Positions 1-64,000 of a stretch of 64,000 nt of DNA are shown here, piece by piece (the first letter of the stretch is position 1; each line of letters starts with the position of its first letter). The stretch is from Euglena gracilis (lineage: Eukaryota). The stretch spans positions 36,317,703-36,381,702 of the forward strand of contig CP154954.1 in the NCBI GenBank assembly GCA_039621445.1. The letters run 5' to 3'. Made by a program: the position numbers and the translations under genes. The notes under the pieces are model-generated. The model made no database searches. It had not been told where the DNA came from and saw nothing but the letters and a program-made list of their open reading frames with translations.

Positions 1-3000
1 CGTCCCCCGGAATGGTCGAATGCACCCATCTAAATGTGCCGATTTCTTGCAACCAACATTCCCGCTGCATGTTTCTCTCACCATTAAACCACGACAATCA
101 TGAAACCAACGGGTCCCCTGACTTTGGAGGCCTCCTGCAACACCTATTCGGTTACTCGGAGTAGTGCCCAATTTGGTCCATTTTTACATGGTAACCTCGG
201 CTGACCTGGTAAATGTCCCCGGAATGGTCGAATGCACCCATCTAAATGTGCTGATATCTTGCAACCAACATTCCCGCTGCATGTTTTTATTACCACTAAA
301 CCACGACAATCATGGAACCAACGGGTCCCCTGACTTTGGAGGCCTCCTGGAACACCCATTCGGTTACTCGGAGTAAGGCCCAATTTGGTCCGTTTTTACA
401 TGGTAACCTGGGCTGACCTGGTAAATGTCCCCCGGAATGGTCGAATGCACCGATGTAAATCTGTTCATTTCTTGCAACCAACAGTCCCGCTGCATGTTTT
501 TCTGACCATTAAACCACGACAATCATGAAACCAACGGGTCCCCTGACTTTGGAGGCCTCCTGGAACACCCATTCGGTTACTCGGAGTAAGGCCCAATTTG
601 GTCCATTTTTACATGGTAACCTGAGCTGAACTGGTAAATGTCCCCCCCGGAATGGTCGAATGCACCCATCTAAATGTGCTGATTTCTTGCGACCAACATT
701 CCCGCTGCATGTTTCTCTTACCATTAAACCACGACAATCATGAAACCAACGGGTCCCTTGACTTTGGAGGCCTCGTGGAACACCCATTCGGTTACTCGGA
801 GTAAGGCCCAATTTGGTCCATTTTTACATGGTAACCTGGGCTGACCTGGTAAATGTCCCCGGAATGGTCGAATGCACCCATCTAAATGTGCTGATTTCTT
901 GCAACCAACATTCCCGCTGCATGTTTCTCTTACCATTAAACCACGACAATCATGAAACCAACGGGTCCCCTGACTTTGGAGGCCTCCTGCAACACCCATT
1001 CGGTTACTCGGAGTAAGGCCCAATTTGGTCCATTTTTACATGGTAACCTGGGCTTACCTGGTAAATGTCCCCCGGAACGGTCGAATGCACCCATCTAAAT
1101 GTGCTGATATATTGCAACCAACATTCCCGCTGCATGTTTTTCTCACTATTAAACCACGACAATCATGAAACAAACGGGTCCCCAGACTTTGGAGGCCTCC
1201 TGGAACACCCATTCGGTTACTCGGAGTAAGGCCCAATTTGGTCCATTTTTACATGGTAACCTGGGCTGACCTGGTAAACGTCCCCCGGAATGGTCGAATG
1301 CACCCATCTAAATGTGCTGATTTCTTGCAACCAACATTCCCGCTGTATGTTTCTCTTACAATTAAACCACGACAATCATGAAACCAACGGGTCCCCTGAC
1401 TTTGGAGGCCTCCTGGACCACCCATTCGATTATTCGGCGTAAGGCCCAATTTGGTCCATTTTTACATGGTAACCTGGGCTGAACTGGTAAATGTCCCCCC
1501 CCGGAATGGTCGAATGCACCCATCTAAATGTGCTGATTTCTTGCAACCAACAATCCCGCTGCATGTTTCTCTTACCATTAAACCACAACAGTCATGAAAC
1601 CAACGGGTCCCCTGACTTTGGAGGCCTCCTGGACCACCCATTCGGTTACTCGGCGTAAGGCCCAGTTTGGTCCATTTTTACATGGTAACCTGAGCTGAAC
1701 TGGTAAATGTCCCCCCCGGAATGGTCGAATGCACCCATCTAAATGTGCTGATTTCTTGCGACCAACATTCCTGCTGCATGTTTCTCTTACCATTAAACCA
1801 CGACAATCATGAAACCAACGGGTCCCCTGACTTTGGAGGCCTCCTGGAACACCCATTCGGTTACTCGGAGTAAGTCCCAATTTGCTCCATTTTTACATGG
1901 TAACCTGGGCTGACCTGGTAAATGTCCCCCGGAATGGTCGAATGCACCCATCAAAATGTGCTCATTTCTCGCAACCAACATTCCCGCTGCATGTTTTTCT
2001 TACCATTAACCCACGACAATCATGAAACTAACGGTTCCCCTTACTTTGGAGGCCTCCTGGAACACCCATTCGGTTACTCGGAGTAAGGCCCAATTTGGTC
2101 CATTTTTACATGGTAACCTGGGCTGACCTGGTAAATGTCCCCCGGAATGGACGAATGCACCCATCTAATTGTGCTGATGTCTTGCAGCCAACATTCCCGC
2201 TGCATGTTTTTCTTACCATTAAACCACGACAATCACGAAACCAACGGGTCCCCTGACTTTGGAGGCCTCCTGGAACACCCATTCGGTTACTCGGAGTAAG
2301 GCCCAATTTGGCCCATTTTTACATGGTAACCTGGGCTGACCTGGTAAACGTCCCCCGGAATGGTCGAATGCACCCATCTAAATGTGCTGATTTCTTGCAA
2401 CCAACATTCCCGCTGTATGTTTCTCTTACAATTAAACCACGACAATCATGAAACCAACGGGTCCCCTGACTTTGGAGGCCTCCTGGACCACCCATTCGAT
2501 TATTCGGCGTAAGGCCCAATTTGGTCCATTTTTACATGGTAACCTGGGCTGAACTGGTAAATGTCCCCCCCCGGAATGGTCGAATGCACCCATCTAAATG
2601 TGCTGATTTCTTGCAACCAACAATCCCGCTGCATGTTTCTCTTACCATTAAACCACAACAGTCATGAAACCAACGGGTCCCCTGACTTTGGAGGCCTCCT
2701 GGACCACCCATTCGGTTACTCGGCGTAAGGCCCAGTTTGGTCCATTTTTACATGGTAACCTGAGCTGAACTGGTAAATGTCCCCCCCGGAATGGTCGAAT
2801 GCACCCATCTAAATGTGCTGATTTCTTGCGACCAACATTCCCGCTGCATGTTTCTCTTACCATTAAACCACGACAATCATGAAACCAACGGGTCCCTTGA
2901 CTTTGGAGGCCTCGTGGAACACCCATTCGGTTACTCGGAGTAAGTCCCAATTTGCTCCATTTTTACATGGTAACCTGGGCTGACCTGGTAAATGTCCCCG

Positions 3001-6000
3001 GAATGGTCGAATGCACCCATCTAAATGTGCTGATATCTTGCAACCAACATTCCCGCTGCATGTTTCTCTTACCATTAAACCACGACAATCATGAAACCAA
3101 CGGGTCCCCTGACTTTGGAGGCCTCCTGCAACACCCATTCGGTTACTCGGAGTAATGCCCAATTTGGTCCATTTTTACATGGTAACCTCGGCTGACCTGG
3201 TAAATGTCCCCGGAATGGTCGAATGCACCCATCTAAATGTGCTGATATCTTGCAACCAACATTCCCGCTGCATGTTTTTCTTACCATTAAACCACGACAA
3301 TCACGAAACCAACGGGTCCCCTGACTTTGGAGGCCTCCTGGAACACCCATTCGGTTACTCGGAGTAAGGCCCAATTTGGCCCATTTTTACATGGTAACCT
3401 GGGCTGACCTGGTAAACGTCCCCCGGAATGGTCGAATGCACCCATCTAAATGTGCTCATTTCTTGCAACCAACATTCCCCCTGCATGTTTTTCTTACCAT
3501 TAAACCACGACAATCATGAAACCAACGGGTCCCCTGACTTTGGAGGCCTCCTGGACCACCCATTCGATTATTCGGCGTAAGGCCCAATTTGGTCCATTTT
3601 TACATGGTAACCTGGGCTGAACTGGTAAATGTCCCCCCCCGGAATGGTCGAATGCACCCATCTAAATGTGCTGATTTCTTGCAACCAACAATCCCGCTGC
3701 ATGTTTCTCTTACCATTAAACCACAACAGTCATGAAACCAACGGGTCCCCTGACTTTGGAGGCCTCCTGGACCACCCATTCGGTTACTCGGCGTAAGGCC
3801 CAGTTTGGTCCATTTTTACATGGTAACCTGAGCTGAACTGGTAAATGTCCCCCCCGGACTGGTCGAATGCACCCATCTAAATGTGCTGATTTCTTGCGAC
3901 CAACATTCCCGCTGCATGTTTCTCTTACCATTAAACCACGACAATCATGAAACCAACGGGTCCCCTGACTTTGGAGGCCTCCTGGAACACCCATTCGGTT
4001 ACTCGGAGTAAGTCCCAATTTGCTCCATTTTTACATGGTAACCTGGGCTGACCTGGTAAATGTCCCCCGGAATGGTCGAATGCACCCATCAAAATGTGCT
4101 CATTTCTCGCAACCAACATTCCCGCTGCATGTTTTTCTTACCATTAACCCACGACAATCATGAAACTAACGGGTCCCCTGACTTTGGAGGCCTCCTGGAA
4201 CACCCATTCGGTTACTCGGAGTAAGGCCCAATTTGGTCCATTTTTACATGGTAACCTGGGCTGACCTGGTAAATGTCCCCCGGAATGGTCGAATGCACCC
4301 ATCTAAATGTGCTGATTTCTTGCAACCAACATTCAAGCTGTATGTTTCTCTTACCATTAAACCACGACAATCATGAAACCAACGGGTCCCCTGACTTTGG
4401 AGGCCTCCTGGAACACCCATTCGGTTACTCGGAGTAAGGCCCAACTTGGTCCATTTTTACATGGTAACCTGGGCTGACCTGGTAAATGTCCCCCGGAATG
4501 GTCGAATGCACCCATCTAAATGTGCTGATGTCTTGCAACCAACATTCCTGCTGCATGTGTTTTTTACCATTAAACCACGACAATCATGAAACCAACGGGT
4601 CCTCTGACTTTGGAGGCCTCCTGGAACACCCATTCGGTTACTCGGAGTAAGGCCCAATTTGGTCCATTTTTACATGGTAACCTGGGCTGACCTGGTAAAT
4701 GTCCCCCGGAATGGTCGAATGCACCCATCTAAATGTGCTGATTTCTTGCAACCAACATTCAAGCTGTATGTTTCTCTTACCATTAAACCACGACAATCAT
4801 GAAACCAACGGGTCCCCTGACTTTGGAGGCCTCCTGGAACACCCATTCGGTTACTCGGAGTAAGGCCCAACTTGGTCCATTTTTACATGGTAACCTGGGC
4901 TGACCTGGTAAATGTCCCCCGGAATGGTCGAATGCACCCATCTAAATGTGCTGATTTCTTGCACCCAACATTCTCGATGCATGGTTCTCTTACCATTAAA
5001 CCACGACAATCATGAAACCAACGGGTCCCCTGACTTTGGAGGCCTCCTGGAACACCCATTCGGTTACTCGGCGTAAGGCCCAATTTGGTCCATTTTTACA
5101 TGGTAACCTGGGCTGACCTGGTAAATGTCCCCCGGAATGGTCGAATGCACCCATCTAAATGTGCTGATTTCTTGCAACCAACAATCCCGCTGCAGGTTTC
5201 TCTTACCATTAAACCACAACAATCATGAAACCAACGGGTCCCCTGACTTTGGAGGCCTCCTGGACCACCCATTCGGTTAATCGGCGTAAGGCCCAGTTTG
5301 GTCCATTTTTACATGGTAACCTGGGCTGACCTGGTAAATGTCCCCCGGAATGGTGGAATGCACCCATCTAAATGTGCTGATTTCTTGCAACCAACATTCA
5401 AGCTGTATGTTTCTCTTACCATTAAACCACAACAGTCATGAAACCAACGGGTCCCCTGACTTTGGAGGCCTCCTGGACCACCCATTCGGTTACTCGGCGT
5501 AAGGCCCAGTTTGGTCCATTTTTACATGGTAACCTGGGCTGAACTGGTAAATGTCCCCCCCGGAATGGTCGAATGCACCCATCTAAATGTGCTGATTTCT
5601 TGCGACCAACATTCCCGCTGCATGTTTCTCTTACCATTAAACCACGACAATCATGAAACCAACGGGTCCCTTGACTTTGGAGGCCTCCTGGAACACCCAT
5701 TCGGTTACTCGGAGTAAGTCCCAATTTGGTCCATTTTTACATGGTAACCTGGGCTGACCTGGTAAATGTCCCCCGGAATGGTCGAATGCACCCATCTAAA
5801 TGTGCTGATATCTTGCAACCAACATTCCCGCTGCATGTTTCTCTTACCATTAAACCACGACAATCATGAAACCAACGGGTCCCCTAACTTTGGAGGCCTC
5901 CTGCAACACCCATTCGGTTACTCGGAGTAATGCCCAATTTGGTCCATTTTTACATGGTAACCTCGGCTGACCTGGTAAATGTCCCCGGAATGGTCGAATG

Positions 6001-9000
6001 CACCCATCTAAATGTGCTGATATCTTGCAACCAACATTCCCGCTGCATGTTTTTCTTACCATTAAACCACGACAATCACGAAACCAACGGGTCCCCTGAC
6101 TTTGGAGGCCTCCTGGAACACCCATTCGGTTACTCGGAGTAAGGCCCAATTTGGCCCATTTTTACATGGTAACCTGGGCTGACCTGGTAAACGTCCCCCG
6201 GAATGGTCGAATGCACCCATCTAAATGTGCTGATTTCTTGCAACCAACATTCCCGCTGTATGTTTCTCTTACAATTAAACCACGACAATCATGAAACCAA
6301 CGGGTCCCCTGACTTTGGAGGCCTCCTGGACCACCCATTCGATTATTCGGCGTAAGGCCCAATTTGGTCCATTTTTACATGGTAACCTGGGCTGTTCTGG
6401 TAAATGTCCCCCCCCGGAATGGTCGAATGCACCCATCTAAATGTGCTGATTTCTTGCAACCAACAATCCCGCTGCATGTTTCTCTTACCATTAAACCACA
6501 ACAATCATGAAACCAACGGGTCCCCTGACTTTGGAGGCCTCCTGGACCACCCATTCGGTTACTCGGCGTAAGGCCCAGTTTGGTCCATTTTTACATGGTA
6601 ACCTGAGCTGAACTGGTAAATGTCCCCCCCGGACTGGTCGAATGCACCCATCTAAATGTGCTGATTTCTTGCGACCAACATTCCCGCTGCATGTTTCTCT
6701 TACCATTAAACCACGACAATCATGAAACCAACGGGTCCCCTGACTTTGGAGGCCTCCTGGAACACCCATTCGGTTACTCGGAGTAAGTCCCAATTTGCTC
6801 CATTTTTACATGGTAACCTGGGCTGACCTGGTAAATGTCCCCCGGAATGGTCGAATGCACCCATCAAAATGTGCTCATTTCTCGCAACCAACATTCCCGC
6901 TGCACGTTTTTCTTACCATTAACCCACGACAATCATGAAACTAACGGTTCCCCTTACTTTGGAGGCCTCCTGGAACACCCATTCGGTTACTCGGAGTAAG
7001 GCCCAATTTGGTCCATTTTTACATGGTAACCTGGGCTGACCTGGTAAATGTCCCCCGGAATGGTCGAATGCACCCATCTAAATGTGCTGATTTCTTGCAA
7101 CCAACATTCAAGCTGTATGTTTCTCTTACCATTAAACCACGACGATCATGAAACCAACGGGTCCCCTGACTTTGGAGGCCTCCTGGAACACCCATTCGGT
7201 TACTCGGAGTAAGGCCCAACTTGGTCCATTTTTACATGGTAACCTGGGCTGATCTGGTAAATGTCCCCCGGAATGGTCGAATACACCCATCTAAATGTGC
7301 TGATGTCTTGCATCCAACATTCCTGCTGCATGTGTTTTTTACCATTAAACCACGACAATCATGAAACCAACGGGTCCTCTGACTTTGGAGGCCTCCTGGA
7401 ACACCCATTCGGTTACTCGGAGTAAGGCCCAATTTGGTCCATTTTACATGGTAACCTGGGCTGACCTGGTAAATGTCCCCCGGAATGGTCGAATGCACCC
7501 ATCTAAATGTGCTGATTTCTTGCAACCAACATTCAAGCTGTATGTTTCTCTTACCATTAAACCACGACGATCATGAAACCAACGGGTCCCCTGACTTTGG
7601 AGGCCTCCTGGAACACCCATTCGGTTACTCGGAGTAAGGCCCAACTTGGTCCATTTTTACATGGTAACCTGGGCTGATCTGGTAAATGTCCCCCGGAATG
7701 GTCGAATACACCCATCTAAATGTGCTGATTTCTTGCACCCAACATTCTCGCTGCATGGTTCTCTTACCATTAAACCACGACAATCATGAAACCAACGGGT
7801 CCCCTGACTTTGGAGGCCTCCTGGAACACCCATTCGGTTACTCGGCGTAAGGCCCAATTTGGTCCATTTTTACATGGTAACCTGGGCTGAACTGGTAAAT
7901 GTCCCCCGGAATGGTCGAATGCACCCATCTAAATGTGCTGATTTCTTGCAACCAACAATCCCGCTGCATGTTTCTCTTACCATTAAACCACAACAATCAT
8001 GAAACCAACGGGTCCCCTGACTTTGGAGGCCTCCTGGACCACCCATTCGGTTACTCGGCGTAAGGCCCAGTTTGGTCCATTTTTACATGGTAACCTGGGC
8101 TGACCTGGTAAATGTCCCCCGGAATGGTCGAATGCACCCATCTAAATGTGCTGATTTCTTGCAACCAACATTCAAGCTGTATGTTTCTCTTACCATTAAA
8201 CCACGACGATCATGAAACCAACGGGTCCCCTGACTTTGGAGGCCTCCTGGAACACCCATTCGGTTACTCGGAGTAAGGCCCAACTTGGTCCATTTTTACA
8301 TGGTAACCTGGGCTGATCTGGTAAATGTCCCCCGGAATGGTCGAATACACCCATCTAAATGTGCTGATTTCTTGCACCCAACATTCTCGCTGCATGGTTC
8401 TCTTACCATTAAACCACGACAATCATGAAACCAACGGGTCCCCTGACTTTGGAGGCCTCCTGGAACACCCATTCGGTTACTCGGCGTAAGGCCCAATTTG
8501 GTCCATTTTTACATGGTAACCTGGGCTGAACTGGTAAATGTCCCCCCCCGGAATGGTCGAATGCACCCATCTAAATGTGCTGATTTCTTGCAACCAACAA
8601 TCCCGCTGCATGTTTCTCTTACCATTAAACCACAACAATCATGAAACCAACGGGTCCCCTGACTTTGGAGGCCTCCTGGACCACCCATTCGGTTACTCGG
8701 CGTAAGGCCCAGTTTGGTCCATTTTTACATGGTAACCTGGGCTGAACTGGTAAATGTCCCCCCCGGAATGGTCGAATGCACCCATCTAAATGTGCTGATT
8801 TCTTGCGACCAACATTCCCCCTGCATGTTTCTCTTACCATTAAACCACGACAATCATGAAACCAACGGGTCCCCTGACTTTGGAGGCCTCCTGGAACACC
8901 CATTCGGTTACTCGGAGTAAGTCCCAATTTGGTCCATTTTTACATGGTAACCTGGGCTGACCTGGTAAATGTCCCCCGGAATGGTCGAATGCACCCATCT

Positions 9001-12000
9001 AAATGTGCTCATTTCTCGCAACCAACATTCCCGCTGCATGTTTTTCTTACCATTAAACCACGACAATCATGAAACCAACGGGTCCCCTGACTTTGGAGGC
9101 CTCCTGGAACACCCATTCGGTTACTCGGAGTAAGGCCCAATTTGGTCCATTTTTACATGGTAACCTGGGCTGACCTGGTAAATGTCCCCCGGAATGGTCG
9201 AATGCACCCATCTAATTGTGCTGATGTCTTGCAACCAACATTCCTGCTGCATGTGTTTCTTACCATTAAACCACGACAATCATGAAACCAACGGGTCCCC
9301 TGACTTTGGAGGCCTCCTGGAACACCCATTCGGTTACTCGGAGTAAGGCCCAATTTGGTCCATTTTTACATGGTAACCTGGGCTGATCTGGTAAATGTCC
9401 CCCGGAATGGTCGAATGCACCCATCTAAATGTGCTGATTTCTTGCAACCAACATTCTCGCTGCATGTTTCTCTTACCATTAAACCACGACAATCATGAAA
9501 CCAACGGGTCCCCTGACTTTGGAGGCCTCCTGGAACACCCATTCGGTTACTCGGCGTAAGGCCCAATTTGGTCCATTTTTACATGGTAACCTGGGCTGAA
9601 CTGGTAAATGTCCCCCCCCGGAATGGTCGAATGCACCCATCTAAATGTGCTCATTTCTTGCAACCAACATTCCCGCTGCATGTTTTTCTTACCATTAAAC
9701 CACGACAATCATGAAACCAACGGGTCCCCTGACTTTGGAGGCCTCCTGGAACACCCATTCGGTTACTCGGAGTAAGGCCCAATTTGGTCCATTTTTACAT
9801 GGTAACCTGGGCTGACCTGGTAAATGTCCCCCGGAATGGTCGAATGCACCCATCTAAATGTGCTGATTTCTTGCACCCAACATTCTCGCTGCATGGTTCT
9901 CTTACCATTAAACCACGACAATCATGAAACCAACGGGTCCCCTGACTTTGGAGGCCTCCTGGAACACCCATTCGGTTACTCGGCGTAAGGCCCAATTTGG
10001 TCCATTTTTACATGGTAACCTGGGCTGACCTGGTAAATGTCCCCCGGAATGGTCGAATGCACCCATCTAAATGTGCTCATTTCTTGCAACCAACAATCCC
10101 GCTGCATGTTTCTCTTACCATTAAACCACAACAATCATGAAACCATCGGGTCCCCTGACTTTGGAGGCCTCCTGGACCACCCATTCGGTTACTCGGAGTA
10201 AGGCCCAATTTGGTCCATTTTTACATGGTAACCTGGGCTGACCTGGTAAATGTCCCCCGGAATGGTCGAATGCACCCATCTAAATGTGCTGATTTCTTGC
10301 AACCAACATTCCCGCTGCATGTTTTTCTTACCATTAACCCACGACAATCATGAAACCAACGGGTCCCCTGACTTTGGAGGCCTCCTGGAACACCCATTCG
10401 GTTACTCGGAGTAAGGCCCAATTTGGTCCATTTTTACATGGTAACCTGGGCTGACCTGGTAAATGTCCCCCGGAATGGTCGAATGCACCCATCTAATTGT
10501 GCTGATGTCTTGCAACCAACATTCCTGCTGCATGTGTTTCTTACCATTAAACCACGACAATCATGAAACCAACGGGTCCTCTGACTTTGGAGGCCTCCTG
10601 GAACACCCATTCGGTTACTCGGAGTAAGGCCCAATTTGGTCCATTTTTACATGGTAACCTGGGCTGACCTGGTAAATGTCCCCCGGAATGGTCGAATGCA
10701 CCCATCAAAATGTGCTCATTTCTCGCAACCAACATTCCCGCTGCATTTTTTTCTTACCATTAACCCACGACAATCGTGAAACCAACGGGTCCCCTGACTT
10801 TGGAGGCCTCCTGGAACACCCATTCGGTTACTCGGAGTAAGGCCCAATTTGGTCCATTTTTACATGGTAACCTGGGCTGACCTGGTAAATGTCCCCCGGA
10901 ATGGACGAATGCACCCATCTAATTGTGCTGATTTCTTGCAACCAACATTCCTGCTGCATGTGTTTCTTACCATTAAACCACGACAATCATGAAACCAACG
11001 GGTCCCCTGACTTTGGAAGCCTCCTGGAACACCCAGTCGGGTGCTCGGAGTAAGGCCCAATTTGGTCCATTTTTACATCGGAACCTTGGCTGACGTGGTA
11101 AATGTCCCCCGGAATGGTCGAATGCACCCATCTAAATGTGCTGATTTTTTGCAACCAACATTCCCGCTGCATGTTTTTCTTAACATTAAACCACGACAAT
11201 CATGAAACCAACGGGTCCCCTGACTTTGGTGGCCTCCTGGAACACCCATTCGGTTACTCAGAGTAAGGCCCAATTTGGTCCATTTTTTACATGGTAACCT
11301 GGGCTGACCTGGTAAATGTCCCCCGGAATGGTCGAATGCATCCATCTAAATGTGCTCATTTCTTGCAACCAACATTACCGCCGCATGATTTTCTTACCAT
11401 TAAAACCACGACAATCATGAAACCAACAGTTCCCCTGACTTTGGAGGCCTCCTGGAACACCCATTCGGTTACTCGGAGTAAGGCCCAATTTGGTCCATTT
11501 TACATGGTAACCCGAGCTGACCTGGTAAATGTCCCCCGGAGTGGTCGAATGCACCCATCTAAATGTGCTGAATTCTTGCACCCAACATACCCGCTGCATG
11601 TTTTTATTACCATTAAACCACGACAATCATGAAACCAACGGGTCCCCTGACTTTGGAGGCCTCCTGGAACACCCATTCGGTTACTCGGAGTAAGGCCCAA
11701 TTTGGTCCATTTTTACATGGTAACCTGGGCTGACCTGGTAAATGTCCCCCCCCGGAATGGTCGAATGCACCCATCAAAATGTGCTCATTTCCCGCAACCA
11801 ACGTTCCCGCTGCATGTTTTTGTTACCATTAACCCACGACAATCATGAAACCAACGGGTCCCCTGACTTTGGAGGCCTCCTGGAACTCCCATTCGGTTAC
11901 TCGGAGTGAGGCCCAATTTGGTCCATTTTTTTTTTTGGTAAACCTGGGCTGACCTGGTGGAATGGTCGAATGCACCCATCAAAATGTGCTCATTTCCCGC

Positions 12001-12610
12001 AACCAACGTTCCCGCTGCATGTTTTTCTTACCATTAACCCACGACAATCATGAAACCAACGGGTCCCCTGACTTTGGAGGCCTCCTGGAACACCCATTCG
12101 GTTACTCGGAGTAAGGCCCAATTTGGTCCATTTTTACATGGTAACCTGGGCTGACCTGGTAAATGTCCCCCGGAATGGTCGAATGCACCCATCAAAATGT
12201 GCTCATTTCCCGCAACCAACATTCCCGCTGCATGTTTTTCTTACCATTAACCCACGACAATCATGAAACCAACGGGTCCCCTGACTTTGGAGGCCTCCTG
12301 GAACACCCATTCGGTTACTCGGAGTAAGGCCCAATTTGGTCCATTTTTACATGGTAACCTGGGCTGACCTGGTAAATGTCCCCCGGAATGGTCGACTGCA
12401 CCCATCTAAATGTGCTCATTTATTGTAACCAACATTCCCGCTGCATGTTTTTCTTACCATTAAACCACGACAATCATGAAACCAACGGGTCCCCTGACTT
12501 TGGAGGCCTCCTGGAACACCCATTCGGTTACTCGGAGTAAGGCCCAATTTGGTCCATTTATACATGGTAACCTGGGCTGACCTGGTAAAGGTCCCCCGGA
12601 ATGGTCAAAT
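1..12610 (+). repeat. Tandem satellite array, ~213-bp monomer (~59 copies), runs off the left edge of the window
   Basis: The monomer CATGGTAACCTGGGCTGACCTGGTAAATGTCCCCCGGAATGGTCGAATGCACC...GGAGGCCTCC...TTACTCGGAGTAAGGCCCAATTTGGTCCATTTTTA recurs every 212-216 bp. The ORF track shows the same peptide recurring every ~213 bp. Confidence 0.98.
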
Positions 12611-12945
12611 TGTGTGCGGCAGACGGGAGATCCTACGGAGGTTGGTAGCCGGCGCGTAGTACCAAGCCGAGTATCGCTCGAGTAGCTTATTCGGTAAGGT
12701 GCTGGGCTCACACGCGGGAGGTCGTGGGTTCGAGACCCAGGTCCCGCCGTGTGAGTCCTGATCGATCCCGTACGGGCAGAGGGCATACCGCGGGGATCGA
12801 TCGGCGCGTGAGGCTGCGCACGTGGACGAACGTTGATCGGTCGGATTACCACGTGCGTGGCCCCTCGCCAGCGGACGAGCCACGGCAAGTAGTATGAGCT
12901 GCCCCGTGGCCGTCCAACGGCGGGTGGTGACAACCAACGTAAACA
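12611..12945 (+). repeat. 5' LTR
   Basis: TGTGTGCGGC...CGTAAACA; no differences from the 3' LTR found by eye. Confidence 0.93.
12676..12747 (+). ncRNA. tRNA-derived (Val-CAC-like) Pol III promoter module inside the 5' LTR
   Basis: 72 nt with tRNA spacing: A-box TAGCTTATTCGG, D stem GCTT/AGGT, anticodon loop CTCACAC, variable region AGGTC, T arm GTGGG-TTCGAGA-CCCAG (B-box GGTTCGAGACC). Acceptor and anticodon stems are only partly paired. Confidence 0.75.
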
Positions 12946-12958
12946 TGGTAGCAGAGGA
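12946..12958 (+). promoter_or_regulatory. Primer-binding site complementary to the 3' end of initiator tRNA-Met
   Basis: TGGTAGCAGAGGA abuts the LTR end. It is the reverse complement of ...TCCTCTGCTACCA, the 3' end of animal-type tRNAi-Met as recalled. Confidence 0.8.
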
Positions 12959-13292
12959 ACCCGTCTAATGCCACACGAACCGGGAAATCAGAGCCTGACC
13001 CCACGGCGCCCGGAAGGCGGAGGCGGACGCGCCGAGTCTAGGGCGACTGAAACTCCTACACCGTTCCAAAGTCTCAAGCCGATGCAAAGGGGGACGCTCC
13101 AAGGCGGCAGAGCCCGTGGAAGTCGACAACACGTAAACTGCCGGCAATAGCAAACCCGAGCTGCAGGGGTCGGCAGCCTGGTGACGCAGTACTCGTGAGA
13201 AGCACTCAGCCAACTAGGGCCGTGTGAGGCATAACCCGAGCTGCAGGGGCCACGGCCATAGTGACGCAGTGGGCTAGTGTAGTAAGGCTCTT

Positions 13293-13302
13293 GGGAGGGG
13301 AG
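13293..13302 (+). promoter_or_regulatory. Polypurine tract
   Basis: GGGAGGGGAG immediately 5' of the TG that starts the 3' LTR. Confidence 0.85.
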
Positions 13303-13637
13303 TGTGTGCGGCAGACGGGAGATCCTACGGAGGTTGGTAGCCGGCGCGTAGTACCAAGCCGAGTATCGCTCGAGTAGCTTATTCGGTAAGGTGCTGGGCT
13401 CACACGCGGGAGGTCGTGGGTTCGAGACCCAGGTCCCGCCGTGTGAGTCCTGATCGATCCCGTACGGGCAGAGGGCATACCGCGGGGATCGATCGGCGCG
13501 TGAGGCTGCGCACGTGGACGAACGTTGATCGGTCGGATTACCACGTGCGTGGCCCCTCGCCAGCGGACGAGCCACGGCAAGTAGTATGAGCTGCCCCGTG
13601 GCCGTCCAACGGCGGGTGGTGACAACCAACGTAAACA
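13303..13637 (+). repeat. 3' LTR
   Basis: Copy of 12611-12945 at offset 692. Confidence 0.93.
13368..13439 (+). ncRNA. tRNA-derived module inside the 3' LTR
   Basis: Same sequence as 12676-12747. Confidence 0.75.
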
Positions 13638-13640
13638 CAA

Positions 13641-16600
13641 ACCCAGGTTACCATGTAAAAATGGACCAAATTGGGCCTTACTCCGAGTTACCGAAGGGGT
13701 GTTCTAGGAGGCCTCCAAAGTCAGGGGACCCGTTGGTTTCATGACTGTCGTGGTTTAATGTTAAGAAAAACATGCACCGGGAATGCTGGTTGCAAGTAAT
13801 GAGCACGTTTAGATGGGTGCATTCGACCATTCCGGGGGACATTTTACCAGGTCAGCCCAGGTTACCATGTAAAAATGGACCAAATTGGGCCTTACTCGGA
13901 GTAACCGAATGGGTGTTCCAGGAGGCCTCCAAAGTCAGGGGACCCGTTGGTTTCATGATTGTCGTGGTTTAATGGTAAGAAAAACATGCAGCGGGAATCT
14001 TGGTTGCAGAAAATGAGCACATTTAGATGGGTGCATTCGACCATTCCGGGGGACATTTACCAGGTCAACCCAGGGTACCATGTAAAAATGGACCAAATTT
14101 GGGCCTTACTCCGAGTAACCGAATGGGTGTTCCAGGAGGCCTCCAAAGTCAGGGAAACCCGTTGGTTTCATGATTGTCGTGGTTTAACGGTAAGAAAAAC
14201 ATGCAGCTGGAATGTTGGTTGCAAGAAATGAGCACATTTAGAAGGGTGTATTCGACCATTCCGGGGGACATTTTACCAGGTCAGCCCAGGTTACCATGTA
14301 AACATGCACCAAATTGGGCCTTACTCCGAGTAACCGAGTGGGTGTTCCAGGAGGCCTCCAAAGTCAGGGAAACCCGTTGGTTTCATGATTGTCGTGGTTT
14401 AACGGTAAGAAAAACATGCAGTGGGAGTGTTGGTTGCAAGAAATGAGCACATTTAGATGGGTACATTCGAACATTCCGGGGGACATTTGACCAGGTCAGC
14501 CCAGGTTACCATGTACACACGGACCAAAATGCGCCTTACTCCGAGTAACCGAATGGGTGTTCCAGGAGGCCTCCAAAGTCAGGGGACCCGTTGGTTTCAT
14601 GATTCTCGTGGTTTATTGGTAAGAAAAACATGCAGCGACAACGTTGGTTGCAAGAAATGAGCACATTTAGATGGGTGCACTCCAGCATTCCGGGGGACAT
14701 TCACCAGGTCAGCCCGGGTTACCATGTAAAAATGGACCAAATTGGGCGATACTCCGAGTAACTGATTGGGGTTTCCAGGAGGCCTCCAAAGTCAGGGGAC
14801 TCGTTGGTTTCATGATTGTCGTGGTTTAATGGTAAGAAAAACATGCAGCGGGAATGTTGGTTGCAAGAAATGAGCACATTTAGAAGGGTGCATTCGACCA
14901 TTCCGGGGGACATTTACCAGGTCAGCCCAGGTTACCATGTCAACATGGACCAAATTGGGCCTTACTCCGAGTAACTGAATGGGTTTTACAGGGGGCCTGC
15001 AAAGTCAGGGGACCCGTTGGTTTCATGATAGTCGTGGTTTAATGGTAAGAAAAACATGCAGCGGGAACGTTGGTTGCAAGAAATGAGCACATTTAGATGG
15101 GTGCATTCGACCATTCCGGGGGACATTTACCAGGTCAGCCCAGGGTACCATGTAAAAATGGACCAGATTGGGCCTTGCTCCGAGTAACAGAATGGGTGTC
15201 CCAGGAGGCCTCCAAAGTCAGGGGACCCGTTGGTTTCATGGTTGTCGTGGTTTAGTGGTAAGAAAAACATGCAGCGGGAATGTTGGTTGCGAGAAATGAG
15301 CACATATAGATGGGTGCATTCGACCATTCCGGTGGACATTTACCAGGTCAACCCAGGGTACCATGTAAAAATGAACCAAAATTGGGCCTTACTCCGAGTA
15401 ACCGAATGGGTGTCCCAGGAGGCCTCCAAAGTCAGGGGTCCCGTTGTTTTCATGATTGTCCTGGTTGATTGGTAAGAAACACATCCAGCAGGAATGTTGG
15501 TTGCAAGAAATGAGCACATTTAGATGGGTGCACTCGAACATTCCGGGGGACATTTTACCAGTTCAGCCCAGGTTACCATGTAAACACGGACCAAAATGGG
15601 CCTTACTCCGAGTAACCGAATGGATGTTCCAGGGAGCCTCCAAAGTCAGGGGACCCGTTGGTTTCATGATTGTCGTGGTTTTAATGGTAAGAAAAACGTG
15701 CAGCGGGAATGTTGGTTGCAGAAAATGAGCACTATTAGATGGGTGCATTCGACCGTTCCGGGGGACATTTACCAGGTCAACCCAGGGTACCATGTAAAAA
15801 TGGACCAAATTTGGGCCTTACTCCGAGTAACCGAATGGGTGTTCCAGGAGGCCTCCAAAGTCAGGAGTCCCGTTGGTTTCATGATTGTCCTGGTTTAATG
15901 GTAATAAACACATGCAGCGGGAATGTTGGTTGCAAGAAATGAGCACATTTAGATGGGTGCATTCGAACACTCCGGGGACATTTCACCAGGTCAGCCCAGG
16001 TTACCATGTACACACGGAGCAAAATGGGCCTTACTCCGAGTAACCGAATGGGTGTTCCAGGAGGCCTCCAAAGTCAGGGAAACCCGTTGGTTTCATGATT
16101 GTCGTGGTTTAACGGTAAGAAAAACATGCAGCGGTAATGTTGGTTGCAAGAAATGAGCACATTTAGAAGGGTGTATTCGACCATTCCGGGGGACATTTTA
16201 CCAGGTCAGCCCAGGTTACCATGTAAACATGCACCAAATTGGGCCTTACTCCGAGTAACCGAATGGGTGTTCCAGGAGGCCTCCAAAGTCAGGGAAACCC
16301 GTTGGTTTCATGATTCTCGTGGTTTATTGGTAAGAAAAACATGCAGCGACAACGTTGGTTGCAAGAAATGAGCACATTTAGATGGGTGCACTCCAGCATT
16401 CCGGGGGACATTCACCAGGTCAGCCCGGGTTACCATGTAAAAATGGACCAAATTGGGCGATACTCCGAGTAACTGATTGGGTTTTCCAGGAGGCCTCCAA
16501 AGTCAGGGGACTCGTTGGTTTCATGATTGTCGTGGTTTAATGGTAAGAAAAACATGCAGCGGGAATGTTGGTTGCAAGAAATGAGCACATTTAGAAGGGT

Positions 16601-19600
16601 GCATTCGACCATTCCGGGGGACATTTACCAGGTCAGCCCAGGTTACCATGTCAACATGGACCAAATTGGGCCTTACTCCGAGTAACCGAATGGGTTTTCC
16701 AGGGGGCCTCCAAAGTCAGGGGACCCGTTGGTTTCATGATTTTCGTGGTTTAATGGTAAGAAAAACATGCAGCGGGAACGTTGGTTGCAAGAAATGAGCA
16801 CATTTAGATGGGTGCATTCGACCATTCCGGGGGACATTTACCAGGTCAGCCCAGGTTACCATGTAAAAACGGACCAAATTGGGCCTTACTCCGAGTAACC
16901 GAATGGGTGTTCCAGGAGGCCTCCAAAGTCAGGGGACCCGTTGGTTTCATGATAGTCGTGGTTTACTGGTCAGAAAAACATGCAGCGGGAACGTTGGTTG
17001 CAAGAAATGAGCACGTTTAGATGGGTGCATTCGACCATTCTGGGGGACATTTTACCAGGTCAGGCCAGGTTACCATGTAAACATGCACCAAATTGGGCCT
17101 TACTCCGAGTAACCGAGTGGGTGTTCCAGGAGGCCTCCAAAGTCAGGGAAACCCGTTGGTTTCATGATTGTCGTGGTTTAACGGTAAGAAAAACATGCAG
17201 TGGGAGTGTTGGTTGCAAGAAATGAGCAGATTTAGATGGGTTCATTCGAACATTCCGGGGGACATTTGACCAGGTCAGCCCAGGTTACCATGTACACACG
17301 GACCAAAATGCGCCTTACTCCGAGTAACCGAATGGGTGTTCCAGGAGGCCTCCAAAGTCAGGGGACCCGTTGGTTTCATGATTCTCGTGGTTTATTGGTA
17401 AGAAAAACATGCAGCGACAACGTTGGTTGCAAGAAATGAGCACATTTAGATGGGTGCACTCCAGCATTCCGGGGGACATTCACCAGGTCAGCCCGGGTTA
17501 CCATGTAAAAATGGACCAAATTGGGCGATACTCCGAGTAACTGATTGGGTTTTCCAGGAGGCCTCCAAAGTCAGGGGACTCGTTGGTTTCATGATTGTCG
17601 TGGTTTAATGGTAAGAAAAACATGCAGCGGGAATGTTGGTTGCAAGAAATGAGCACATTTAGAAGGGTGCATTCGACCATTCCGGGGGACATTTACCAGG
17701 TCAGCCCAGGTTACCATGTCAACATGGACCAAATTGGGCCTTACTCCGAGTAACCGAATGGGTGTTCCAGGGGGCCTCCAAAGTCAGGGGACCCGTTGGT
17801 TTCATGATTTTCGTGGTTTAATGGTAAGAAAAACATGCAGCGGGAACGTTGGTTGCAAGAAATGAGCACATTTAGATGGGTGCATTCGACCATTCCGGGG
17901 GACATTTACCAGGTCAGCCCAGGTTACCATGTAAAAACGGACCAAATTGGGCCTTACTCCGAGTAACCGAATGGGTGTTCCAGGAGGGCACCAAAGTCAG
18001 GGGACCCGTTGGTTTCATGATAGTCGTGGTTTACTGGTCAGAAAAACATGCAGCGGGAACGTTGGTTGCAAGAAATGAGCACGTTTAGATGGGTGCATTC
18101 GACCATTCTGGGGGACATTTACCAGGTCAGCAAAGGGTACCAAGTAAAAATGGACCAGATTGGGCCTTGCTCCGAGTAACCGAATGGGTGTCCCAGGAGG
18201 CCTCCAAAGTCAGGGTTCCCGTTGGTTTCATGGTTGTCGTGGTTTAGTGGCAAGAAAAACATGCAGCGGGAATGTTGGTTGCAGAAAATGAGCACATTTA
18301 GATGGGTGCATTCGACCATTCCGGGGGACATTTACCAGGTCAGCCCAGGTTACCATGTAAAAATGGACCAAATTGGGCCTTACCCCGAGTAACCGAATGG
18401 GTGTTCCAGGAGGCCTCCAAAGTCAGGGGACCCGTTGGTTTAATGATTGTCGTGGTTTAATGGTAAGAAAAAAATGCAGCGGGAATGTTGGTTGCAGAAA
18501 ATGAGCACATTTAGATGGGTGCATTCGACCATTCCGGGGGACATTCACCAGGTCAGCCCGGGTTACCATGTAAAAATGGACCAAATTGGGCGATACTCCG
18601 AGTAACTGATTGGGTTTTCCAGGAGGCCTCCAAAGTCAGGGGACTCGTTGGTTTCATGATTGTCGTGGTTTAATGGTAAGAAAAACATGCAGCGGGAATG
18701 TTGGTTGCAAGAAATGAGCACATTTAGATGGGTGCATTCGACCATTCCGGGGGACATTTACCAGGTCAGCCCAGGTTACCATGTCAACATGGACCAAATT
18801 GGGCCTTACTCCGAGTAACCGAATGGGTGTTCCAGGGGGCCTCCAAAGTCAGGGGACCCGTTGGTTTCATGATTTTCGTGGTTTAATGGTAAGAAAAACA
18901 TGCAGCGGGAACGTTGGTTGCAAGAAATGAGCACATTTAGATGGGTGCATTCGACCATTCCGGGGGACATTTACCAGGTCAGCCCAGGTTACCATGTAAA
19001 AACGGACCAAATTGGGCCTTACTCCGAGTAACCGAATGGGTGTTCCAGGAGGGCACCAAAGTCAGGGGACCCGTTGGTTTCATGATAGTCGTGGTTTACT
19101 GGTCAGAAAAACATGCAGCGGGAACGTTGGTTGCAAGAAATGAGCACGTTTAGATGGGTGCATTCGACCATTCTGGGGGACATTTACCAGGTCAGCAAAG
19201 GGTACCAAGTAAAAATGGACCAGATTGGGCCTTGCTCCGAGTAACCGAATGGGTGTCCCAGGAGGCCTCCAAAGTCAGGGGTCCCGTTGGTTTCATGGTT
19301 GTCGTGGTTTAGTGGTAAGAAAAACATGCAGCGGAAATGTTGGTTGCAGAAAATGAGCACATTTAGATGGGTGCATTCGACCATTCCGGGGGACATTTAC
19401 CAGGTCAGCCCAGGTTACCATGTAAAAATGGACCAAATTGGGCCTTACCCCGAGTAACCGAATGGGTGTTCCAGGAGGCCTCCAAAGTCAGGGGACCCGT
19501 TGGTTTAATGATTGTCGTGGTTTAATGGTAAGAAAAAAATGCAGCGGGAATGTTGGTTGCAGAAAATGAGCACATTTAGATGGGTGCATTCGACCATTCC

Positions 19601-22600
19601 GGTGGACATTTACCAGGTCAAACCAGGGTACCATGTAAAAATGAACCAAAATTGGGCCTTACTCCGAGTAACCGAATGGGTGTCCCAGGAGGCCTCCAAA
19701 GTCAGGGGTCCCGTTGTTTTCATGATTGTCCTGGTTGATTGGTAAGAAACACATGAAGCAGGAATGTTGGTTGCAAGAAATGAGCACATTTAGATTGGTG
19801 CACTCGAACATTCCGGGGGACATTTTACCCGTTCAGCCCAGGTTACCATGTAAACACGGACCAAAATGGGCCTTACTCCGAGTAATCGAATGGTTGTTCC
19901 AGGGGGCCTCCAAAGTCAGGGGACCCGTTGGTTTCATGATTGCCGTGGTTTTAATGGTAAGAAAAACATGCAGCGGGAACGTTGGTTGCAAGAAATCAGG
20001 CAGATTAAGATGGGTGCATTCGACCATTCCGGGGGACATTTACCAGGTCAGCCCAGGTTACCATGTAAAAATGGACCAAATTGGGCCTTACTCCGAGTAA
20101 CCGAATGGGTTTTCCAGGGGGCCTCCAAAGTCAGGGGACCCGTTGGTTTCATGATTTTCGTGTTTTTAATGGTAAGAAAAACATGCAGCGGGAACGTTGG
20201 TTGCAAGAAATCAGGCACATTTAGATGGTTGCATTCGACCATTCCGGGGGACATTTACCAGGTCAGCCCAGGTTACCATGTAAAAACGGACCAAATTGGG
20301 CCTTACTCCGAGTAACCGAATAGGTGTTCCAGGAGGCCTCTAAAGTCAGGGGACCCGTTGGTTTCATGATTGTCGTGGTTTAATGGTAAGAAAAACATGC
20401 AGCGGGAACGTTGGTTGCAAGAAATCAGGCACATTTAGATGGTTGCATTCGACCATTCAGGGGGACATTTACCAGGTCAGCCCAGGTTATCATGTAAACA
20501 TGGACCAAATTGGGCCTTACTCCGAGTAACCGAATGGGTTTTCCAGGAGGCCTCCAAAGTCAGGGGACCCGTTGTTTTCATGATTGTCGTGGTTTAATGG
20601 TAAGAAAAACATGCAGCGGGAATATTGGTTGCAAGAAATGTGCACGTTTAGATGGGTGCATTCGACCATTCCGGGGGACATTTACCTGTCAGCCCAAGTT
20701 ACCAGGTAAAAATGGACCAAATTGGGCCTTACCCCGAGTAACCGAATGGGTGTTCCAGGAGGCCTCCAAAGTCAGGGGACCCGTTGGTTTCATGATTGTC
20801 GTGGTTTAATGGTAAGAAAAACATGCAGCGGGAATGTTGGTTGAAAGAAATCAGCACATTTAGATGGGTGCATTTGACCATTCCGAGGGACATTTACCAG
20901 GTCAGCCCAGGTTACCACGTAAAAATGGACCAAATTGGGCCTTACTCCGAGTAACCAAATAGGTGTTCTAGGAGGCCTCTAAAGTCAGGGGACCCGTTGG
21001 TTTAATGATTGTCGTGGTTTAATGGTAAGAAAAACATGCAGCGGGAACGTTGATTGCAATAAATTAGCACGTTTAGATGGGTGCACTCGACCATTCCGGG
21101 GGACATTTACAAGGTCAAACCCAGGTTACCATGCAAAAATGGACCAAATTTGGCCTTACTCCGAGTAACCGAATGGGTGGCCCAGGAGGCCTCCAAAGTC
21201 AGGGGACCCGTTGATTTCATGATTGTCGTGGTTTAATTGTAAGAATAACATGCAGCGGAAACGTTGGTTGCAAGAAATCAGGCACATTTAGATGGTTGCA
21301 TTCGACCATTTCGGGGGACATTTACCAGGTCAGCCCAGGTTACCACGTAAAAATGGACCAAATTGGGCCTTACCCCGAGTAACTGAATGGGTGTTCCAGG
21401 AGGCCTCCAAAGTCAGGGGATCCGTTGGTTTCACGATTGTGGTGGTTTAATGGTACGAAAAACATGTAGCGGGAATGTTGGTTGCAAGAAATGAGCACAT
21501 TTAGATGGGTGCATTCGACCATTCCCGGGGACATTTACCAGGTCAGCCCAGGTTACCATGTAAAAATGGACCAAATTGGGCCTTACTCCGAGTAACCGAA
21601 TAGGTGTTCCAGGAGGCCTCTAAAGTCAGGGGACCCGTTGGTTTAATGATTGTCGTGGTTTAATGGTAAGAAAAACATGCAGCGGGAATGTTGGTTGCAA
21701 GAAATAAGCACATTTAGATGGGTGCATTCGACCTTTCCGGGGGACATTTAGCAGGTCAGCCCAAGTTACCATGTAAAAATGGACCAAACTGTGCCTTACT
21801 CTAAGTAACCAAATGGGTGGCCCAGGAGGCCTCCAAAGTCAGAGAACCCGTTGGTTTCATGATTGTCGTGGTTTAATGGTAAGAAAAACATGCAGCGGGA
21901 ATGTTGGTTGCAATAAATTAGCACGTTTAGATGGGTGCACTCGACCATTCCGGGGGACATTTACCAGGTCAGACCAGGTTACCGTGCAAAAATGGACCAA
22001 ATTGGGCCTTACTCCGAGTAACCGAATGGGTTTTCCAGGAGGCCTCCAAAGTCAAGGGACCCGTTGGTTTCATGATTATCGTGGTTTAATGGTAAGAAAA
22101 ACATGCGGCGGGAATGTTGGTTGCAAGAAATGAGCACATTTAGATGGGTGCATTCGACCATTCCGGGGGACATTGACCAGGTCAGCCCAGGTTACCATGT
22201 AAAAATGGACCGAATTGGGCCTTACTCCGAGTAACCGAATAGGTGTTCCAGGAGGCCTCTAAAGTCAGGGGACCCGTTGGTTTCATGATTATCGTGGTTT
22301 AATGGTAAGAAAAACATGCGGCGGGAATGTTGGTTGCAAGAAATGAGCACATTTAGATGGGTGCATTCGACCATTCCGGGGGACATTAACCAGGTCAGCC
22401 CAAGTTACCATGTAAAAATGGACCAAATTGTGCCTTACTCCGAGTAACCGAATGGGTGTTCCAGGAGGCCTCCAAAGTCAGGGGACCCGTTGGTTTCATG
22501 ATTGTCGTGGTTTAATGGTAAGAAAAACATGCAGCGGGAACGTTGGTTGCAAGAAATCAGGCACATTTACGTGGTTGCATTCGACCATTCCGGGGGACAT

Positions 22601-24516
22601 TTACCAGGTCAGCCCAGGTTACCACGTAAAAATGGACCAAATTGGGCCTTACCCCGAGTAACTGAATGGGTGTTCCAGGAGGCCTCCAAAGTCAGGGGAC
22701 CCGTTGTTTTCATGATTGTCGTGGTTTAATGGTACGAAAAACATGTAGCGGGAATGTTGGTTGCAAGAAATGTGCACATTTAGATGGGTGCACTCGACCA
22801 TTCCCGGGGACATTTACCAGGTCAACGGGGTTACCATGTAAAAATGGACCAAATTGGGCCTTACCCCGAGTAACCGAATAGGTGTTCCAGGAGGCCTCTA
22901 AAGTCAGGGGACCCGTTGGTTTCATGATTGTCGTGGTTTAATGGTAAGAAAAACATGCAGCGGGAATGTTGGTTGCGAGGAATGAGCACATTTAGATGGG
23001 TGCATTCGACCATTCCTGGGGACATTTAGCAGGTCAACCCAAGTTACCATGTAAAAATGGACCAAATTGTGCCTTAATCTAAGTAACCGAATGGGTGGCC
23101 CAGGAGGGCACCAAAGTCAGGGAACCCGTTGGTTTCATGATTGTCGTGGTTTAATGGTAAGAAAAACATGCAGCGGGAATGTTGGTTGCAATAAATTAGC
23201 ACGTTTAGATGGGTGCACTCTACCATTCCGGGGGACATTTACCAGGTCAGACCAGGTTACCGTGCAAAAATGGACCAAATTGGGCCTTACTCCGAGTAAC
23301 CGAATGGGTTTTCCAGGAGGCCTCCAAAGTCAGGGGACCCGTTGGTTTCATGATTATCGTGGTTTAATGGTAAGAAAAACATGCGGCGGGAATGTTGGTT
23401 GCAAGAAATGAGCACATTTAGATGGGTGCATTCGACCATTCCCGGGGACATTTACCAGGTCAGCCCAGGTTACCATGTAAAAATGGACCAAATTGGGCCT
23501 TACTCCGAGTAACCGAATAGGTGTTCCAGGAGGCCTCTAAAGTCAGGGGACCCGTTGGTTTATTGATTGTCGTGGTTTAATGGTAAGAAAAACATGCAGC
23601 GGGAATGTTGGTTGCAAGAAATGAGCACATTTAGATGGGTGCATTCGACCATTCCGGGGGACATTTACCAGGTCAGCCCAGGTTACCATGTAAAAATGGA
23701 CCAAATTGTGCCTTACTCTAAGTAACCGAATGGGTGTCCCAGGGGGCCTCCAAAGTCAGGGGTCCCGTTGGTTTCATGATTGTCGTGGTTTAATGGAAAG
23801 AAAAACATGCATCCGGAAGGTTGGTTGCAAGAAATGAGCACATTTAGATGGGTGCATTCGACCATTCCGTGGGACACTTACCAGGTCAGCCCAGGTTACC
23901 GTGTAAAAATGGACCAAATTGGGCCTTACTCCGAGCAACTGAATGGGTGTTCCAGGAGGCCTCCAAGGTCAGATGACTCGTTGGTTTCATGATTGTCGTG
24001 GTTTAATGTTAAGAAAAATATGCAGCGGGAAGGTTGGTTGCAAGAGATGAGCACATTTAGATGGGTGCATTCGACCATTCCGGGGGACATTTACCAGGTC
24101 AGCCCAGGTTACCATGTAAAAATGGACCAAATTGGGCCTTACTCCGAGTAACCGAATGGGTGTTCCAGGAGGCCTCCAAAGTCAGGGGACCCGTTGGTTT
24201 CATGATTGTCGTGGTTTAATGGTAAGAAAAACATGCAGCGGGAATTCTTGGTTGCAAGAAATGAGCAGATTTAGATGGGTGCATTCGACCATTCCAGGGG
24301 ACACTTACCAGGTCAGCCCAGGTTACCATGTAAAAATGGACCAAATTTGGCCTTACTTCGAGTAACCGAATGGGTGTTCCAGGAGGCCTCCAAAGTCAGG
24401 GGACCCGTTGTTTTCATGATTGTCGTGGTTTAATGGGACGAAAAACATGCAGCCGGAAGGTTCGTTGCAAGAAATGAGCAGATTTAGATGGGTTCATTAG
24501 ACCATTCCGGGGGACA
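13641..24516 (-). repeat. Same ~213-bp satellite in inverted orientation (~51 copies), more diverged
   Basis: Reverse-complement monomer (CCCAGGTTACCATGTAAAAATGGACCAAATTGGGCCTTACTCCGAG...). The satellite pseudo-ORF peptide switches from the - to the + strand here. Confidence 0.97.
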
Positions 24517-24658
24517 ACATTCCCGCTGCATGTTTTTCTTACCATTAAACCACGACAATCGTGAAACCAACGGGTCCCCTGACTTTGGAGGCTTCCTGGA
24601 ACACCCAGTCGGTCACTCGGAGTAAGGCCCAATTTGGTCCATTTTTACATGGTAACCT
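24515..24658 (+). repeat. Terminal partial satellite monomer, back in the original orientation
   Basis: After ...GGGGGACA the sequence reads CAACATTCCCGCTGCATG...CATGGTAACCT, the forward-strand monomer. Confidence 0.9.
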
Positions 24659-24667
24659 ATAACTAAC

Positions 24668-24683
24668 ATATATATATATACCT

Positions 24684-24769
<86 letters not shown>

Positions 24770-24772
24770 GTA
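24668..24772. repeat. (TA)n microsatellite
   Basis: Interrupted TA run. Confidence 0.95.
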
Positions 24773-25049
24773 TGGCAGCTAGACTTTTCTTGCCCCCCCG
24801 GGGGGTCCAAGTAAAGACTCCAGGGGGTCAAAATAGACTTTTTTGCGTTAAGGATGGAATAGGGTTAGGTGCGCGAGTTAGGCCTAAGGTTAGGCCCAAC
24901 TTGTTAGGTGTACAAGTTAGGGTTAGGGTTAGGCCGAATGCGCGCACCTAACGCTACTCCATCATTAACACAAAAAAAATTCTGACCCCCCCCTGGAGTC
25001 TTTACTTGGACCCCCCGGAGGGGGGGGCAAGTAAACTCTAGCTGCCATA
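24771..25049. mobile_element. Foldback/MITE with ~100-bp imperfect TIRs and a telomere-like core
   Basis: TATGGCAGCTAGA...GGGGGGTCCAAGTAAAGACTCCAGGGGG...TTAGGTGCGCG is mirrored by CGCGCACCTAA...CCCCCTGGAGTCTTTACTTGGACCCCCC...TCTAGCTGCCATA. The core has TTAGGG/TTAGGC units and the flanks are TA-rich. Confidence 0.8.
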
Positions 25050-25434
25050 TGTATACATACATATTCAACTAATTTCAAACCCCATTTGTTGCCGATGCCC
25101 TTTTGTACGCAACTGTTCGGAGGACCCTGAATACATATGCCCTGTGTGTGCAAATCCCCTTTGTTGTGCCAGTCGTTTTGTAGGCAACTTTTCACAGAGG
25201 GCCCCAAAGCACCCCCATGTGTGTACGTAGGAGGAGGCTCTGGAGCTCGCGAACCTCCTCAAGCACATTTGAGGAGACTCGAAAGACTCCTCGAATGTCG
25301 TTCGAGGTGGTTCGAGGAGGTTTTTTAAGCCCCCTGAGGGGGGGGGGCTTAAAACGGCTTGAGGCTCGAGCTCGAACGTTCGAGCTCGAGCCTCTTCCTA
25401 CGTTAACTCCCCCATCTACCCACCCACCCACACG

Positions 25435-26683
<1,249 letters not shown>

Positions 26684-26776
<93 letters not shown>
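26684..26776. repeat. Compound (GA)n(CA)n microsatellite
   Basis: Direct reading. Confidence 0.97.
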
Positions 26777-26777
<1 letters not shown>

Positions 26778-26909
26778 CCAGGCATTTATGGCGACTCCCA
26801 TTTTGGTGCCACAGTTGGCCCTGGTTGGCAAGTAGTCGGTCACAGGTGGGGGAAACACAACAAAAAATGAGCGCACATCACAGCCATACAATGCACAATT
26901 TTAAGCATG

Positions 26910-27510
26910 TTTGCTCATTTTTTTTGTTATTTTTACCTATTTTGCCCACTTTTGGGCGTTTCAGCCTTTTCTGGCCACTTTAGCCATTTTGGCAGCTTCC
27001 AGGTGCTTTTGGTCACTTTTGCCCACTTTTTGGCCTTTTAGGCAGCCTTTGGTCCTTTTGGCCATCTTTTGCCACTTTTAGGCTGCTTCTACTGCTATCA
27101 ACTGATTGTGGTCACTTAATTGCCATTTTTTGCTATTTTTTTTGACTGCCTTTGGCCATTTTTGCTGACTTTTGGTTGCCTTTTGCTGCTTTTGACCAGT
27201 TTTACTGACATCTTGCTGTTTTTTTTATTATGCTGTTGCCTGCTCTTGGCCACCTTCCGACTTTTGGCCAGTTTTTTTTTTTTGCAACTTTGGACTGCTT
27301 TTTACCACCTTTGTTGGGTCGTTGCTGCTTCTTGGGCATTTTTGCAGACTTTCTGCCGCTTTTTGATGGTTTTGTGTGCTTTTGGCCACTTTTGTCCACT
27401 TGTGGCACGATGCTTTTGTCTGCATTGGGCCATTTTTGCAGATTTGTGGCACTTTTTGTTGCTTTTGGCCACATTTTTTGCTGCTTTTTTTTGACGATTT
27501 ATATTTTTCG
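26910..27510. repeat. T-rich low-complexity repeat (TTTTGGCCACTTT-like units)
   Basis: Many degenerate TTTTGGCCA / TTTTGC units. Confidence 0.75.
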
Positions 27511-29180
27511 CTCTTGCTGATTTGAATGAAAACATTCCTGGTCTCATTCCGACCACTGTTCACCCATTTCGCCGTCAGTTCTCCTCGCACACGTCGTATT
27601 TTCCTCTGGCACCTCACCATGTGGCCGCTGCCCAGAGAACACTCTTGCCTTCAGCAGATGAAGTGAGCTTTGGCCATGTTCATCCATTTTGGCCACTTTC
27701 AGGCCAATTTGGGCCACTTTTTGCTACTTTTGACTTCGAAGGCAACAAAAATGGCAAAAAGTGGCCAAAAATAAGTGAGGGAAGGCAAAACTCCCACTCT
27801 TCTGCAGCAAAAAGTGCAGCTGGCATCAGGCACACTCAATCATTTAGTCCTGTTTTGCTCTGAGAAGGATGTTCTTATGTTTTCCAAGAGGTTGTGGGTT
27901 TTTTTTCAGGCTGCTTTTCAAGGAAGGTCTCATCCCCCTGGGGGGAGGGTGCTTGGCAGTCAGGGGGGTTGGACATTTTTTTTACCCGGGGGGGGGTCGG
28001 ATTTTGGGGTGAATGAACCAAATCGCTCAAATAATTTTGCCCCCTGCAAAGTTAGTGGGCCGATCTTTCTGGCCCCGCCCCTTGTGAAGTTATTATCAAA
28101 ACCATTGACAGACCGCCTGACCACTTTCCTAAAAGCTATTTGTTGTCAAATGGTGTTTATTTTTTTATTAGTTGTGATATAATTGAGTTTGGAAGTGCCC
28201 TTCACCCCCAGTATTTTAGTCCAAAAATGAGGCACGGTTCATTGGCTGAAAATGGATGTGTCTGCTAGCTTGAAAATCCCTGTGGTCAGCGGGCCACATA
28301 ATGCAATACACTCCCACGCTTCATTTGATTTTCTTCGTCCATGTGTGCATTTGCGCACACCGACAAAGAAAAAACGCTCCAGTGCGAGATGCGCCCAGCA
28401 GTTTTCTTAAGAGGGGACCCTATCCCAGGGATGGATGGGAAGCCCTTCGGTATTGTAGGGGGGGGGGTCCCGACCACCCCCCACCCTGGGGGGTAAGGTG
28501 GGGGGGCGGGGCCGCACCCCCCGCCCTAGATGTTGGGAGGGGGGTCCGGACCCCCCACCCCCCTCCTTGACAGGTGCCAAAAATAGCAGAAAATTTTCTT
28601 CCAGCGCTGCGCGCCGGAAAATGAGCAAAAAAACACCCCTTTTGCTGACTTTTGGCCATATTGCCCATTTTTTGATGTGTTGGTGTTTTCCCCCAAAAAC
28701 ATGTTTAAAAAAATTCAAAAAATGAGCATTTTTGGATCGATTTTCAAAGAAAAATCAGGGGTTTTTGACCGATTCCAACCCGATTTCCGGCCCTTTGCCC
28801 GTCCATGAAATCGAAAAAATTTCGGCCCCCCCTCAGTTTCGAGGTAGGAGGGGGGGGGTCCGACCCCCCCCCTCAAGGCTTCCCATCCATCCCTGCCCTA
28901 TCCCCTGGGGGGGGTCCAGCCAGCCAGCAGCTCAAATCCAGCCAGCAGCCCAAATTCGGGCTGGCAGCCCCCCCCCCGGGGGGGGGCTGCCAGCCCGAAT
29001 GGTGTAAGGGGTCCCTGGCCACTCACCACGCAGCAAAACTGGGCCAGAAGCGAAGTTAGCGCCGGCCATAAACAGACAAGAAGCCTTAGTGCAACTAAGG
29101 GGGGGGGTTGCTCCGAAGAAGGGGCCAGAAGCGGAATGCAGCGCCAGGCCTTAAACCAGACAGAAGCCAAAGTGCATCTA

Positions 29181-29584
29181 CCCCCCCCCTATGTCCAACG
29201 ACCCCCCTATGTCCAATGACCACCCCCCCGGTCGGAGGACACCTTTTCGGAGGTTTGACCAAATTTTTGGTCCCGGCGCGAAGCGCCGGGACGAAAAATT
29301 TTGCCCAAAAATTGGCCAAAAATTTGGCCAAATGCCATTTTTGACACTTTTTGGACAAAAATTTGTCAAAATTGCCCAAAATTTTCGGCGCGAAGCGCCG
29401 GAAGGGAAAATTGGGGCATTTTTGGGTGGGTAGGGACCCGGGTGCCCACCAACTTTTTTTTGACCCCATGTCCAACGACCACCCCCCCGGTCAGAGGACA
29501 CCTTTTTGGTCACCACCCTATGTCCAACGACCACCCCCCCGGTCGGAGGACAGAGGTTACTGGTCGTTGGACATAGGGGGGGGG
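29181..29584. mobile_element. MITE with TA target duplication (Tc1/mariner-like)
   Basis: TA-CCCCCCCCCTATGTCCAACGACC ... GGTCGTTGGACATAGGGGGGGGG-TA. Internal ATGTCCAACGACC repeats and CGGCGCGAAGCGCCG palindromes. Confidence 0.85.
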
Positions 29585-31965
29585 TAAGGGGGGGGGTCGA
29601 GTGAAATAAAGTTGTATCTAGCCCGGCCGGAACCGGGCCAGCCGGCCGCCGGCTGGCCAGCCAAACGGGCTGCCCAGCTCACCTATCCCTGCATTTTTTC
29701 ATTAATTATTAGGCTGTTCCTTCAGTCCCGATCCAGTCTTGATCTCCATCCAGCAAAATGTCGAAAATGGCGAAAAATTTTCAGAATTTTTTGTTTTCCA
29801 TTGACCCAGCCTAGCCCAGCCCCCACAAGTCCCAGACCCCCCCCCCATTTTCCCCGGGGGGTCCAGCAGCAGCTCATTTCCTTCCAGCAGCCTTTTTGCC
29901 AGCCAGAGGCTGGACCCCCCCCCCCCGGGGTCCTTAAGAAATGGGTAGAAGTGGGTCCTACCCACTCCTGCTTTTCCAAAAAAGAAGCGCCATTTTTCAC
30001 TTTTTTTTTGTGAAGGGGGGGACAAAGTCATTTGGAGAAATCTCTCTCGGCTTTCCCCCTGCAACTGTTATTTGGGAGGAGGGGTTCAGTGCTCTAGCAT
30101 AACGCCCCTGGCACTGAAGACGCCAGAGGGCCGAAAATGCCATTTTCAATGGAGGATCGGCTTGGTCGGCAAGGCACTAGCAAAGCTGACGGGGGGGGGG
30201 GGGGTGCCTCCTATAGGGCAGGCACCCCATAACACAAGGCACCCCTTGGGGGTTGGTAAAAAGAAGCCTGTTTGGTCATGATTTTTTTTTGTTGATTAAA
30301 TTGCGGTTCAAGATTAAATTGTTAAGATTAAATTGCAGTCCAAAGGTGCGAACGCATGAACCAGAGTTCATTCCAATGGCTTTGAAAAAAAGATTCCATC
30401 AGTATTGATCTGATTGCTGCATTTTTTTTCGGTGCAGGGACGACCAACTGGTGAGGCTGGACGACCAACTGGTGAGGCTGGGCAACCAACAAATTTAGGT
30501 GAATTCCTGAAGTCTGGGAGGGCGCACAGGAAATTTTCTTGAGTCATTTCTCTGCAAAAAGTCATTGGAATACCCGGAATAAATTCCGGAATATTCCAGA
30601 ATAACCCGGAATATTCCGGAATAAAACCCCTGAACAAAAATTTCCACCAACCGGAAAGGTTTCCTGGCCCTGTCGAATGACATTCAAGAAAGATTTTGAG
30701 CCTCCTCAAACGACATTTGAGGAGGTTTTCGAGCCTCCTTGAATGACCTTGGACGACATTTGAGGAAGCTCGAGAGCCTCCTCGGATGTCGTTCGAGGTG
30801 GTTCGAGGAGGCTCGAAAGACTCCTTCTACGGTGCATCCTCCTACTGTAACGCTGCCGGTGGATGAGTGCACGTCAATGGGTGGGTGGGAAGCTGGGTTT
30901 GTCGCAGCTGATGAATAATCTTCTATTTGTGATTATGGCCACCTCCCCAAGAAACCAGTGTTTTTACTGATTCCTCCCTGCACAGGCAGCTCAGGCCCTG
31001 CTGCAGCCACCTCCAAGGTGAGAAGCCCTGGGACCCCTTCGAGTCAGGAGACCAGAGCCCCTGGGTTTGATCCGCCTCATCCTCCATCATGGAATTGTCA
31101 TTGGTGATGCTGTGCCAGGGCAACTCTGCATGTCTTCCTCGAATGTTAGCTGCACTCATTTCCGGACGGACTCCTCCCTCGTTCCCGCATCACCGCACCT
31201 CGCCGGTGATGGGAATCTGGAGGGGTTTCCCCCCATCGCTTTCCCAGCATGGGTTGATGCCCACCCCGGCGGTTTCTGAAAGCCCCTCCGCCGCAGGATT
31301 CCTGCCACGTCTGATGTGGCGGTGTTCCTTTTCTCCTTTACATGACCCCAAAGGGACCCCTGGGGCCATGACGTCATCCCCCACCGACCCCCACCCCTGG
31401 CTCTACGCCAACCTGGCCCTGCCGCCCAACGCCACCTCAACGTCCCCACCCGGCCGTTCCCATCCCATACCCCCCCAGCCTTGCATGACCTGCACTCTTT
31501 CTGGGTGGGTGGGTGGACAGCTCGAGAGGTTTCTACTGCGCAAGTGACCCCTCCCGCAACCAGGCAGTTAGCCGTTGCCCAAACATAATATTGTTCAAAC
31601 CAAAAAGAATCATATTTTGCAGGGAACTCCCAAGGATGAAAGGATGATTTTTTTTGTATGAAGTAATTTTGGCAGTGAAAGCTTTCTGACCACAACAAAT
31701 AGTGATAATAGTAACAATAGTCAAAATAGTAATCATGTTTTTTCATTAGTAGAAATGGTGATAAACAGTTGGGACTGGCATTCACCAGGAAGGGGAAGGT
31801 TGTTTGCCATTGTCGCTGTGGCACGCGGTGCGAGGTCCCTGTGTGGGGACGCCCGCCCACAACGCGCCCCGAAGCGGAACCGCCGGCGCCGGCAGAGGAA
31901 GCGGCGCCACCACCCCACGACGCGCCGAAGCCCCCGCCGCCCCGGTCCCTCTCCTCGGCCCCGGC

Positions 31966-32575
31966 GCGGGCACCGTCCAGGGAGGGCGACCCTCCCCCCG
32001 AGGAGGCCTCTGGTCCCAGCCCCGGTCCGGTGGTGGCAGCGCCTCGGTTGTCCCCCCCCCAGGCATTTGTCGGGCACGGCCCGGGGGGGGGGGGGGGGCG
32101 GGGGGGGCTGTCCACTGCCGTGCCGGGGAACCCCTTCCTCCCTCCCTGGCTCCGGGCCAGGCTGCTGTCCGCCCTGCCGGCCCCGCCCCAGTGGGCGTCC
32201 GCCAGGGCCGGGCTTCCCCCCCCCAACCGTGCGGCCCAAGCCTTGTCCCACTGGTGTGCCACCGGCAGCCTAAACGAGCTCGCGGGGGCGGGGCCGTCCA
32301 CATGACAGGGGGGATCCACCCCCCCCCCCCCGCCCCGGGCCCGGCGTGCCCTCGCCTCCGCCGCCCGCAGCGCTCCTGCCGATGCCGGACTGGCTGCAGC
32401 CCCGGCCCACCGCCGCCGCCGCCACCGCCACGTCCTCCACTGCGGCCGGAGCAGGGGCCCCCCGTGCTGCCCCCACCCAGCCCACAGGCAGTGGGGGGCC
32501 CCAGGCTTTCCCGGACCCTGGTCACCTCGCACGCACACACACCCACACACCCACACCCACACACACCCACACACA

Positions 32576-32648
<73 letters not shown>

Positions 32649-32695
32649 CACACACACAACACACACCCACACACACACACACACACACACACAAC

Positions 32696-32727
<32 letters not shown>

Positions 32728-32959
32728 GCGGGCACCTCGTAGCAGGCACCTGTCGCTTTCGAGGAACAGAGGTTCCGAATCGTAGGCATGCACAAATCAA
32801 CCCTGGAGGAAGTGGCCTTGCCCGCCGCTGGCCGCGCCGCCCGTGGCCGCCGGCCCCGTGGCCCCGCCCGCCCGGCCCTGCGCAGTCCCGCAGCCCCTGT
32901 TTAACCCCCGGCCCGTCTCTGTGCCCCTGCCGAGGACTCTGCCCAGGGAAGAACGATGC
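31966..32959 (+). repeat. Segmental duplication, copy 1 (GC-rich exon-like sequence plus CA microsatellite)
   Basis: Near-identical to 33627-34463, from CGGGCACCGTCCAGG to CCCAGGGAAGAACGATG. Confidence 0.9.
32533..32727. repeat. (CA)n microsatellite
   Basis: Direct reading. Confidence 0.95.
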
Positions 32960-33626
32960 CCTTTGGGATAGGTCTTTACGCCTTTTTTCTTACCCCAGAT
33001 GGTGGGGACCGGGTTTGTAGCGTATTATTCTCCAAAACAAGTCCAAGACAAAGAAGCATTGCACCAAGCTTGGGAGCTATTCTTTTTGCGTGAAGGGCAA
33101 ACTCATGTAAACAAAATCACATCTGTACAGAATGTACCCAACCCAAGGAGAAATAATCATCAGGGGCTGAAAAAAAATTGGTTTATTGAAAATACTCCCT
33201 GTGAAATTAATTGCACATATATGCATATTTTCCACAACAGCAAACAACAGCATTTTTGCCACAGAGCTTATGAGTTAAGGCGTTTTGGGAGGATTCCACT
33301 TCAGTGGCTGGAATATCAGAATCCCTCGTTGGCTCAGCATCGAGGGGGGGGGTAAATGGCATTTCCAGGACCTCATATAATGAATATCCCAAATGAGTGT
33401 GCCGAACTGTGGTAAAAAAAATGCAGATTTCTTTGGGGTTTGGCTTGTCTTCCACATGGAAGTGTGGAAGTGGAAGTGGATTGGGAGCCTTCCAGATCCA
33501 CCGTATCAAAACGGGAGACAGCTCAAAAAAATTGTTGCATTTGACAAAAACACAAAAAAAAATCCCATATTTCTTGCCCGTAACCTTTTTCCCCTGCGTT
33601 TTGCCCGAGCGTTTACTCCGATCGCA

Positions 33627-34463
33627 CGGGCACCGTCCAGGGAGGGCGACCCTCCCCCCGAGGAGGCCTCTGGTCCCAGCCCCGGTCCGGTGGTGGCAGC
33701 GCCTCGGTTGTCCCCCCCCCAGGCATTTGTCGGGCACGGCCCGGGGGGGGGGGGGCGGGGGGGGCTGTCCACTGCCGTGCCGGGGAACCCCTTCCTCCCT
33801 CCCTGGCTCCGGGCCAGGCTGCTGTCCGCCCTGCCGGCCCCGCCCCAGTGGGCGTCCGCCAGGGCCGGGCTTCTCCCCCCCCCCAACCGTGCGGCCCAAG
33901 CCTTGTCCCACTGGTGTGCCACCGGCAGCCAAACGAGCTCGCGGGGGCGGGGCCGTCCACATGACAGGGGGGATCCACCCCCCCCCCCCGGCCCTGGGCC
34001 CGGCGTGCCCTCGCCTCCGCCGCCCGCAGCGCTCCTGCCGATGCCGGACTGGCTGCAGCCCCGGCCCACCGCCGCCGCCGCCACCGCCACGTCCTCCACT
34101 GCGGCCGGAGCAGGGGCCCCCCGTGCTGCCCCCACCCAGCCCACAGGCAGTGGGGGGCCCCCAGGCTTTCCCGGACAGCCCTGGTCACCTCGCACACACA
34201 CACACACACACACGCGCGCGCGCGCATGCGCGCACGGGCACCTCGTAGCAGGCACCTGTCGCTTTCGAGGAACAGAGGTTCCGAATCATCGGCATGCACA
34301 AATCAACCCTGGAGGAAGTGGCCTTGCCCGCCGCTGGCCGCGTCGCCCATGGCCGCCGGCCCTGTGGCCCCGCCCGCCCGGCCCTGCGCAGTCTCACAGC
34401 CCCGGTTTGACCCCCGGCCCGTCTATGTGCCCCTGCCGAGGACTCTGCCCAGGGAAGAACGAT
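33627..34463 (+). repeat. Segmental duplication, copy 2 (shorter CA tract)
   Basis: See copy 1. Confidence 0.9.
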
Positions 34464-35543
34464 GGAAGGCAGGATGGAAGGGGGAAGAACAATGCCCTTC
34501 GGCATAGTTCGGCAGCAGGGGAGGGCCACCCCACAGGGGTCGGGCAGGGGTTTGGGGTTCAGCACTGCTTGATGAGTCAATTTGGACCTTGGTGACCTAA
34601 ATTGTTTGGTTTATGAAAGTGAACATAAATATAAAAAAAACCAAAGGTCATTGTATTGAATTTTTGAGGGTAAACAAAATCATTCTAGCCATTCAGCAGG
34701 ACAAGCACAAATGAATGACCGCATTGAAGATCTGGAGAGGTCAAGGCTGCACAGGAAGGCCTGGTGAGGCGTTACACCCCGCACCTATGCTGCCCATAGG
34801 GTTTCGGGGCTTCCTGATCCCTTCTGGTTCCGCGCAAACAGATTGCCAAGAAGCAGCAACCAAAATCTGCTATTTTGGAAAACATCCCAAAGAACAGTTC
34901 TGAAAGAGTCATTGCCATGGTTCTGCCAACCGGTTTTTTGTTGTTGCGAAAATTACATGCATTTTATGAATTCCACAGGGGTATTTCCAATAAAAGGAAT
35001 TTTCAGCCCTGCTGATTTTTCCTTGGGGGTTTTCTGGTATTTTTTTTTTCAGTTTCTTCTGTACAGACTTGTTTTGTGGCTGTTGCACATTGGTTTGCCC
35101 TTCACGCAAAGAAAATGCCCCAAGTTTGGTGCAATGCTTCTTTATCTTGGACATGTTTTGGAGAATGAGTCGCAACAAACCCGGCCATTACCATTAGCCA
35201 ACAGACAAAGATGCCTGGATGACTGGAGTAAGATTCCTCCAGCATTTTTTTTAAAGTCACCTCATGTCCGAAATATCCCAGAATTAAAACCCTGAACGAG
35301 GAATTGTGGCACGCAGGATATGCCCCCCCCCCCTCCTGTTGAGCGGGCCCCCATCTCCGTTCCCCTGCCCCTGCCTCTGGTCCCGATCTTTGTCAGCCAG
35401 GGCTGGATGCATTGGCCGTTTGCTTTTCGCCGGGTTCCTCTCCTCTGAGCCCATTCCTCCATGGAGCATGGAGCATGTCGGACGGAGGGGTGAGAGAGCA
35501 GTGCCTCCGAAATCGACCCACTCAAATCCACCGTAAGCAAATA

Positions 35544-35804
35544 CCGGGGGGGGGAAAATTTTGCCCTAGAGAAAATTTGCGCGGACAAATTTCGCGGAAG
35601 CAAATCCCGCGAAATATTTCCGGGCATTTTTAAGGAATCCCGCGAAATTTTTGTCCATGTATTCCCTTTCACGCCATTTTTGCTTCACAGGAAAAAAAAT
35701 CCCGCGACATATTTCCGGACATTTTTAAGAAATCCCGCGAAATTTGTCGTCCGCGAAATTTGTCGCCGCAAAATTTCTCTGGCACAAAATTCCCCCCCCC
35801 CCGG
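35544..35804. mobile_element. MITE with TA target duplication
   Basis: TA-CCGGGGGGGGGAAAATTTTGCC...AAATTTCGCGGA is mirrored by TCCGCGAAATTT...GGCACAAAATTCCCCCCCCCCCGG-TA. Confidence 0.85.
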
Positions 35805-36379
35805 TATGACATATTGCCGCCGTAGGGGGCAGGTCAAATACCCCTCCCCAATTTATCACCTCGACCAAGGAGCCAAAAAAAGACTGATAAGTAATATTGA
35901 AGGGAAAAAAAGTGTCCACCCTCTGGACACTGGTTGTGCTTTAGAGGTTCTCAAACACGCCCGACGAAAGGGAAGGGGAGTAATAGATTGGACCAGATAG
36001 TGGGTGTTCCACCTGGCAAGGCACTGCCACCGCCCAGGAGGTTGCCTCGCCGATTTCTTGTCAACTCCACACCAACGTGGGATGGTCCGAGCGGTCAGTT
36101 CCGCAGTCTGTGGGATCGTGCATAATCGTTGCGAATGCAGTGAACAGGCAACGGCGTTCGGCGTTCGGCGTCCCTGGGTTTCTGCAACGAATACCCACCA
36201 GCGCCAACACCCACAGTTGACAATGCAGAAGGAAGGCCAGCTTCGCTCTTTCTTTTGTGATTTGTTGATATTTCGCCGAACCCCCCAAAAACCAGCAGAG
36301 GAATTGGGAGAGAATTGAAATCAAATGCTTTTCGCAGTCCCTGGATCCCCCCCCCATGTGGTTGACTGTGACGCTTCAG

Positions 36380-36869
36380 CAAGGGGGATATGCAAGTTGA
36401 CACTTTGCATTTTCTTTTGCATAATCCAAATCTTGAAAATTTGCACTTTTTTGCATAATAAAGAAAAAGTTGAACATTTTGAACAAAGTCGCATTTTAAG
36501 CAATTTTTGCATATTTTCCGTTTTTTTTCCCTGGGCATTTGTGCAGGCAACACAGGAAAATTTCTCCACTTTCAGACCACTGGAAGTTGCAATACCTCAC
36601 GTTTTTGGACCTAATTCACCTCAGTGGTAGTTGCATAGTCAAAGATACGCGGATGCAATTTGGTGAAACAACCAATATAACTTTGCAGTTTGCACCCACA
36701 TTTTCTTTTTGTTGCTTTGTTGGAGCAGGTTAATGTTTTAAAAGTCCTCTCCGGTGGAGAAGTGTACAGCCACGGGGTGCCCCTAAAGGAATTTACATGA
36801 AACCTGCATTTTTTTGCATTTTTTGCATTGCTTATTTTGAAGAGCCTTGCTGCAAATTCCCTCCCCCTG
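36380..36869. mobile_element. MITE, CAGGGGG-GATATGCA family, 7-bp TSD GCTTCAG
   Basis: GCTTCAG at 36373-36379 and 36870-36876. Ends are CAAGGGGGATATGCA / TGCAAATTCCCTCCCCCTG. The interior is homologous to 53743-54232. Confidence 0.8.
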
Positions 36870-37429
36870 GCTTCAGCTCGCCGGCCTCCCCCACCTGCTC
36901 CCCTCCCCACCCGGCCCTGCCCCCAGCGGCGTGCCCCAACACTTCCAGCCCCCCGCCCTCCTGCCGCTGCCAGCCCATCAACATCCCCGGCCCACCGCCC
37001 CCGTCCCCGCCGCCGCCACGTCCTCCACGGTTGCCCCGGCGCTGGGGGCCGCTTCGGCAACGGTGGCCCCCAACCGCGGCGCTTCAGTGACGTTGGGCAG
37101 TGGTGTAGGGTGTGTGTGGTTCAGACAAAGTCGCACCTGGAAGTTTTTTTTAAAAGGAGGGTTGTGAAGAAAAAAAAACGTTTTTTGTGGGTGTTGGGAG
37201 AGTTTCAGTTGAAATTCTATTGGATTTGCCAGGATCTCATTCAGGGGGATTTTGGTGTTCCATTGTTGGTGCAATTACACCCCTGTTTTTTTGGTATTTT
37301 CGTGTTCGTAGTATCATCCAAGCGTTTTTCAATAAAATGGAAGTCGGAGCTCAACAAATTTCCCCCAAAAGTTAAATTATTTTTTGAAACAAATTGTCAG
37401 CTCAGGATGGCCGGAGGCCCGGGGAGGCG

Positions 37430-40400
37430 CCGTGCCCCACCCCGGGGGGCGCCCCGCTGCCCGCCGCGCCCCACCGCGCCTTCCTGGCCTCCTTCGACGC
37501 CGCCACCCAGCGGGCCCTGCGGGCGATCCGGTCGTGCGCCTGCGACCACGCGGAGAAGGACTGGGCCAGGGGGGCTGCCCCCAGCGTGGCATCGGTGGCC
37601 AGAGCCTTGAGGCAACCCCATCCTCGGCGAAGAGCAAAAAACATTTTTTTCCTTCCACGGTTCGTGTTTTACGTGGATCGACTCTTGGTTGGCTACCTGA
37701 CAGCTCTCGGTGGATGTCTGCATGGGTATCGTCTGCTTGGGGTATCGTCAAGGTGGTGCCCATTTTTTTTGAATGGCGTTGCTTAAGAAAATTTGACCAC
37801 AGGGTCCAGCCAGCCAGCAACTTTTTTCTAGCCCCCCCATCCATGTTTTATTTAGTTTGCAGCCACCCGAAGGCGGCTGGACAGTTATGGATTTTAGGTG
37901 CAAAAAAAATGGGGTGAAATGGTCAAAAATAGATCGGATTGGGCTGACCAGGGATTATTTGGGGTCAAAAAAATTGATTTTTTTAAGTCTTTTTTGGAGT
38001 TTCGATTTTTTTTTGGAAAACCCCCTGGGGCTTTATTTGGGGGGGTTATTATTTGAAAATCCATAAGACCCCAAATTACACCCAAAGCCAACCTTTTTGG
38101 TCATTTTCTGCATTTTTTTTGCCAAAAAATTAATATTTTTTTTGGAGGCCAGACCACAGAAACTCATTTTTTGGTCATTTATTGCCGTGATTTCTTATTT
38201 TCAAATGCAGTCGCAGATTGGGGGGTATTATTTTTTTCGGTTAAAGTCAGACCCCAATGGGGGGGTTATTTGGGGGAGGGTTTACCCAGTTTGACCCTGG
38301 GTCTGGTTGGGGGGTCAGCCAACAGCCTTTTTCCATTTTCCAAGCCTCTGAGCTGGACCCCCCAGAGAGTCTTTGAGCAACACCCTGATCCCCGTTTGAA
38401 CCAAGATTTGCTTGTTGAGGAAATGGCTTTCTGCCCATTGCTGTTAAAACAGCTGCAACCTGCAGCTGTTTTCCGCCCACCACCACCTCTGCCCTGCCCT
38501 TTGTTCCCCGGTCCCCCTGCCGGCCGACCCATTCGAGCCTCATGGGCGGCCGGGACTTCCTCACCCCGACCGGCAAGCTGAAGGTCCCTGACGAGCTGGC
38601 CCCCACCCTCTGTGAGGCTGTGGCCAGGCCTACCCAAGGTGTGGGCCGGGGTTCACACCGGGGGGGGGGTCCACATTTTGGAGGAGCTCCTGAAGTATTT
38701 TACATGCAACTTGTGATTTTTGTGTTTATTTGAGTTTATTTGTGTTTTTTCCTGTTTTTTTTTGTGTCACGTTTTTTTTTTAGGCACCAGGTTGCTTTCC
38801 TCCCCCTGGGGGCAGGGAAGCACTCTGCCATGGGCACGCCCCCCCCCCCCCCCCCCTTTTGCAAGGCCCCGGGGGCCAGTGCGTGCCACCGCGCTGGGCG
38901 ACCACTCACGCCCCCGCCCCCCGCAGCGCCATGCAACCCTGCTGCGTGGGGAGCCAACCCCCCCACGCTAGCCCCCCTGCCGGTGAGCATGTGGAGTGCA
39001 CCCCCCAGCGCCATGCAAACCCAAATGGGAACCCCCCAAAAATAAGACCCCCCCCCAAAAATAACCCCCTGGCCGGTCCCGAGCAAAAATCCATGAAATG
39101 GACCCCCCCATGAATAAGACCCCCCCCCCGCGAAGCGCCAGATTTTTGAAAAAAGGGCCATTTTGTGTGTTGTAAATCTGTCATTTGGACAGTTTTATAC
39201 AATTCAGCATTTTTTTCCCCTATTTGTCTGGCTTTGCGGCGCCGAAATGGTATTTTGGCATTTTTGGCCATTTTTGGGGAAAAATCGAAAATTCCCCAGA
39301 TGAAATGGCCCCCCCCCATGAGACCCGACCCTCGGTTTTAGTGTTTTTGGGGGTTTATTTTTTTATACCGCCACGCAGCGGTGGCACCACCCGTACAAGG
39401 AAGACCCTCGCTTTGCTGTGGTCCGCAGTGTGCATGCCACCAAGCAGGTGCAATCCCCCAAATGTGAATCCACCAAAATTCATCCAATTTTTTTTTGCCA
39501 AAAGAAGCTATTTTTTGTTCACCAGAGAGAATGAGAGATTTTTTTCATCGCCTTCGAGGTGCAGACATTCAAAGACATCATGTGCAATATTGCAATGTCC
39601 CAAAAGTCAATTACCGTTGCTATTTTCATGGGAACCCTCCCAAGGGCCCGAACTGGGTGTTCTTTTTTGACCAGTCGGCCGGCATTCCTGCAGCTTCACA
39701 CGTTGTGGGGGAACGGTTTGGGCGGCTGAGGGCCCCACTGGAAAGGCATGTCAGTGAAGCCCGGCGCATCAGGGGGAGCCCCTGGCCCAGCCCCCCAACG
39801 AGCTGTTGCACAACGCCGCCGCGGGTCCCCCTGCTCAGACGGAAAGGAAAGACGGTCGGCACACTCACCGTGGTTTACCGCGGTGAGCCTGTCCAATGGG
39901 CCGCAGAACAGCTTGGAAAGTGGCAAAGGACACCTTGGGCAACCTTTATTTTGAACATCACCATCATCGGTGAGTTGAGTGAGTTCTAAATCAGGGAATT
40001 TCTCAAACCGGACCCAACCTACCCCTGGCAGGGGGTCCGGCGAGCCAGCACCTTTTTTCCTGCCAGCACTCCCAACTGGGCTGCAGACCCCCCCCCCAGG
40101 GCGTCTCTTAATCCCCCCCCCCCCCCCCGGGGGCGGTGCTGCCAGCCAGCAGCCTTTTTCCAGCCCCGGACCCCCTCCCCCCCCATCGTCGAATTTTACT
40201 TATTTTCCAGCTGTCCTTTGGGCAGCTGGATGGTGATGGGTTTTTGGCGTAAAAAAATTGGCAAAAATGAGTTGGATTTGGGCTGGCCAGGGCAAATTTG
40301 GGTTTAAAAACCGATTTTTTTTGCATAACTGACAGTTTTTGGGGCATATACCGGAACCACCGCTGCTCAACACCCCCGAACAGCAAAATTTTGGCGATTT

Positions 40401-43400
40401 TTCAGCATAAATCGGGGTGGGGGGGCGTGGTTTTCGGGGCCAGATTGCCTCAATGCCAGGAACTGGGGGGGTGCCAAAGCGTACGACCAGCCCCCGGGAC
40501 CAGGTCAGCTGGGTTCCCCACCCCCAAACACCCATTATCACCGGAACCACTGCTGATCATTTTGGAGTTTCGATTTTTCCTCGGGTTGAGCCTAGTTCCC
40601 TCCAGGGAACCCCTATGGGGGGAGAAAGGGTGGGGGGGGGGGAGGTGTTCGGGGTTCAGTTGGGGGTGTTCCCCCGACCAAGGGGGGGGGCCTCCCACCT
40701 GCCCTTATATCAAAGCTTGATCTGAAGGACGTCGTCCGATGTCCACGCCCCCAACCCCAAAGGCCCATTGTCTTCTGCACGCCACCCCAAAGCCATCCCC
40801 GATGTGCATCGCCGGCCCCGGCATCAACGCATTGCCATCCCGGGAGGCGTCGCCCCCACCTTCCGCCCCCCCCCCCTCCCCCGCTTGGTGGGCAGGCGGT
40901 CCCCGGGGACGAGTTTGCGTTCTGGCGGTTCCGGGCCCGCATCCTGCTGGACATGTTCCCGTGCCTGCGGCCGCTGCGGCTGTTGCTCTTCACCGGCAGC
41001 GGCTGGAGCAAGGAGAAGGACTGCCCCGGCCGGCGAGGGGCTCTGGCGCCGCAAACTTGCCTTCGGAATGGTGTGTGTGCCTTGTGCTGAAACACACACA
41101 CATGCATACACACAATATGTGCATTGGTGTGCGCATGGACGCATACTCCAAAAAGCATATGCCTCTCGTCGGCGCCAAGACCAGCTTCCATTGCGTGTGG
41201 CCCGACATCCACGTCGACACGGAGCGCGCCCACGTGGTGCGCCTCAAGACGGTGGGCCAGGCCCGATACCCCGATACCCCGATGCCCCGATGCCCCGATA
41301 CCCCCACTACACCACACTGCACCGTGACGGCCGGGTGGGGGGGGGGGTGCCCCCATGCGCACCGGCCCGGCGCCTGCCTCGGACGTCCTGAACGCCGCGT
41401 CGCAGGGGCCGTGGGGCCCGCTGGCCGGCCTCTCGGCCAACCTGCTGGCGGTGATGGCCGACCCGACGGGCCGCGTGCCACCCCCGCCCCCGGCGGAGCT
41501 GTGGAACGTCGTGTTCGACATCACCGCCGTGCGCGCCGCCCGGCCCGCCATTGCCGCCTTGCCTCCGCCTTTCCGGCCGTTCGCCACGCTGTGCCTGGGA
41601 GTTGCATGCTGACAGGCAGGCAGGCAGGCAGGGGTTTCCTTCGGCCGGAGAGGACACTCCCCCCCGGGGGGTCCAGCCAGCTAGAGGTTTTTTTTCAGCA
41701 GGAGGCCCCATCTGGGCTTTGGACCCCCGCGGGTTCACTGAAATAAAGTTGGGACTGGGAAAAAAAATGGTTTTCGGCACAAAGCACCGTAAACTCTGGA
41801 ACTTGGACAGCGCAAACCAGTATTTTCGAGGGGTTTTGGGTGTTCCACCTCAAATATTTGGTTGGAAAATCCAACCCAGCTGGATTTGGGGTTGCTTGTC
41901 CGTTTTCAGGTATCCCTCAGCCGGCCGGACCCCCCACGGAAAGCTTGAGCTTGAGCAGTTCCATTTTACACCGTGATGTAACACTGGGGGGTTTCAATCA
42001 TTATTTTTTTTGATTTGCTGTAAACGCCCAGCAATGGTCAACCTTTCAAGTGGCAATCTGTCGGAGGGTACATCTTCTGCTCTGTACACAGAGAGCTTCA
42101 TACACACATGTGCATATTTGTGTGCGGTGGATGTGCATTTTTGTTGTTTTGTTGCGAGAAATCATTGATTGCAGGTGGCGTCAGGCATGAATGGCGGACT
42201 GCCACAGGAAGCCTGAGGATGCCACTCAACGACAAGTGGCACCGCGGGACGCACCGGCGTGAGGGCAACCCAGGGGTGGCGGCAACGCAGGTCCAGCCAT
42301 CACTTTGAGTGTCGCTGAGGGCAAGGCAGGGTTCGATATAAGGAGGGCGTTCAAGGTGAAGGTGCGGGTGTACCCCCTGCTGGACTGGGGGACACCCCAC
42401 CTGACCCACCTGCCAAGGGGGGGATGTACCCGGGACCCCCCAAAACGTCAAAATTTTCCTTCTGGCGTTTTGCGCCGAAAATTTTTGCATTTTGGACAAA
42501 TTTTTGCCCAAGAAGTGCCCAAAACGGCATCTTTGGCCGTCTTTGGGGCAGAGATTTTCGGTCCAGCAAATCGCGCCAAGACCGACAATCACCGACACCG
42601 GTGACTCTGATTTTGATTGACACCGGTGACACCGGTCACCGGACTGCGCCTGTTTAGGGAAGGGGTGTCCCTTCCCTCCTGGACCGAAGAGGGTTCTGAA
42701 CTCCTCGGGCAAGGACCACCACCCCATTTTTCGAGTACCATTTCTGTGTAGTTTATCTTTTATACTGGGGTGAGATTTCAAGGTTTTTATTGGGGGGGGC
42801 ACATTTCACCCTCAAAAATTCGGGTCCAGAAACACACGTGTGCTTTCCAACATTTCTTAGCTGGGCACCATTTGTAAGGGAAAATGATGGTTCACACTGA
42901 ATAACAAAAAAATTGCCACACAATGATATTTTTTTCGTGATTTGCTTTTTGCGATTCCATCAGGGGAGGGGAGGGGAGGGGCGTGCAGCTCTGATTTTAA
43001 TGTCCTGGCAGGGGGTTGTGATATCCGGGGGGTCACAGCAGTGCGCCGCCCCTGCCCCCGGCCCATCGTGCCCGTGGGGGTGTTCGACTTCGGCGTGCAC
43101 CCGCAGTGGCCCGCCAGCCTGCCGGTGATGCGCCAGGCGGCCCAGCCGTGGGAGCTCCCGGAGGCGGAGTGGGTCCGGCTGGGCAGTGTCCGCCGCAGCC
43201 CGGAGGTCCCCCTGCCCGGGATGGCCATGCTCCCTCTTTGCAGCCGACCGTCACTGAGGTTGGGATAGGTCTACTTCCAACTTGGTCACCATTGTTTTGC
43301 CCAGGTTTGTGGTGGCATCACTGCAATCAATTTCTGGTGACACCCTGTCCGTGCATACACCCTCGCACGCACGCACACGCGTGCACACATACACACAACG

Positions 43401-46400
43401 TACAAACAGAAACACACACACACACACACAGAGAACAACGCAGCACAACACAACACAACACAACACAACACAACACAACACAACACAACACAACACAACA
43501 CAACACAACACAGCACAGCACAGCACAACACAGCACACGAACATACAGGCACACACAGTGCCCACAGCTTTGCTCTGAGACAAATCCTTGGCCACCCCGC
43601 CCCCAACGCCGTGGATCACGCCCAGACCTTAACTCGAAGGTGCAACCCTGCCAGACTCAAATGGTACAAAAATGACGTTGATCAGCATTGTGAATTTTTG
43701 GTCATAACATGTGTTTCGAAACCGACAGAATCCCATCTTTGGCCATCTTCCCCCATCTTTGGCCATCTGTCTCTTCACTGAAACGGTTGCCACCAAACCA
43801 TCCCCTCCGTTTTATCGTCGGCCGCCAACCCAACTCCAACGTTGCCATTCCGATTTTCGAACTCAAAAAAAAAACTCACCCCACCCCCTCGGGCCATCAC
43901 CTCCCCCCACCCCCCGGCCCCCGGCCGGGGTAGGGTCTGGCCCCTCCCATCCCCCACGCCAGCTGGCGGGCGCGGCGCCGGCCGACCGCCCACAGCAGCG
44001 TCCGCCGCCGCGCCAAAAGTTCACAAACATCTTCTGTGGGGAGGGGTGACAAATTGGGCAGCACGGAGGGGGGTGACAATTTCCCAGGGTGACAAATTGG
44101 CCCAACGTTCCCGCTGTTTGAGAGACAATCTCTCTCGAGCAAATACACAAGAGGTGTTCAAGCATTTTCCCTCGCCATAGTTGTTTTGGGGCCCTTGTCC
44201 TACCTCGGATTTTTTTGGACTTCAAAAAATTCAGGAGTTAATAACCCCCCCCCCCCTGGGCCGGAAAATAATACCCGGGGGGTATTATTTTATTATTTTG
44301 GGAGGGGGATTCAGATGGTGGGACACTGATTTGAAAAGGCATCTGCAAACCGCCACATTGGGTGGGACACGGCCAGGGAGGCGTTGGAGAGCCATTTCAT
44401 TTGCAGTGTTCGGCCCGAGACCCCGGCCCCCGCCCCGAGGTGGCTGGGGGAGGGCAGGCCTGCGGCACAGCCGGCGCTCTGCGTCCTCCGCCGTCTCCGG
44501 GGCGGCGGCCCTTTTTGCCGACACGGCTCGATTGATCTTATATTTCGCTACAACCTGCTGAGAAATGTCACATACCAAATGCTCTGCACAATATCACAAC
44601 CATAGCTGCATTTTTGCGTGTTCACTGGTGTTTCAGATGGTGTTCTTGGTCATTTGAATTTAACGTGGCCTACATGGGTGGGCAATTGACGCCCCCGGGC
44701 AATTGACGCCCCCGGGCAATTGTCACCCCCCTCTGTGCCGGCCAAATTGTCACCCCGGGAAATTGTCACCCGTGCTGCCCGATTTGTCACGCGACAATTG
44801 CCCGGGGGGGCGGGTACCAATTTTTAAAGTTCTTGTGTGGTTTTTTAAGGCCCTTAAAAAGAATATTGCCTACCGGCAACACGTGGGAAGTCCTTTGCAG
44901 GGGGATATTTACTCCTCGGTCGAAGTCCGACCCTCAGGGACATTATTTTGGGTGGTTTTACTCCCACTTGATGTGTGCCTCCCCCGTCGTGCACACCAAA
45001 ACTGACACCTATGGATTTTGGGGCTGCTTCCCACTCTCCATATTTGCACATTCATACCGACCATCTCCTGCCGACCAATGAAAATGCTTTTTTTTGCGCG
45101 CTTTCTGTTCAAGCTCAAGTATTGTCAAGCAAGGTCATGGTGCTGAATTTACAAAAAATGAATGCTGCAAATCGCATAGTGTCATCAATCGTTGAGAAAA
45201 GTGGAAAGTTTACCCACACCCCCCAGTCCTCCTCCCACCTCCTTCCCCCAGCGGCCTCCCCCCCCCCCCCCGCATTTCATTCACAGGCCCCACCCCAAGC
45301 CCAGCCCTCCTCCCCAACCGTCCCCCTCCCTCTTCCATCGTCCTCCCGCGCCGCAGGTTCACGGGGCCGCCGGAGGCCCTCATGGCCCACCTCGACGGGT
45401 GCTTCCCGGAGGAGCACCTCGGCACGCTGCAGCAGGTCCCCGGGGGGGACTGGGTGTGGAAGCGGAAGGGCCTGAAGGGGGCCGTCCCCGCGGGCCGCCG
45501 CCTCGGTTGGGGCGCAGCAGGGCTGCTGTTCACTGGGCTGCGGGCTGGGCTCCACCACCCCACCTGCTGTGTGTTGGCGACCAACCGCAACTGCAAATTA
45601 ACTTAATTAGCTTAATTACCTTAAATAGCTGAAGAAGAATAAAAACAGGCAAACCCTGGAGGTTTGGCTTGGGCGGTTCTACAACCCTCCCAGATGAACG
45701 TGTCATCACAGCAGAACCTTAGTGTTTGACCATTCACCACCACCGGAATGTCCATGACATACATGCTATTTTGAATTGCACACATGCCAGATGAAAGCAG
45801 TGGGTTCCGACTTCGTCTCCCCCTCCTTCTAGTGCCCCTTCCGGCCACTCATTTTTAATCTTCAGAACGAAGCGTGACACTGCTTCCTCCTGGCCGCTTT
45901 AAAATTTTTTGGGAGTTTCTGTTGCACCTCCTCCTGCCCCTCATTTCTGCCGATTGACGTCCAAAACGAAGCGGGTTTTGGCAATCTCCGCTTCCCCTTC
46001 TCTTCCCATCTTCGCTAAAACCCCCATTTTGGTCATTTTGCATTTTGGCGACTCGGCATACAGTGGAACTGGGCAATGACGAAAAGTTGTTTTCGCTTCG
46101 CCTGAAAATTTTGTGTACTTTTCGCCGTCGACTTCCACTGAAAGCATGCCCCTTTTTTGCTCATTTGGGCCTCTTGTAGAAATCCAGTACTCCAAACCAA
46201 AACGGACTGTTCCAAAAAAGGGTAAAAATTTTTGGGGGTCGAACGAAGCGGATTTCCACTTCCTTCTCCGCTTCAAACCTTCAAAAATTTTTGGGCAACT
46301 TACGAACATGCCCAACCTGGCCCAGCCTGGTCCAGATGGGGCCTTGCAAAATGACACACGAATGCAGGGGGAGGGAGGAGCCAGGGGGGGGATATGCACC

Positions 46401-49400
46401 GTGCAGTTTTTGCAGTTTTTTTTTGCAGTTTTCACGTTTTGGGTTTTTTTGCAGTTTTTTTTGCAGTTTTTTGCAGTTTTTTTTGCAGCTTTTTTTGAAG
46501 AAGAAAAAAAAACTGCACAGATGCAGTTTTTTGCAGTTTTTTTTATTCCAATTTTGAGGAAACCTGACATGTCTGTTTTTTTTTGGTGCTGGATTATATG
46601 TTTTGAAGGGTGTTTCTCAAGAAAAGGCATCATCTCTCAGGAGTTGTGTTGTCTACAGTTATCCCACCAATTGTTTTGCCCCCAACTGTCTTGCCAACTG
46701 CCTTGCCTCTTAAACAACACAGATTAGTGCAGCCACCATTCCAAAAAAACAACAACAGATTGTCTCGGTGACAAGACCACAATTACTCCCCAACCAAAAT
46801 TGCTCCATCTCCAGCCTGTGCTGACAGATGTGACGATGCTCATTTTGGCAAGTGTCATTTGTGCACTCCTGAGCAGATTCAACTATTTATGTCGGGATTC
46901 CTAGGGACTAAATACAAAAACTGTTTTTTTTTTGTGCAAATTTTGGTTGCAGTTGGAGTTGAGGATTTCGAAATTCATGGTGCTGCAAAGGAGCTTCTGA
47001 AGAAGATTGGGTCTTGCCCCAAGCATTGTGGCCAAATGTCACATAAGCCAAATGCTTCAAAGAGCAAGAAGTTCTTTCTTATTTGCAAGAAATTCCCAGG
47101 TTGTAGACCATTTGGCATTCCCCTAAGGACAATGTTCAAAGTTTGTGGTGGTTTTTGTAGATTTTTTTTCATCGTGACATGGGGAAATTTTACCAGGTGA
47201 TGGACCGGAAGTTCCAAACTGAACATCCCCTGCAAGAAATGAAAGCATTGAAAATTTCTGTGTATGGGTAAATGTGCATTTTCCCCATATTTAGAAAGAC
47301 AGCCGTTTGGCATCTTTGTGGGCATGGTCGGCACAAGTTTTGATGCAGGAAAACCGATGTGACCCGGCATCCGGACACATGACTTGCATTTCAGTGCATG
47401 AAAAACCATGCACAGTGCACCTTGATTGATTGCTCCCATTTTTGTCGTCATCGGCTCCAAAGCCGTGCAAAAAAAAAGTTAGGTGAATTGGGGCATGCTC
47501 ATGTGGTAGCAATTTACGTTGTTTTGCATATGCATACCCTTTCAGCTTGTTTATTGTTATTTTTTGTTGAAGTGCAGTTTTTTGCAGTTTTTTTTTGCGG
47601 TGCAGTTTTTGACAGGCCCGTGCAGGCCCGTGCAGTTTCTCCCCCTGGAGGAGGTTTAGAAATGTCTTATGGGAAACTTGGTTGTCAACGAGTTGTTGTG
47701 ATTTGGCCCAGTTGTATTGCGGGACACGGAATGCCGTCTGGATGGTGCTGCAGCCGTCTTGTTTAATCCCTGGAACACCCACAGCTGTGCGCTTACAAAG
47801 GGAATGTGTTGTGCCCTCCTGACGAGCGCCGTCATGGCCCCGTGTGGGGCATTGCGGACATTGCGGAGCGGCACCTCAATTGAATGGGAGAGGGAGGGCA
47901 TCAGGGACGTTTTTGGCCAAATGTGATGGGTCTGAAGTTTTTTTGTGGGTTCAATAACGAGCTGGGATGCAGCATTGTGGAAGACGCGGGTGGTCCAGAG
48001 AGTGACCCTTTCCTGACATGAATATGTGGAGTGGCATCCAGCCTCAGTCATGAAGGTTTGATTTGAGCCGCTTCCTTGCAATGATGGGGGATGCAAGGGG
48101 GAAGGTGCTTGCCTGCCACAACACAGCGATGCCAACAACAGCAGCCGATTTAATTTTTAAGTCAACTCTGACATCCAAAATTTTGAAAAATTTTTGCGGT
48201 GCTGCTTTCGGGATCTTTGCCCAGTCAAATTTTCATTGGGCGGCCTAAGTTTGGCCTGATTGGCTTGTCACCGACCACAGTCAGAAGAAAGGTGTGGCGT
48301 GGCTTGCACCGCCTCACAACCTTGGAGGGTGTCGGTGACAATTCTGGGCGCTCAGGGGAGGGGATCCAGCGAATTGTGACACTGAAATTCTCAGGCACAT
48401 CAGAATGCTTTCATAAAAACCAGAATAACCTTCCGCGGCGGGGCAAAACGGTATTTTGTTTAGGAATTCTCGGATTCGGATCTCATAAACACAGTTAAAA
48501 ATATGAAAAGTCGCTTCTTGCTATGATGCCAAAAATTTTGGTAAGATTTTAGTTTTTCTTGTGGTTGTGGAGTTCTTTAACACAGCAACATCTTGGAGAT
48601 AAAACACTTGACCCATTCGAATCAGCCCACATGTATTTCATACCTTTAGATCGGAATGGTTTGGTGGCCATGAACACGGACACACTTTTTCCGTGGTTAT
48701 GTGCACGATTAGTTTCCTGTTTGTGATGAAAGCAGGCCGTTTCCAGGCTATTTGAAATCGCACTCTTTTTGACTCTGTTTCCACGCTTTTTGAATCTGGG
48801 ACACCCAGCCACCGATTGGATTTTCAAATGGCAGCCTTTAACTACTGCCCCCCCCCCCCGGGGTCCAGTAAACCCCCCCCCCAAATAACACCCCCCCCCC
48901 CGGGGGCCGATTTCGAGCGCCCAAATAACACACCCCCCTGTTTTCCTTCGGTTTTCCATGTAAAAATAACACCCCAAATAACACCCCCCCCCGGGGCCCC
49001 AGTTCGGGTGCCCAAATAACACACCGGGGGGGGGGGGTGTTATTTGGGGGGGGTTTAGTTAAACGGGGGAGGTAGGTCCACATTCTTGAGCACAAGCTGA
49101 GGGGGGCTTTCGACGACACGTTTTGGCTGTTTGGTGGTGTTCGTTATTTTTAGGGGCAGGGTTAGGGTTGCAATTGTTGTTAAGAAAGGGATTATGGTTA
49201 GGGTTAGGCCAAAGTTAGGGATTTGGGCCGAAATCAGGCCTAAATTTAGGCCTGAATTAGGCCGAATTTTAGTATTAGGCCGAATTTAGCTGAAATTTAG
49301 GCCAAAGGCCTAAACCCTAACCCTAACTCTATTCCCGAAACCTCACCCTAACCCTATTGTTTTCAATTAACCAAAAACCTAGCCCTACCCCAAGAGTAGG

Positions 49401-52400
49401 CCTTTCGTATTACCCCCCCCCCCAATTAAAAGCCCCCCAGGGCCACTATTCGGTCAGTCTGTGGAAAACCCGAGGGGGGGGCTTCTGCCATTTCTCAAAA
49501 AAAAAAGCAAAGTCTGTTATGTTTGGATATATTGTTTAACTTGAAGGATTTGCTATACTTAAAAAATGTCTATTTTGCACACAGTTGTATCAAAATGGTA
49601 CCCTCCCCAAATTCAGGGGTTATTGGTTTGAGGTTTATGCTGATTTCTTTTTGTACACTTTTTATGCCCAAAGTACACGTTTGTTGAAATTTTTTGGTGT
49701 TTTGCAGTCCGTCGTTTTTTTTTTTAATTTGACTCCAGAAACGGGGCGTGACCCAGGCTTGGTGCACAATTGGGGCCCGCTTCAAAACGCCGGGACCCAA
49801 CAGGATATGTTTGAAACCGGCTCGCCTCGCGGTGATGCCGTTGCATCAACCGGTGTAGCACCGCCTTTCTCGTCCTGGCAAGGCAAACGTTGAACCGTCG
49901 GGTGCCGGGGCCTCCCTGTGGGTGGGGCGGCGGCCCGGACTTGCTACTCCCCCGGCCTGGGGCTGGTCCGGGTGCTGGGCAACCCGGAGCAGCAGGTGTT
50001 CATGCTGGACCTGTGCCAGAGCCAGGCCCCTGCTTGCCCTTGAGTTTGGGAGAAGTGCATAGTTTCTTTGACGTTGCTGGGATTTATTGTTTGAAGAAAA
50101 GTATATTTGTTGAGAACTTGGCACTGTGGAGAAAATTCTTTTCGGCAAGCATTGTACCTCCCCCCCCCCCACCTTGTCTAAGCACCATCCTTGTCTAAGC
50201 ACCCCCCCCCCGGTTCTTACCCATCTTTTTAAAGGTCATCGTCACGGGGATGTTTATTTCGTGTGCATTTTTAAGGGAAATTTCTCAAAAAGGTCGAAAT
50301 TTCTGCAACTTCTGAGACCTGATTTGGTGAGGTATTGTTGATTTCTGCATCCAAATGTGTGTAAGTTCAACATTGGACCTCCAAAATAAGGGGAATTTTT
50401 CGTTTTCAGCGCGAAGCGCCGGATTTTTTTTTTTGCAGTCAAATTTTCCCTTTTGTCAAAGCACCACCCCCCTGGTTCTTACCCATATTATGGCAGCGCC
50501 CCCCCCCCGGTTCTTACCCATCTTTTCGGTGCTTAGACAAGGGGGGGTTATATTGGTTTGCATTATTACCCCATCAGGGTGTCATTTTTTCCGCCCGGCC
50601 CAGGGGGGAATTCTTTTTGGGGGGGGTTAACTCCTGTATTTTTTTGAAGTCCAGGAAAATCCGAAGCGGGAGAGGGGCCCAAAAAAATGATGCAGCTCCT
50701 CCCTAAATAAGTTTTCGATTTCCTCCTGCCTCGCAAAGTTTCTTTGCGGGGAGCAGAAAATTTTCGGTCAATTTTTTTTGAAAAATCAACAAAAAGCAAC
50801 GGTGCATTCAGCAGTGCAACCCCTGGTCTGCCCTTTGTGACACTTGGCGGCAACACATGCAAAGTCTTGGCGGGGGGAGGACAGGGTATTAACTGAGTGT
50901 CGGTTTTGCACAGGGGAGAGTTGGGGGGTTTTATTTTTAGTTTGCGAAAGTTTACTAGATTTTTCTCACCAGAGGATCTCTCAAGTAAATTGCGCGTTCC
51001 GATTTATTCGTGAACAGTTGTTTTTTTGACACGATCCTTGGGTGATTATTTTGGCCTTTTGACTCACTTGTTTTCTGAAAATGGATTGTGAACCCACACC
51101 CGAGGGCCGGCCAGCAACGGCGTGGCCCCGGCTGGACAACGCCGTGGGAAGGCGTGCGGGGCGACCCTTTCCCACACCGCCGTCCCCCTGCGCTGGCGTT
51201 GGCGCGGCTGCCACAGACCCCCCCCCCCCCGACGCGTTGGCCCCCGGTCCATCCTGGGAGGGGGAGGGGGACGTTTCCTGCCGCCCCTTCGGCCCCACCA
51301 ATGCCTCCCAACAAACCACCGGCCATTGGCACCGAGCACCCCGCCCCCCCCCCCCGCCCCCTGTGACGTTGGGGGGCTCAAAAGGGGGGCCCCGGGGCCG
51401 CGCTGCCCCAGAAGCCCCTCGTCCCCGGCAAGGGCAAGGGCAAGGGCAAGGGCAAGGGCAAGGGCAAGGGGGTGAAGAGGAAGGCGGCAGCGACAGTTGG
51501 CCCCCCGGCCCGACGGCCGCGGCTACCCAGGGGGTGGCAGGGGGCGGCCTCCCCCCCCCCCTGGAATGCCCAGTGCCCACCAGAGTGACAAAACTCTAAA
51601 GCATCAAGGTGAAACCAAGGACAGAGGCCTCCAGAAGGCGGTGAACCAGTTCAGGCGGTGCCCCCACGTGTAAGTGGCAGGCCCACCAAGGTTCTGCTCC
51701 TCCAAACAGTGCCGTGTGCAAACTCTGATCCCTACCCATCTTTTTATCAAGGTCATCTGTGTGTGCATTGGAAGATTAAATTTAAAAGCCTCTGGTGAAG
51801 TAGCGTTTTCATATCTGCATACCCCCCCCAGTTGAACGCATTTTGACCTTTGAAATGTCTGGCAGATTTTTTTATGATCAGGTTGCCTCCCCATGTCTGA
51901 GCATGAGTGGGTCTGATTATGTTGCCATCTGCTCTCGCTGATCCATATTTCCGCCATCCATTCCTTTGCACTTCTCCACTTATCTATCTGACTTCTGAAG
52001 ATTTTGGGGTCAGTTCTTTCGTGATGCGTGGTGCGGGGCTTTCTGATTATTATTTTTTTGCAACGGTGGACTAAGTCCATTTTCAGCTTCTTTTGTTGTT
52101 TGTTGCTCGGGGCCGCCAGGCAGGGGCCGCCAACCCCCCCCCTCCCGCCCGCCCACCAACCCCTGGCCATGGCCCACGGTGTCCTCGGCGCCCTCTTCCT
52201 CGCCCGCCGGCACGGCCCCCCCGCCCCCGCCGCCCCAGTGCCCCAGCGGGCCCCCGGCCGGGTCGACTCCGCCGCGCGTGGCCCCCCCAGCCTGTCCCCA
52301 CCCTTGACCTCTGGGGGACGCACTCGAGAGCGGAAGCAGGGTTTGTGAACGGTAGTCGCTTTGGGGGAAAGATGCCCCAGAGACCCCGTGCGACGGTGCC

Positions 52401-52598
52401 GTGGCACGCCAAGGCAGGCGGTGGGCAGACCACCGCCGGGGCTGGACCGCTGGACCAGGGCCGGCCGGCCCGCCTGGCTCGGTGGGACGGGTGGGGGTGC
52501 ACGGGTTGGGGGGCGACGGCCCCGAGGAGCTGTCGGACTCCTCGCACGGCGGCAGCGACCCCTGGGGCAACACCACGGAGGACGAGCCCCTTCGATGA
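37430..52598 (+). CDS. Multi-exon gene for an archaeo-eukaryotic primase (AEP/primase-polymerase)-like protein; outer limits uncertain, possibly frameshifted
   Basis: Exons in order: ~38524-38621 PTHSSLMGG...GKLKVPDE; ~40699-40730 PLYQ/LDLKD; ~40893-41027 ...LLLFTGSGWSKEKDCP; 41177-41254 KTSFHCVWPDIHVD; 41382-41537 ...LWNVVFDITAVRA; 42207-42267 GSLRMPLNDK...EG; 43060-~43214 RPIVPVGVF...WVRLGSVRR; 45357-45487; 49943-~50019. Possible last exon ends at TGA 52598. Five junctions splice in frame under one intron rule. Confidence 0.68.
41028..41176 (+). other. Nonconventional (non GT-AG) intron, 149 bp
   Basis: CGGCGAGGGG at +4 pairs with CCTCTCGTCG ending at -6. Removal gives in-frame EKDCP|KTSFH. 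Confidence 0.75.
41177..41254 (+). CDS. AEP exon carrying motif II (KTSFHCVWP)
   Basis: SxH motif followed by hWP. Both flanking introns have paired ends and give in-frame joins. Confidence 0.8.
41255..41381 (+). other. Nonconventional intron, 127 bp
   Basis: CAGGC at +4 pairs with GCCTG ending at -6. In-frame LKTV|DVLN. Confidence 0.7.
41538..42206 (+). other. Nonconventional intron, 669 bp
   Basis: CGGCCCGCCATT at +4 pairs with AATGGCGGACTG ending at -6. In-frame AVRA|GSLRM. Confidence 0.75.
42268..43059 (+). other. Nonconventional intron, 792 bp
   Basis: CAGGGGTGGCG at +4 pairs with CGCCGCCCCTG ending at -6. In-frame REG-R-PIVP. Confidence 0.78.
43436..43537. repeat. (ACACA)n / (GCACA)n pentanucleotide microsatellite
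   Basis: Direct reading. Confidence 0.95.
46382..47646. mobile_element. Longer member of the CAGGGGG-GATATGCA TIR family
   Basis: Ends are CAGGGGGGGGATATGCA / TGCAGTTTCTCCCCCTG, with subterminal TGCAGTTTTT repeats at both ends. Flanks are GAGGAGC / GAGGAGG. Confidence 0.6.
49151..49391. repeat. Interstitial head-to-head telomere-like repeats
   Basis: TTAGGG/TTAGGC units on the left converge on CCCTAA units on the right. Confidence 0.7.
50157..50548. mobile_element. MITE with TA-flanked TIRs
   Basis: CCCC..CCTTGTCTAAGCACC ... GGTGCTTAGACAAGGGGGGG, with TA on both sides and internal CGGTTCTTACCCAT repeats. Confidence 0.7.
51426..51469. repeat. (GGGCAA)n hexamer repeat
   Basis: Direct reading. 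Confidence 0.9.
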
Positions 52599-53742
52599 CT
52601 CTGGTCCCCCGGAACGCTACGCAGGGACGCCCACGTCTGCCCTGCCCCCTTGTACCCTATCCTTCTCCCGCACGCAAATGCTGTCCATGTGGCGATGGGT
52701 TCCTTTCTTGTGGCACAATTCCCTTTGCCAAGTCCTATTCTTGCCGTCTGTGACTGCAACGTGACGTGGGCCCCTTTTTGAAACTGAACAATACCTTCTT
52801 TCTGTGAGCCATACTCCATTCCCTAGGATTGAACAGGTATGCACAGGTGTTTGCTAGGAGTTATACCAACTTGTGAAAACATCATTTAGTCATCTGTCTT
52901 TTGGGTTGTTGTAATCATTACAATTAAAATATATTTTGTGAATTTTGCAGAAGTGGTCAATACATTTTTGCATTTCTATTCCACCCTGGCATCACGTTGC
53001 TGATGTATTGTCATCCAGGCTGAATTTTGGGGAGGCCAACCCCATTCTGGGGGGCCTGCCTGGGCAGGCACTCCAAGGCAGCCAGGTCCACCCCTACTCG
53101 TACTCGGCCAAGGCTCTTCCGGTGCCAAAGGCGCCTGAAGCCCAGAGAAGCCTTTTCTGAGCATTTTGACCCCTCAATGGGGTAGTTTGGTAGTGCAGCA
53201 GTGCAGCGTAATGTAATGCCTTCCAGAGCAACCCGAACCCCCCCCCCTAGGTTGGTTAACTGCAGTCTGATTTCATCCGCTGAAATGTGCTCTGTTTTCG
53301 GCTCAATTGCCTTCGTGTCAAACAGGCAAAGGTTGGCTCATGCACAAGAAGACTTTATGTATCCTCAACCAACTCCCCTGGGGAGGCTCCAGGGTGAATG
53401 TCACACCATATATGTGATGAATGGGAGGAAAATTTGCATGGGTTAGTGCTCATCTTCAGTTCCGAAGCAAGGGCTTGCCAGTGAAGGGTAAGGGCTCGAG
53501 GTTTGGGGAAAAGGTTGGCATAAGGGTTTGGAGAATGGGAAAGAGTCAAAGCACTTTCCACTTTCCAGTTCATGCCTCACCTCAAAATGGCTTTGGTGGC
53601 ACCATTCTTTACTCCATTTGGCGGTGAAAGTCAGCAGGCAAAGATGCATGCAAAGTGAGTTCATTTCATTGTTTTCGTGAGCAATGTTGTCCATGGAAGG
53701 AACCGAAACCAAGGCGCCGCTTAAACCAGAGGGCACCCCATC

Positions 53743-54232
53743 CAGGGGGGGATATGCAAGTTGCATAATATGCATTTTTTTGCATAATGAAAATTTTTGA
53801 AGATTTTTTTGCATTTTTTAAAAAAAAATTTACATTTTTTGCACATTTTGCCTTTTCGATTTCCGCTTTTTTTTTCCATGCATTTGCACAGACAAAACGG
53901 GCAAATTGTTCCACTGCCAGAGAGCTGGAAGTTGCATACGGGCCTAATGCACATAAGCAGTTGCATAATGAAATCAATGGATAAGTGGATGCAATTAGGT
54001 GAACCACCATATGATTTTGTAGTTTGCACCCACATTCTATTTTGGTGTTGCATTTTTGGAGCAGGTGAAAGTTTTCTAAGTCCTTTCCAGTGGAGAAGTG
54101 TACAGCCCCGGGGAGCTCCTAAAGGAATCTACATATGTAACTTGCATTCTTTTTGTATCTTTTTCTTTGCACTTTTCTGCATTTTTTTTTGCATTGCATA
54201 GTTCGAGGTGCCTTGCTGCATATTTCCCCCTG
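53743..54232. mobile_element. MITE, CAGGGGG-GATATGCA family, 7-bp TSD CCCCATC
   Basis: CCCCATC at 53736-53742 and 54233-54239. TIRs are CAGGGGGGGATATGCA / TGCATATTTCCCCCTG. Confidence 0.82.
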
Positions 54233-55372
54233 CCCCATCCCCCCAGGGGTCCAGCCAGCCTGCAGCCTTTTTCTAGCCAGCAGCTTTTTTCCAGCTCCAG
54301 ACCCCCGCCATCGACGTTTAAACTGTTTTGGAGTCTCCCAAAGGACGGCTGGATGGTAACGGATTTTTCGGTTTTAGAGGCCTCAAACTGGGCCAAAACC
54401 GGGCAAAAATGGGTTGAAAACGAGCAGGCCAGGTCAAAAATGATTTTTTTTCCATAGGTGGCAGTTTTTGGTCTGTTTCAATTTTTTTGTTACCTGGTGC
54501 GACCCCCAGTCGGGCTCGGGCCGCTTCCAGCAGGGGGCACCTCCATGGGTCTTTTTGGTCGAAGAAAGCCAGCAGCCTTTTTCGACCCAAACTTTCCAGC
54601 CTCTGAGCTGGACCCCCCCCCCGGGGTCACTAAGCACCCTGATTGAAACAAAAATTTTAACCTTTGATCCTGACTACCTACTTCGAAATATTTGACAGAA
54701 CTCCAACTGGTTTCTTTCTATTCGTTGCAGCCCCATGGAGGGATGACACATGCCGCAACAACCCCCGAGACCCAGTATGATGCCAAACACACATGCGCAT
54801 GCACGCGCGCACGTGCACATGCTCCTGAAGTCATTGGCGGAAACTGCCCGTTGGGTGTACACTCCGTACCGGTACATTACAAACAGCACAAGCGTTTAAT
54901 AACCCTCTGGTGGGCGAACGAGAGCACTCTAAGAGCGTTGTACTACCCCTCCCAGAGTGGCAGTGGGATCTCGATATTCGTCATTTTCTCTGTCAGGCAA
55001 AAAAGCAGCCAGAATGTGCATATTTTTGTGCATATTCTTGTGCATCTGAACACCACAGAGTATTCTGTCAGGTTTTTTTGCCAGCCGATATCTCTTAAAA
55101 CAGACTGATCCCAGGTTCACATTTTGGACAGGTAAGATAGCGGTGAAGGTCAAGCCCACTGTTTCTCTCCGCATTCCGGATTGGGAGTGCGTTTAAAACC
55201 CCGCGGCAACGGTCGCCACCGCACTTATCCCGCCCCCGCCACTTGTACTTGTGTTTGGCATCCGTCGGCCCCGGTATGATCCCCCTCCTCTCATTGTGGG
55301 TTGGCCTTGCCCCCCCCCCCGTGTTCATCTCTGTCTGTGTGCCCCACGCCTCACCCCTCGCGTCGTTGCCAG

Positions 55373-58300
55373 GGCCGACGTCGCCCCGACGCCGGTGCCG
55401 TGGCGCCGCGTGCTCACCGTCGGGGCCAGGGACCCCCTTCGCCCGCCCATGTGACCCCCGCTCCCCGGGGCGGACGTAAAGGGGGTCCCTGGGCGGGGCG
55501 GTGCTGCTCGCCAACCACTTCAGCATGCTGGTCGTCCTCCCGGTCGTCCCCTTCATGGTCGGCGCGTTCTTCCCCGCCTCCCCCACGTCGCAGCTTGGGT
55601 GTGCGGCGCGGCCCCCACCCCCTCCCACCTGAATGGCCGTGGCTGCCTGTGAGCGTCAGTCAAACCTGGTCAGCACAATTGATGCAGCCCAGCCCGAGTT
55701 TGGACACATCAGGATCTCACAAACAGATGATAATCATTTTGCCTTGGTTGAAAATGGGGGGGGGTAATATACCGCAGGTTTTGAGTGAATAGACCTGTCA
55801 AATTTTGTGTCTCTGGATCAAGTTTCAACCATTTTTCTTTGTGTTCTGTTTATGTTATTGCATTCTTTGCTTGAAAGGAAACCGGTGGATGCTGTGAATC
55901 AAGCTCAAATCAAGAATGGGATTGAGTGTAAATGGAGTAAGTGTAAACTCGTCATGCAAACACACGCGCAGGCGGGCAAGGCAGGCAGAAATGCACACAC
56001 GCACACAGATGCAAAAAGACTCAGGAGCTGGAGGTAGAGATTTTTAGAAATTTCACAAAACCATCAAAATATGTCTCGACTCGAGACCAGATAAACATAC
56101 TAAAAATTTTTGCAAGGTTATGGAAAAAATCTCACAAAGAAATGAAGAGATTAGGGCGTTTTTCCCCTGTGCAATGTGTGTTCTCTTTGCTGCTCGAGTC
56201 TTCCTGCTTCCTTCCGGCACCCAGCCTTTTTGGCTGCATTGTAACAAAGGAGGGAGCTCTGTGCAAAGATTGCCAGCAGCTGTTTTGATGCAATCGTGCT
56301 TGGCAGGTATCTGCGCCCCAAAAGTTTTCTGGCGGGATGCGTGATCAGTCCCATCCGTGTACAATGGTCATCCTCCCTCTCAAAAGCAAGGTCTGCCTTG
56401 CTGGTGAAGCGAATTGCAAAGTCCGTCCCCTTCCCGCTTCATTTATTTCCGTCCGGTTCTTCGTGGGTTTCTGCGTCACTGTCGGCAGGTACTACACCGG
56501 ATACCTCACGACGGCCTTCTTCCTCGGGCAGCTGCTGGCCGCCTATGGCTGGGGCCAGGGTTTGCCGGGACGGGGGGGGGGGCTGACCGTTTACCAGGTT
56601 TCCAGGCCCCCCAACCCTCTAACCCCGCCGGAGCCCCCCAACCCCTGGCGGTGGCTGGGCGGCAGACCGCTGGGGTCGCCGGCCCATCCTCATGGCCGGT
56701 GTGTGTGGGCACTCCTCTCTGCCCCGCGTGGCCGATTGGGGCGAAGTTGAACGAGAACCCCGGCAACCCTGTGGGTGGGGCGGGCGGGTGGGTGGGGCGT
56801 GGGATTGGCAGGGCGCTGGGGTTCACCCGTGGCAGCTTGGAATGTGCGGTGCCTTTGTGCTTTGATTTCTTGTCTTAAGCATATTTTTTTTTAATGTTCC
56901 ATCTGTTGTCTGGCTTTGGTTCCCCCTTTGCGCGGTGCGGCTCAGGGCTGGCCGGCACCGCCGTCGCCATCCTCCTCTTCGGGCTGAGCTCGTCCTACCT
57001 CCACGCGCTGTGCCTGCGGTTCTTATGGGGGCTGTCCAACGGCAACATCTCCGTGTCGAAGGTGTCCCCCTCCAAAGGTGCCGAATTGTTTTTCACGACA
57101 AATGCTGCCCCCAAGGGAGTGAGGGGTGGTTCCTCAACCAGGGCTGCATGGGAGAAACAAGGGCTGGGGGGGGCAGAAAGCAAATGTGTTTTCATTTTTT
57201 GTGCTTTTTTTCAAATCTTGGCAAAATTTGTTTTTTTTTCCTTGTTTTGTTTTTTGTCCCCGCGATTTTTGATATCTTGTGGAAGAGTTTGCTGATTATA
57301 AAGAATTCCTCATCTTGGCCTGTTTTTGACCTGAGACTAAATTTTTGTCAATTTTCTGGATTTTATGTCCACAAATTGCTTGTTTTTATGGCTTGGGGTT
57401 GGGTACGACCCACAAAATTGGAGATGTATGAAAATTAATTTTCACCTCCTCCAGCGAAAATTTTCCAATTTGCACCCGAAGCCTCTGCCAGCCCATGGGG
57501 TGTGGTGATGGCGTGTGTACACTGGCACAGCACCACTCTGCGCAGCAGTGCCCCAGCCAGCTCTGCCGCAGCGTACCCTGCAAAGCTGAGGCCAACCCTT
57601 TGACAGCTAAATTTTGCAATTTGTGACCCTCCTAAATTACATTGATTCCCACCCCACACTGGGGTGGGTGGGGCAGAAAGTCACCACCCGCCTCCGAAGG
57701 CGCAGGAAAGTTTTTAAGACCAAAATTTTGGTCAAATTTTGATTTTGGTTTTGGATTTTGGTGGAAAAAAAAAATTAACAGAATCCATTCATTTTGAACC
57801 GAACTAATTTTTTTTGGCTGAGTGGCCAAAGTGACCCCCCCCCCCCCCAGGGAGGTGGTGGGAAGTGGGTGACTGGTTTTTGGAAAGTAACTGATTTGTT
57901 TTTTTTGGAAGTGGAAAGTGACCCCCCTCCCCCGGGGGGTCAGTAAGCAATGGTATGACCTTAACCCTCGACTGATGGCACCCCAACCGAAAAGTTTCGA
58001 GGTAGGGCAGGGTCTCACCCCCCCACCTCTGTGTCCTGAGAGTTTTTTGGGGGCAGGTTAGTTTCATCAGTTATTTTGGGGTGTTACCTTATGGCTTCAT
58101 TTTAAGCCCCACCCATCCACCTTCATTTGATACAACCTGCCCCAGGCGTCGGTATGGGCGAATCCCACTGCTGTTGCAATCGGCTGGAGAAATGTGCACC
58201 GTGCCGCTTGACAACTATCCGGACGTTTTCTCCCTGAGTAATACGCCCTCCTCCCCCCACAGCACAGGTTGGGGGGGGTCGTTCTCTTCCACACCACTGC

Positions 58301-61300
58301 AGGCGTACCTCTCCGACATCCTCGACCCCACCAACAGTGCCCGCGGCTTCACCATCTTTGGCCTGCAGGCGGCGGTGGGAAGGTGCTTTGCCCCCCACAA
58401 GAATCCCCCCCCCACGCACATCCACCAGGCGGTGTTGCACATCCACCAGACTGTGACGCCCATCCTTTGGCTGTCTGTTGGTTATGTGGCTATGTCAGGC
58501 ATGCACTCTTTTTGGCGTTTGGGATTCTCCCTTTTTCAATAAGAACCTCCGGACTGTTATATACTTCTGCAACACATTGCTAAAATAAACTGGGCTGTTA
58601 TGGTTATTACTTGGAAACCCAAGTCCACGTGCCAGTGCTGGTAGCTTTTTTTGTGGCAATAAAATTTCCATTTTCAATAGCGCTTCAGGTCACCCCTTTT
58701 TGGTCATTAGAACCATGGATGCTGTTTTTCTTTTCATTCTGTCTCACATGTATTTGAATTTTCGGCTTGCCGTGTTCGATTTTATGATTGTTTCCATTGC
58801 AAAAAAAAAGAAAACGTGGGCTTTATTGCCTGCAAATTCAAAATAAGTCGACAGGCAGTGGGGTTTTTGGGGGGATTATTATTGGGTATCAACTGGATTC
58901 TAGCTGGGGTTGGATTGCCTCCCCCTGTTCACTGTCTATTCACTGTGTGTCACATGTAAGTCACTGTCCAATGGATATGCGCCACCGTCCAGTGGATGTG
59001 CATCTCTATCCAATGGATATGCCTCACCACCTGGTGGACATGTGTCACAGTCATACCATTGCAGAGCACCTGTCCTGCCCCACCCCCAGGGGGGTGACTG
59101 ACTGGTTTTTTGGCCCAGAGCCACCCCCCCCCCCCGGGGTGGTGGCCCAGAGCCACCCCCCCCCCCCGGGGGGGGTAGTCCCAAAAATTAAAAGTGGCTG
59201 GCCTGGCGCCCAAGGCGCCGGAATTTTTTTTGGATTTTTTGCGATTTTTTGACAAAATCTCATTGCCTCCTGAAGCGTGGCCGATCCCCCCCCCTGGGGG
59301 GATAAAGTGACTTAGTGGTTTTTTCAGAGTGGAAAGTGACCCCCTCCCCCCCGGGAGTCGCTAAGCAATGGTATGGTCACAGTCTTGTCGCTGTACGTCA
59401 CTGTCCAGTGGGATAGGCATCACTGTCCAGTGGATGTACGTCACCATCCTGTGGATTTGCATCACGGTCCGGTGGATGTGCGGCACCGTCCGGTGGATGT
59501 GCACCACCGTCCGGTGGTTGTGCATCACCGTCTGGTGGATGTGTGTCACTTTTCAGTGGATGTGCGTCAATGTCCGGTGGATGTGCGTCATTGTCCCGTG
59601 GATTTGCGTCACCGTCCGGTGGATGTGCGTCATTGTCCGGTGGATGCGCGTCACCATGCGGTGGATGTGTGTAACCGTCCGGTGGATGTGCGTCACTGTC
59701 GGGTGGATGCGCCTCACTGTCCGGAGGATGTGCGTCATTGTCCGGTGGATGTGCGTCACCGTCCGGTGGATGTGCGTCGCCGTCCGGTGGATGTGCATCA
59801 CCGTTCGGTGGATGTGCGTCATCCACCGAACATTTACGCACATCCACCCGATGGTGACGCATCACGTTGCTTGTGGGTGCAAATGCGCAAATGAACCAGA
59901 TGTAAATTGCACAAATTTATTCATGTTGTTCATTTGCACATTTGCGCCCACAAACAACGCGATGCGCGCAAATGCGCAAATGAACCACATCCGCAGCCGG
60001 CGTTTCACAATTGTGTTTCCATCACACCCTTCTTCTTTGTGTTTATGTGCGCATTTGCGCCCACCAATACAAATTTTGTTGATGGGCGCAAATGCGCGCA
60101 TAAACGTAGTTTTGTTTGTGCGCGCATTTGCGCCCATAAGCTAACGCTGTCGACAAACGGTGAGACAGACCCGCCAAATTATGTTTATCGATGGCACGCT
60201 GGTTCGCACCGTCACGGCCCCTTTGTCACGCCGTTTACCGACGGCATCAGTTCATGGGTGTTGAAGACCAACCCTTGAAAGACACAATTATGTTTATTTG
60301 CGCAAATGTGCGCACCAACATAATTATGTTGGTGCGCGCAATTGCGCAAATAAACACAAATTTGTCCTTTAAGAGTTCGGCTTCTTCTGCCGGGTTCTTT
60401 GCCACAAAACTGGTTGTGCAGATCCCGGGTGTAAATAGGGTGGGAGACACCCGTCCCCTTCATTCCCTGAGGACCCTATTTCTTCCCCCCTGCGCATTCC
60501 TTGCCAAACACCCCACACGTATCTTCTTTTCCCTGCGTCCTTCCCGCCGGCTTGGCCACACCACACCCTCACCCCCCGGCATTTCCTCCCCGCGCTTTAA
60601 CAAACAACCCAAAAACACCACACCAAGGCGCCGCAAGCGAAGCAGTCCGGCAAACACCCAGGACACACACTGCCGGCAATTCAGGCCCACCCAGGAAAAC
60701 AGCCGACGGGAGCAACAAGGGCAGCAAAGGTCCTGTTCTTTTGCCGCTTTTTTGCCATTTTTTTTCTCCCTTGGACGGGAAAGTCCCGGGGGTTTCGACG
60801 CGCGGAGCCCATTCCTGGACCCACCAAAAACACCATTTTTGGCCAAAGTCCCAGGGGTCTCACAGCCAAAAACAGAATTTTGCTCATTTTTTGCACTCTC
60901 TTGTCACCGTGTTTTCAAACACCCCCGGAGCCATACAGCCGAAATGAAAAAAATTCCGGGATTTGCGCAAACGTGCAAATGAACATAAAAAGGCTTAAAT
61001 GCGAATCCGGCCTCCTACGGCATCCAATCCGGCATGCATACGGATGGTGACGCACATCCACTGTACGGTGACGCACATCCACCGGATGGTGACGCACATC
61101 CACCGGACCGTGATGCACATCTACCGGAGGGTGGAGGTGGGCGGACGGTGACACACATCAACCAGAAGGTGACGCAAATACACTGGGCAATGTCACACAT
61201 CCACCAGACGGTGACACACATCCACCAGACGGTGACGCACATCCACCGGACGGTGACGCACATCCACCGGACGGTGACGCACATCCACCGGACGGTGACG

Positions 61301-63950
61301 CACCTCCACCGTATTGTGTGCAAATCCACTGGACGGTGATGCACAGCCACTGGACGGTGACGCACATCCATCGGACGGTGGCGCACATCCACCGAACAGT
61401 AACTCACATCCACCGAACGGTAACTCACATCCACCGGACGGTGACACACATCCAGATGGTGACGACATCCACCGGACAGTGACGCACATCCACCGGACAC
61501 TGACGCACATCCGAAGGACGGTGGCACATCCGAAGGAAGGTGACACACATCCACCGCACGGTGACACACATCCACCGGATTTCAATACAAATGACTGGGT
61601 TCAATACAAATGACCACACCGTCTCCTCCGGCACATGGTATTATGGTGCTGTTTCTGGTCCATTGACAGGTCCCACAAAAGAGGACCTCCTGAAGGTGGG
61701 TGTGCAGCTACCCGATAACGGCACACGTCCACCGGCACCGATTTTGGGATCCCAAGGGCCCTGCCGCTGGCCTGCAGCATGGGCTCCGCTGCTGCAGCCA
61801 CATCACCTGCTGATGTTTCAGCACCCACCAGACCGGCATCGACCTCCCCGGTGCAACAACACCCAGCTTTAGCGGCCACGTTATTCCCCGCAACCGGGGC
61901 GTGAGACTGGGGGGACGGTGCCAGTGCATGGCAACCAACAGCTGGAGAGAGATGGCCCTCAAGCACCCGTTATTTTGGGTGCAAGGAAGTGTTGAACCTT
62001 TACCACTCGATTGCATGAAAGCGGTGGGACCCACTCCCCTCAAAATATGCACAAAAGCGGGTGTGTTTTACGGCTTTCAAGGGAAAAATGGTGGAGAAAA
62101 ACCAGAAAACGGACTCCGGCCCGACGCAACCCGGGTGTTTCAGGTGCCAAATTTTGACTTCTTGTAACGCACTACTGTTGCAGAAAAGGTGGCGAACAGT
62201 CACAGGTCGTTGCAAGTCGTCAATTCATTATGTTTAATTGCCAAAAGGATGAGGCCAAAACAACAGGCCGTTCGAGCCGGGGAACAGCAGTACAAATGTC
62301 CAAATGTCGCAAGGCAGACAAATTTTGGCCAGTCAGATGCCGTGTTTAAATGAACATTGCATATTACCTCTCACCACAAATTTCATCACCACATATTTGT
62401 GGTGCAAATCAAGGGTTGTCATGTGGAATTGCGTTCGCCAGCCGTCACAGACGAGGAGATGGTGTCGCACAACTGATGTGTGTTTGTGCTCGCATTTGCG
62501 CACACAAACAAACTTTCTTTGTGTGCGCTAAGGCTCGCTCAAACACACTATTTTGAAGCTTTAATCAAATGGTTGTGCGTGCACTTGCGCAAATGCCCGC
62601 ACAAACGTAATTGTGTTTATTTGCGCAAATGCGCGCACCAACACGCCTATCACGTTCAAAAACCTCGTAGGGTCATGGTCCTCATCAGTGTGCTTTAACA
62701 CAGACATGTTGTTTGTTGCCTCCCATTGCACAAACCATCCCTATACCAGTTTCCCCAGGGTGTTGGTTTGCGCATTTGCGCGCACAAACAAATTTGTTTG
62801 TGGGCGCATTTGCGCCCACAAACGAGTATTTTTCTTTCAATATTTGCGTGTTTATTTGCGCAAATGCGTCCATACACAAATTGTTTTTATTTGCGCAAGT
62901 GCGCGCACAAACACACATCAGTTGTGTAGTGTGTGATGTAATAGGGCTCTGTGTGTTCTTATGGGCGGCTACAGTATCCAAGCCAGTTCAGTCAGCACGT
63001 CGGCACCAGTTCCAAGTGTCGTAACAGCGGGTTTGTGCTTCTCACCTGTTTGATGTACGAGAGCACCAGTATCACCCTCGGCCCTATTCATATCACTCGG
63101 TAAGCAGCATGTGCACTAAACTGCTGGCAGTTAATCCCCTCCAATAGAGGGGTGTAACGGTTCATAATCCGTTTTCTGTGTGTCAGGGTACAGGGTCCCA
63201 GAAATTTCGTAAAGTTTGCGCATTTGCGCAAATGCGCCCATTTCAAAGAAAAAATTTTAAGTGCGAATCCGGCCACCTAAGTGGATGTGTGTCACCGTCC
63301 GGTGGATGTGTGTCACCATCCGGTGGATGTGCGTCACCGTCCGTGGATGTGCGTCACCGTCCGGTGGATGGTATTTTTCCAAAAAATCATGAACAATTGT
63401 GAAAATCAGGGGAAATTCGTACAAGTGATTTTTTTCTTTTGCAATTTTGTAGCACGAAAAACACAATTAATCACGAAAAATTACGGAATTGTCACAAATG
63501 AGAATTTGGGGTCCCCGGCACGAAACAGAAGTAAACCCTGCTGTTCAATCTATGTGCATCATGTTCTGGTGGACAGTCCGCGGTGTCCAGAGGAGATGCG
63601 TCATTGTCTGGTGGATGTGTGTCACTGTCCTTTTTTTGTGTGCCATTGTCCAGTGGATGTGCACACATCCATTGGCCATATTATGTATTTTTGCAGCACC
63701 CCTGAGCTCCGCATATTATCTCTTCCAGTTTTATTGAAGTTTGCCAGTGCAGCTCCGGCATGTCAGGCACTGTCCAGTTTCCTCATTAATGTGGCGGCTG
63801 CTTCCCCTGGACTTCCTCTCGCAGGCTCCTCGGCCCCCCGGTGGGCGGCTGGCTGTCGGACCCGGCAGCGTTGCCGGCGGTGACCCGCACCGTGCCGTTT
63901 TTTACCGTCCACCCATATCTTTTGCCCTGCGCTGCTGCCTCCCTGCTCGC
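55373..63950 (+). CDS. Major facilitator superfamily transporter (ZIFL/DHA1-like), multi-exon; start not located and 3' part probably beyond the window
   Basis: Exons: ~55373-55423 (TPVPWRRVLTV), 55497-55598 (AVLLANHFSMLVVLPVVPFMV...QLG), 56489-56552 (YYTGYLTTAFFLGQLLAAYGW), 56653-56698 (GWAADRWGRRPILMA, MFS motif A), 56946-57061 (...LRFLWGLSNGNISVSK), 58303-58382 (AYLSDILDPTNSARGF...), 63825-~63950 (LLGPPVGGWLSDPA...HPYLLPC). Four GT-AG and two nonconventional introns, all in frame. Confidence 0.9.
55424..55496 (+). other. Nonconventional intron, 73 bp
   Basis: Perfect 13-bp stem CAGGGACCCCCTT / AAGGGGGTCCCTG at +4 / -6. In-frame join. Confidence 0.85.
56553..56652 (+). other. Nonconventional intron, 100 bp
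   Basis: CAGGG at +4 pairs with CCCTG ending at -6. Removal restores W|GWAADRWGRR. Confidence 0.85.
59052..59375. mobile_element. hAT-like MITE, 11-bp TIR, 8-bp TSD
   Basis: GTCACAGT-CATACCATTGC ... GCAATGGTATG-GTCACAGT. A partial second copy lies at ~57826-57957. Confidence 0.88.
59385..59825 (+). repeat. 21-bp minisatellite (TGCGTCACCGTCCGGTGGATG)n
   Basis: ~20 tandem units. Confidence 0.95.
59875..60362. repeat. Palindromic TTTGCGCAAA / GCGCAAATGCGC low-complexity repeat; second block at ~62480-62920
   Basis: Recurring ATTTGCGCAAATGCGC motifs. Confidence 0.7.
61040..61580 (-). repeat. Same 21-bp minisatellite in inverted orientation
   Basis: (CATCCACCGGACGGTGACGCA)n. Further short blocks at ~58415-58460, ~58950-59050, ~63280-63370 and ~63560-63670. 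Confidence 0.95.
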
Positions 63951-64000
63951 CGGGGGCCCCTCTTTGGTCTGGCTGGAAGACCCTGAGCTGAACTAAATCC

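Follow-up and report, generated by a model that had tools for sequence, protein, structure and literature searches.

Within the window, by which we mean the whole 64-kb stretch of DNA analysed here, two oppositely oriented arrays of a 213-bp satellite are separated by a 1027-bp unit (12611–13637) lying between two direct terminal repeats (Table 1). The repeats agree at all 335 of their positions. Together with the primer-binding site (PBS), the polypurine tract (PPT) and the non-coding internal region, they give the unit everything expected of a TRIM-sized, non-autonomous LTR retrotransposon. The strict definition of TRIMs sets a limit of 1 kb or less, as quoted in PMC13570524, and the element stands at the upper edge of that limit.

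Position 6 of the PBS is G, and land-plant initiator-Met (iMet) primer sites have T at this position, which speaks weakly against a land-plant host. The motif TGGTAGCAGAGGA corresponds to the first 13 nt of a PBS made complementary to human initiator tRNA-Met, in the portion printed in PMC1797187. Of the ten stop-to-stop ORFs (60 aa or longer) that share sequence with the element, none has a Pfam match at E≤0.01, and the longest, at 219 aa, lacks any Met. The initial annotation had described two indistinguishable 335-bp TG...CA LTRs, a PBS, a PPT and an absence of coding capacity, and each of these observations was borne out, that of the PBS over the stretch for which the comparison sequence is printed. 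As the LTRs are identical and CpG o/e is 1.11 in the element against 0.62–0.66 in its surroundings, the copy can be regarded as young. A second copy was not found elsewhere within the 64-kb window.

Table 1. Features at and around the element, in window coordinates.
Feature	Position	Strand	Remarks
213-bp satellite array, one orientation	2–12610	+	TRF: 59.1 copies, 94% matches
Left flanking pentamer CAAAT	12606–12610	+	4/5 match to right pentamer
5' LTR, TG..CA	12611–12945	+	335 bp; identical to 13303–13637; RNA fold z = −5.7
tRNA-like block, 5' LTR (anticodon loop CUCACAC)	12676–12748	+	RF00005 15.8 bits; 15/21 cloverleaf pairs standard
A-box-like TAGCTTATTCGG	12683–12694	+	Pattern match; fits Helenus TRGCY..YGG (PMC10886601 section 3.5)
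B-box-like GGTTCGAGACC	12727–12737	+	Pattern match; GGTTC conserved in Helenus (PMC10886601)
Internal region	12946–13302	+	357 bp, non-coding; 38-nt imperfect direct repeat 13153–13190 / 13233–13270
Primer-binding site TGGTAGCAGAGGA	12946–12958	+	Adjoins 5' LTR end; 13-nt identity to the printed part of an iMet PBS
Polypurine tract GGGAGGGGAG	13293–13302	+	Adjoins 3' LTR; joint 13302→12611 in 4/4 runs compared
3' LTR	13303–13637	+	335 bp; own tRNA-like block at 13368–13440
Right flanking pentamer CAAAC	13638–13642	+	Intact monomer with AGGTCAAACCCAGG at 21116
Same 213-bp satellite, inverted	13642–24516	−	TRF: 50.9 copies, 91% matches

The remainder of the window (24517–64000) features long dinucleotide runs, among them (AT)54, (AG)56 and (CA)100, on a background of about 53% GC and a CpG o/e of about 0.6. 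ORFs of 120 aa or more number 136 between 24.5 and 64 kb. Of these, 133 (all but three on the minus strand at 25.2–25.9 kb) were searched against Pfam, and no domain exceeded its threshold; the sub-threshold matches were to TFIIA (19.3 bits vs 36.2), CCDC34 (20.5 vs 35) and MINT_RAM7 (31.4 vs 108). The same was true of the 138 ORFs searched among the 276 of 60–119 aa, which gave one sub-threshold match, to DUF1664 (23.5 vs 34.6). Several repeats are present in this region. One stretch of 63% GC is directly duplicated (31964–32958 and 33624–34464; period about 1.66 kb), with identities of 97% over 594 nt and 92% over 277 nt and a (CA)~100 expansion in the first copy that is missing from the second. 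It was considered as a second LTR element and rejected for want of TG..CA ends, a PBS or a PPT, and has the look of a segment duplicated in tandem. A 21-bp minisatellite resembling GTGGATGTGCGTCACCGTCCG forms arrays at 59392–59821, 61041–61579 and 63281–63661; the first two are inverted relative to each other and about 1.3 kb apart, and the arrays may be subterminal repeats of a DNA transposon. Two dispersed copies (75–87%) of an unclassified repeat, at 36515–36798 and 53860–54134, are separated by 17.3 kb.

A tRNA-derived block in each LTR

Positions 66–138 of each LTR are aligned by the tRNA model RF00005 from end to end (model positions 1–71 of 71), at 12676–12748 and again at 13368–13440. 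At 15.8 bits the match is sub-threshold, the gathering score being 29. The corresponding E-values are 6.2 for 1.5 kb searched with 4227 families and 0.5 for 121 nt searched with the same families; division by the number of families gives roughly 1e-4 to 1e-3 for a search with the tRNA model only. U8, A14, G18G19, U33 and the T-loop GGTTCGA..CC are all retained in the alignment. The A-box motif reads TAGCT..CGG, and the combined pattern TAGCNNANNNGG-N28-42-GGTTCGANNCC matches the two LTRs and nothing else in the 64 kb, with 0 matches expected from 100 shuffles.

The stems have fared less well than the boxes. Standard pairs are found at 15 of 21 cloverleaf positions (acceptor 4/7, D 4/4, anticodon 3/5, T 4/5), a count reached or exceeded with a probability of 0.007 in letter-order shuffles of the 73-mer. 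The cloverleaf amounts to −4.6 kcal/mol against −33.2 for the minimum free energy (MFE) fold of the same 73 nt, from which we conclude that the stems are broken. An extended hairpin of −39 kcal/mol spans 12703–12760 (and 13395–13452) and carries the T-arm at its tip, with the anticodon side CTCACACGCGGGA paired to TCCCGCCGTGTGAG just downstream. When the whole LTR is folded, the anticodon side thus leaves the cloverleaf and pairs with the downstream CCGCCGTGTGAG within the −39 kcal/mol hairpin.

ARAGORN reported no tRNA with default settings. With relaxed settings it returned only a 'tRNA-Ser' at 12699–12780, which was discounted since it lies in a different register. Given a sub-threshold RF00005 match, a decayed cloverleaf and no ARAGORN prediction in register, the block is tRNA-derived yet no working tRNA gene; the same observations, with the poor acceptor and anticodon stems, rule out a functional tRNA-Val gene in particular. 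Val(CAC) is a plausible isotype, judging by the CUCACAC loop and by a mammalian tRNA fragment, printed in two papers, to which 18 of 23 positions are identical on a count by eye. The agreement with that fragment, whose parent we take to be tRNA-Val, includes a 10-nt exact match plus AGGTC.

The initial annotation was thus right about intact A and B boxes at tRNA spacing and about broken acceptor and anticodon stems. The covariance-model signal that it anticipated is present at full length in both LTRs, albeit under threshold. Its assignment to tRNA-Val(CAC) stands as far as the loop and the identities to the printed fragment are concerned, and is to be softened to a plausible one with respect to isotype.

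Family size and variation among copies

The stretch was found in 20 public runs from 16 studies, covering three organisms and a leaf-litter RNA library, and the one-off local duplication that the initial annotation had listed among the outcomes refuting its reading is therefore not the case. Four runs were compared over 12500–13330 (831 nt), the second LTR being omitted so that the stretch contained no long repeat. In one DNA run (X1), 18,536 contigs fell on these 831 nt, satellite flank included, at 85–100% identity and in identity classes of 3210, 7377, 7151 and 798 contigs. Summed word depth, which is no copy number, ranged from 0.2 to 0.94 million for the element and from 3.8 to 12.4 million for the satellite flank. 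The internal region was about as deep as the LTR, so that the short form is the common one, and the joint between PPT and LTR was seen in each of the four runs. With so many diverged copies in public runs, among them each of the four compared, this is an abundant family; no second insertion site was recovered together with its flanks. Some contigs carry about ten other letters in place of 12808–12938, which points to the existence of subfamilies with shorter LTRs.

The copy at hand is not typical of its family. Its LTRs have T at 12854 and 13546, where essentially all contigs of the four runs read G, and it also departs from the majority at 12761, 12869, 12942 and 13201. On the basis of these minority positions, we place it in a minor subfamily. 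In X1, G makes up 248,094 of 248,261 depth units at 12854, and the T of this copy accounts for about 166 units. Were those units to represent this one copy, the family would comprise thousands of copies, a figure to be taken as a rough guide only.

Exact-pattern scans gave 0 matches with two LTR patterns in metagenome contigs, and 0 matches in genome contigs and in viral contigs alike, whether with one LTR pattern or with the commonest satellite 24-mer. None of six strings derived from the window was found in a literature look-up.

Variation is unevenly distributed along the LTR. At least 12 LTR positions carry a variant at 10% or more in a DNA run and, among the variants listed, none of these falls in the 72-nt tRNA-like block; were variants evenly spread, the chance of finding 0 of 12 listed sites in the block would be about 0.055. 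The bins covering 12668–12807 are deeper than those covering 12808–12891, by about 2x in X1 and 4–5x in a further run, X12. A single RNA-library contig diverged by 5% has all 25 of its LTR differences in 12761–12878; this same contig has 0 differences in 12611–12760 and 1 in 12879–13122. We read this as a hypervariable LTR middle rather than as proof of selection on the boxes, for low variation extends to neighbouring parts of the LTR and conservation is thus not specific to the boxes. The expectation of the initial annotation that the boxes be better conserved than the rest of the LTR is borne out in part: no listed variant falls in the block, and low variation reaches beyond the boxes.

The satellite strand switch

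The element is located exactly at the only strand switch of the 213-bp satellite. The left satellite arm is the more homogeneous (94% vs 91% matches). As seen from the element, both flanks read GGTCAAAY, and the flanking pentamers CAAAT and CAAAC, identical at four of five positions, lie in opposite orientations of the satellite. A fold-back palindrome or fresh inverted duplication was examined and rejected, there being no mirrored register (all are at about 92%) and no diagonal in a 14 x 14 monomer matrix. The simplest explanation linking these observations is that the copy may be a chimera of two oppositely oriented insertions, recombination between which inverted part of the array. Alternatively, the element may have inserted into an older microhomology junction, one substitution following thereafter; a misjoin at the strand switch is less likely.

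A more far-reaching scenario may be built on this one. If the host lies outside the fungi, animals and plants, for instance among the euglenids, as the initial annotation suspected, the family could represent a separate origin of 'TRIMp3' elements in a further eukaryotic supergroup, numbering on the order of thousands of copies and remodelling satellite arrays. The present copy would then be a chimera of two opposite insertions at GGTCAAAY sites, by which part of a possibly centromeric 213-bp array was inverted. We offer this chain of propositions as speculation and would be surprised to see it hold in full.

Transcription, competing readings and known systems

Our preferred interpretation, which we consider probable, is that 12611–13637 is a young non-autonomous LTR retrotransposon (TRIM) of the Helenus or 'TRIMp3' type, one copy from an abundant and diversified family. 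The PBS, the PPT and the identical LTRs suggest an ordinary LTR-retrotransposon cycle, and the absence of coding capacity suggests that the proteins come from another element. The RNA would run from the 5' LTR into the 3' LTR, and would be packaged and reverse-transcribed in trans by the proteins of an autonomous LTR element. The primers for synthesis would be tRNA-Met(i), at the PBS, and the PPT, and integration would produce a 5-bp duplication. Throughout, the tRNA-derived block would be retained as an internal Pol III promoter.

It is this last proposition that invites most caution. The exact boxes, preserved despite decayed stems, speak in favour of a Pol III role, and we entertain, at slightly worse than even chances, that the block is kept for it; the argument is the one put forward for Helenus, where it is likewise unvalidated (PMC10886601 section 4.1). 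A Pol III start near 12676 would leave about 65 nt as U3. Runs of four or more T are absent from the 1027 bp of the element, the next T4 being at 13842 in the flank, so that Pol III could traverse the whole 1 kb. At a T content of 16% only about 0.6 such runs would be expected by arithmetic, and their absence is consequently weak evidence. As the 3' LTR has no Pol III terminator, the 3' end of the RNA and the formation of the R repeat are left unexplained. The depth of the element relative to the satellite was about 0.01–0.06 in the RNA and 'RNA?' runs X17 and X19 and about 0.03–0.09 in the DNA run X1. These ratios are similar, and contigs cannot show RNA starts; we thus see no sign of specific transcription.

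Three competing readings deserve consideration. The element may be an ordinary TRIM transcribed by Pol II, with the tRNA-like block a passenger of no present promoter role: a relic of a tRNA-derived SINE or a tRNA pseudogene which landed in the LTR and was copied to both. The decay of the cloverleaf to 15 of 21 pairs and an MFE fold of a different structure would be expected of a passenger, as would an LTR with no Pol III terminator, an RNA of about 960 nt, which is long for Pol III, and low variation common to neighbouring LTR parts rather than confined to the boxes. A passenger does not, however, readily account for two boxes of exact consensus at tRNA spacing in a block whose stems have decayed, nor for the fact that, in two DNA runs, no part of the LTR is deeper or, among the variants listed, less variable than the block and its surroundings. 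Neither a TATA-like motif nor AATAAA was seen by eye in the LTR. On balance we think Pol II transcription of this kind unlikely, if far from fanciful. That the tRNA likeness arose by chance in a GC-rich, hairpin-rich LTR seems to us very improbable. The score is well short of the gathering score, the per-family E rises to about 0.06 when scaled by arithmetic to both strands of the 64-kb window, and miRNA-like models score similarly on the same hairpin; chance would nonetheless have to supply a full-length alignment with the hallmark tRNA nucleotides and T-loop in place, a box pattern with no expected matches, the pairing excess over shuffles and the exact match plus AGGTC to the mammalian tRNA fragment in its printed extent.

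A similarly slim chance attaches to the third reading, by which a misjoin or fold-back artefact of assembly, at a high-copy 1-kb repeat in satellite, has produced a copy and flanks that are not as drawn. It would explain why the element coincides with a strand switch that occurs just once in 24.5 kb of satellite and why the flanking pentamers differ, and among the contig pieces listed from the runs, the longest of 21,438, none bridges 12610/12611. Against it, every register between the arms is at about 92% and none is mirrored, the monomer matrix shows no diagonal, and the satellite of both arms is unremarkable as far as the LTR ends, its monomer variants recurring at other places in the arrays; other runs, moreover, confirm the element as such. 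The preferred reading of a young Helenus-type copy is not free of difficulties either. The tRNA score under the Rfam cut-off, the silence of ARAGORN at that register and the flanking pentamers matching at only four of five positions count against it, and no autonomous partner element was found.

Should the preferred reading hold, the family would add a very abundant and recently active example to a class defined in 2024, the miniature LTR elements whose Pol III promoter is of tRNA type, and one in which a Val(CAC)-like block occurs with an iMet primer site and, probably, a 5-bp duplication, a combination not described before. Families such as this inflate tRNA-gene predictions and scatter TFIIIC and Pol III-type sites through the genome. 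Lacking any T-run terminator, the element is well suited to asking whether Pol III can make the genomic RNA of LTR elements, and what would then define R. By its position at the satellite strand switch it illustrates, in a concrete case, a small retroelement that marks, and perhaps caused, the inversion of an array.

Several known systems combine some of these attributes. Retrozymes are likewise non-autonomous LTR elements with a structured small-RNA motif in their LTRs; membership was rejected, as no hammerhead match was obtained at E≤10 in 12400–13900. The tRNA-derived SINEs (SINE2) share a decayed tRNA head, A and B boxes and the lack of a downstream T-run terminator. They differ from the element in having no LTRs, PBS or PPT and in being mobilised by LINEs. 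Cassandra, the 5S-rRNA-bearing plant TRIMs (Kalendar 2008, as cited in PMC10886601), resembles the element, so far as this second-hand account extends, as a TRIM whose two LTRs each contain a small-RNA module of Pol III type. According to the same account, a conserved Pol III terminator in the 5S module of Cassandra sets an 18-bp R; the module here is tRNA-like and has no T-run terminator, and thus no stop of the Cassandra type in the 3' LTR. The Ajax elements, nemertean TRIMs with 5S promoters, have the same architecture and the same proposed 'TRIMp3' logic, and differ in their 5S promoter fragment and tRNA-Leu PBS (PMC10886601). As 5S rRNA was not among the 8 Rfam matches at E≤10 in 12400–13900, the LTR holds no 5S-derived sequence at that threshold, and membership of either Cassandra or Ajax was rejected.

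The closest resemblance is to Helenus, the TRIMs with tRNA-like LTRs described in 2024 by Kojima from rust and agaric fungi, six animal phyla and Selaginella (PMC10886601). The initial annotation had named such TRIMs from fungi, animals and plants, which that paper confirms; its claim to novelty was overstated, since Helenus is already in print and the legend of Figure 2c there aligns fish Helenus LTRs with human tRNA-Val-CAC. Besides Kojima's own we found no later paper on 'TRIMp3', and a 2026 sugar-beet paper only cites Helenus. Published Helenus elements measure 311–1263 bp, with a longest LTR of 323 bp, conserve TRGCY..YGG and GGTTC in what are mostly not functional tRNAs, and reach 5575 LTRs per genome, LTR-11_DR being an example of very high copy number (PMC10886601). 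Their target-site duplications are of 5 bp in fungi and plants and of 4 bp in animals, fish families use His, Leu or Lys primers, and Kojima proposes SINE2 as the probable donor of the tRNA block (PMC10886601).

The element departs from these descriptions in an LTR 12 bp over the longest reported, and in pairing a Val(CAC)-like block with a PBS for the iMet 3' end and a probable duplication of 5 bp, which is not among the combinations described; unlike the fish families it appears to be primed by iMet, and unlike the animal families it probably duplicates 5 bp rather than 4 bp. It agrees with them in its two LTRs, PBS and PPT, in lacking an ORF, in a tRNA-like block per LTR that has TRGCY..YGG and GGTTC and is not a functional tRNA, in a length within the published range and in very high copy numbers. 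Since every defining feature that could be tested is present, and judging by published descriptions rather than by consensus sequences, the element is best classified as one of the Helenus type.

Follow-up and report, generated by a model that had tools for sequence, protein, structure and literature searches.

An intron-rich Euglena-type gene of the C962R primase-polymerase family, probably catalytically dead

Primase-polymerases of the AEP type share three motifs: motif I, in which a strand bears two acidic residues (DxD/DxE); motif II, S.H; and motif III, hD with R...(S/N).K after it. A changed motif I is tolerated by some AEPs. In C962R of ASFV, the best-matching solved structure for the family treated here, Asp97 and Asp99, which belong to motif I, hold the catalytic metals, according to the text available from PMC10516667. 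Eukaryotic PrimPol (CCDC111) and herpesvirus UL52 are placed in the NCLDV-herpesvirus AEP clade (PMC4538821), to which the kinetoplastid proteins PRI1/PRI2 and PPL1/PPL2 also belong as AEPs of Euglenozoa (PMC4538821; PMC10719067); the excerpted account describes PRI1/PRI2 as carrying an RRM together with a PriCT-2 motif (PMC4538821). The nonconventional introns of Euglena, as outlined in the sections available, lack GT..AG borders, carry N3-CDG at the 5′ end and CH'G-N5-6 before a purine at the 3′ end, and have ends that can pair (PMC12501133, PMC11170887). The signature N3-CDG...CHG-N5-6, with R after the junction, is found in 61.2% of them (PMC12501133), and a CCAGG/CCTG consensus is described for them (PMC11170887). 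The locus reported here lies within a 64,000-nucleotide stretch of DNA (the window, i.e., the whole stretch analyzed) and, judging from its relatives, is a virus-type AEP gene that is probably catalytically dead.

Exons, transcripts and introns

Nine exons on the + strand (~37469-43216) are joined by transcript contigs of three runs (X15, X16, and X17) and by raw RNA reads of X21. All eight joints are present in Logan contigs, in two or three runs each, and six of the eight also occur in raw RNA-seq reads of X21, at 1-2 reads per joint, among the joints listed (15 of 119). RNA coverage is thus thin, and expression is low. The joined exons form a single open frame of 276 codons, with stops in the other two frames, and an 877-nt contig carries a further 93 nt that map elsewhere upstream of exon A and 20 nt that map further downstream of exon I. 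No ATG occurs in the exon A frame from 37388 on, and the observed transcript shows neither a start codon nor the 3′ half of its message.

The initial annotation had proposed a nuclear, intron-rich gene at 38521..43214 that could not be read from ORFs and whose seven quoted pieces would belong to one spliced RNA. The intron-rich structure is borne out: there are nine exons and eight introns, none of them with GT..AG ends, and the contigs join all nine exons into one transcript. Six of the pieces lie in this + strand transcript: THSSLMGG..GKLKVPDE in 38526-38621 (the leading P of 'PTHSS' is read as W, its codon spanning the joint between 37563 and 38526), LLLFTGSGWSKEKDCP followed by KTSFHCVWPDIHVD, with 40908-41025 joined to 41175-41253 at exactly the guessed junction, LWNVVFD in 41381-41537, GSLRMPLNDK in 42207-42267, EG and RPIVP on either side of the joint between 42267 and 43060, and WVRLGSVRR in 43060-43216. 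The seventh, 'PLYQ-LD', offered as motif I, is absent from the mRNA and from every listed joint; it lies in two frames inside the intron 39821-40907, and its place is occupied by two micro-exons (38881-38911 and 39785-39820) unseen in that annotation. The gene also exceeds the proposed limits, with an exon upstream (at least 37469-37563) and family-like exons downstream to ~51522. Its features are given below, with bit scores to a profile built on eight relatives (P0002-P0009, of which P0003 is Euglena gracilis EG_transcript_2404 and P0006 comes from Euglena longa).

37469..37563 (5′ limit open), + strand: exon A, ..PHRAFLASFDAATQRALRAIRSCACDHAEKD(W), the helix preceding the THSSL block; joint 37563->38526 in X16 and X17 contigs, frame open into exon B; tblastn aligns it weakly with P0002 residues 140-184 (E 0.001)
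38526..38621, + strand: exon B, THSSLMGGRDFLTPTGKLKVPDELAPTLCEAV, the lead-in that is invariant in the family; joints supported by X15-X17 and by 2 raw X21 reads; 39.4 bits; 72.7% identity to P0003
38881..38911, + strand: micro-exon C; joints 38621->38881 and 38911->39785; mRNA frame RATALGDHSR
39379..39447, + strand: exon X, a 69-nt in-frame candidate for a skipped exon, preceded by AG and followed by GT: RWHHPYKEDPRFAVVRSVHATKQ
39785..39820, + strand: micro-exon D, AQPPNELLHNAA, corresponding to the P.D.LL block of the family, with N in place of D; joints and alignment
40697..40735, + strand: 'PLYQ-LD' relic, an intronic, frame-broken second motif I relic (PYIK and LDLKDVV, in two frames)
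40908..41025, + strand: exon E, DEFAFWRFRARILLDMFPCLRPLRLLLFTGSGWSKEKDC(P); joints; 52.8 bits
41175..41253, + strand: exon F, KTSFHCVWPDIHVDTERAHVVRLKT, AEP motif II (S.H); joints; 49.9 bits
41381..41537, + strand: exon G, ..ELWNVVFDITAVRA, opening half of motif III (catalytic Asp); joints; 24.4 bits
42207..42267, + strand: exon H, GSLRMPLNDKWHRGTHRREG, closing half of motif III (R...NDK); joints; 15.0 bits
43060..43216, + strand: exon I, RPIVPVGVFDF...EWVRLGSVRRSPEVPL, last Prim/Pol strands; joint 42267->43060; 29.7 bits
43934..44026 (limits approximate), + strand: predicted exon J, block ..VW.SP.P...W..RR.P.A.SS; tblastn and profile matches, with no supporting transcript joint among the joints listed
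45340..45486 (limits approximate), + strand: predicted exon K, RRRFTGPPEAL...WVWKRKGLKGAV; 17.0 bits; 56% identity to P0003 residues 576-625, including 12 consecutive identical residues
49945..50025 (limits approximate), + strand: predicted exon L, ..GLVRVLGNPEQQVFMLDLCQ; 16.6 bits
51130..51522 (limits approximate), + strand: predicted last exon(s), GWTTPWEG.., then the family's typical tail of Lys-Gly repeats (GGCAAG repeat at 51427-51470, TRF); 9.8 bits

The introns of the locus are Euglena-type nonconventional introns and not ordinary spliceosomal ones. None of the eight has GT..AG ends, and the published signature, as coded here, is fitted in full by four: introns 1, 6, and 8 show CAG...CTG at the published spacing with a purine at the exon start, and intron 7 shows the looser C-D-G/C-H-G form. 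The likeness to the described introns is incomplete, as introns 2 and 5 agree with the signature in its 5′ half alone and introns 3 and 4 in neither half. The folded intron ends reach -17 to -30 kcal/mol, values that come with no shuffle control alongside.

Family membership and fold

The locus belongs to a small set of euglenid and environmental proteins, none of whose eight members used here carries a functional name. A read-through search of 1,835,955,588 proteins retrieved three relatives with 3-4 collinear stretches, including EG_transcript_2404, and the family profile gives the spliced protein 330 bits. Over both strands of the whole window, all 10 profile matches of at least 9.8 bits fall within 38527-51522 on the + strand and in profile order, whereas the best match elsewhere reaches 4.5 bits, which is more than chance would give. 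Starting at the THSSL block and ending with the Lys-Gly tail, the exons are collinear with the relatives. In the tree, the spliced protein groups with P0003, P0002, and P0005 (support 100/100; identity 48.5-50.7% over 272-274 columns) on a terminal branch of 0.75 changes per site; the relatives, which fall into three clades, are transcripts from two species of Euglena. Blocks invariant in the family are the lead-in TH..M.GG..G...VP, which had been singled out by the initial annotation and within which the Pfam match of the relatives begins, K.S.HCVWP, and D.IT.VR.G..R...NDK.

Seven of the eight relatives pass the 23-bit cut-off of PF23162 (AEP_C962R), with 30.8, 31.7, 33.3, 30.2, 26.3, 33.3, and 30.0 bits; P0007, at 14.3 bits, is under this gathering cut-off. 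Because the window's single exons and one read-through gave no Pfam match, and none in a sequence search of the PDB, AEP membership of the window's copy rests on these relatives. In the ESM Atlas, 22 of the 30 nearest clusters belong to the PF23162 set (best score 0.97). The structural model is likewise that of a relative and not of the window's protein (P0004, residues ~120-437; pLDDT 71.1, pTM 0.77). Aligned with VIA-align, it matches the Prim/Pol domain of ASFV C962R (8iqb_A) at Z 12.7 and rmsd 4.0, with 232/256 residues aligned, and scores lower against human PrimPol (7jk1_A, 9.1), UL52 (9ut1_B, 7.5), D5/E5 (6.9), and PriS (1v33_A, 4.8; 8b9d_O, 4.2). Foldseek also ranked ASFV PrimPol chains (AsfvPrimPol) first (E 2.2e-5) and found NCLDV D5/C962R-like proteins in BFVD (E 7.9e-7). 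As modeled, the family core is a Prim/Pol (AEP) fold of the C962R type, which is known from giant viruses.

Past the AEP domain, Pfam detected no D5_N, PriCT-2, or SF3 helicase (Walker A) in the relatives, and nothing besides PF23162 in P0002-P0006, P0008, and P0009 with the E limit set as high as 10 or 1. No invariant Cys/His follows motif III among six aligned relatives, and there is no Herpes_UL52 Pfam match, which argues against a UL52-type zinc finger. The family ends in a conserved region of its own and the Lys-Gly tail, which the downstream exons in the window follow; the earlier claim of a different C-terminal domain, without helicase or zinc finger, thus agrees with the Pfam results, the alignment, and the downstream profile matches. 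The NCLDV D5/C962R primase-helicase architecture can be set aside for want of D5_N, PriCT-2, and SF3 helicase. On the modeled fold, so can canonical eukaryotic PrimPol (CCDC111), whose Z is below that of C962R and whose C-terminal zinc finger is missing, and PriS/PRIM1, whose Z values are well below those of C962R, PrimPol, and UL52 and whose DNA_primase_S domain found no Pfam match in the relatives.

Catalytic motifs and readings of the motif I segment

Motif II (KTSFHCVWP, exon F) is invariant in the family, and motif III spans exons G and H (VFDITAVRA, then GSLRMPLNDK). Motif I (DxD), in contrast, is absent from the observed mRNA: the product lacks profile positions 208-240, and with them all eight invariant residues of the motif I segment, against 2/55 lost elsewhere (Fisher p 1.2e-8). 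In the mRNA, the reading frame of exon C departs from that of the family; its next frame, ACHRAGRPLT, resembles the family's (C)Y.AGRPMT and matches P0002 residues 209-223. Exon X, the window's best match to profile positions 210-240, sits in its expected place between exons C and D and adds 11 bits to the profile score when spliced in, and it reads EDPR where all eight relatives have ED.D. X16 and X17 contigs and two raw reads join 38911 directly to 39785, a joint for which X15 shows no contig among the joints listed. The 'PLYQ-LD' relic resembles PYIEDLDIEVV of P0004, and the intron that holds it is skipped by all three contig runs. No stretch of the locus encodes ED.D.

The earlier view of the locus as an AEP enzyme of the NCLDV C962R/D5 kind is thus upheld in part. 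The domain stands, on the Pfam matches of the relatives and on a fold nearer to C962R than to canonical PrimPol, with PriS far off, although the fold comparison was run on P0004 and not on the spliced protein; the word enzyme is doubtful, since the observed mRNA has no DxD. With a spliced message devoid of the metal-binding motif, the protein is probably a non-catalytic relative and not a working enzyme.

We consider it fairly probable that the locus, one long nuclear gene of a Euglena-type organism (at least 14 kb and at least 13 exons) whose introns are removed by the euglenid nonconventional pathway, codes for a non-catalytic Prim/Pol protein. Relatives with ED.D, K.S.H, and D...R...NDK are presumably primase-polymerases, and the window's copy is a diverged member of the clade holding EG_transcript_2404, its motif I stretch lost through a micro-exon C out of the ancestral frame and a motif I exon both skipped and mutated to EDPR. 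The product should then fold as a Prim/Pol domain yet is predicted not to transfer nucleotides, because the Asp pair of motif I holds the catalytic metals in C962R. As a pseudo-primase it could act by binding DNA, a nucleotide or a catalytic paralogue, or the gene may have lost its activity recently; in sequence terms, the retained invariant residues fit a constrained pseudo-enzyme and a very recent loss alike.

A transcribed pseudogene in early decay, i.e., a drifting duplicate of a functional EG_transcript_2404-like gene that has lost motif I, is unlikely, though it deserves serious attention. Exon C off its ancestral frame, an exon X skipped and mutated, the second broken relic, low expression, and the missing start codon in exon A would all suit it, and the family-like residues of predicted exon J are split over two frames near 43934-43960, which could be further decay. 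However, the 276-codon frame stays open across eight joints, the downstream exons are still recognizable, down to the 12 consecutive residues shared with P0003, and 53/55 invariant residues are kept outside motif I where, by our estimate, neutral change over the 0.75-changes-per-site branch would leave ~47%.

An active primase-polymerase, which would take a working motif I from an unseen isoform or function with a changed one, is quite improbable. Such activity would account for the intact motifs II and III and the other retained residues in a gene that is expressed and precisely spliced, and an isoform has room in the in-frame 69-nt exon X, in the joints beyond those listed, and in X15 with its missing C-to-D joint. 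An isoform that includes exon X would still read EDPR, however, and the other relic is frame-broken; raw depth in the bin holding exon X is 0.07 vs. 0.78 in the exon B bin, both on very small counts, and the contigs and reads noted above join C directly to D. The gene of a recently integrated, intron-invaded giant virus (GEVE) is very hard to credit: eight Asfuvirales-derived GEVEs, one with a D5 marker, are reported in E. gracilis in the portion available of PMC12455990, and the closest solved fold is that of ASFV C962R, but the GC of the locus is host-like (0.53-0.62) against the 25-35% given there for those elements, the gene has at least eight host-type nonconventional introns, its relatives are transcripts of Euglena without the helicase of viral C962R/D5 proteins, 12 long ORFs elsewhere in the window show no viral hallmark family, and an IMG/VR scan with the family alignment confirmed no relative.

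Beyond the pseudo-primase reading itself, a longer history can be offered tentatively, with a modest chance of being right: euglenids would have captured, or would share with asfarvirus-like giant viruses, a C962R-type primase-polymerase that lost its helicase, acquired a C-terminal module of its own, and diversified into three or more paralogue clades, this copy becoming a pseudo-primase by dropping its metal-binding exon through nonconventional-intron splicing while selection kept the rest of the fold. If true, the pseudo-primase may assist a catalytic paralogue as a subunit that binds DNA or a partner.

Comparison with known systems

No kinetoplastid protein appeared among the matches of the protein searches, which is weak evidence against orthology with PRI1/PRI2. 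PrimPol and UL52, members of the same higher AEP clade as the family, give the second and third best folds; they differ in ranking below C962R and in the zinc finger that the family lacks. ASFV C962R is the best structural match and shares with the family its Pfam domain (7/8 relatives) and its motif order, the relatives keeping DxD, H, and D. On the other hand, sequence identity to C962R is 11-15%, PriCT-2, D5_N, SF3 helicase, and Tail domain are replaced by the family's own C-terminal region and Lys-Gly tail, the gene here is cellular and intron-rich with host-like GC, and the window's mRNA is without motif I. Within the family, PY.ED.D is retained by all eight relatives and not by the observed mRNA, and P0008 runs from its N-terminus to motif III as one unbroken ORF on a 1.2-Mb contig, whereas here the same stretch is cut by at least seven introns. 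P0004 and P0006-P0009 belong to the same family as the window's copy, and P0003 and P0002/P0005 to the same clade.

Transcript and intron structure of the locus

An intron-rich nuclear gene for a virus-type AEP (Prim/Pol fold) primase-polymerase had been proposed at 38521..43214, and every peptide piece quoted in that initial annotation is present in + strand ORFs at 38.4-43.3 kb. The stretch 38400-43400 was found in 14 DNA-type runs at half or more of the sampled words; six small runs, presumed to be RNA, contain 0.10-0.19 of its words, a share expected if such runs carry exons only. Joints were mapped on 36000-50000 with three guessed-RNA Logan contig runs (X15-X17) and one raw RNA-seq run (X21), 15 joints among 119 being examined, and rarer isoforms are possible. 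Nine + strand exons (A to I, about 37469-43216) are connected by eight joints, all supported by contigs from two to three runs each and six of them also by one or two raw reads.

Transcript joints (all + strand; transcript contigs/reads)
Joint 1, exon A to B, 37563/38526
Joint 2, exon B to C, 38621/38881
Joint 3, exon C to D, 38911/39785; seen in X16 and X17 contigs and in two raw reads, in no X15 contig
Joint 4, exon D to E, 39820/40908
Joint 5, exon E to F, 41025/41175
Joint 6, exon F to G, 41253/41381
Joint 7, exon G to H, 41537/42207
Joint 8, exon H to I, 42267/43060

All eight joints occur together in a single 877-nt X17 contig, which places the exons in one transcript as had been supposed; the contig includes 29 nt of exon A, preceded by about 93 nt from further upstream, and ends with 20 nt from beyond 43216. 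Concatenated by coordinates, the nine exons give one open frame of 276 codons, with stops in both other frames. From 37388 on there is no ATG in the frame of exon A, the ATG at 37408 lying in a different frame, and a profile scan of 24600-37400, upstream of exon A, returned no match to the N-terminal 150 profile positions.

Downstream, a scan of every ORF fragment on both strands of the whole window with a profile of eight relatives (described below) gave ten matches of at least 9.8 bits, all on the + strand within 38527-51522, and the best match elsewhere reached 4.5 bits. Because the ten matches follow one another as in the profile (positions 173 to 618) along this strand, the gene should reach at least 51522, and its extent as predicted from sequence is at least 37469-51522, which covers the interval first proposed and is larger.

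Predicted exons downstream of exon I
Near 43934-44026, + strand, family match
45340-45486, + strand, family match, twelve consecutive residues identical to the E. gracilis relative P0003
49945-50025, + strand, family match
51130-51522, + strand, family match

At 43934-43960, family-like residues occur in two adjacent frames (VWPLPSP.., then PIPHASWRARRRPTAHSS), implying at the level of sequence a 1-nt frame change within a C-run relative to the relatives, for which an assembly error, a genuine frameshift and a splice site that escaped detection are candidate causes. Contig depth at 43939-44872 climbs to hundreds or thousands in X15-X17 (maximum 6506), while the exons stay at about 5-30, and points to a high-copy repeat inside an intron; the stretch includes a 17-bp unit, GGGCAATTGACGCCCCC, at 44680-44730. 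Two poly-C tracts within introns (38837-38856 and 40113-40133) draw hundreds of raw RNA reads, which have loose ends of poly-C and joints of the types 'skips 1256' and 'goes back' (38856->40113: 261+231 reads), most likely homopolymer mapping artefacts and not splicing.

The eight introns bear out the description as intron-rich, but they are not of the conventional kind, none of the eight having GT..AG ends. The signature of nonconventional introns in Euglena is described as 5'-N3CDG-/-CH'GN5-6|R (PMC12501133), and the consensus given for E. gracilis is CCAGG (+3 to +7) with CCTG (-9 to -6) (PMC11170887). Fit to the signature was scored by our own coding, with a border ambiguity of 0-2 nt allowed.

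Fit of the introns to the nonconventional signature
Introns 1, 6, 7 and 8: whole signature matched; CAG...CTG in 1, 6 and 8
Introns 2 and 5: 5' half only
Introns 3 and 4: neither half

The 25-nt ends of the eight introns are able to pair at -17 to -30 kcal/mol, as calculated without a shuffle control. Taken with the Euglena relatives described below, the introns assign the window to a Euglena-type organism; a dinoflagellate or chromerid source, considered initially on base composition, was rejected in view of the intron borders and these relatives. Loci of this type escape gene finders based on ORFs or GT-AG borders, which is relevant to genome annotation.

The window as a whole is eukaryotic in character (GC 0.45-0.63, many microsatellites, short GC-rich coding pieces) and contains two arrays of a 213-bp satellite, both longer than 10 kb, set in opposite orientation as their GC skews have opposite signs and separated by about 1 kb of unique sequence (12611-13641, GC 0.56).

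213-bp satellite arrays
Array 1, 2-12610: 59 copies, 94% matches, GC skew -0.18
Array 2, 13642-24516: 51 copies, 91% matches, GC skew +0.16

Arrays of a 21-bp repeat at 59392-59821 and 61041-61579 are inverted, their consensus units being reverse complements, and several of their reading frames stay open over long distances, giving WMCVTVR-like repeats. A GC-rich segment is duplicated at about 31700-32500 and 33400-34200, adjoining long CA and GT microsatellites, with near-identical ORF translations in both copies (e.g., GGLSTAVPGNPFLPPWLRARLLSALPAPPQW). Rfam found 0 families in the whole window.

A family with a C962R-type AEP domain

Searches with single pieces of the gene were uninformative: Pfam returned no relevant family for seven stop-to-stop ORF pieces and 0 families for two read-throughs (stops as X), PDB sequence searches gave chance matches only with exons F, G and E (E >= 0.07) and Lys-Gly low-complexity matches only with the family profile, and a word-based protein search with exon E found no relative. 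Exons E, G, H and I share a reading frame in the genomic sequence, and 40908-43217, read through with stops as X, was for this reason chosen as HMMER query against 1.84 billion proteins, yielding four matches at E <= 0.001.

HMMER matches
P0001, 75 aa, Logan ORF, E 7.5e-29: genomic read-through of exon I, 98% identical
P0002, 589 aa, JGI/IMG, E 6.6e-17: four collinear stretches
P0003, 808 aa, EukProt Euglena gracilis EG_transcript_2404, E 1.7e-13: four collinear stretches
P0004, 611 aa, JGI/IMG, E 1.2e-4: three stretches

Later searches added P0005, P0006 (Euglena longa), P0007 (1278 aa), P0008 and P0009, so that the family comprises eight relatives (P0002-P0009), against whose profile the spliced 276-residue product scores 330 bits. 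Invariant blocks are THSSL.G.D..T..GKL.VP, VE(6)PY.ED.D, K.S.HCVWP and D.IT.VR.G..R...NDK; the C-terminal region is also conserved (W..G..R, LT.W.SP.P...W..R, K.G...G.....GN.EQ), and a Lys-Gly tail is present in most members. In P0007 (EukProt), an N-terminal Dev_Cell_Death (DCD) domain (87 bits) is fused upstream of the AEP core, and a 52-residue insert precedes the SG..K.S.H block. P0008, from an ENA contig of 1,205,450 bases, is an uninterrupted ORF from its N-terminal end through the first half of motif III (about 258 real residues, then non-coding sequence), the corresponding part of the window gene being cut by at least seven introns; intron density thus varies greatly across the genomes of the family.

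In a maximum-likelihood tree, the window protein groups with P0003, P0002 and P0005 (100/100), a second clade holding P0004, P0006 and P0008 and a third P0007 and P0009. The window protein is 48.5-50.7% identical to its nearest relatives, and its terminal branch (0.75) is similar to that of P0003 (0.65). Although E. gracilis and E. longa are closely related species, their family proteins are only 41% identical and lie in separate clades; the clades accordingly represent paralogues.

The family-level assignment to C962R-type AEP domains is confirmed, which upholds the virus-type affinity first proposed, as tested on the relatives. Seven of the eight exceed the 23-bit cut-off of PF23162 ('C962R protein N-terminal AEP domain') with 26.3-33.3 bits, P0007 remaining below it at 14.3 bits, and the match begins inside the GKLKVP lead-in. 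Of the 30 ESM Atlas clusters nearest to the P0004 core, 22 belong to the PF23162 set, the best at 0.97 with 209 shared features; with that set removed, only other AEP families appear (0.86-0.88), as leads only. An AlphaFold2 model of full-length P0002 with five sequences (pLDDT 39) was set aside, and the 318-residue P0004 core with seven relatives reached pLDDT 71.1 and pTM 0.77. With this core, Foldseek against the PDB returned chains of ASFV PrimPol (C962R) in all rows to rank 37 (best E 2.2e-5), and against BFVD the top-ranked entries were D5-like and C962R-like proteins of giant viruses, with a best E of 7.9e-7 and 22 matches at E <= 0.001. VIA-align was run with the same model over 48,161 representative chains.

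VIA-align comparison of the P0004 core model
8iqb_A, ASFV PrimPol N-terminal Prim/Pol domain: Z 12.7 (rmsd 4.0, 232 aligned)
7jk1_A, human PrimPol: Z 9.1
9ut1_B, HHV1 helicase-primase (UL52): Z 7.5
8xig_A, MPXV E5 AEP domain: Z 6.9
8hwa_A, D5: Z 6.9
1v33_A, archaeal PriS: Z 4.8
8b9d_O, human replisome with Pol alpha, chain read as PriS-type primase subunit: Z 4.2

The separation from PriS and canonical PrimPol made in the initial annotation agrees with these values (12.7 for C962R against 9.1 and 4.8). That annotation had recognised no Walker A helicase or Zn-finger exon and had a different C-terminal domain follow, in keeping with the relatives: helicase, D5_N, PriCT-2 and UL52 domains are all absent from their Pfam results, and no Cys or His after motif III is invariant in the family alignment.

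Motif I and the fate of the window copy

Aligned with the eight relatives, the mRNA product is devoid of the motif I (DxD) segment, profile positions 208-240. Exon C (31 nt) reads RATALGDHSR in the mRNA frame, and its neighbouring frame, ACHRAGRPLT, is the counterpart of (C)Y.AGRPMT of the family. Two motif I relics lie in introns.

Motif I relics
Exon X (candidate skipped exon), 39379-39447, + strand: 69 nt between exons C and D, AG before, GT after, in frame
Second relic ('PLYQ-LD'), 40697-40735, + strand: PYIK / LDLKDVV in two frames

The translation of exon X, which starts RWHHPYKEDPRFAVV, scores best in the whole window against the motif I portion of the profile, and splicing it in adds 11 bits; it has an Arg at the position of the second Asp found in all relatives. 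Exon X is skipped in X16 and X17 contigs and two raw reads, and its bin has a raw depth of 0.07 versus 0.78 for that of exon B, on very few reads. The second relic, similar to PYIEDLDIEVV of the second clade, had been taken for motif I itself; it is intronic, split between two frames, downstream of exon D and hence out of order, and absent from the transcript joints, which also rule out an exon at this place joined to exon E via a short intron.

Among the 63 family-invariant columns covered by the transcript, all eight in the motif I segment are lost, against 2 of 55 elsewhere (Fisher p 1.2e-8), namely D to N in P.D.LL and T to V ahead of motif III. For C962R, the catalytic residues are given as Asp97, Asp99, His157 and Asp200, acting by a two-metal mechanism (PMC10516667). 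By analogy, the mRNA product should not catalyse nucleotidyl transfer, because both motif I acids are missing.

We consider it probable that the gene is a diverged paralogue, in a euglenid family of helicase-less C962R-type primase-polymerases, that continues to be expressed and precisely spliced but is catalytically disabled. Neutral evolution along the whole 0.75 branch is expected to retain about 47% of invariant residues (own estimate), and the near-complete retention outside motif I argues that most of the branch was under constraint, a pattern compatible with a pseudo-enzyme or with activity lost only very recently. A transcribed pseudogene in early decay, favoured by frame oddities such as the family-like residues in two frames at 43934-43960, is a distinctly weaker possibility. 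An enzyme kept active by an isoform that escaped detection, or by an active site tolerant of the change, appears unlikely: it can appeal to the 15 joints examined among 119 and to the absence of the C-D joint from X15 contigs, but ED.D is encoded nowhere in the DNA of the locus. A gene of a recently integrated giant virus is highly improbable, given a host-like GC against the 25-35% described for E. gracilis GEVEs (PMC12455990), nonconventional introns, 12 long ORFs of the window without a viral hallmark family and no confirmed relative in IMG/VR.

Comparison with viral and euglenozoan primases

In IMG/VR, the family alignment picked up 36 pattern stretches, none of which was confirmed by tblastn, and PHROGs gave no match below E 0.03 and none of known function. 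Literature searches found no paper on this family, no mention of EG_transcript_2404 and, among the matches listed, none on euglenid primases; for Euglena and PrimPol, the match listed concerns trypanosomatid telomeres. The window copy under the favoured reading offers a concrete, testable case of an AEP fold kept with its metal site lost, and illustrates nonconventional splicing that removes a catalytic exon with the frame held.

C962R/D5-type primase domains are known mainly within giant-virus primase-helicases; the present family is helicase-less and cellular, has several Euglena paralogues and bears no functional name in the source databases. Virus-type primases are described as being employed by Euglenozoa for kinetoplast DNA (PMC4538821, PMC10719067), and asfarvirus-derived elements as being present in E. 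gracilis (PMC12455990). Set beside these kinetoplast primases and viral elements, the family informs how parts of viral replication machineries may enter this lineage and be reshaped within it.
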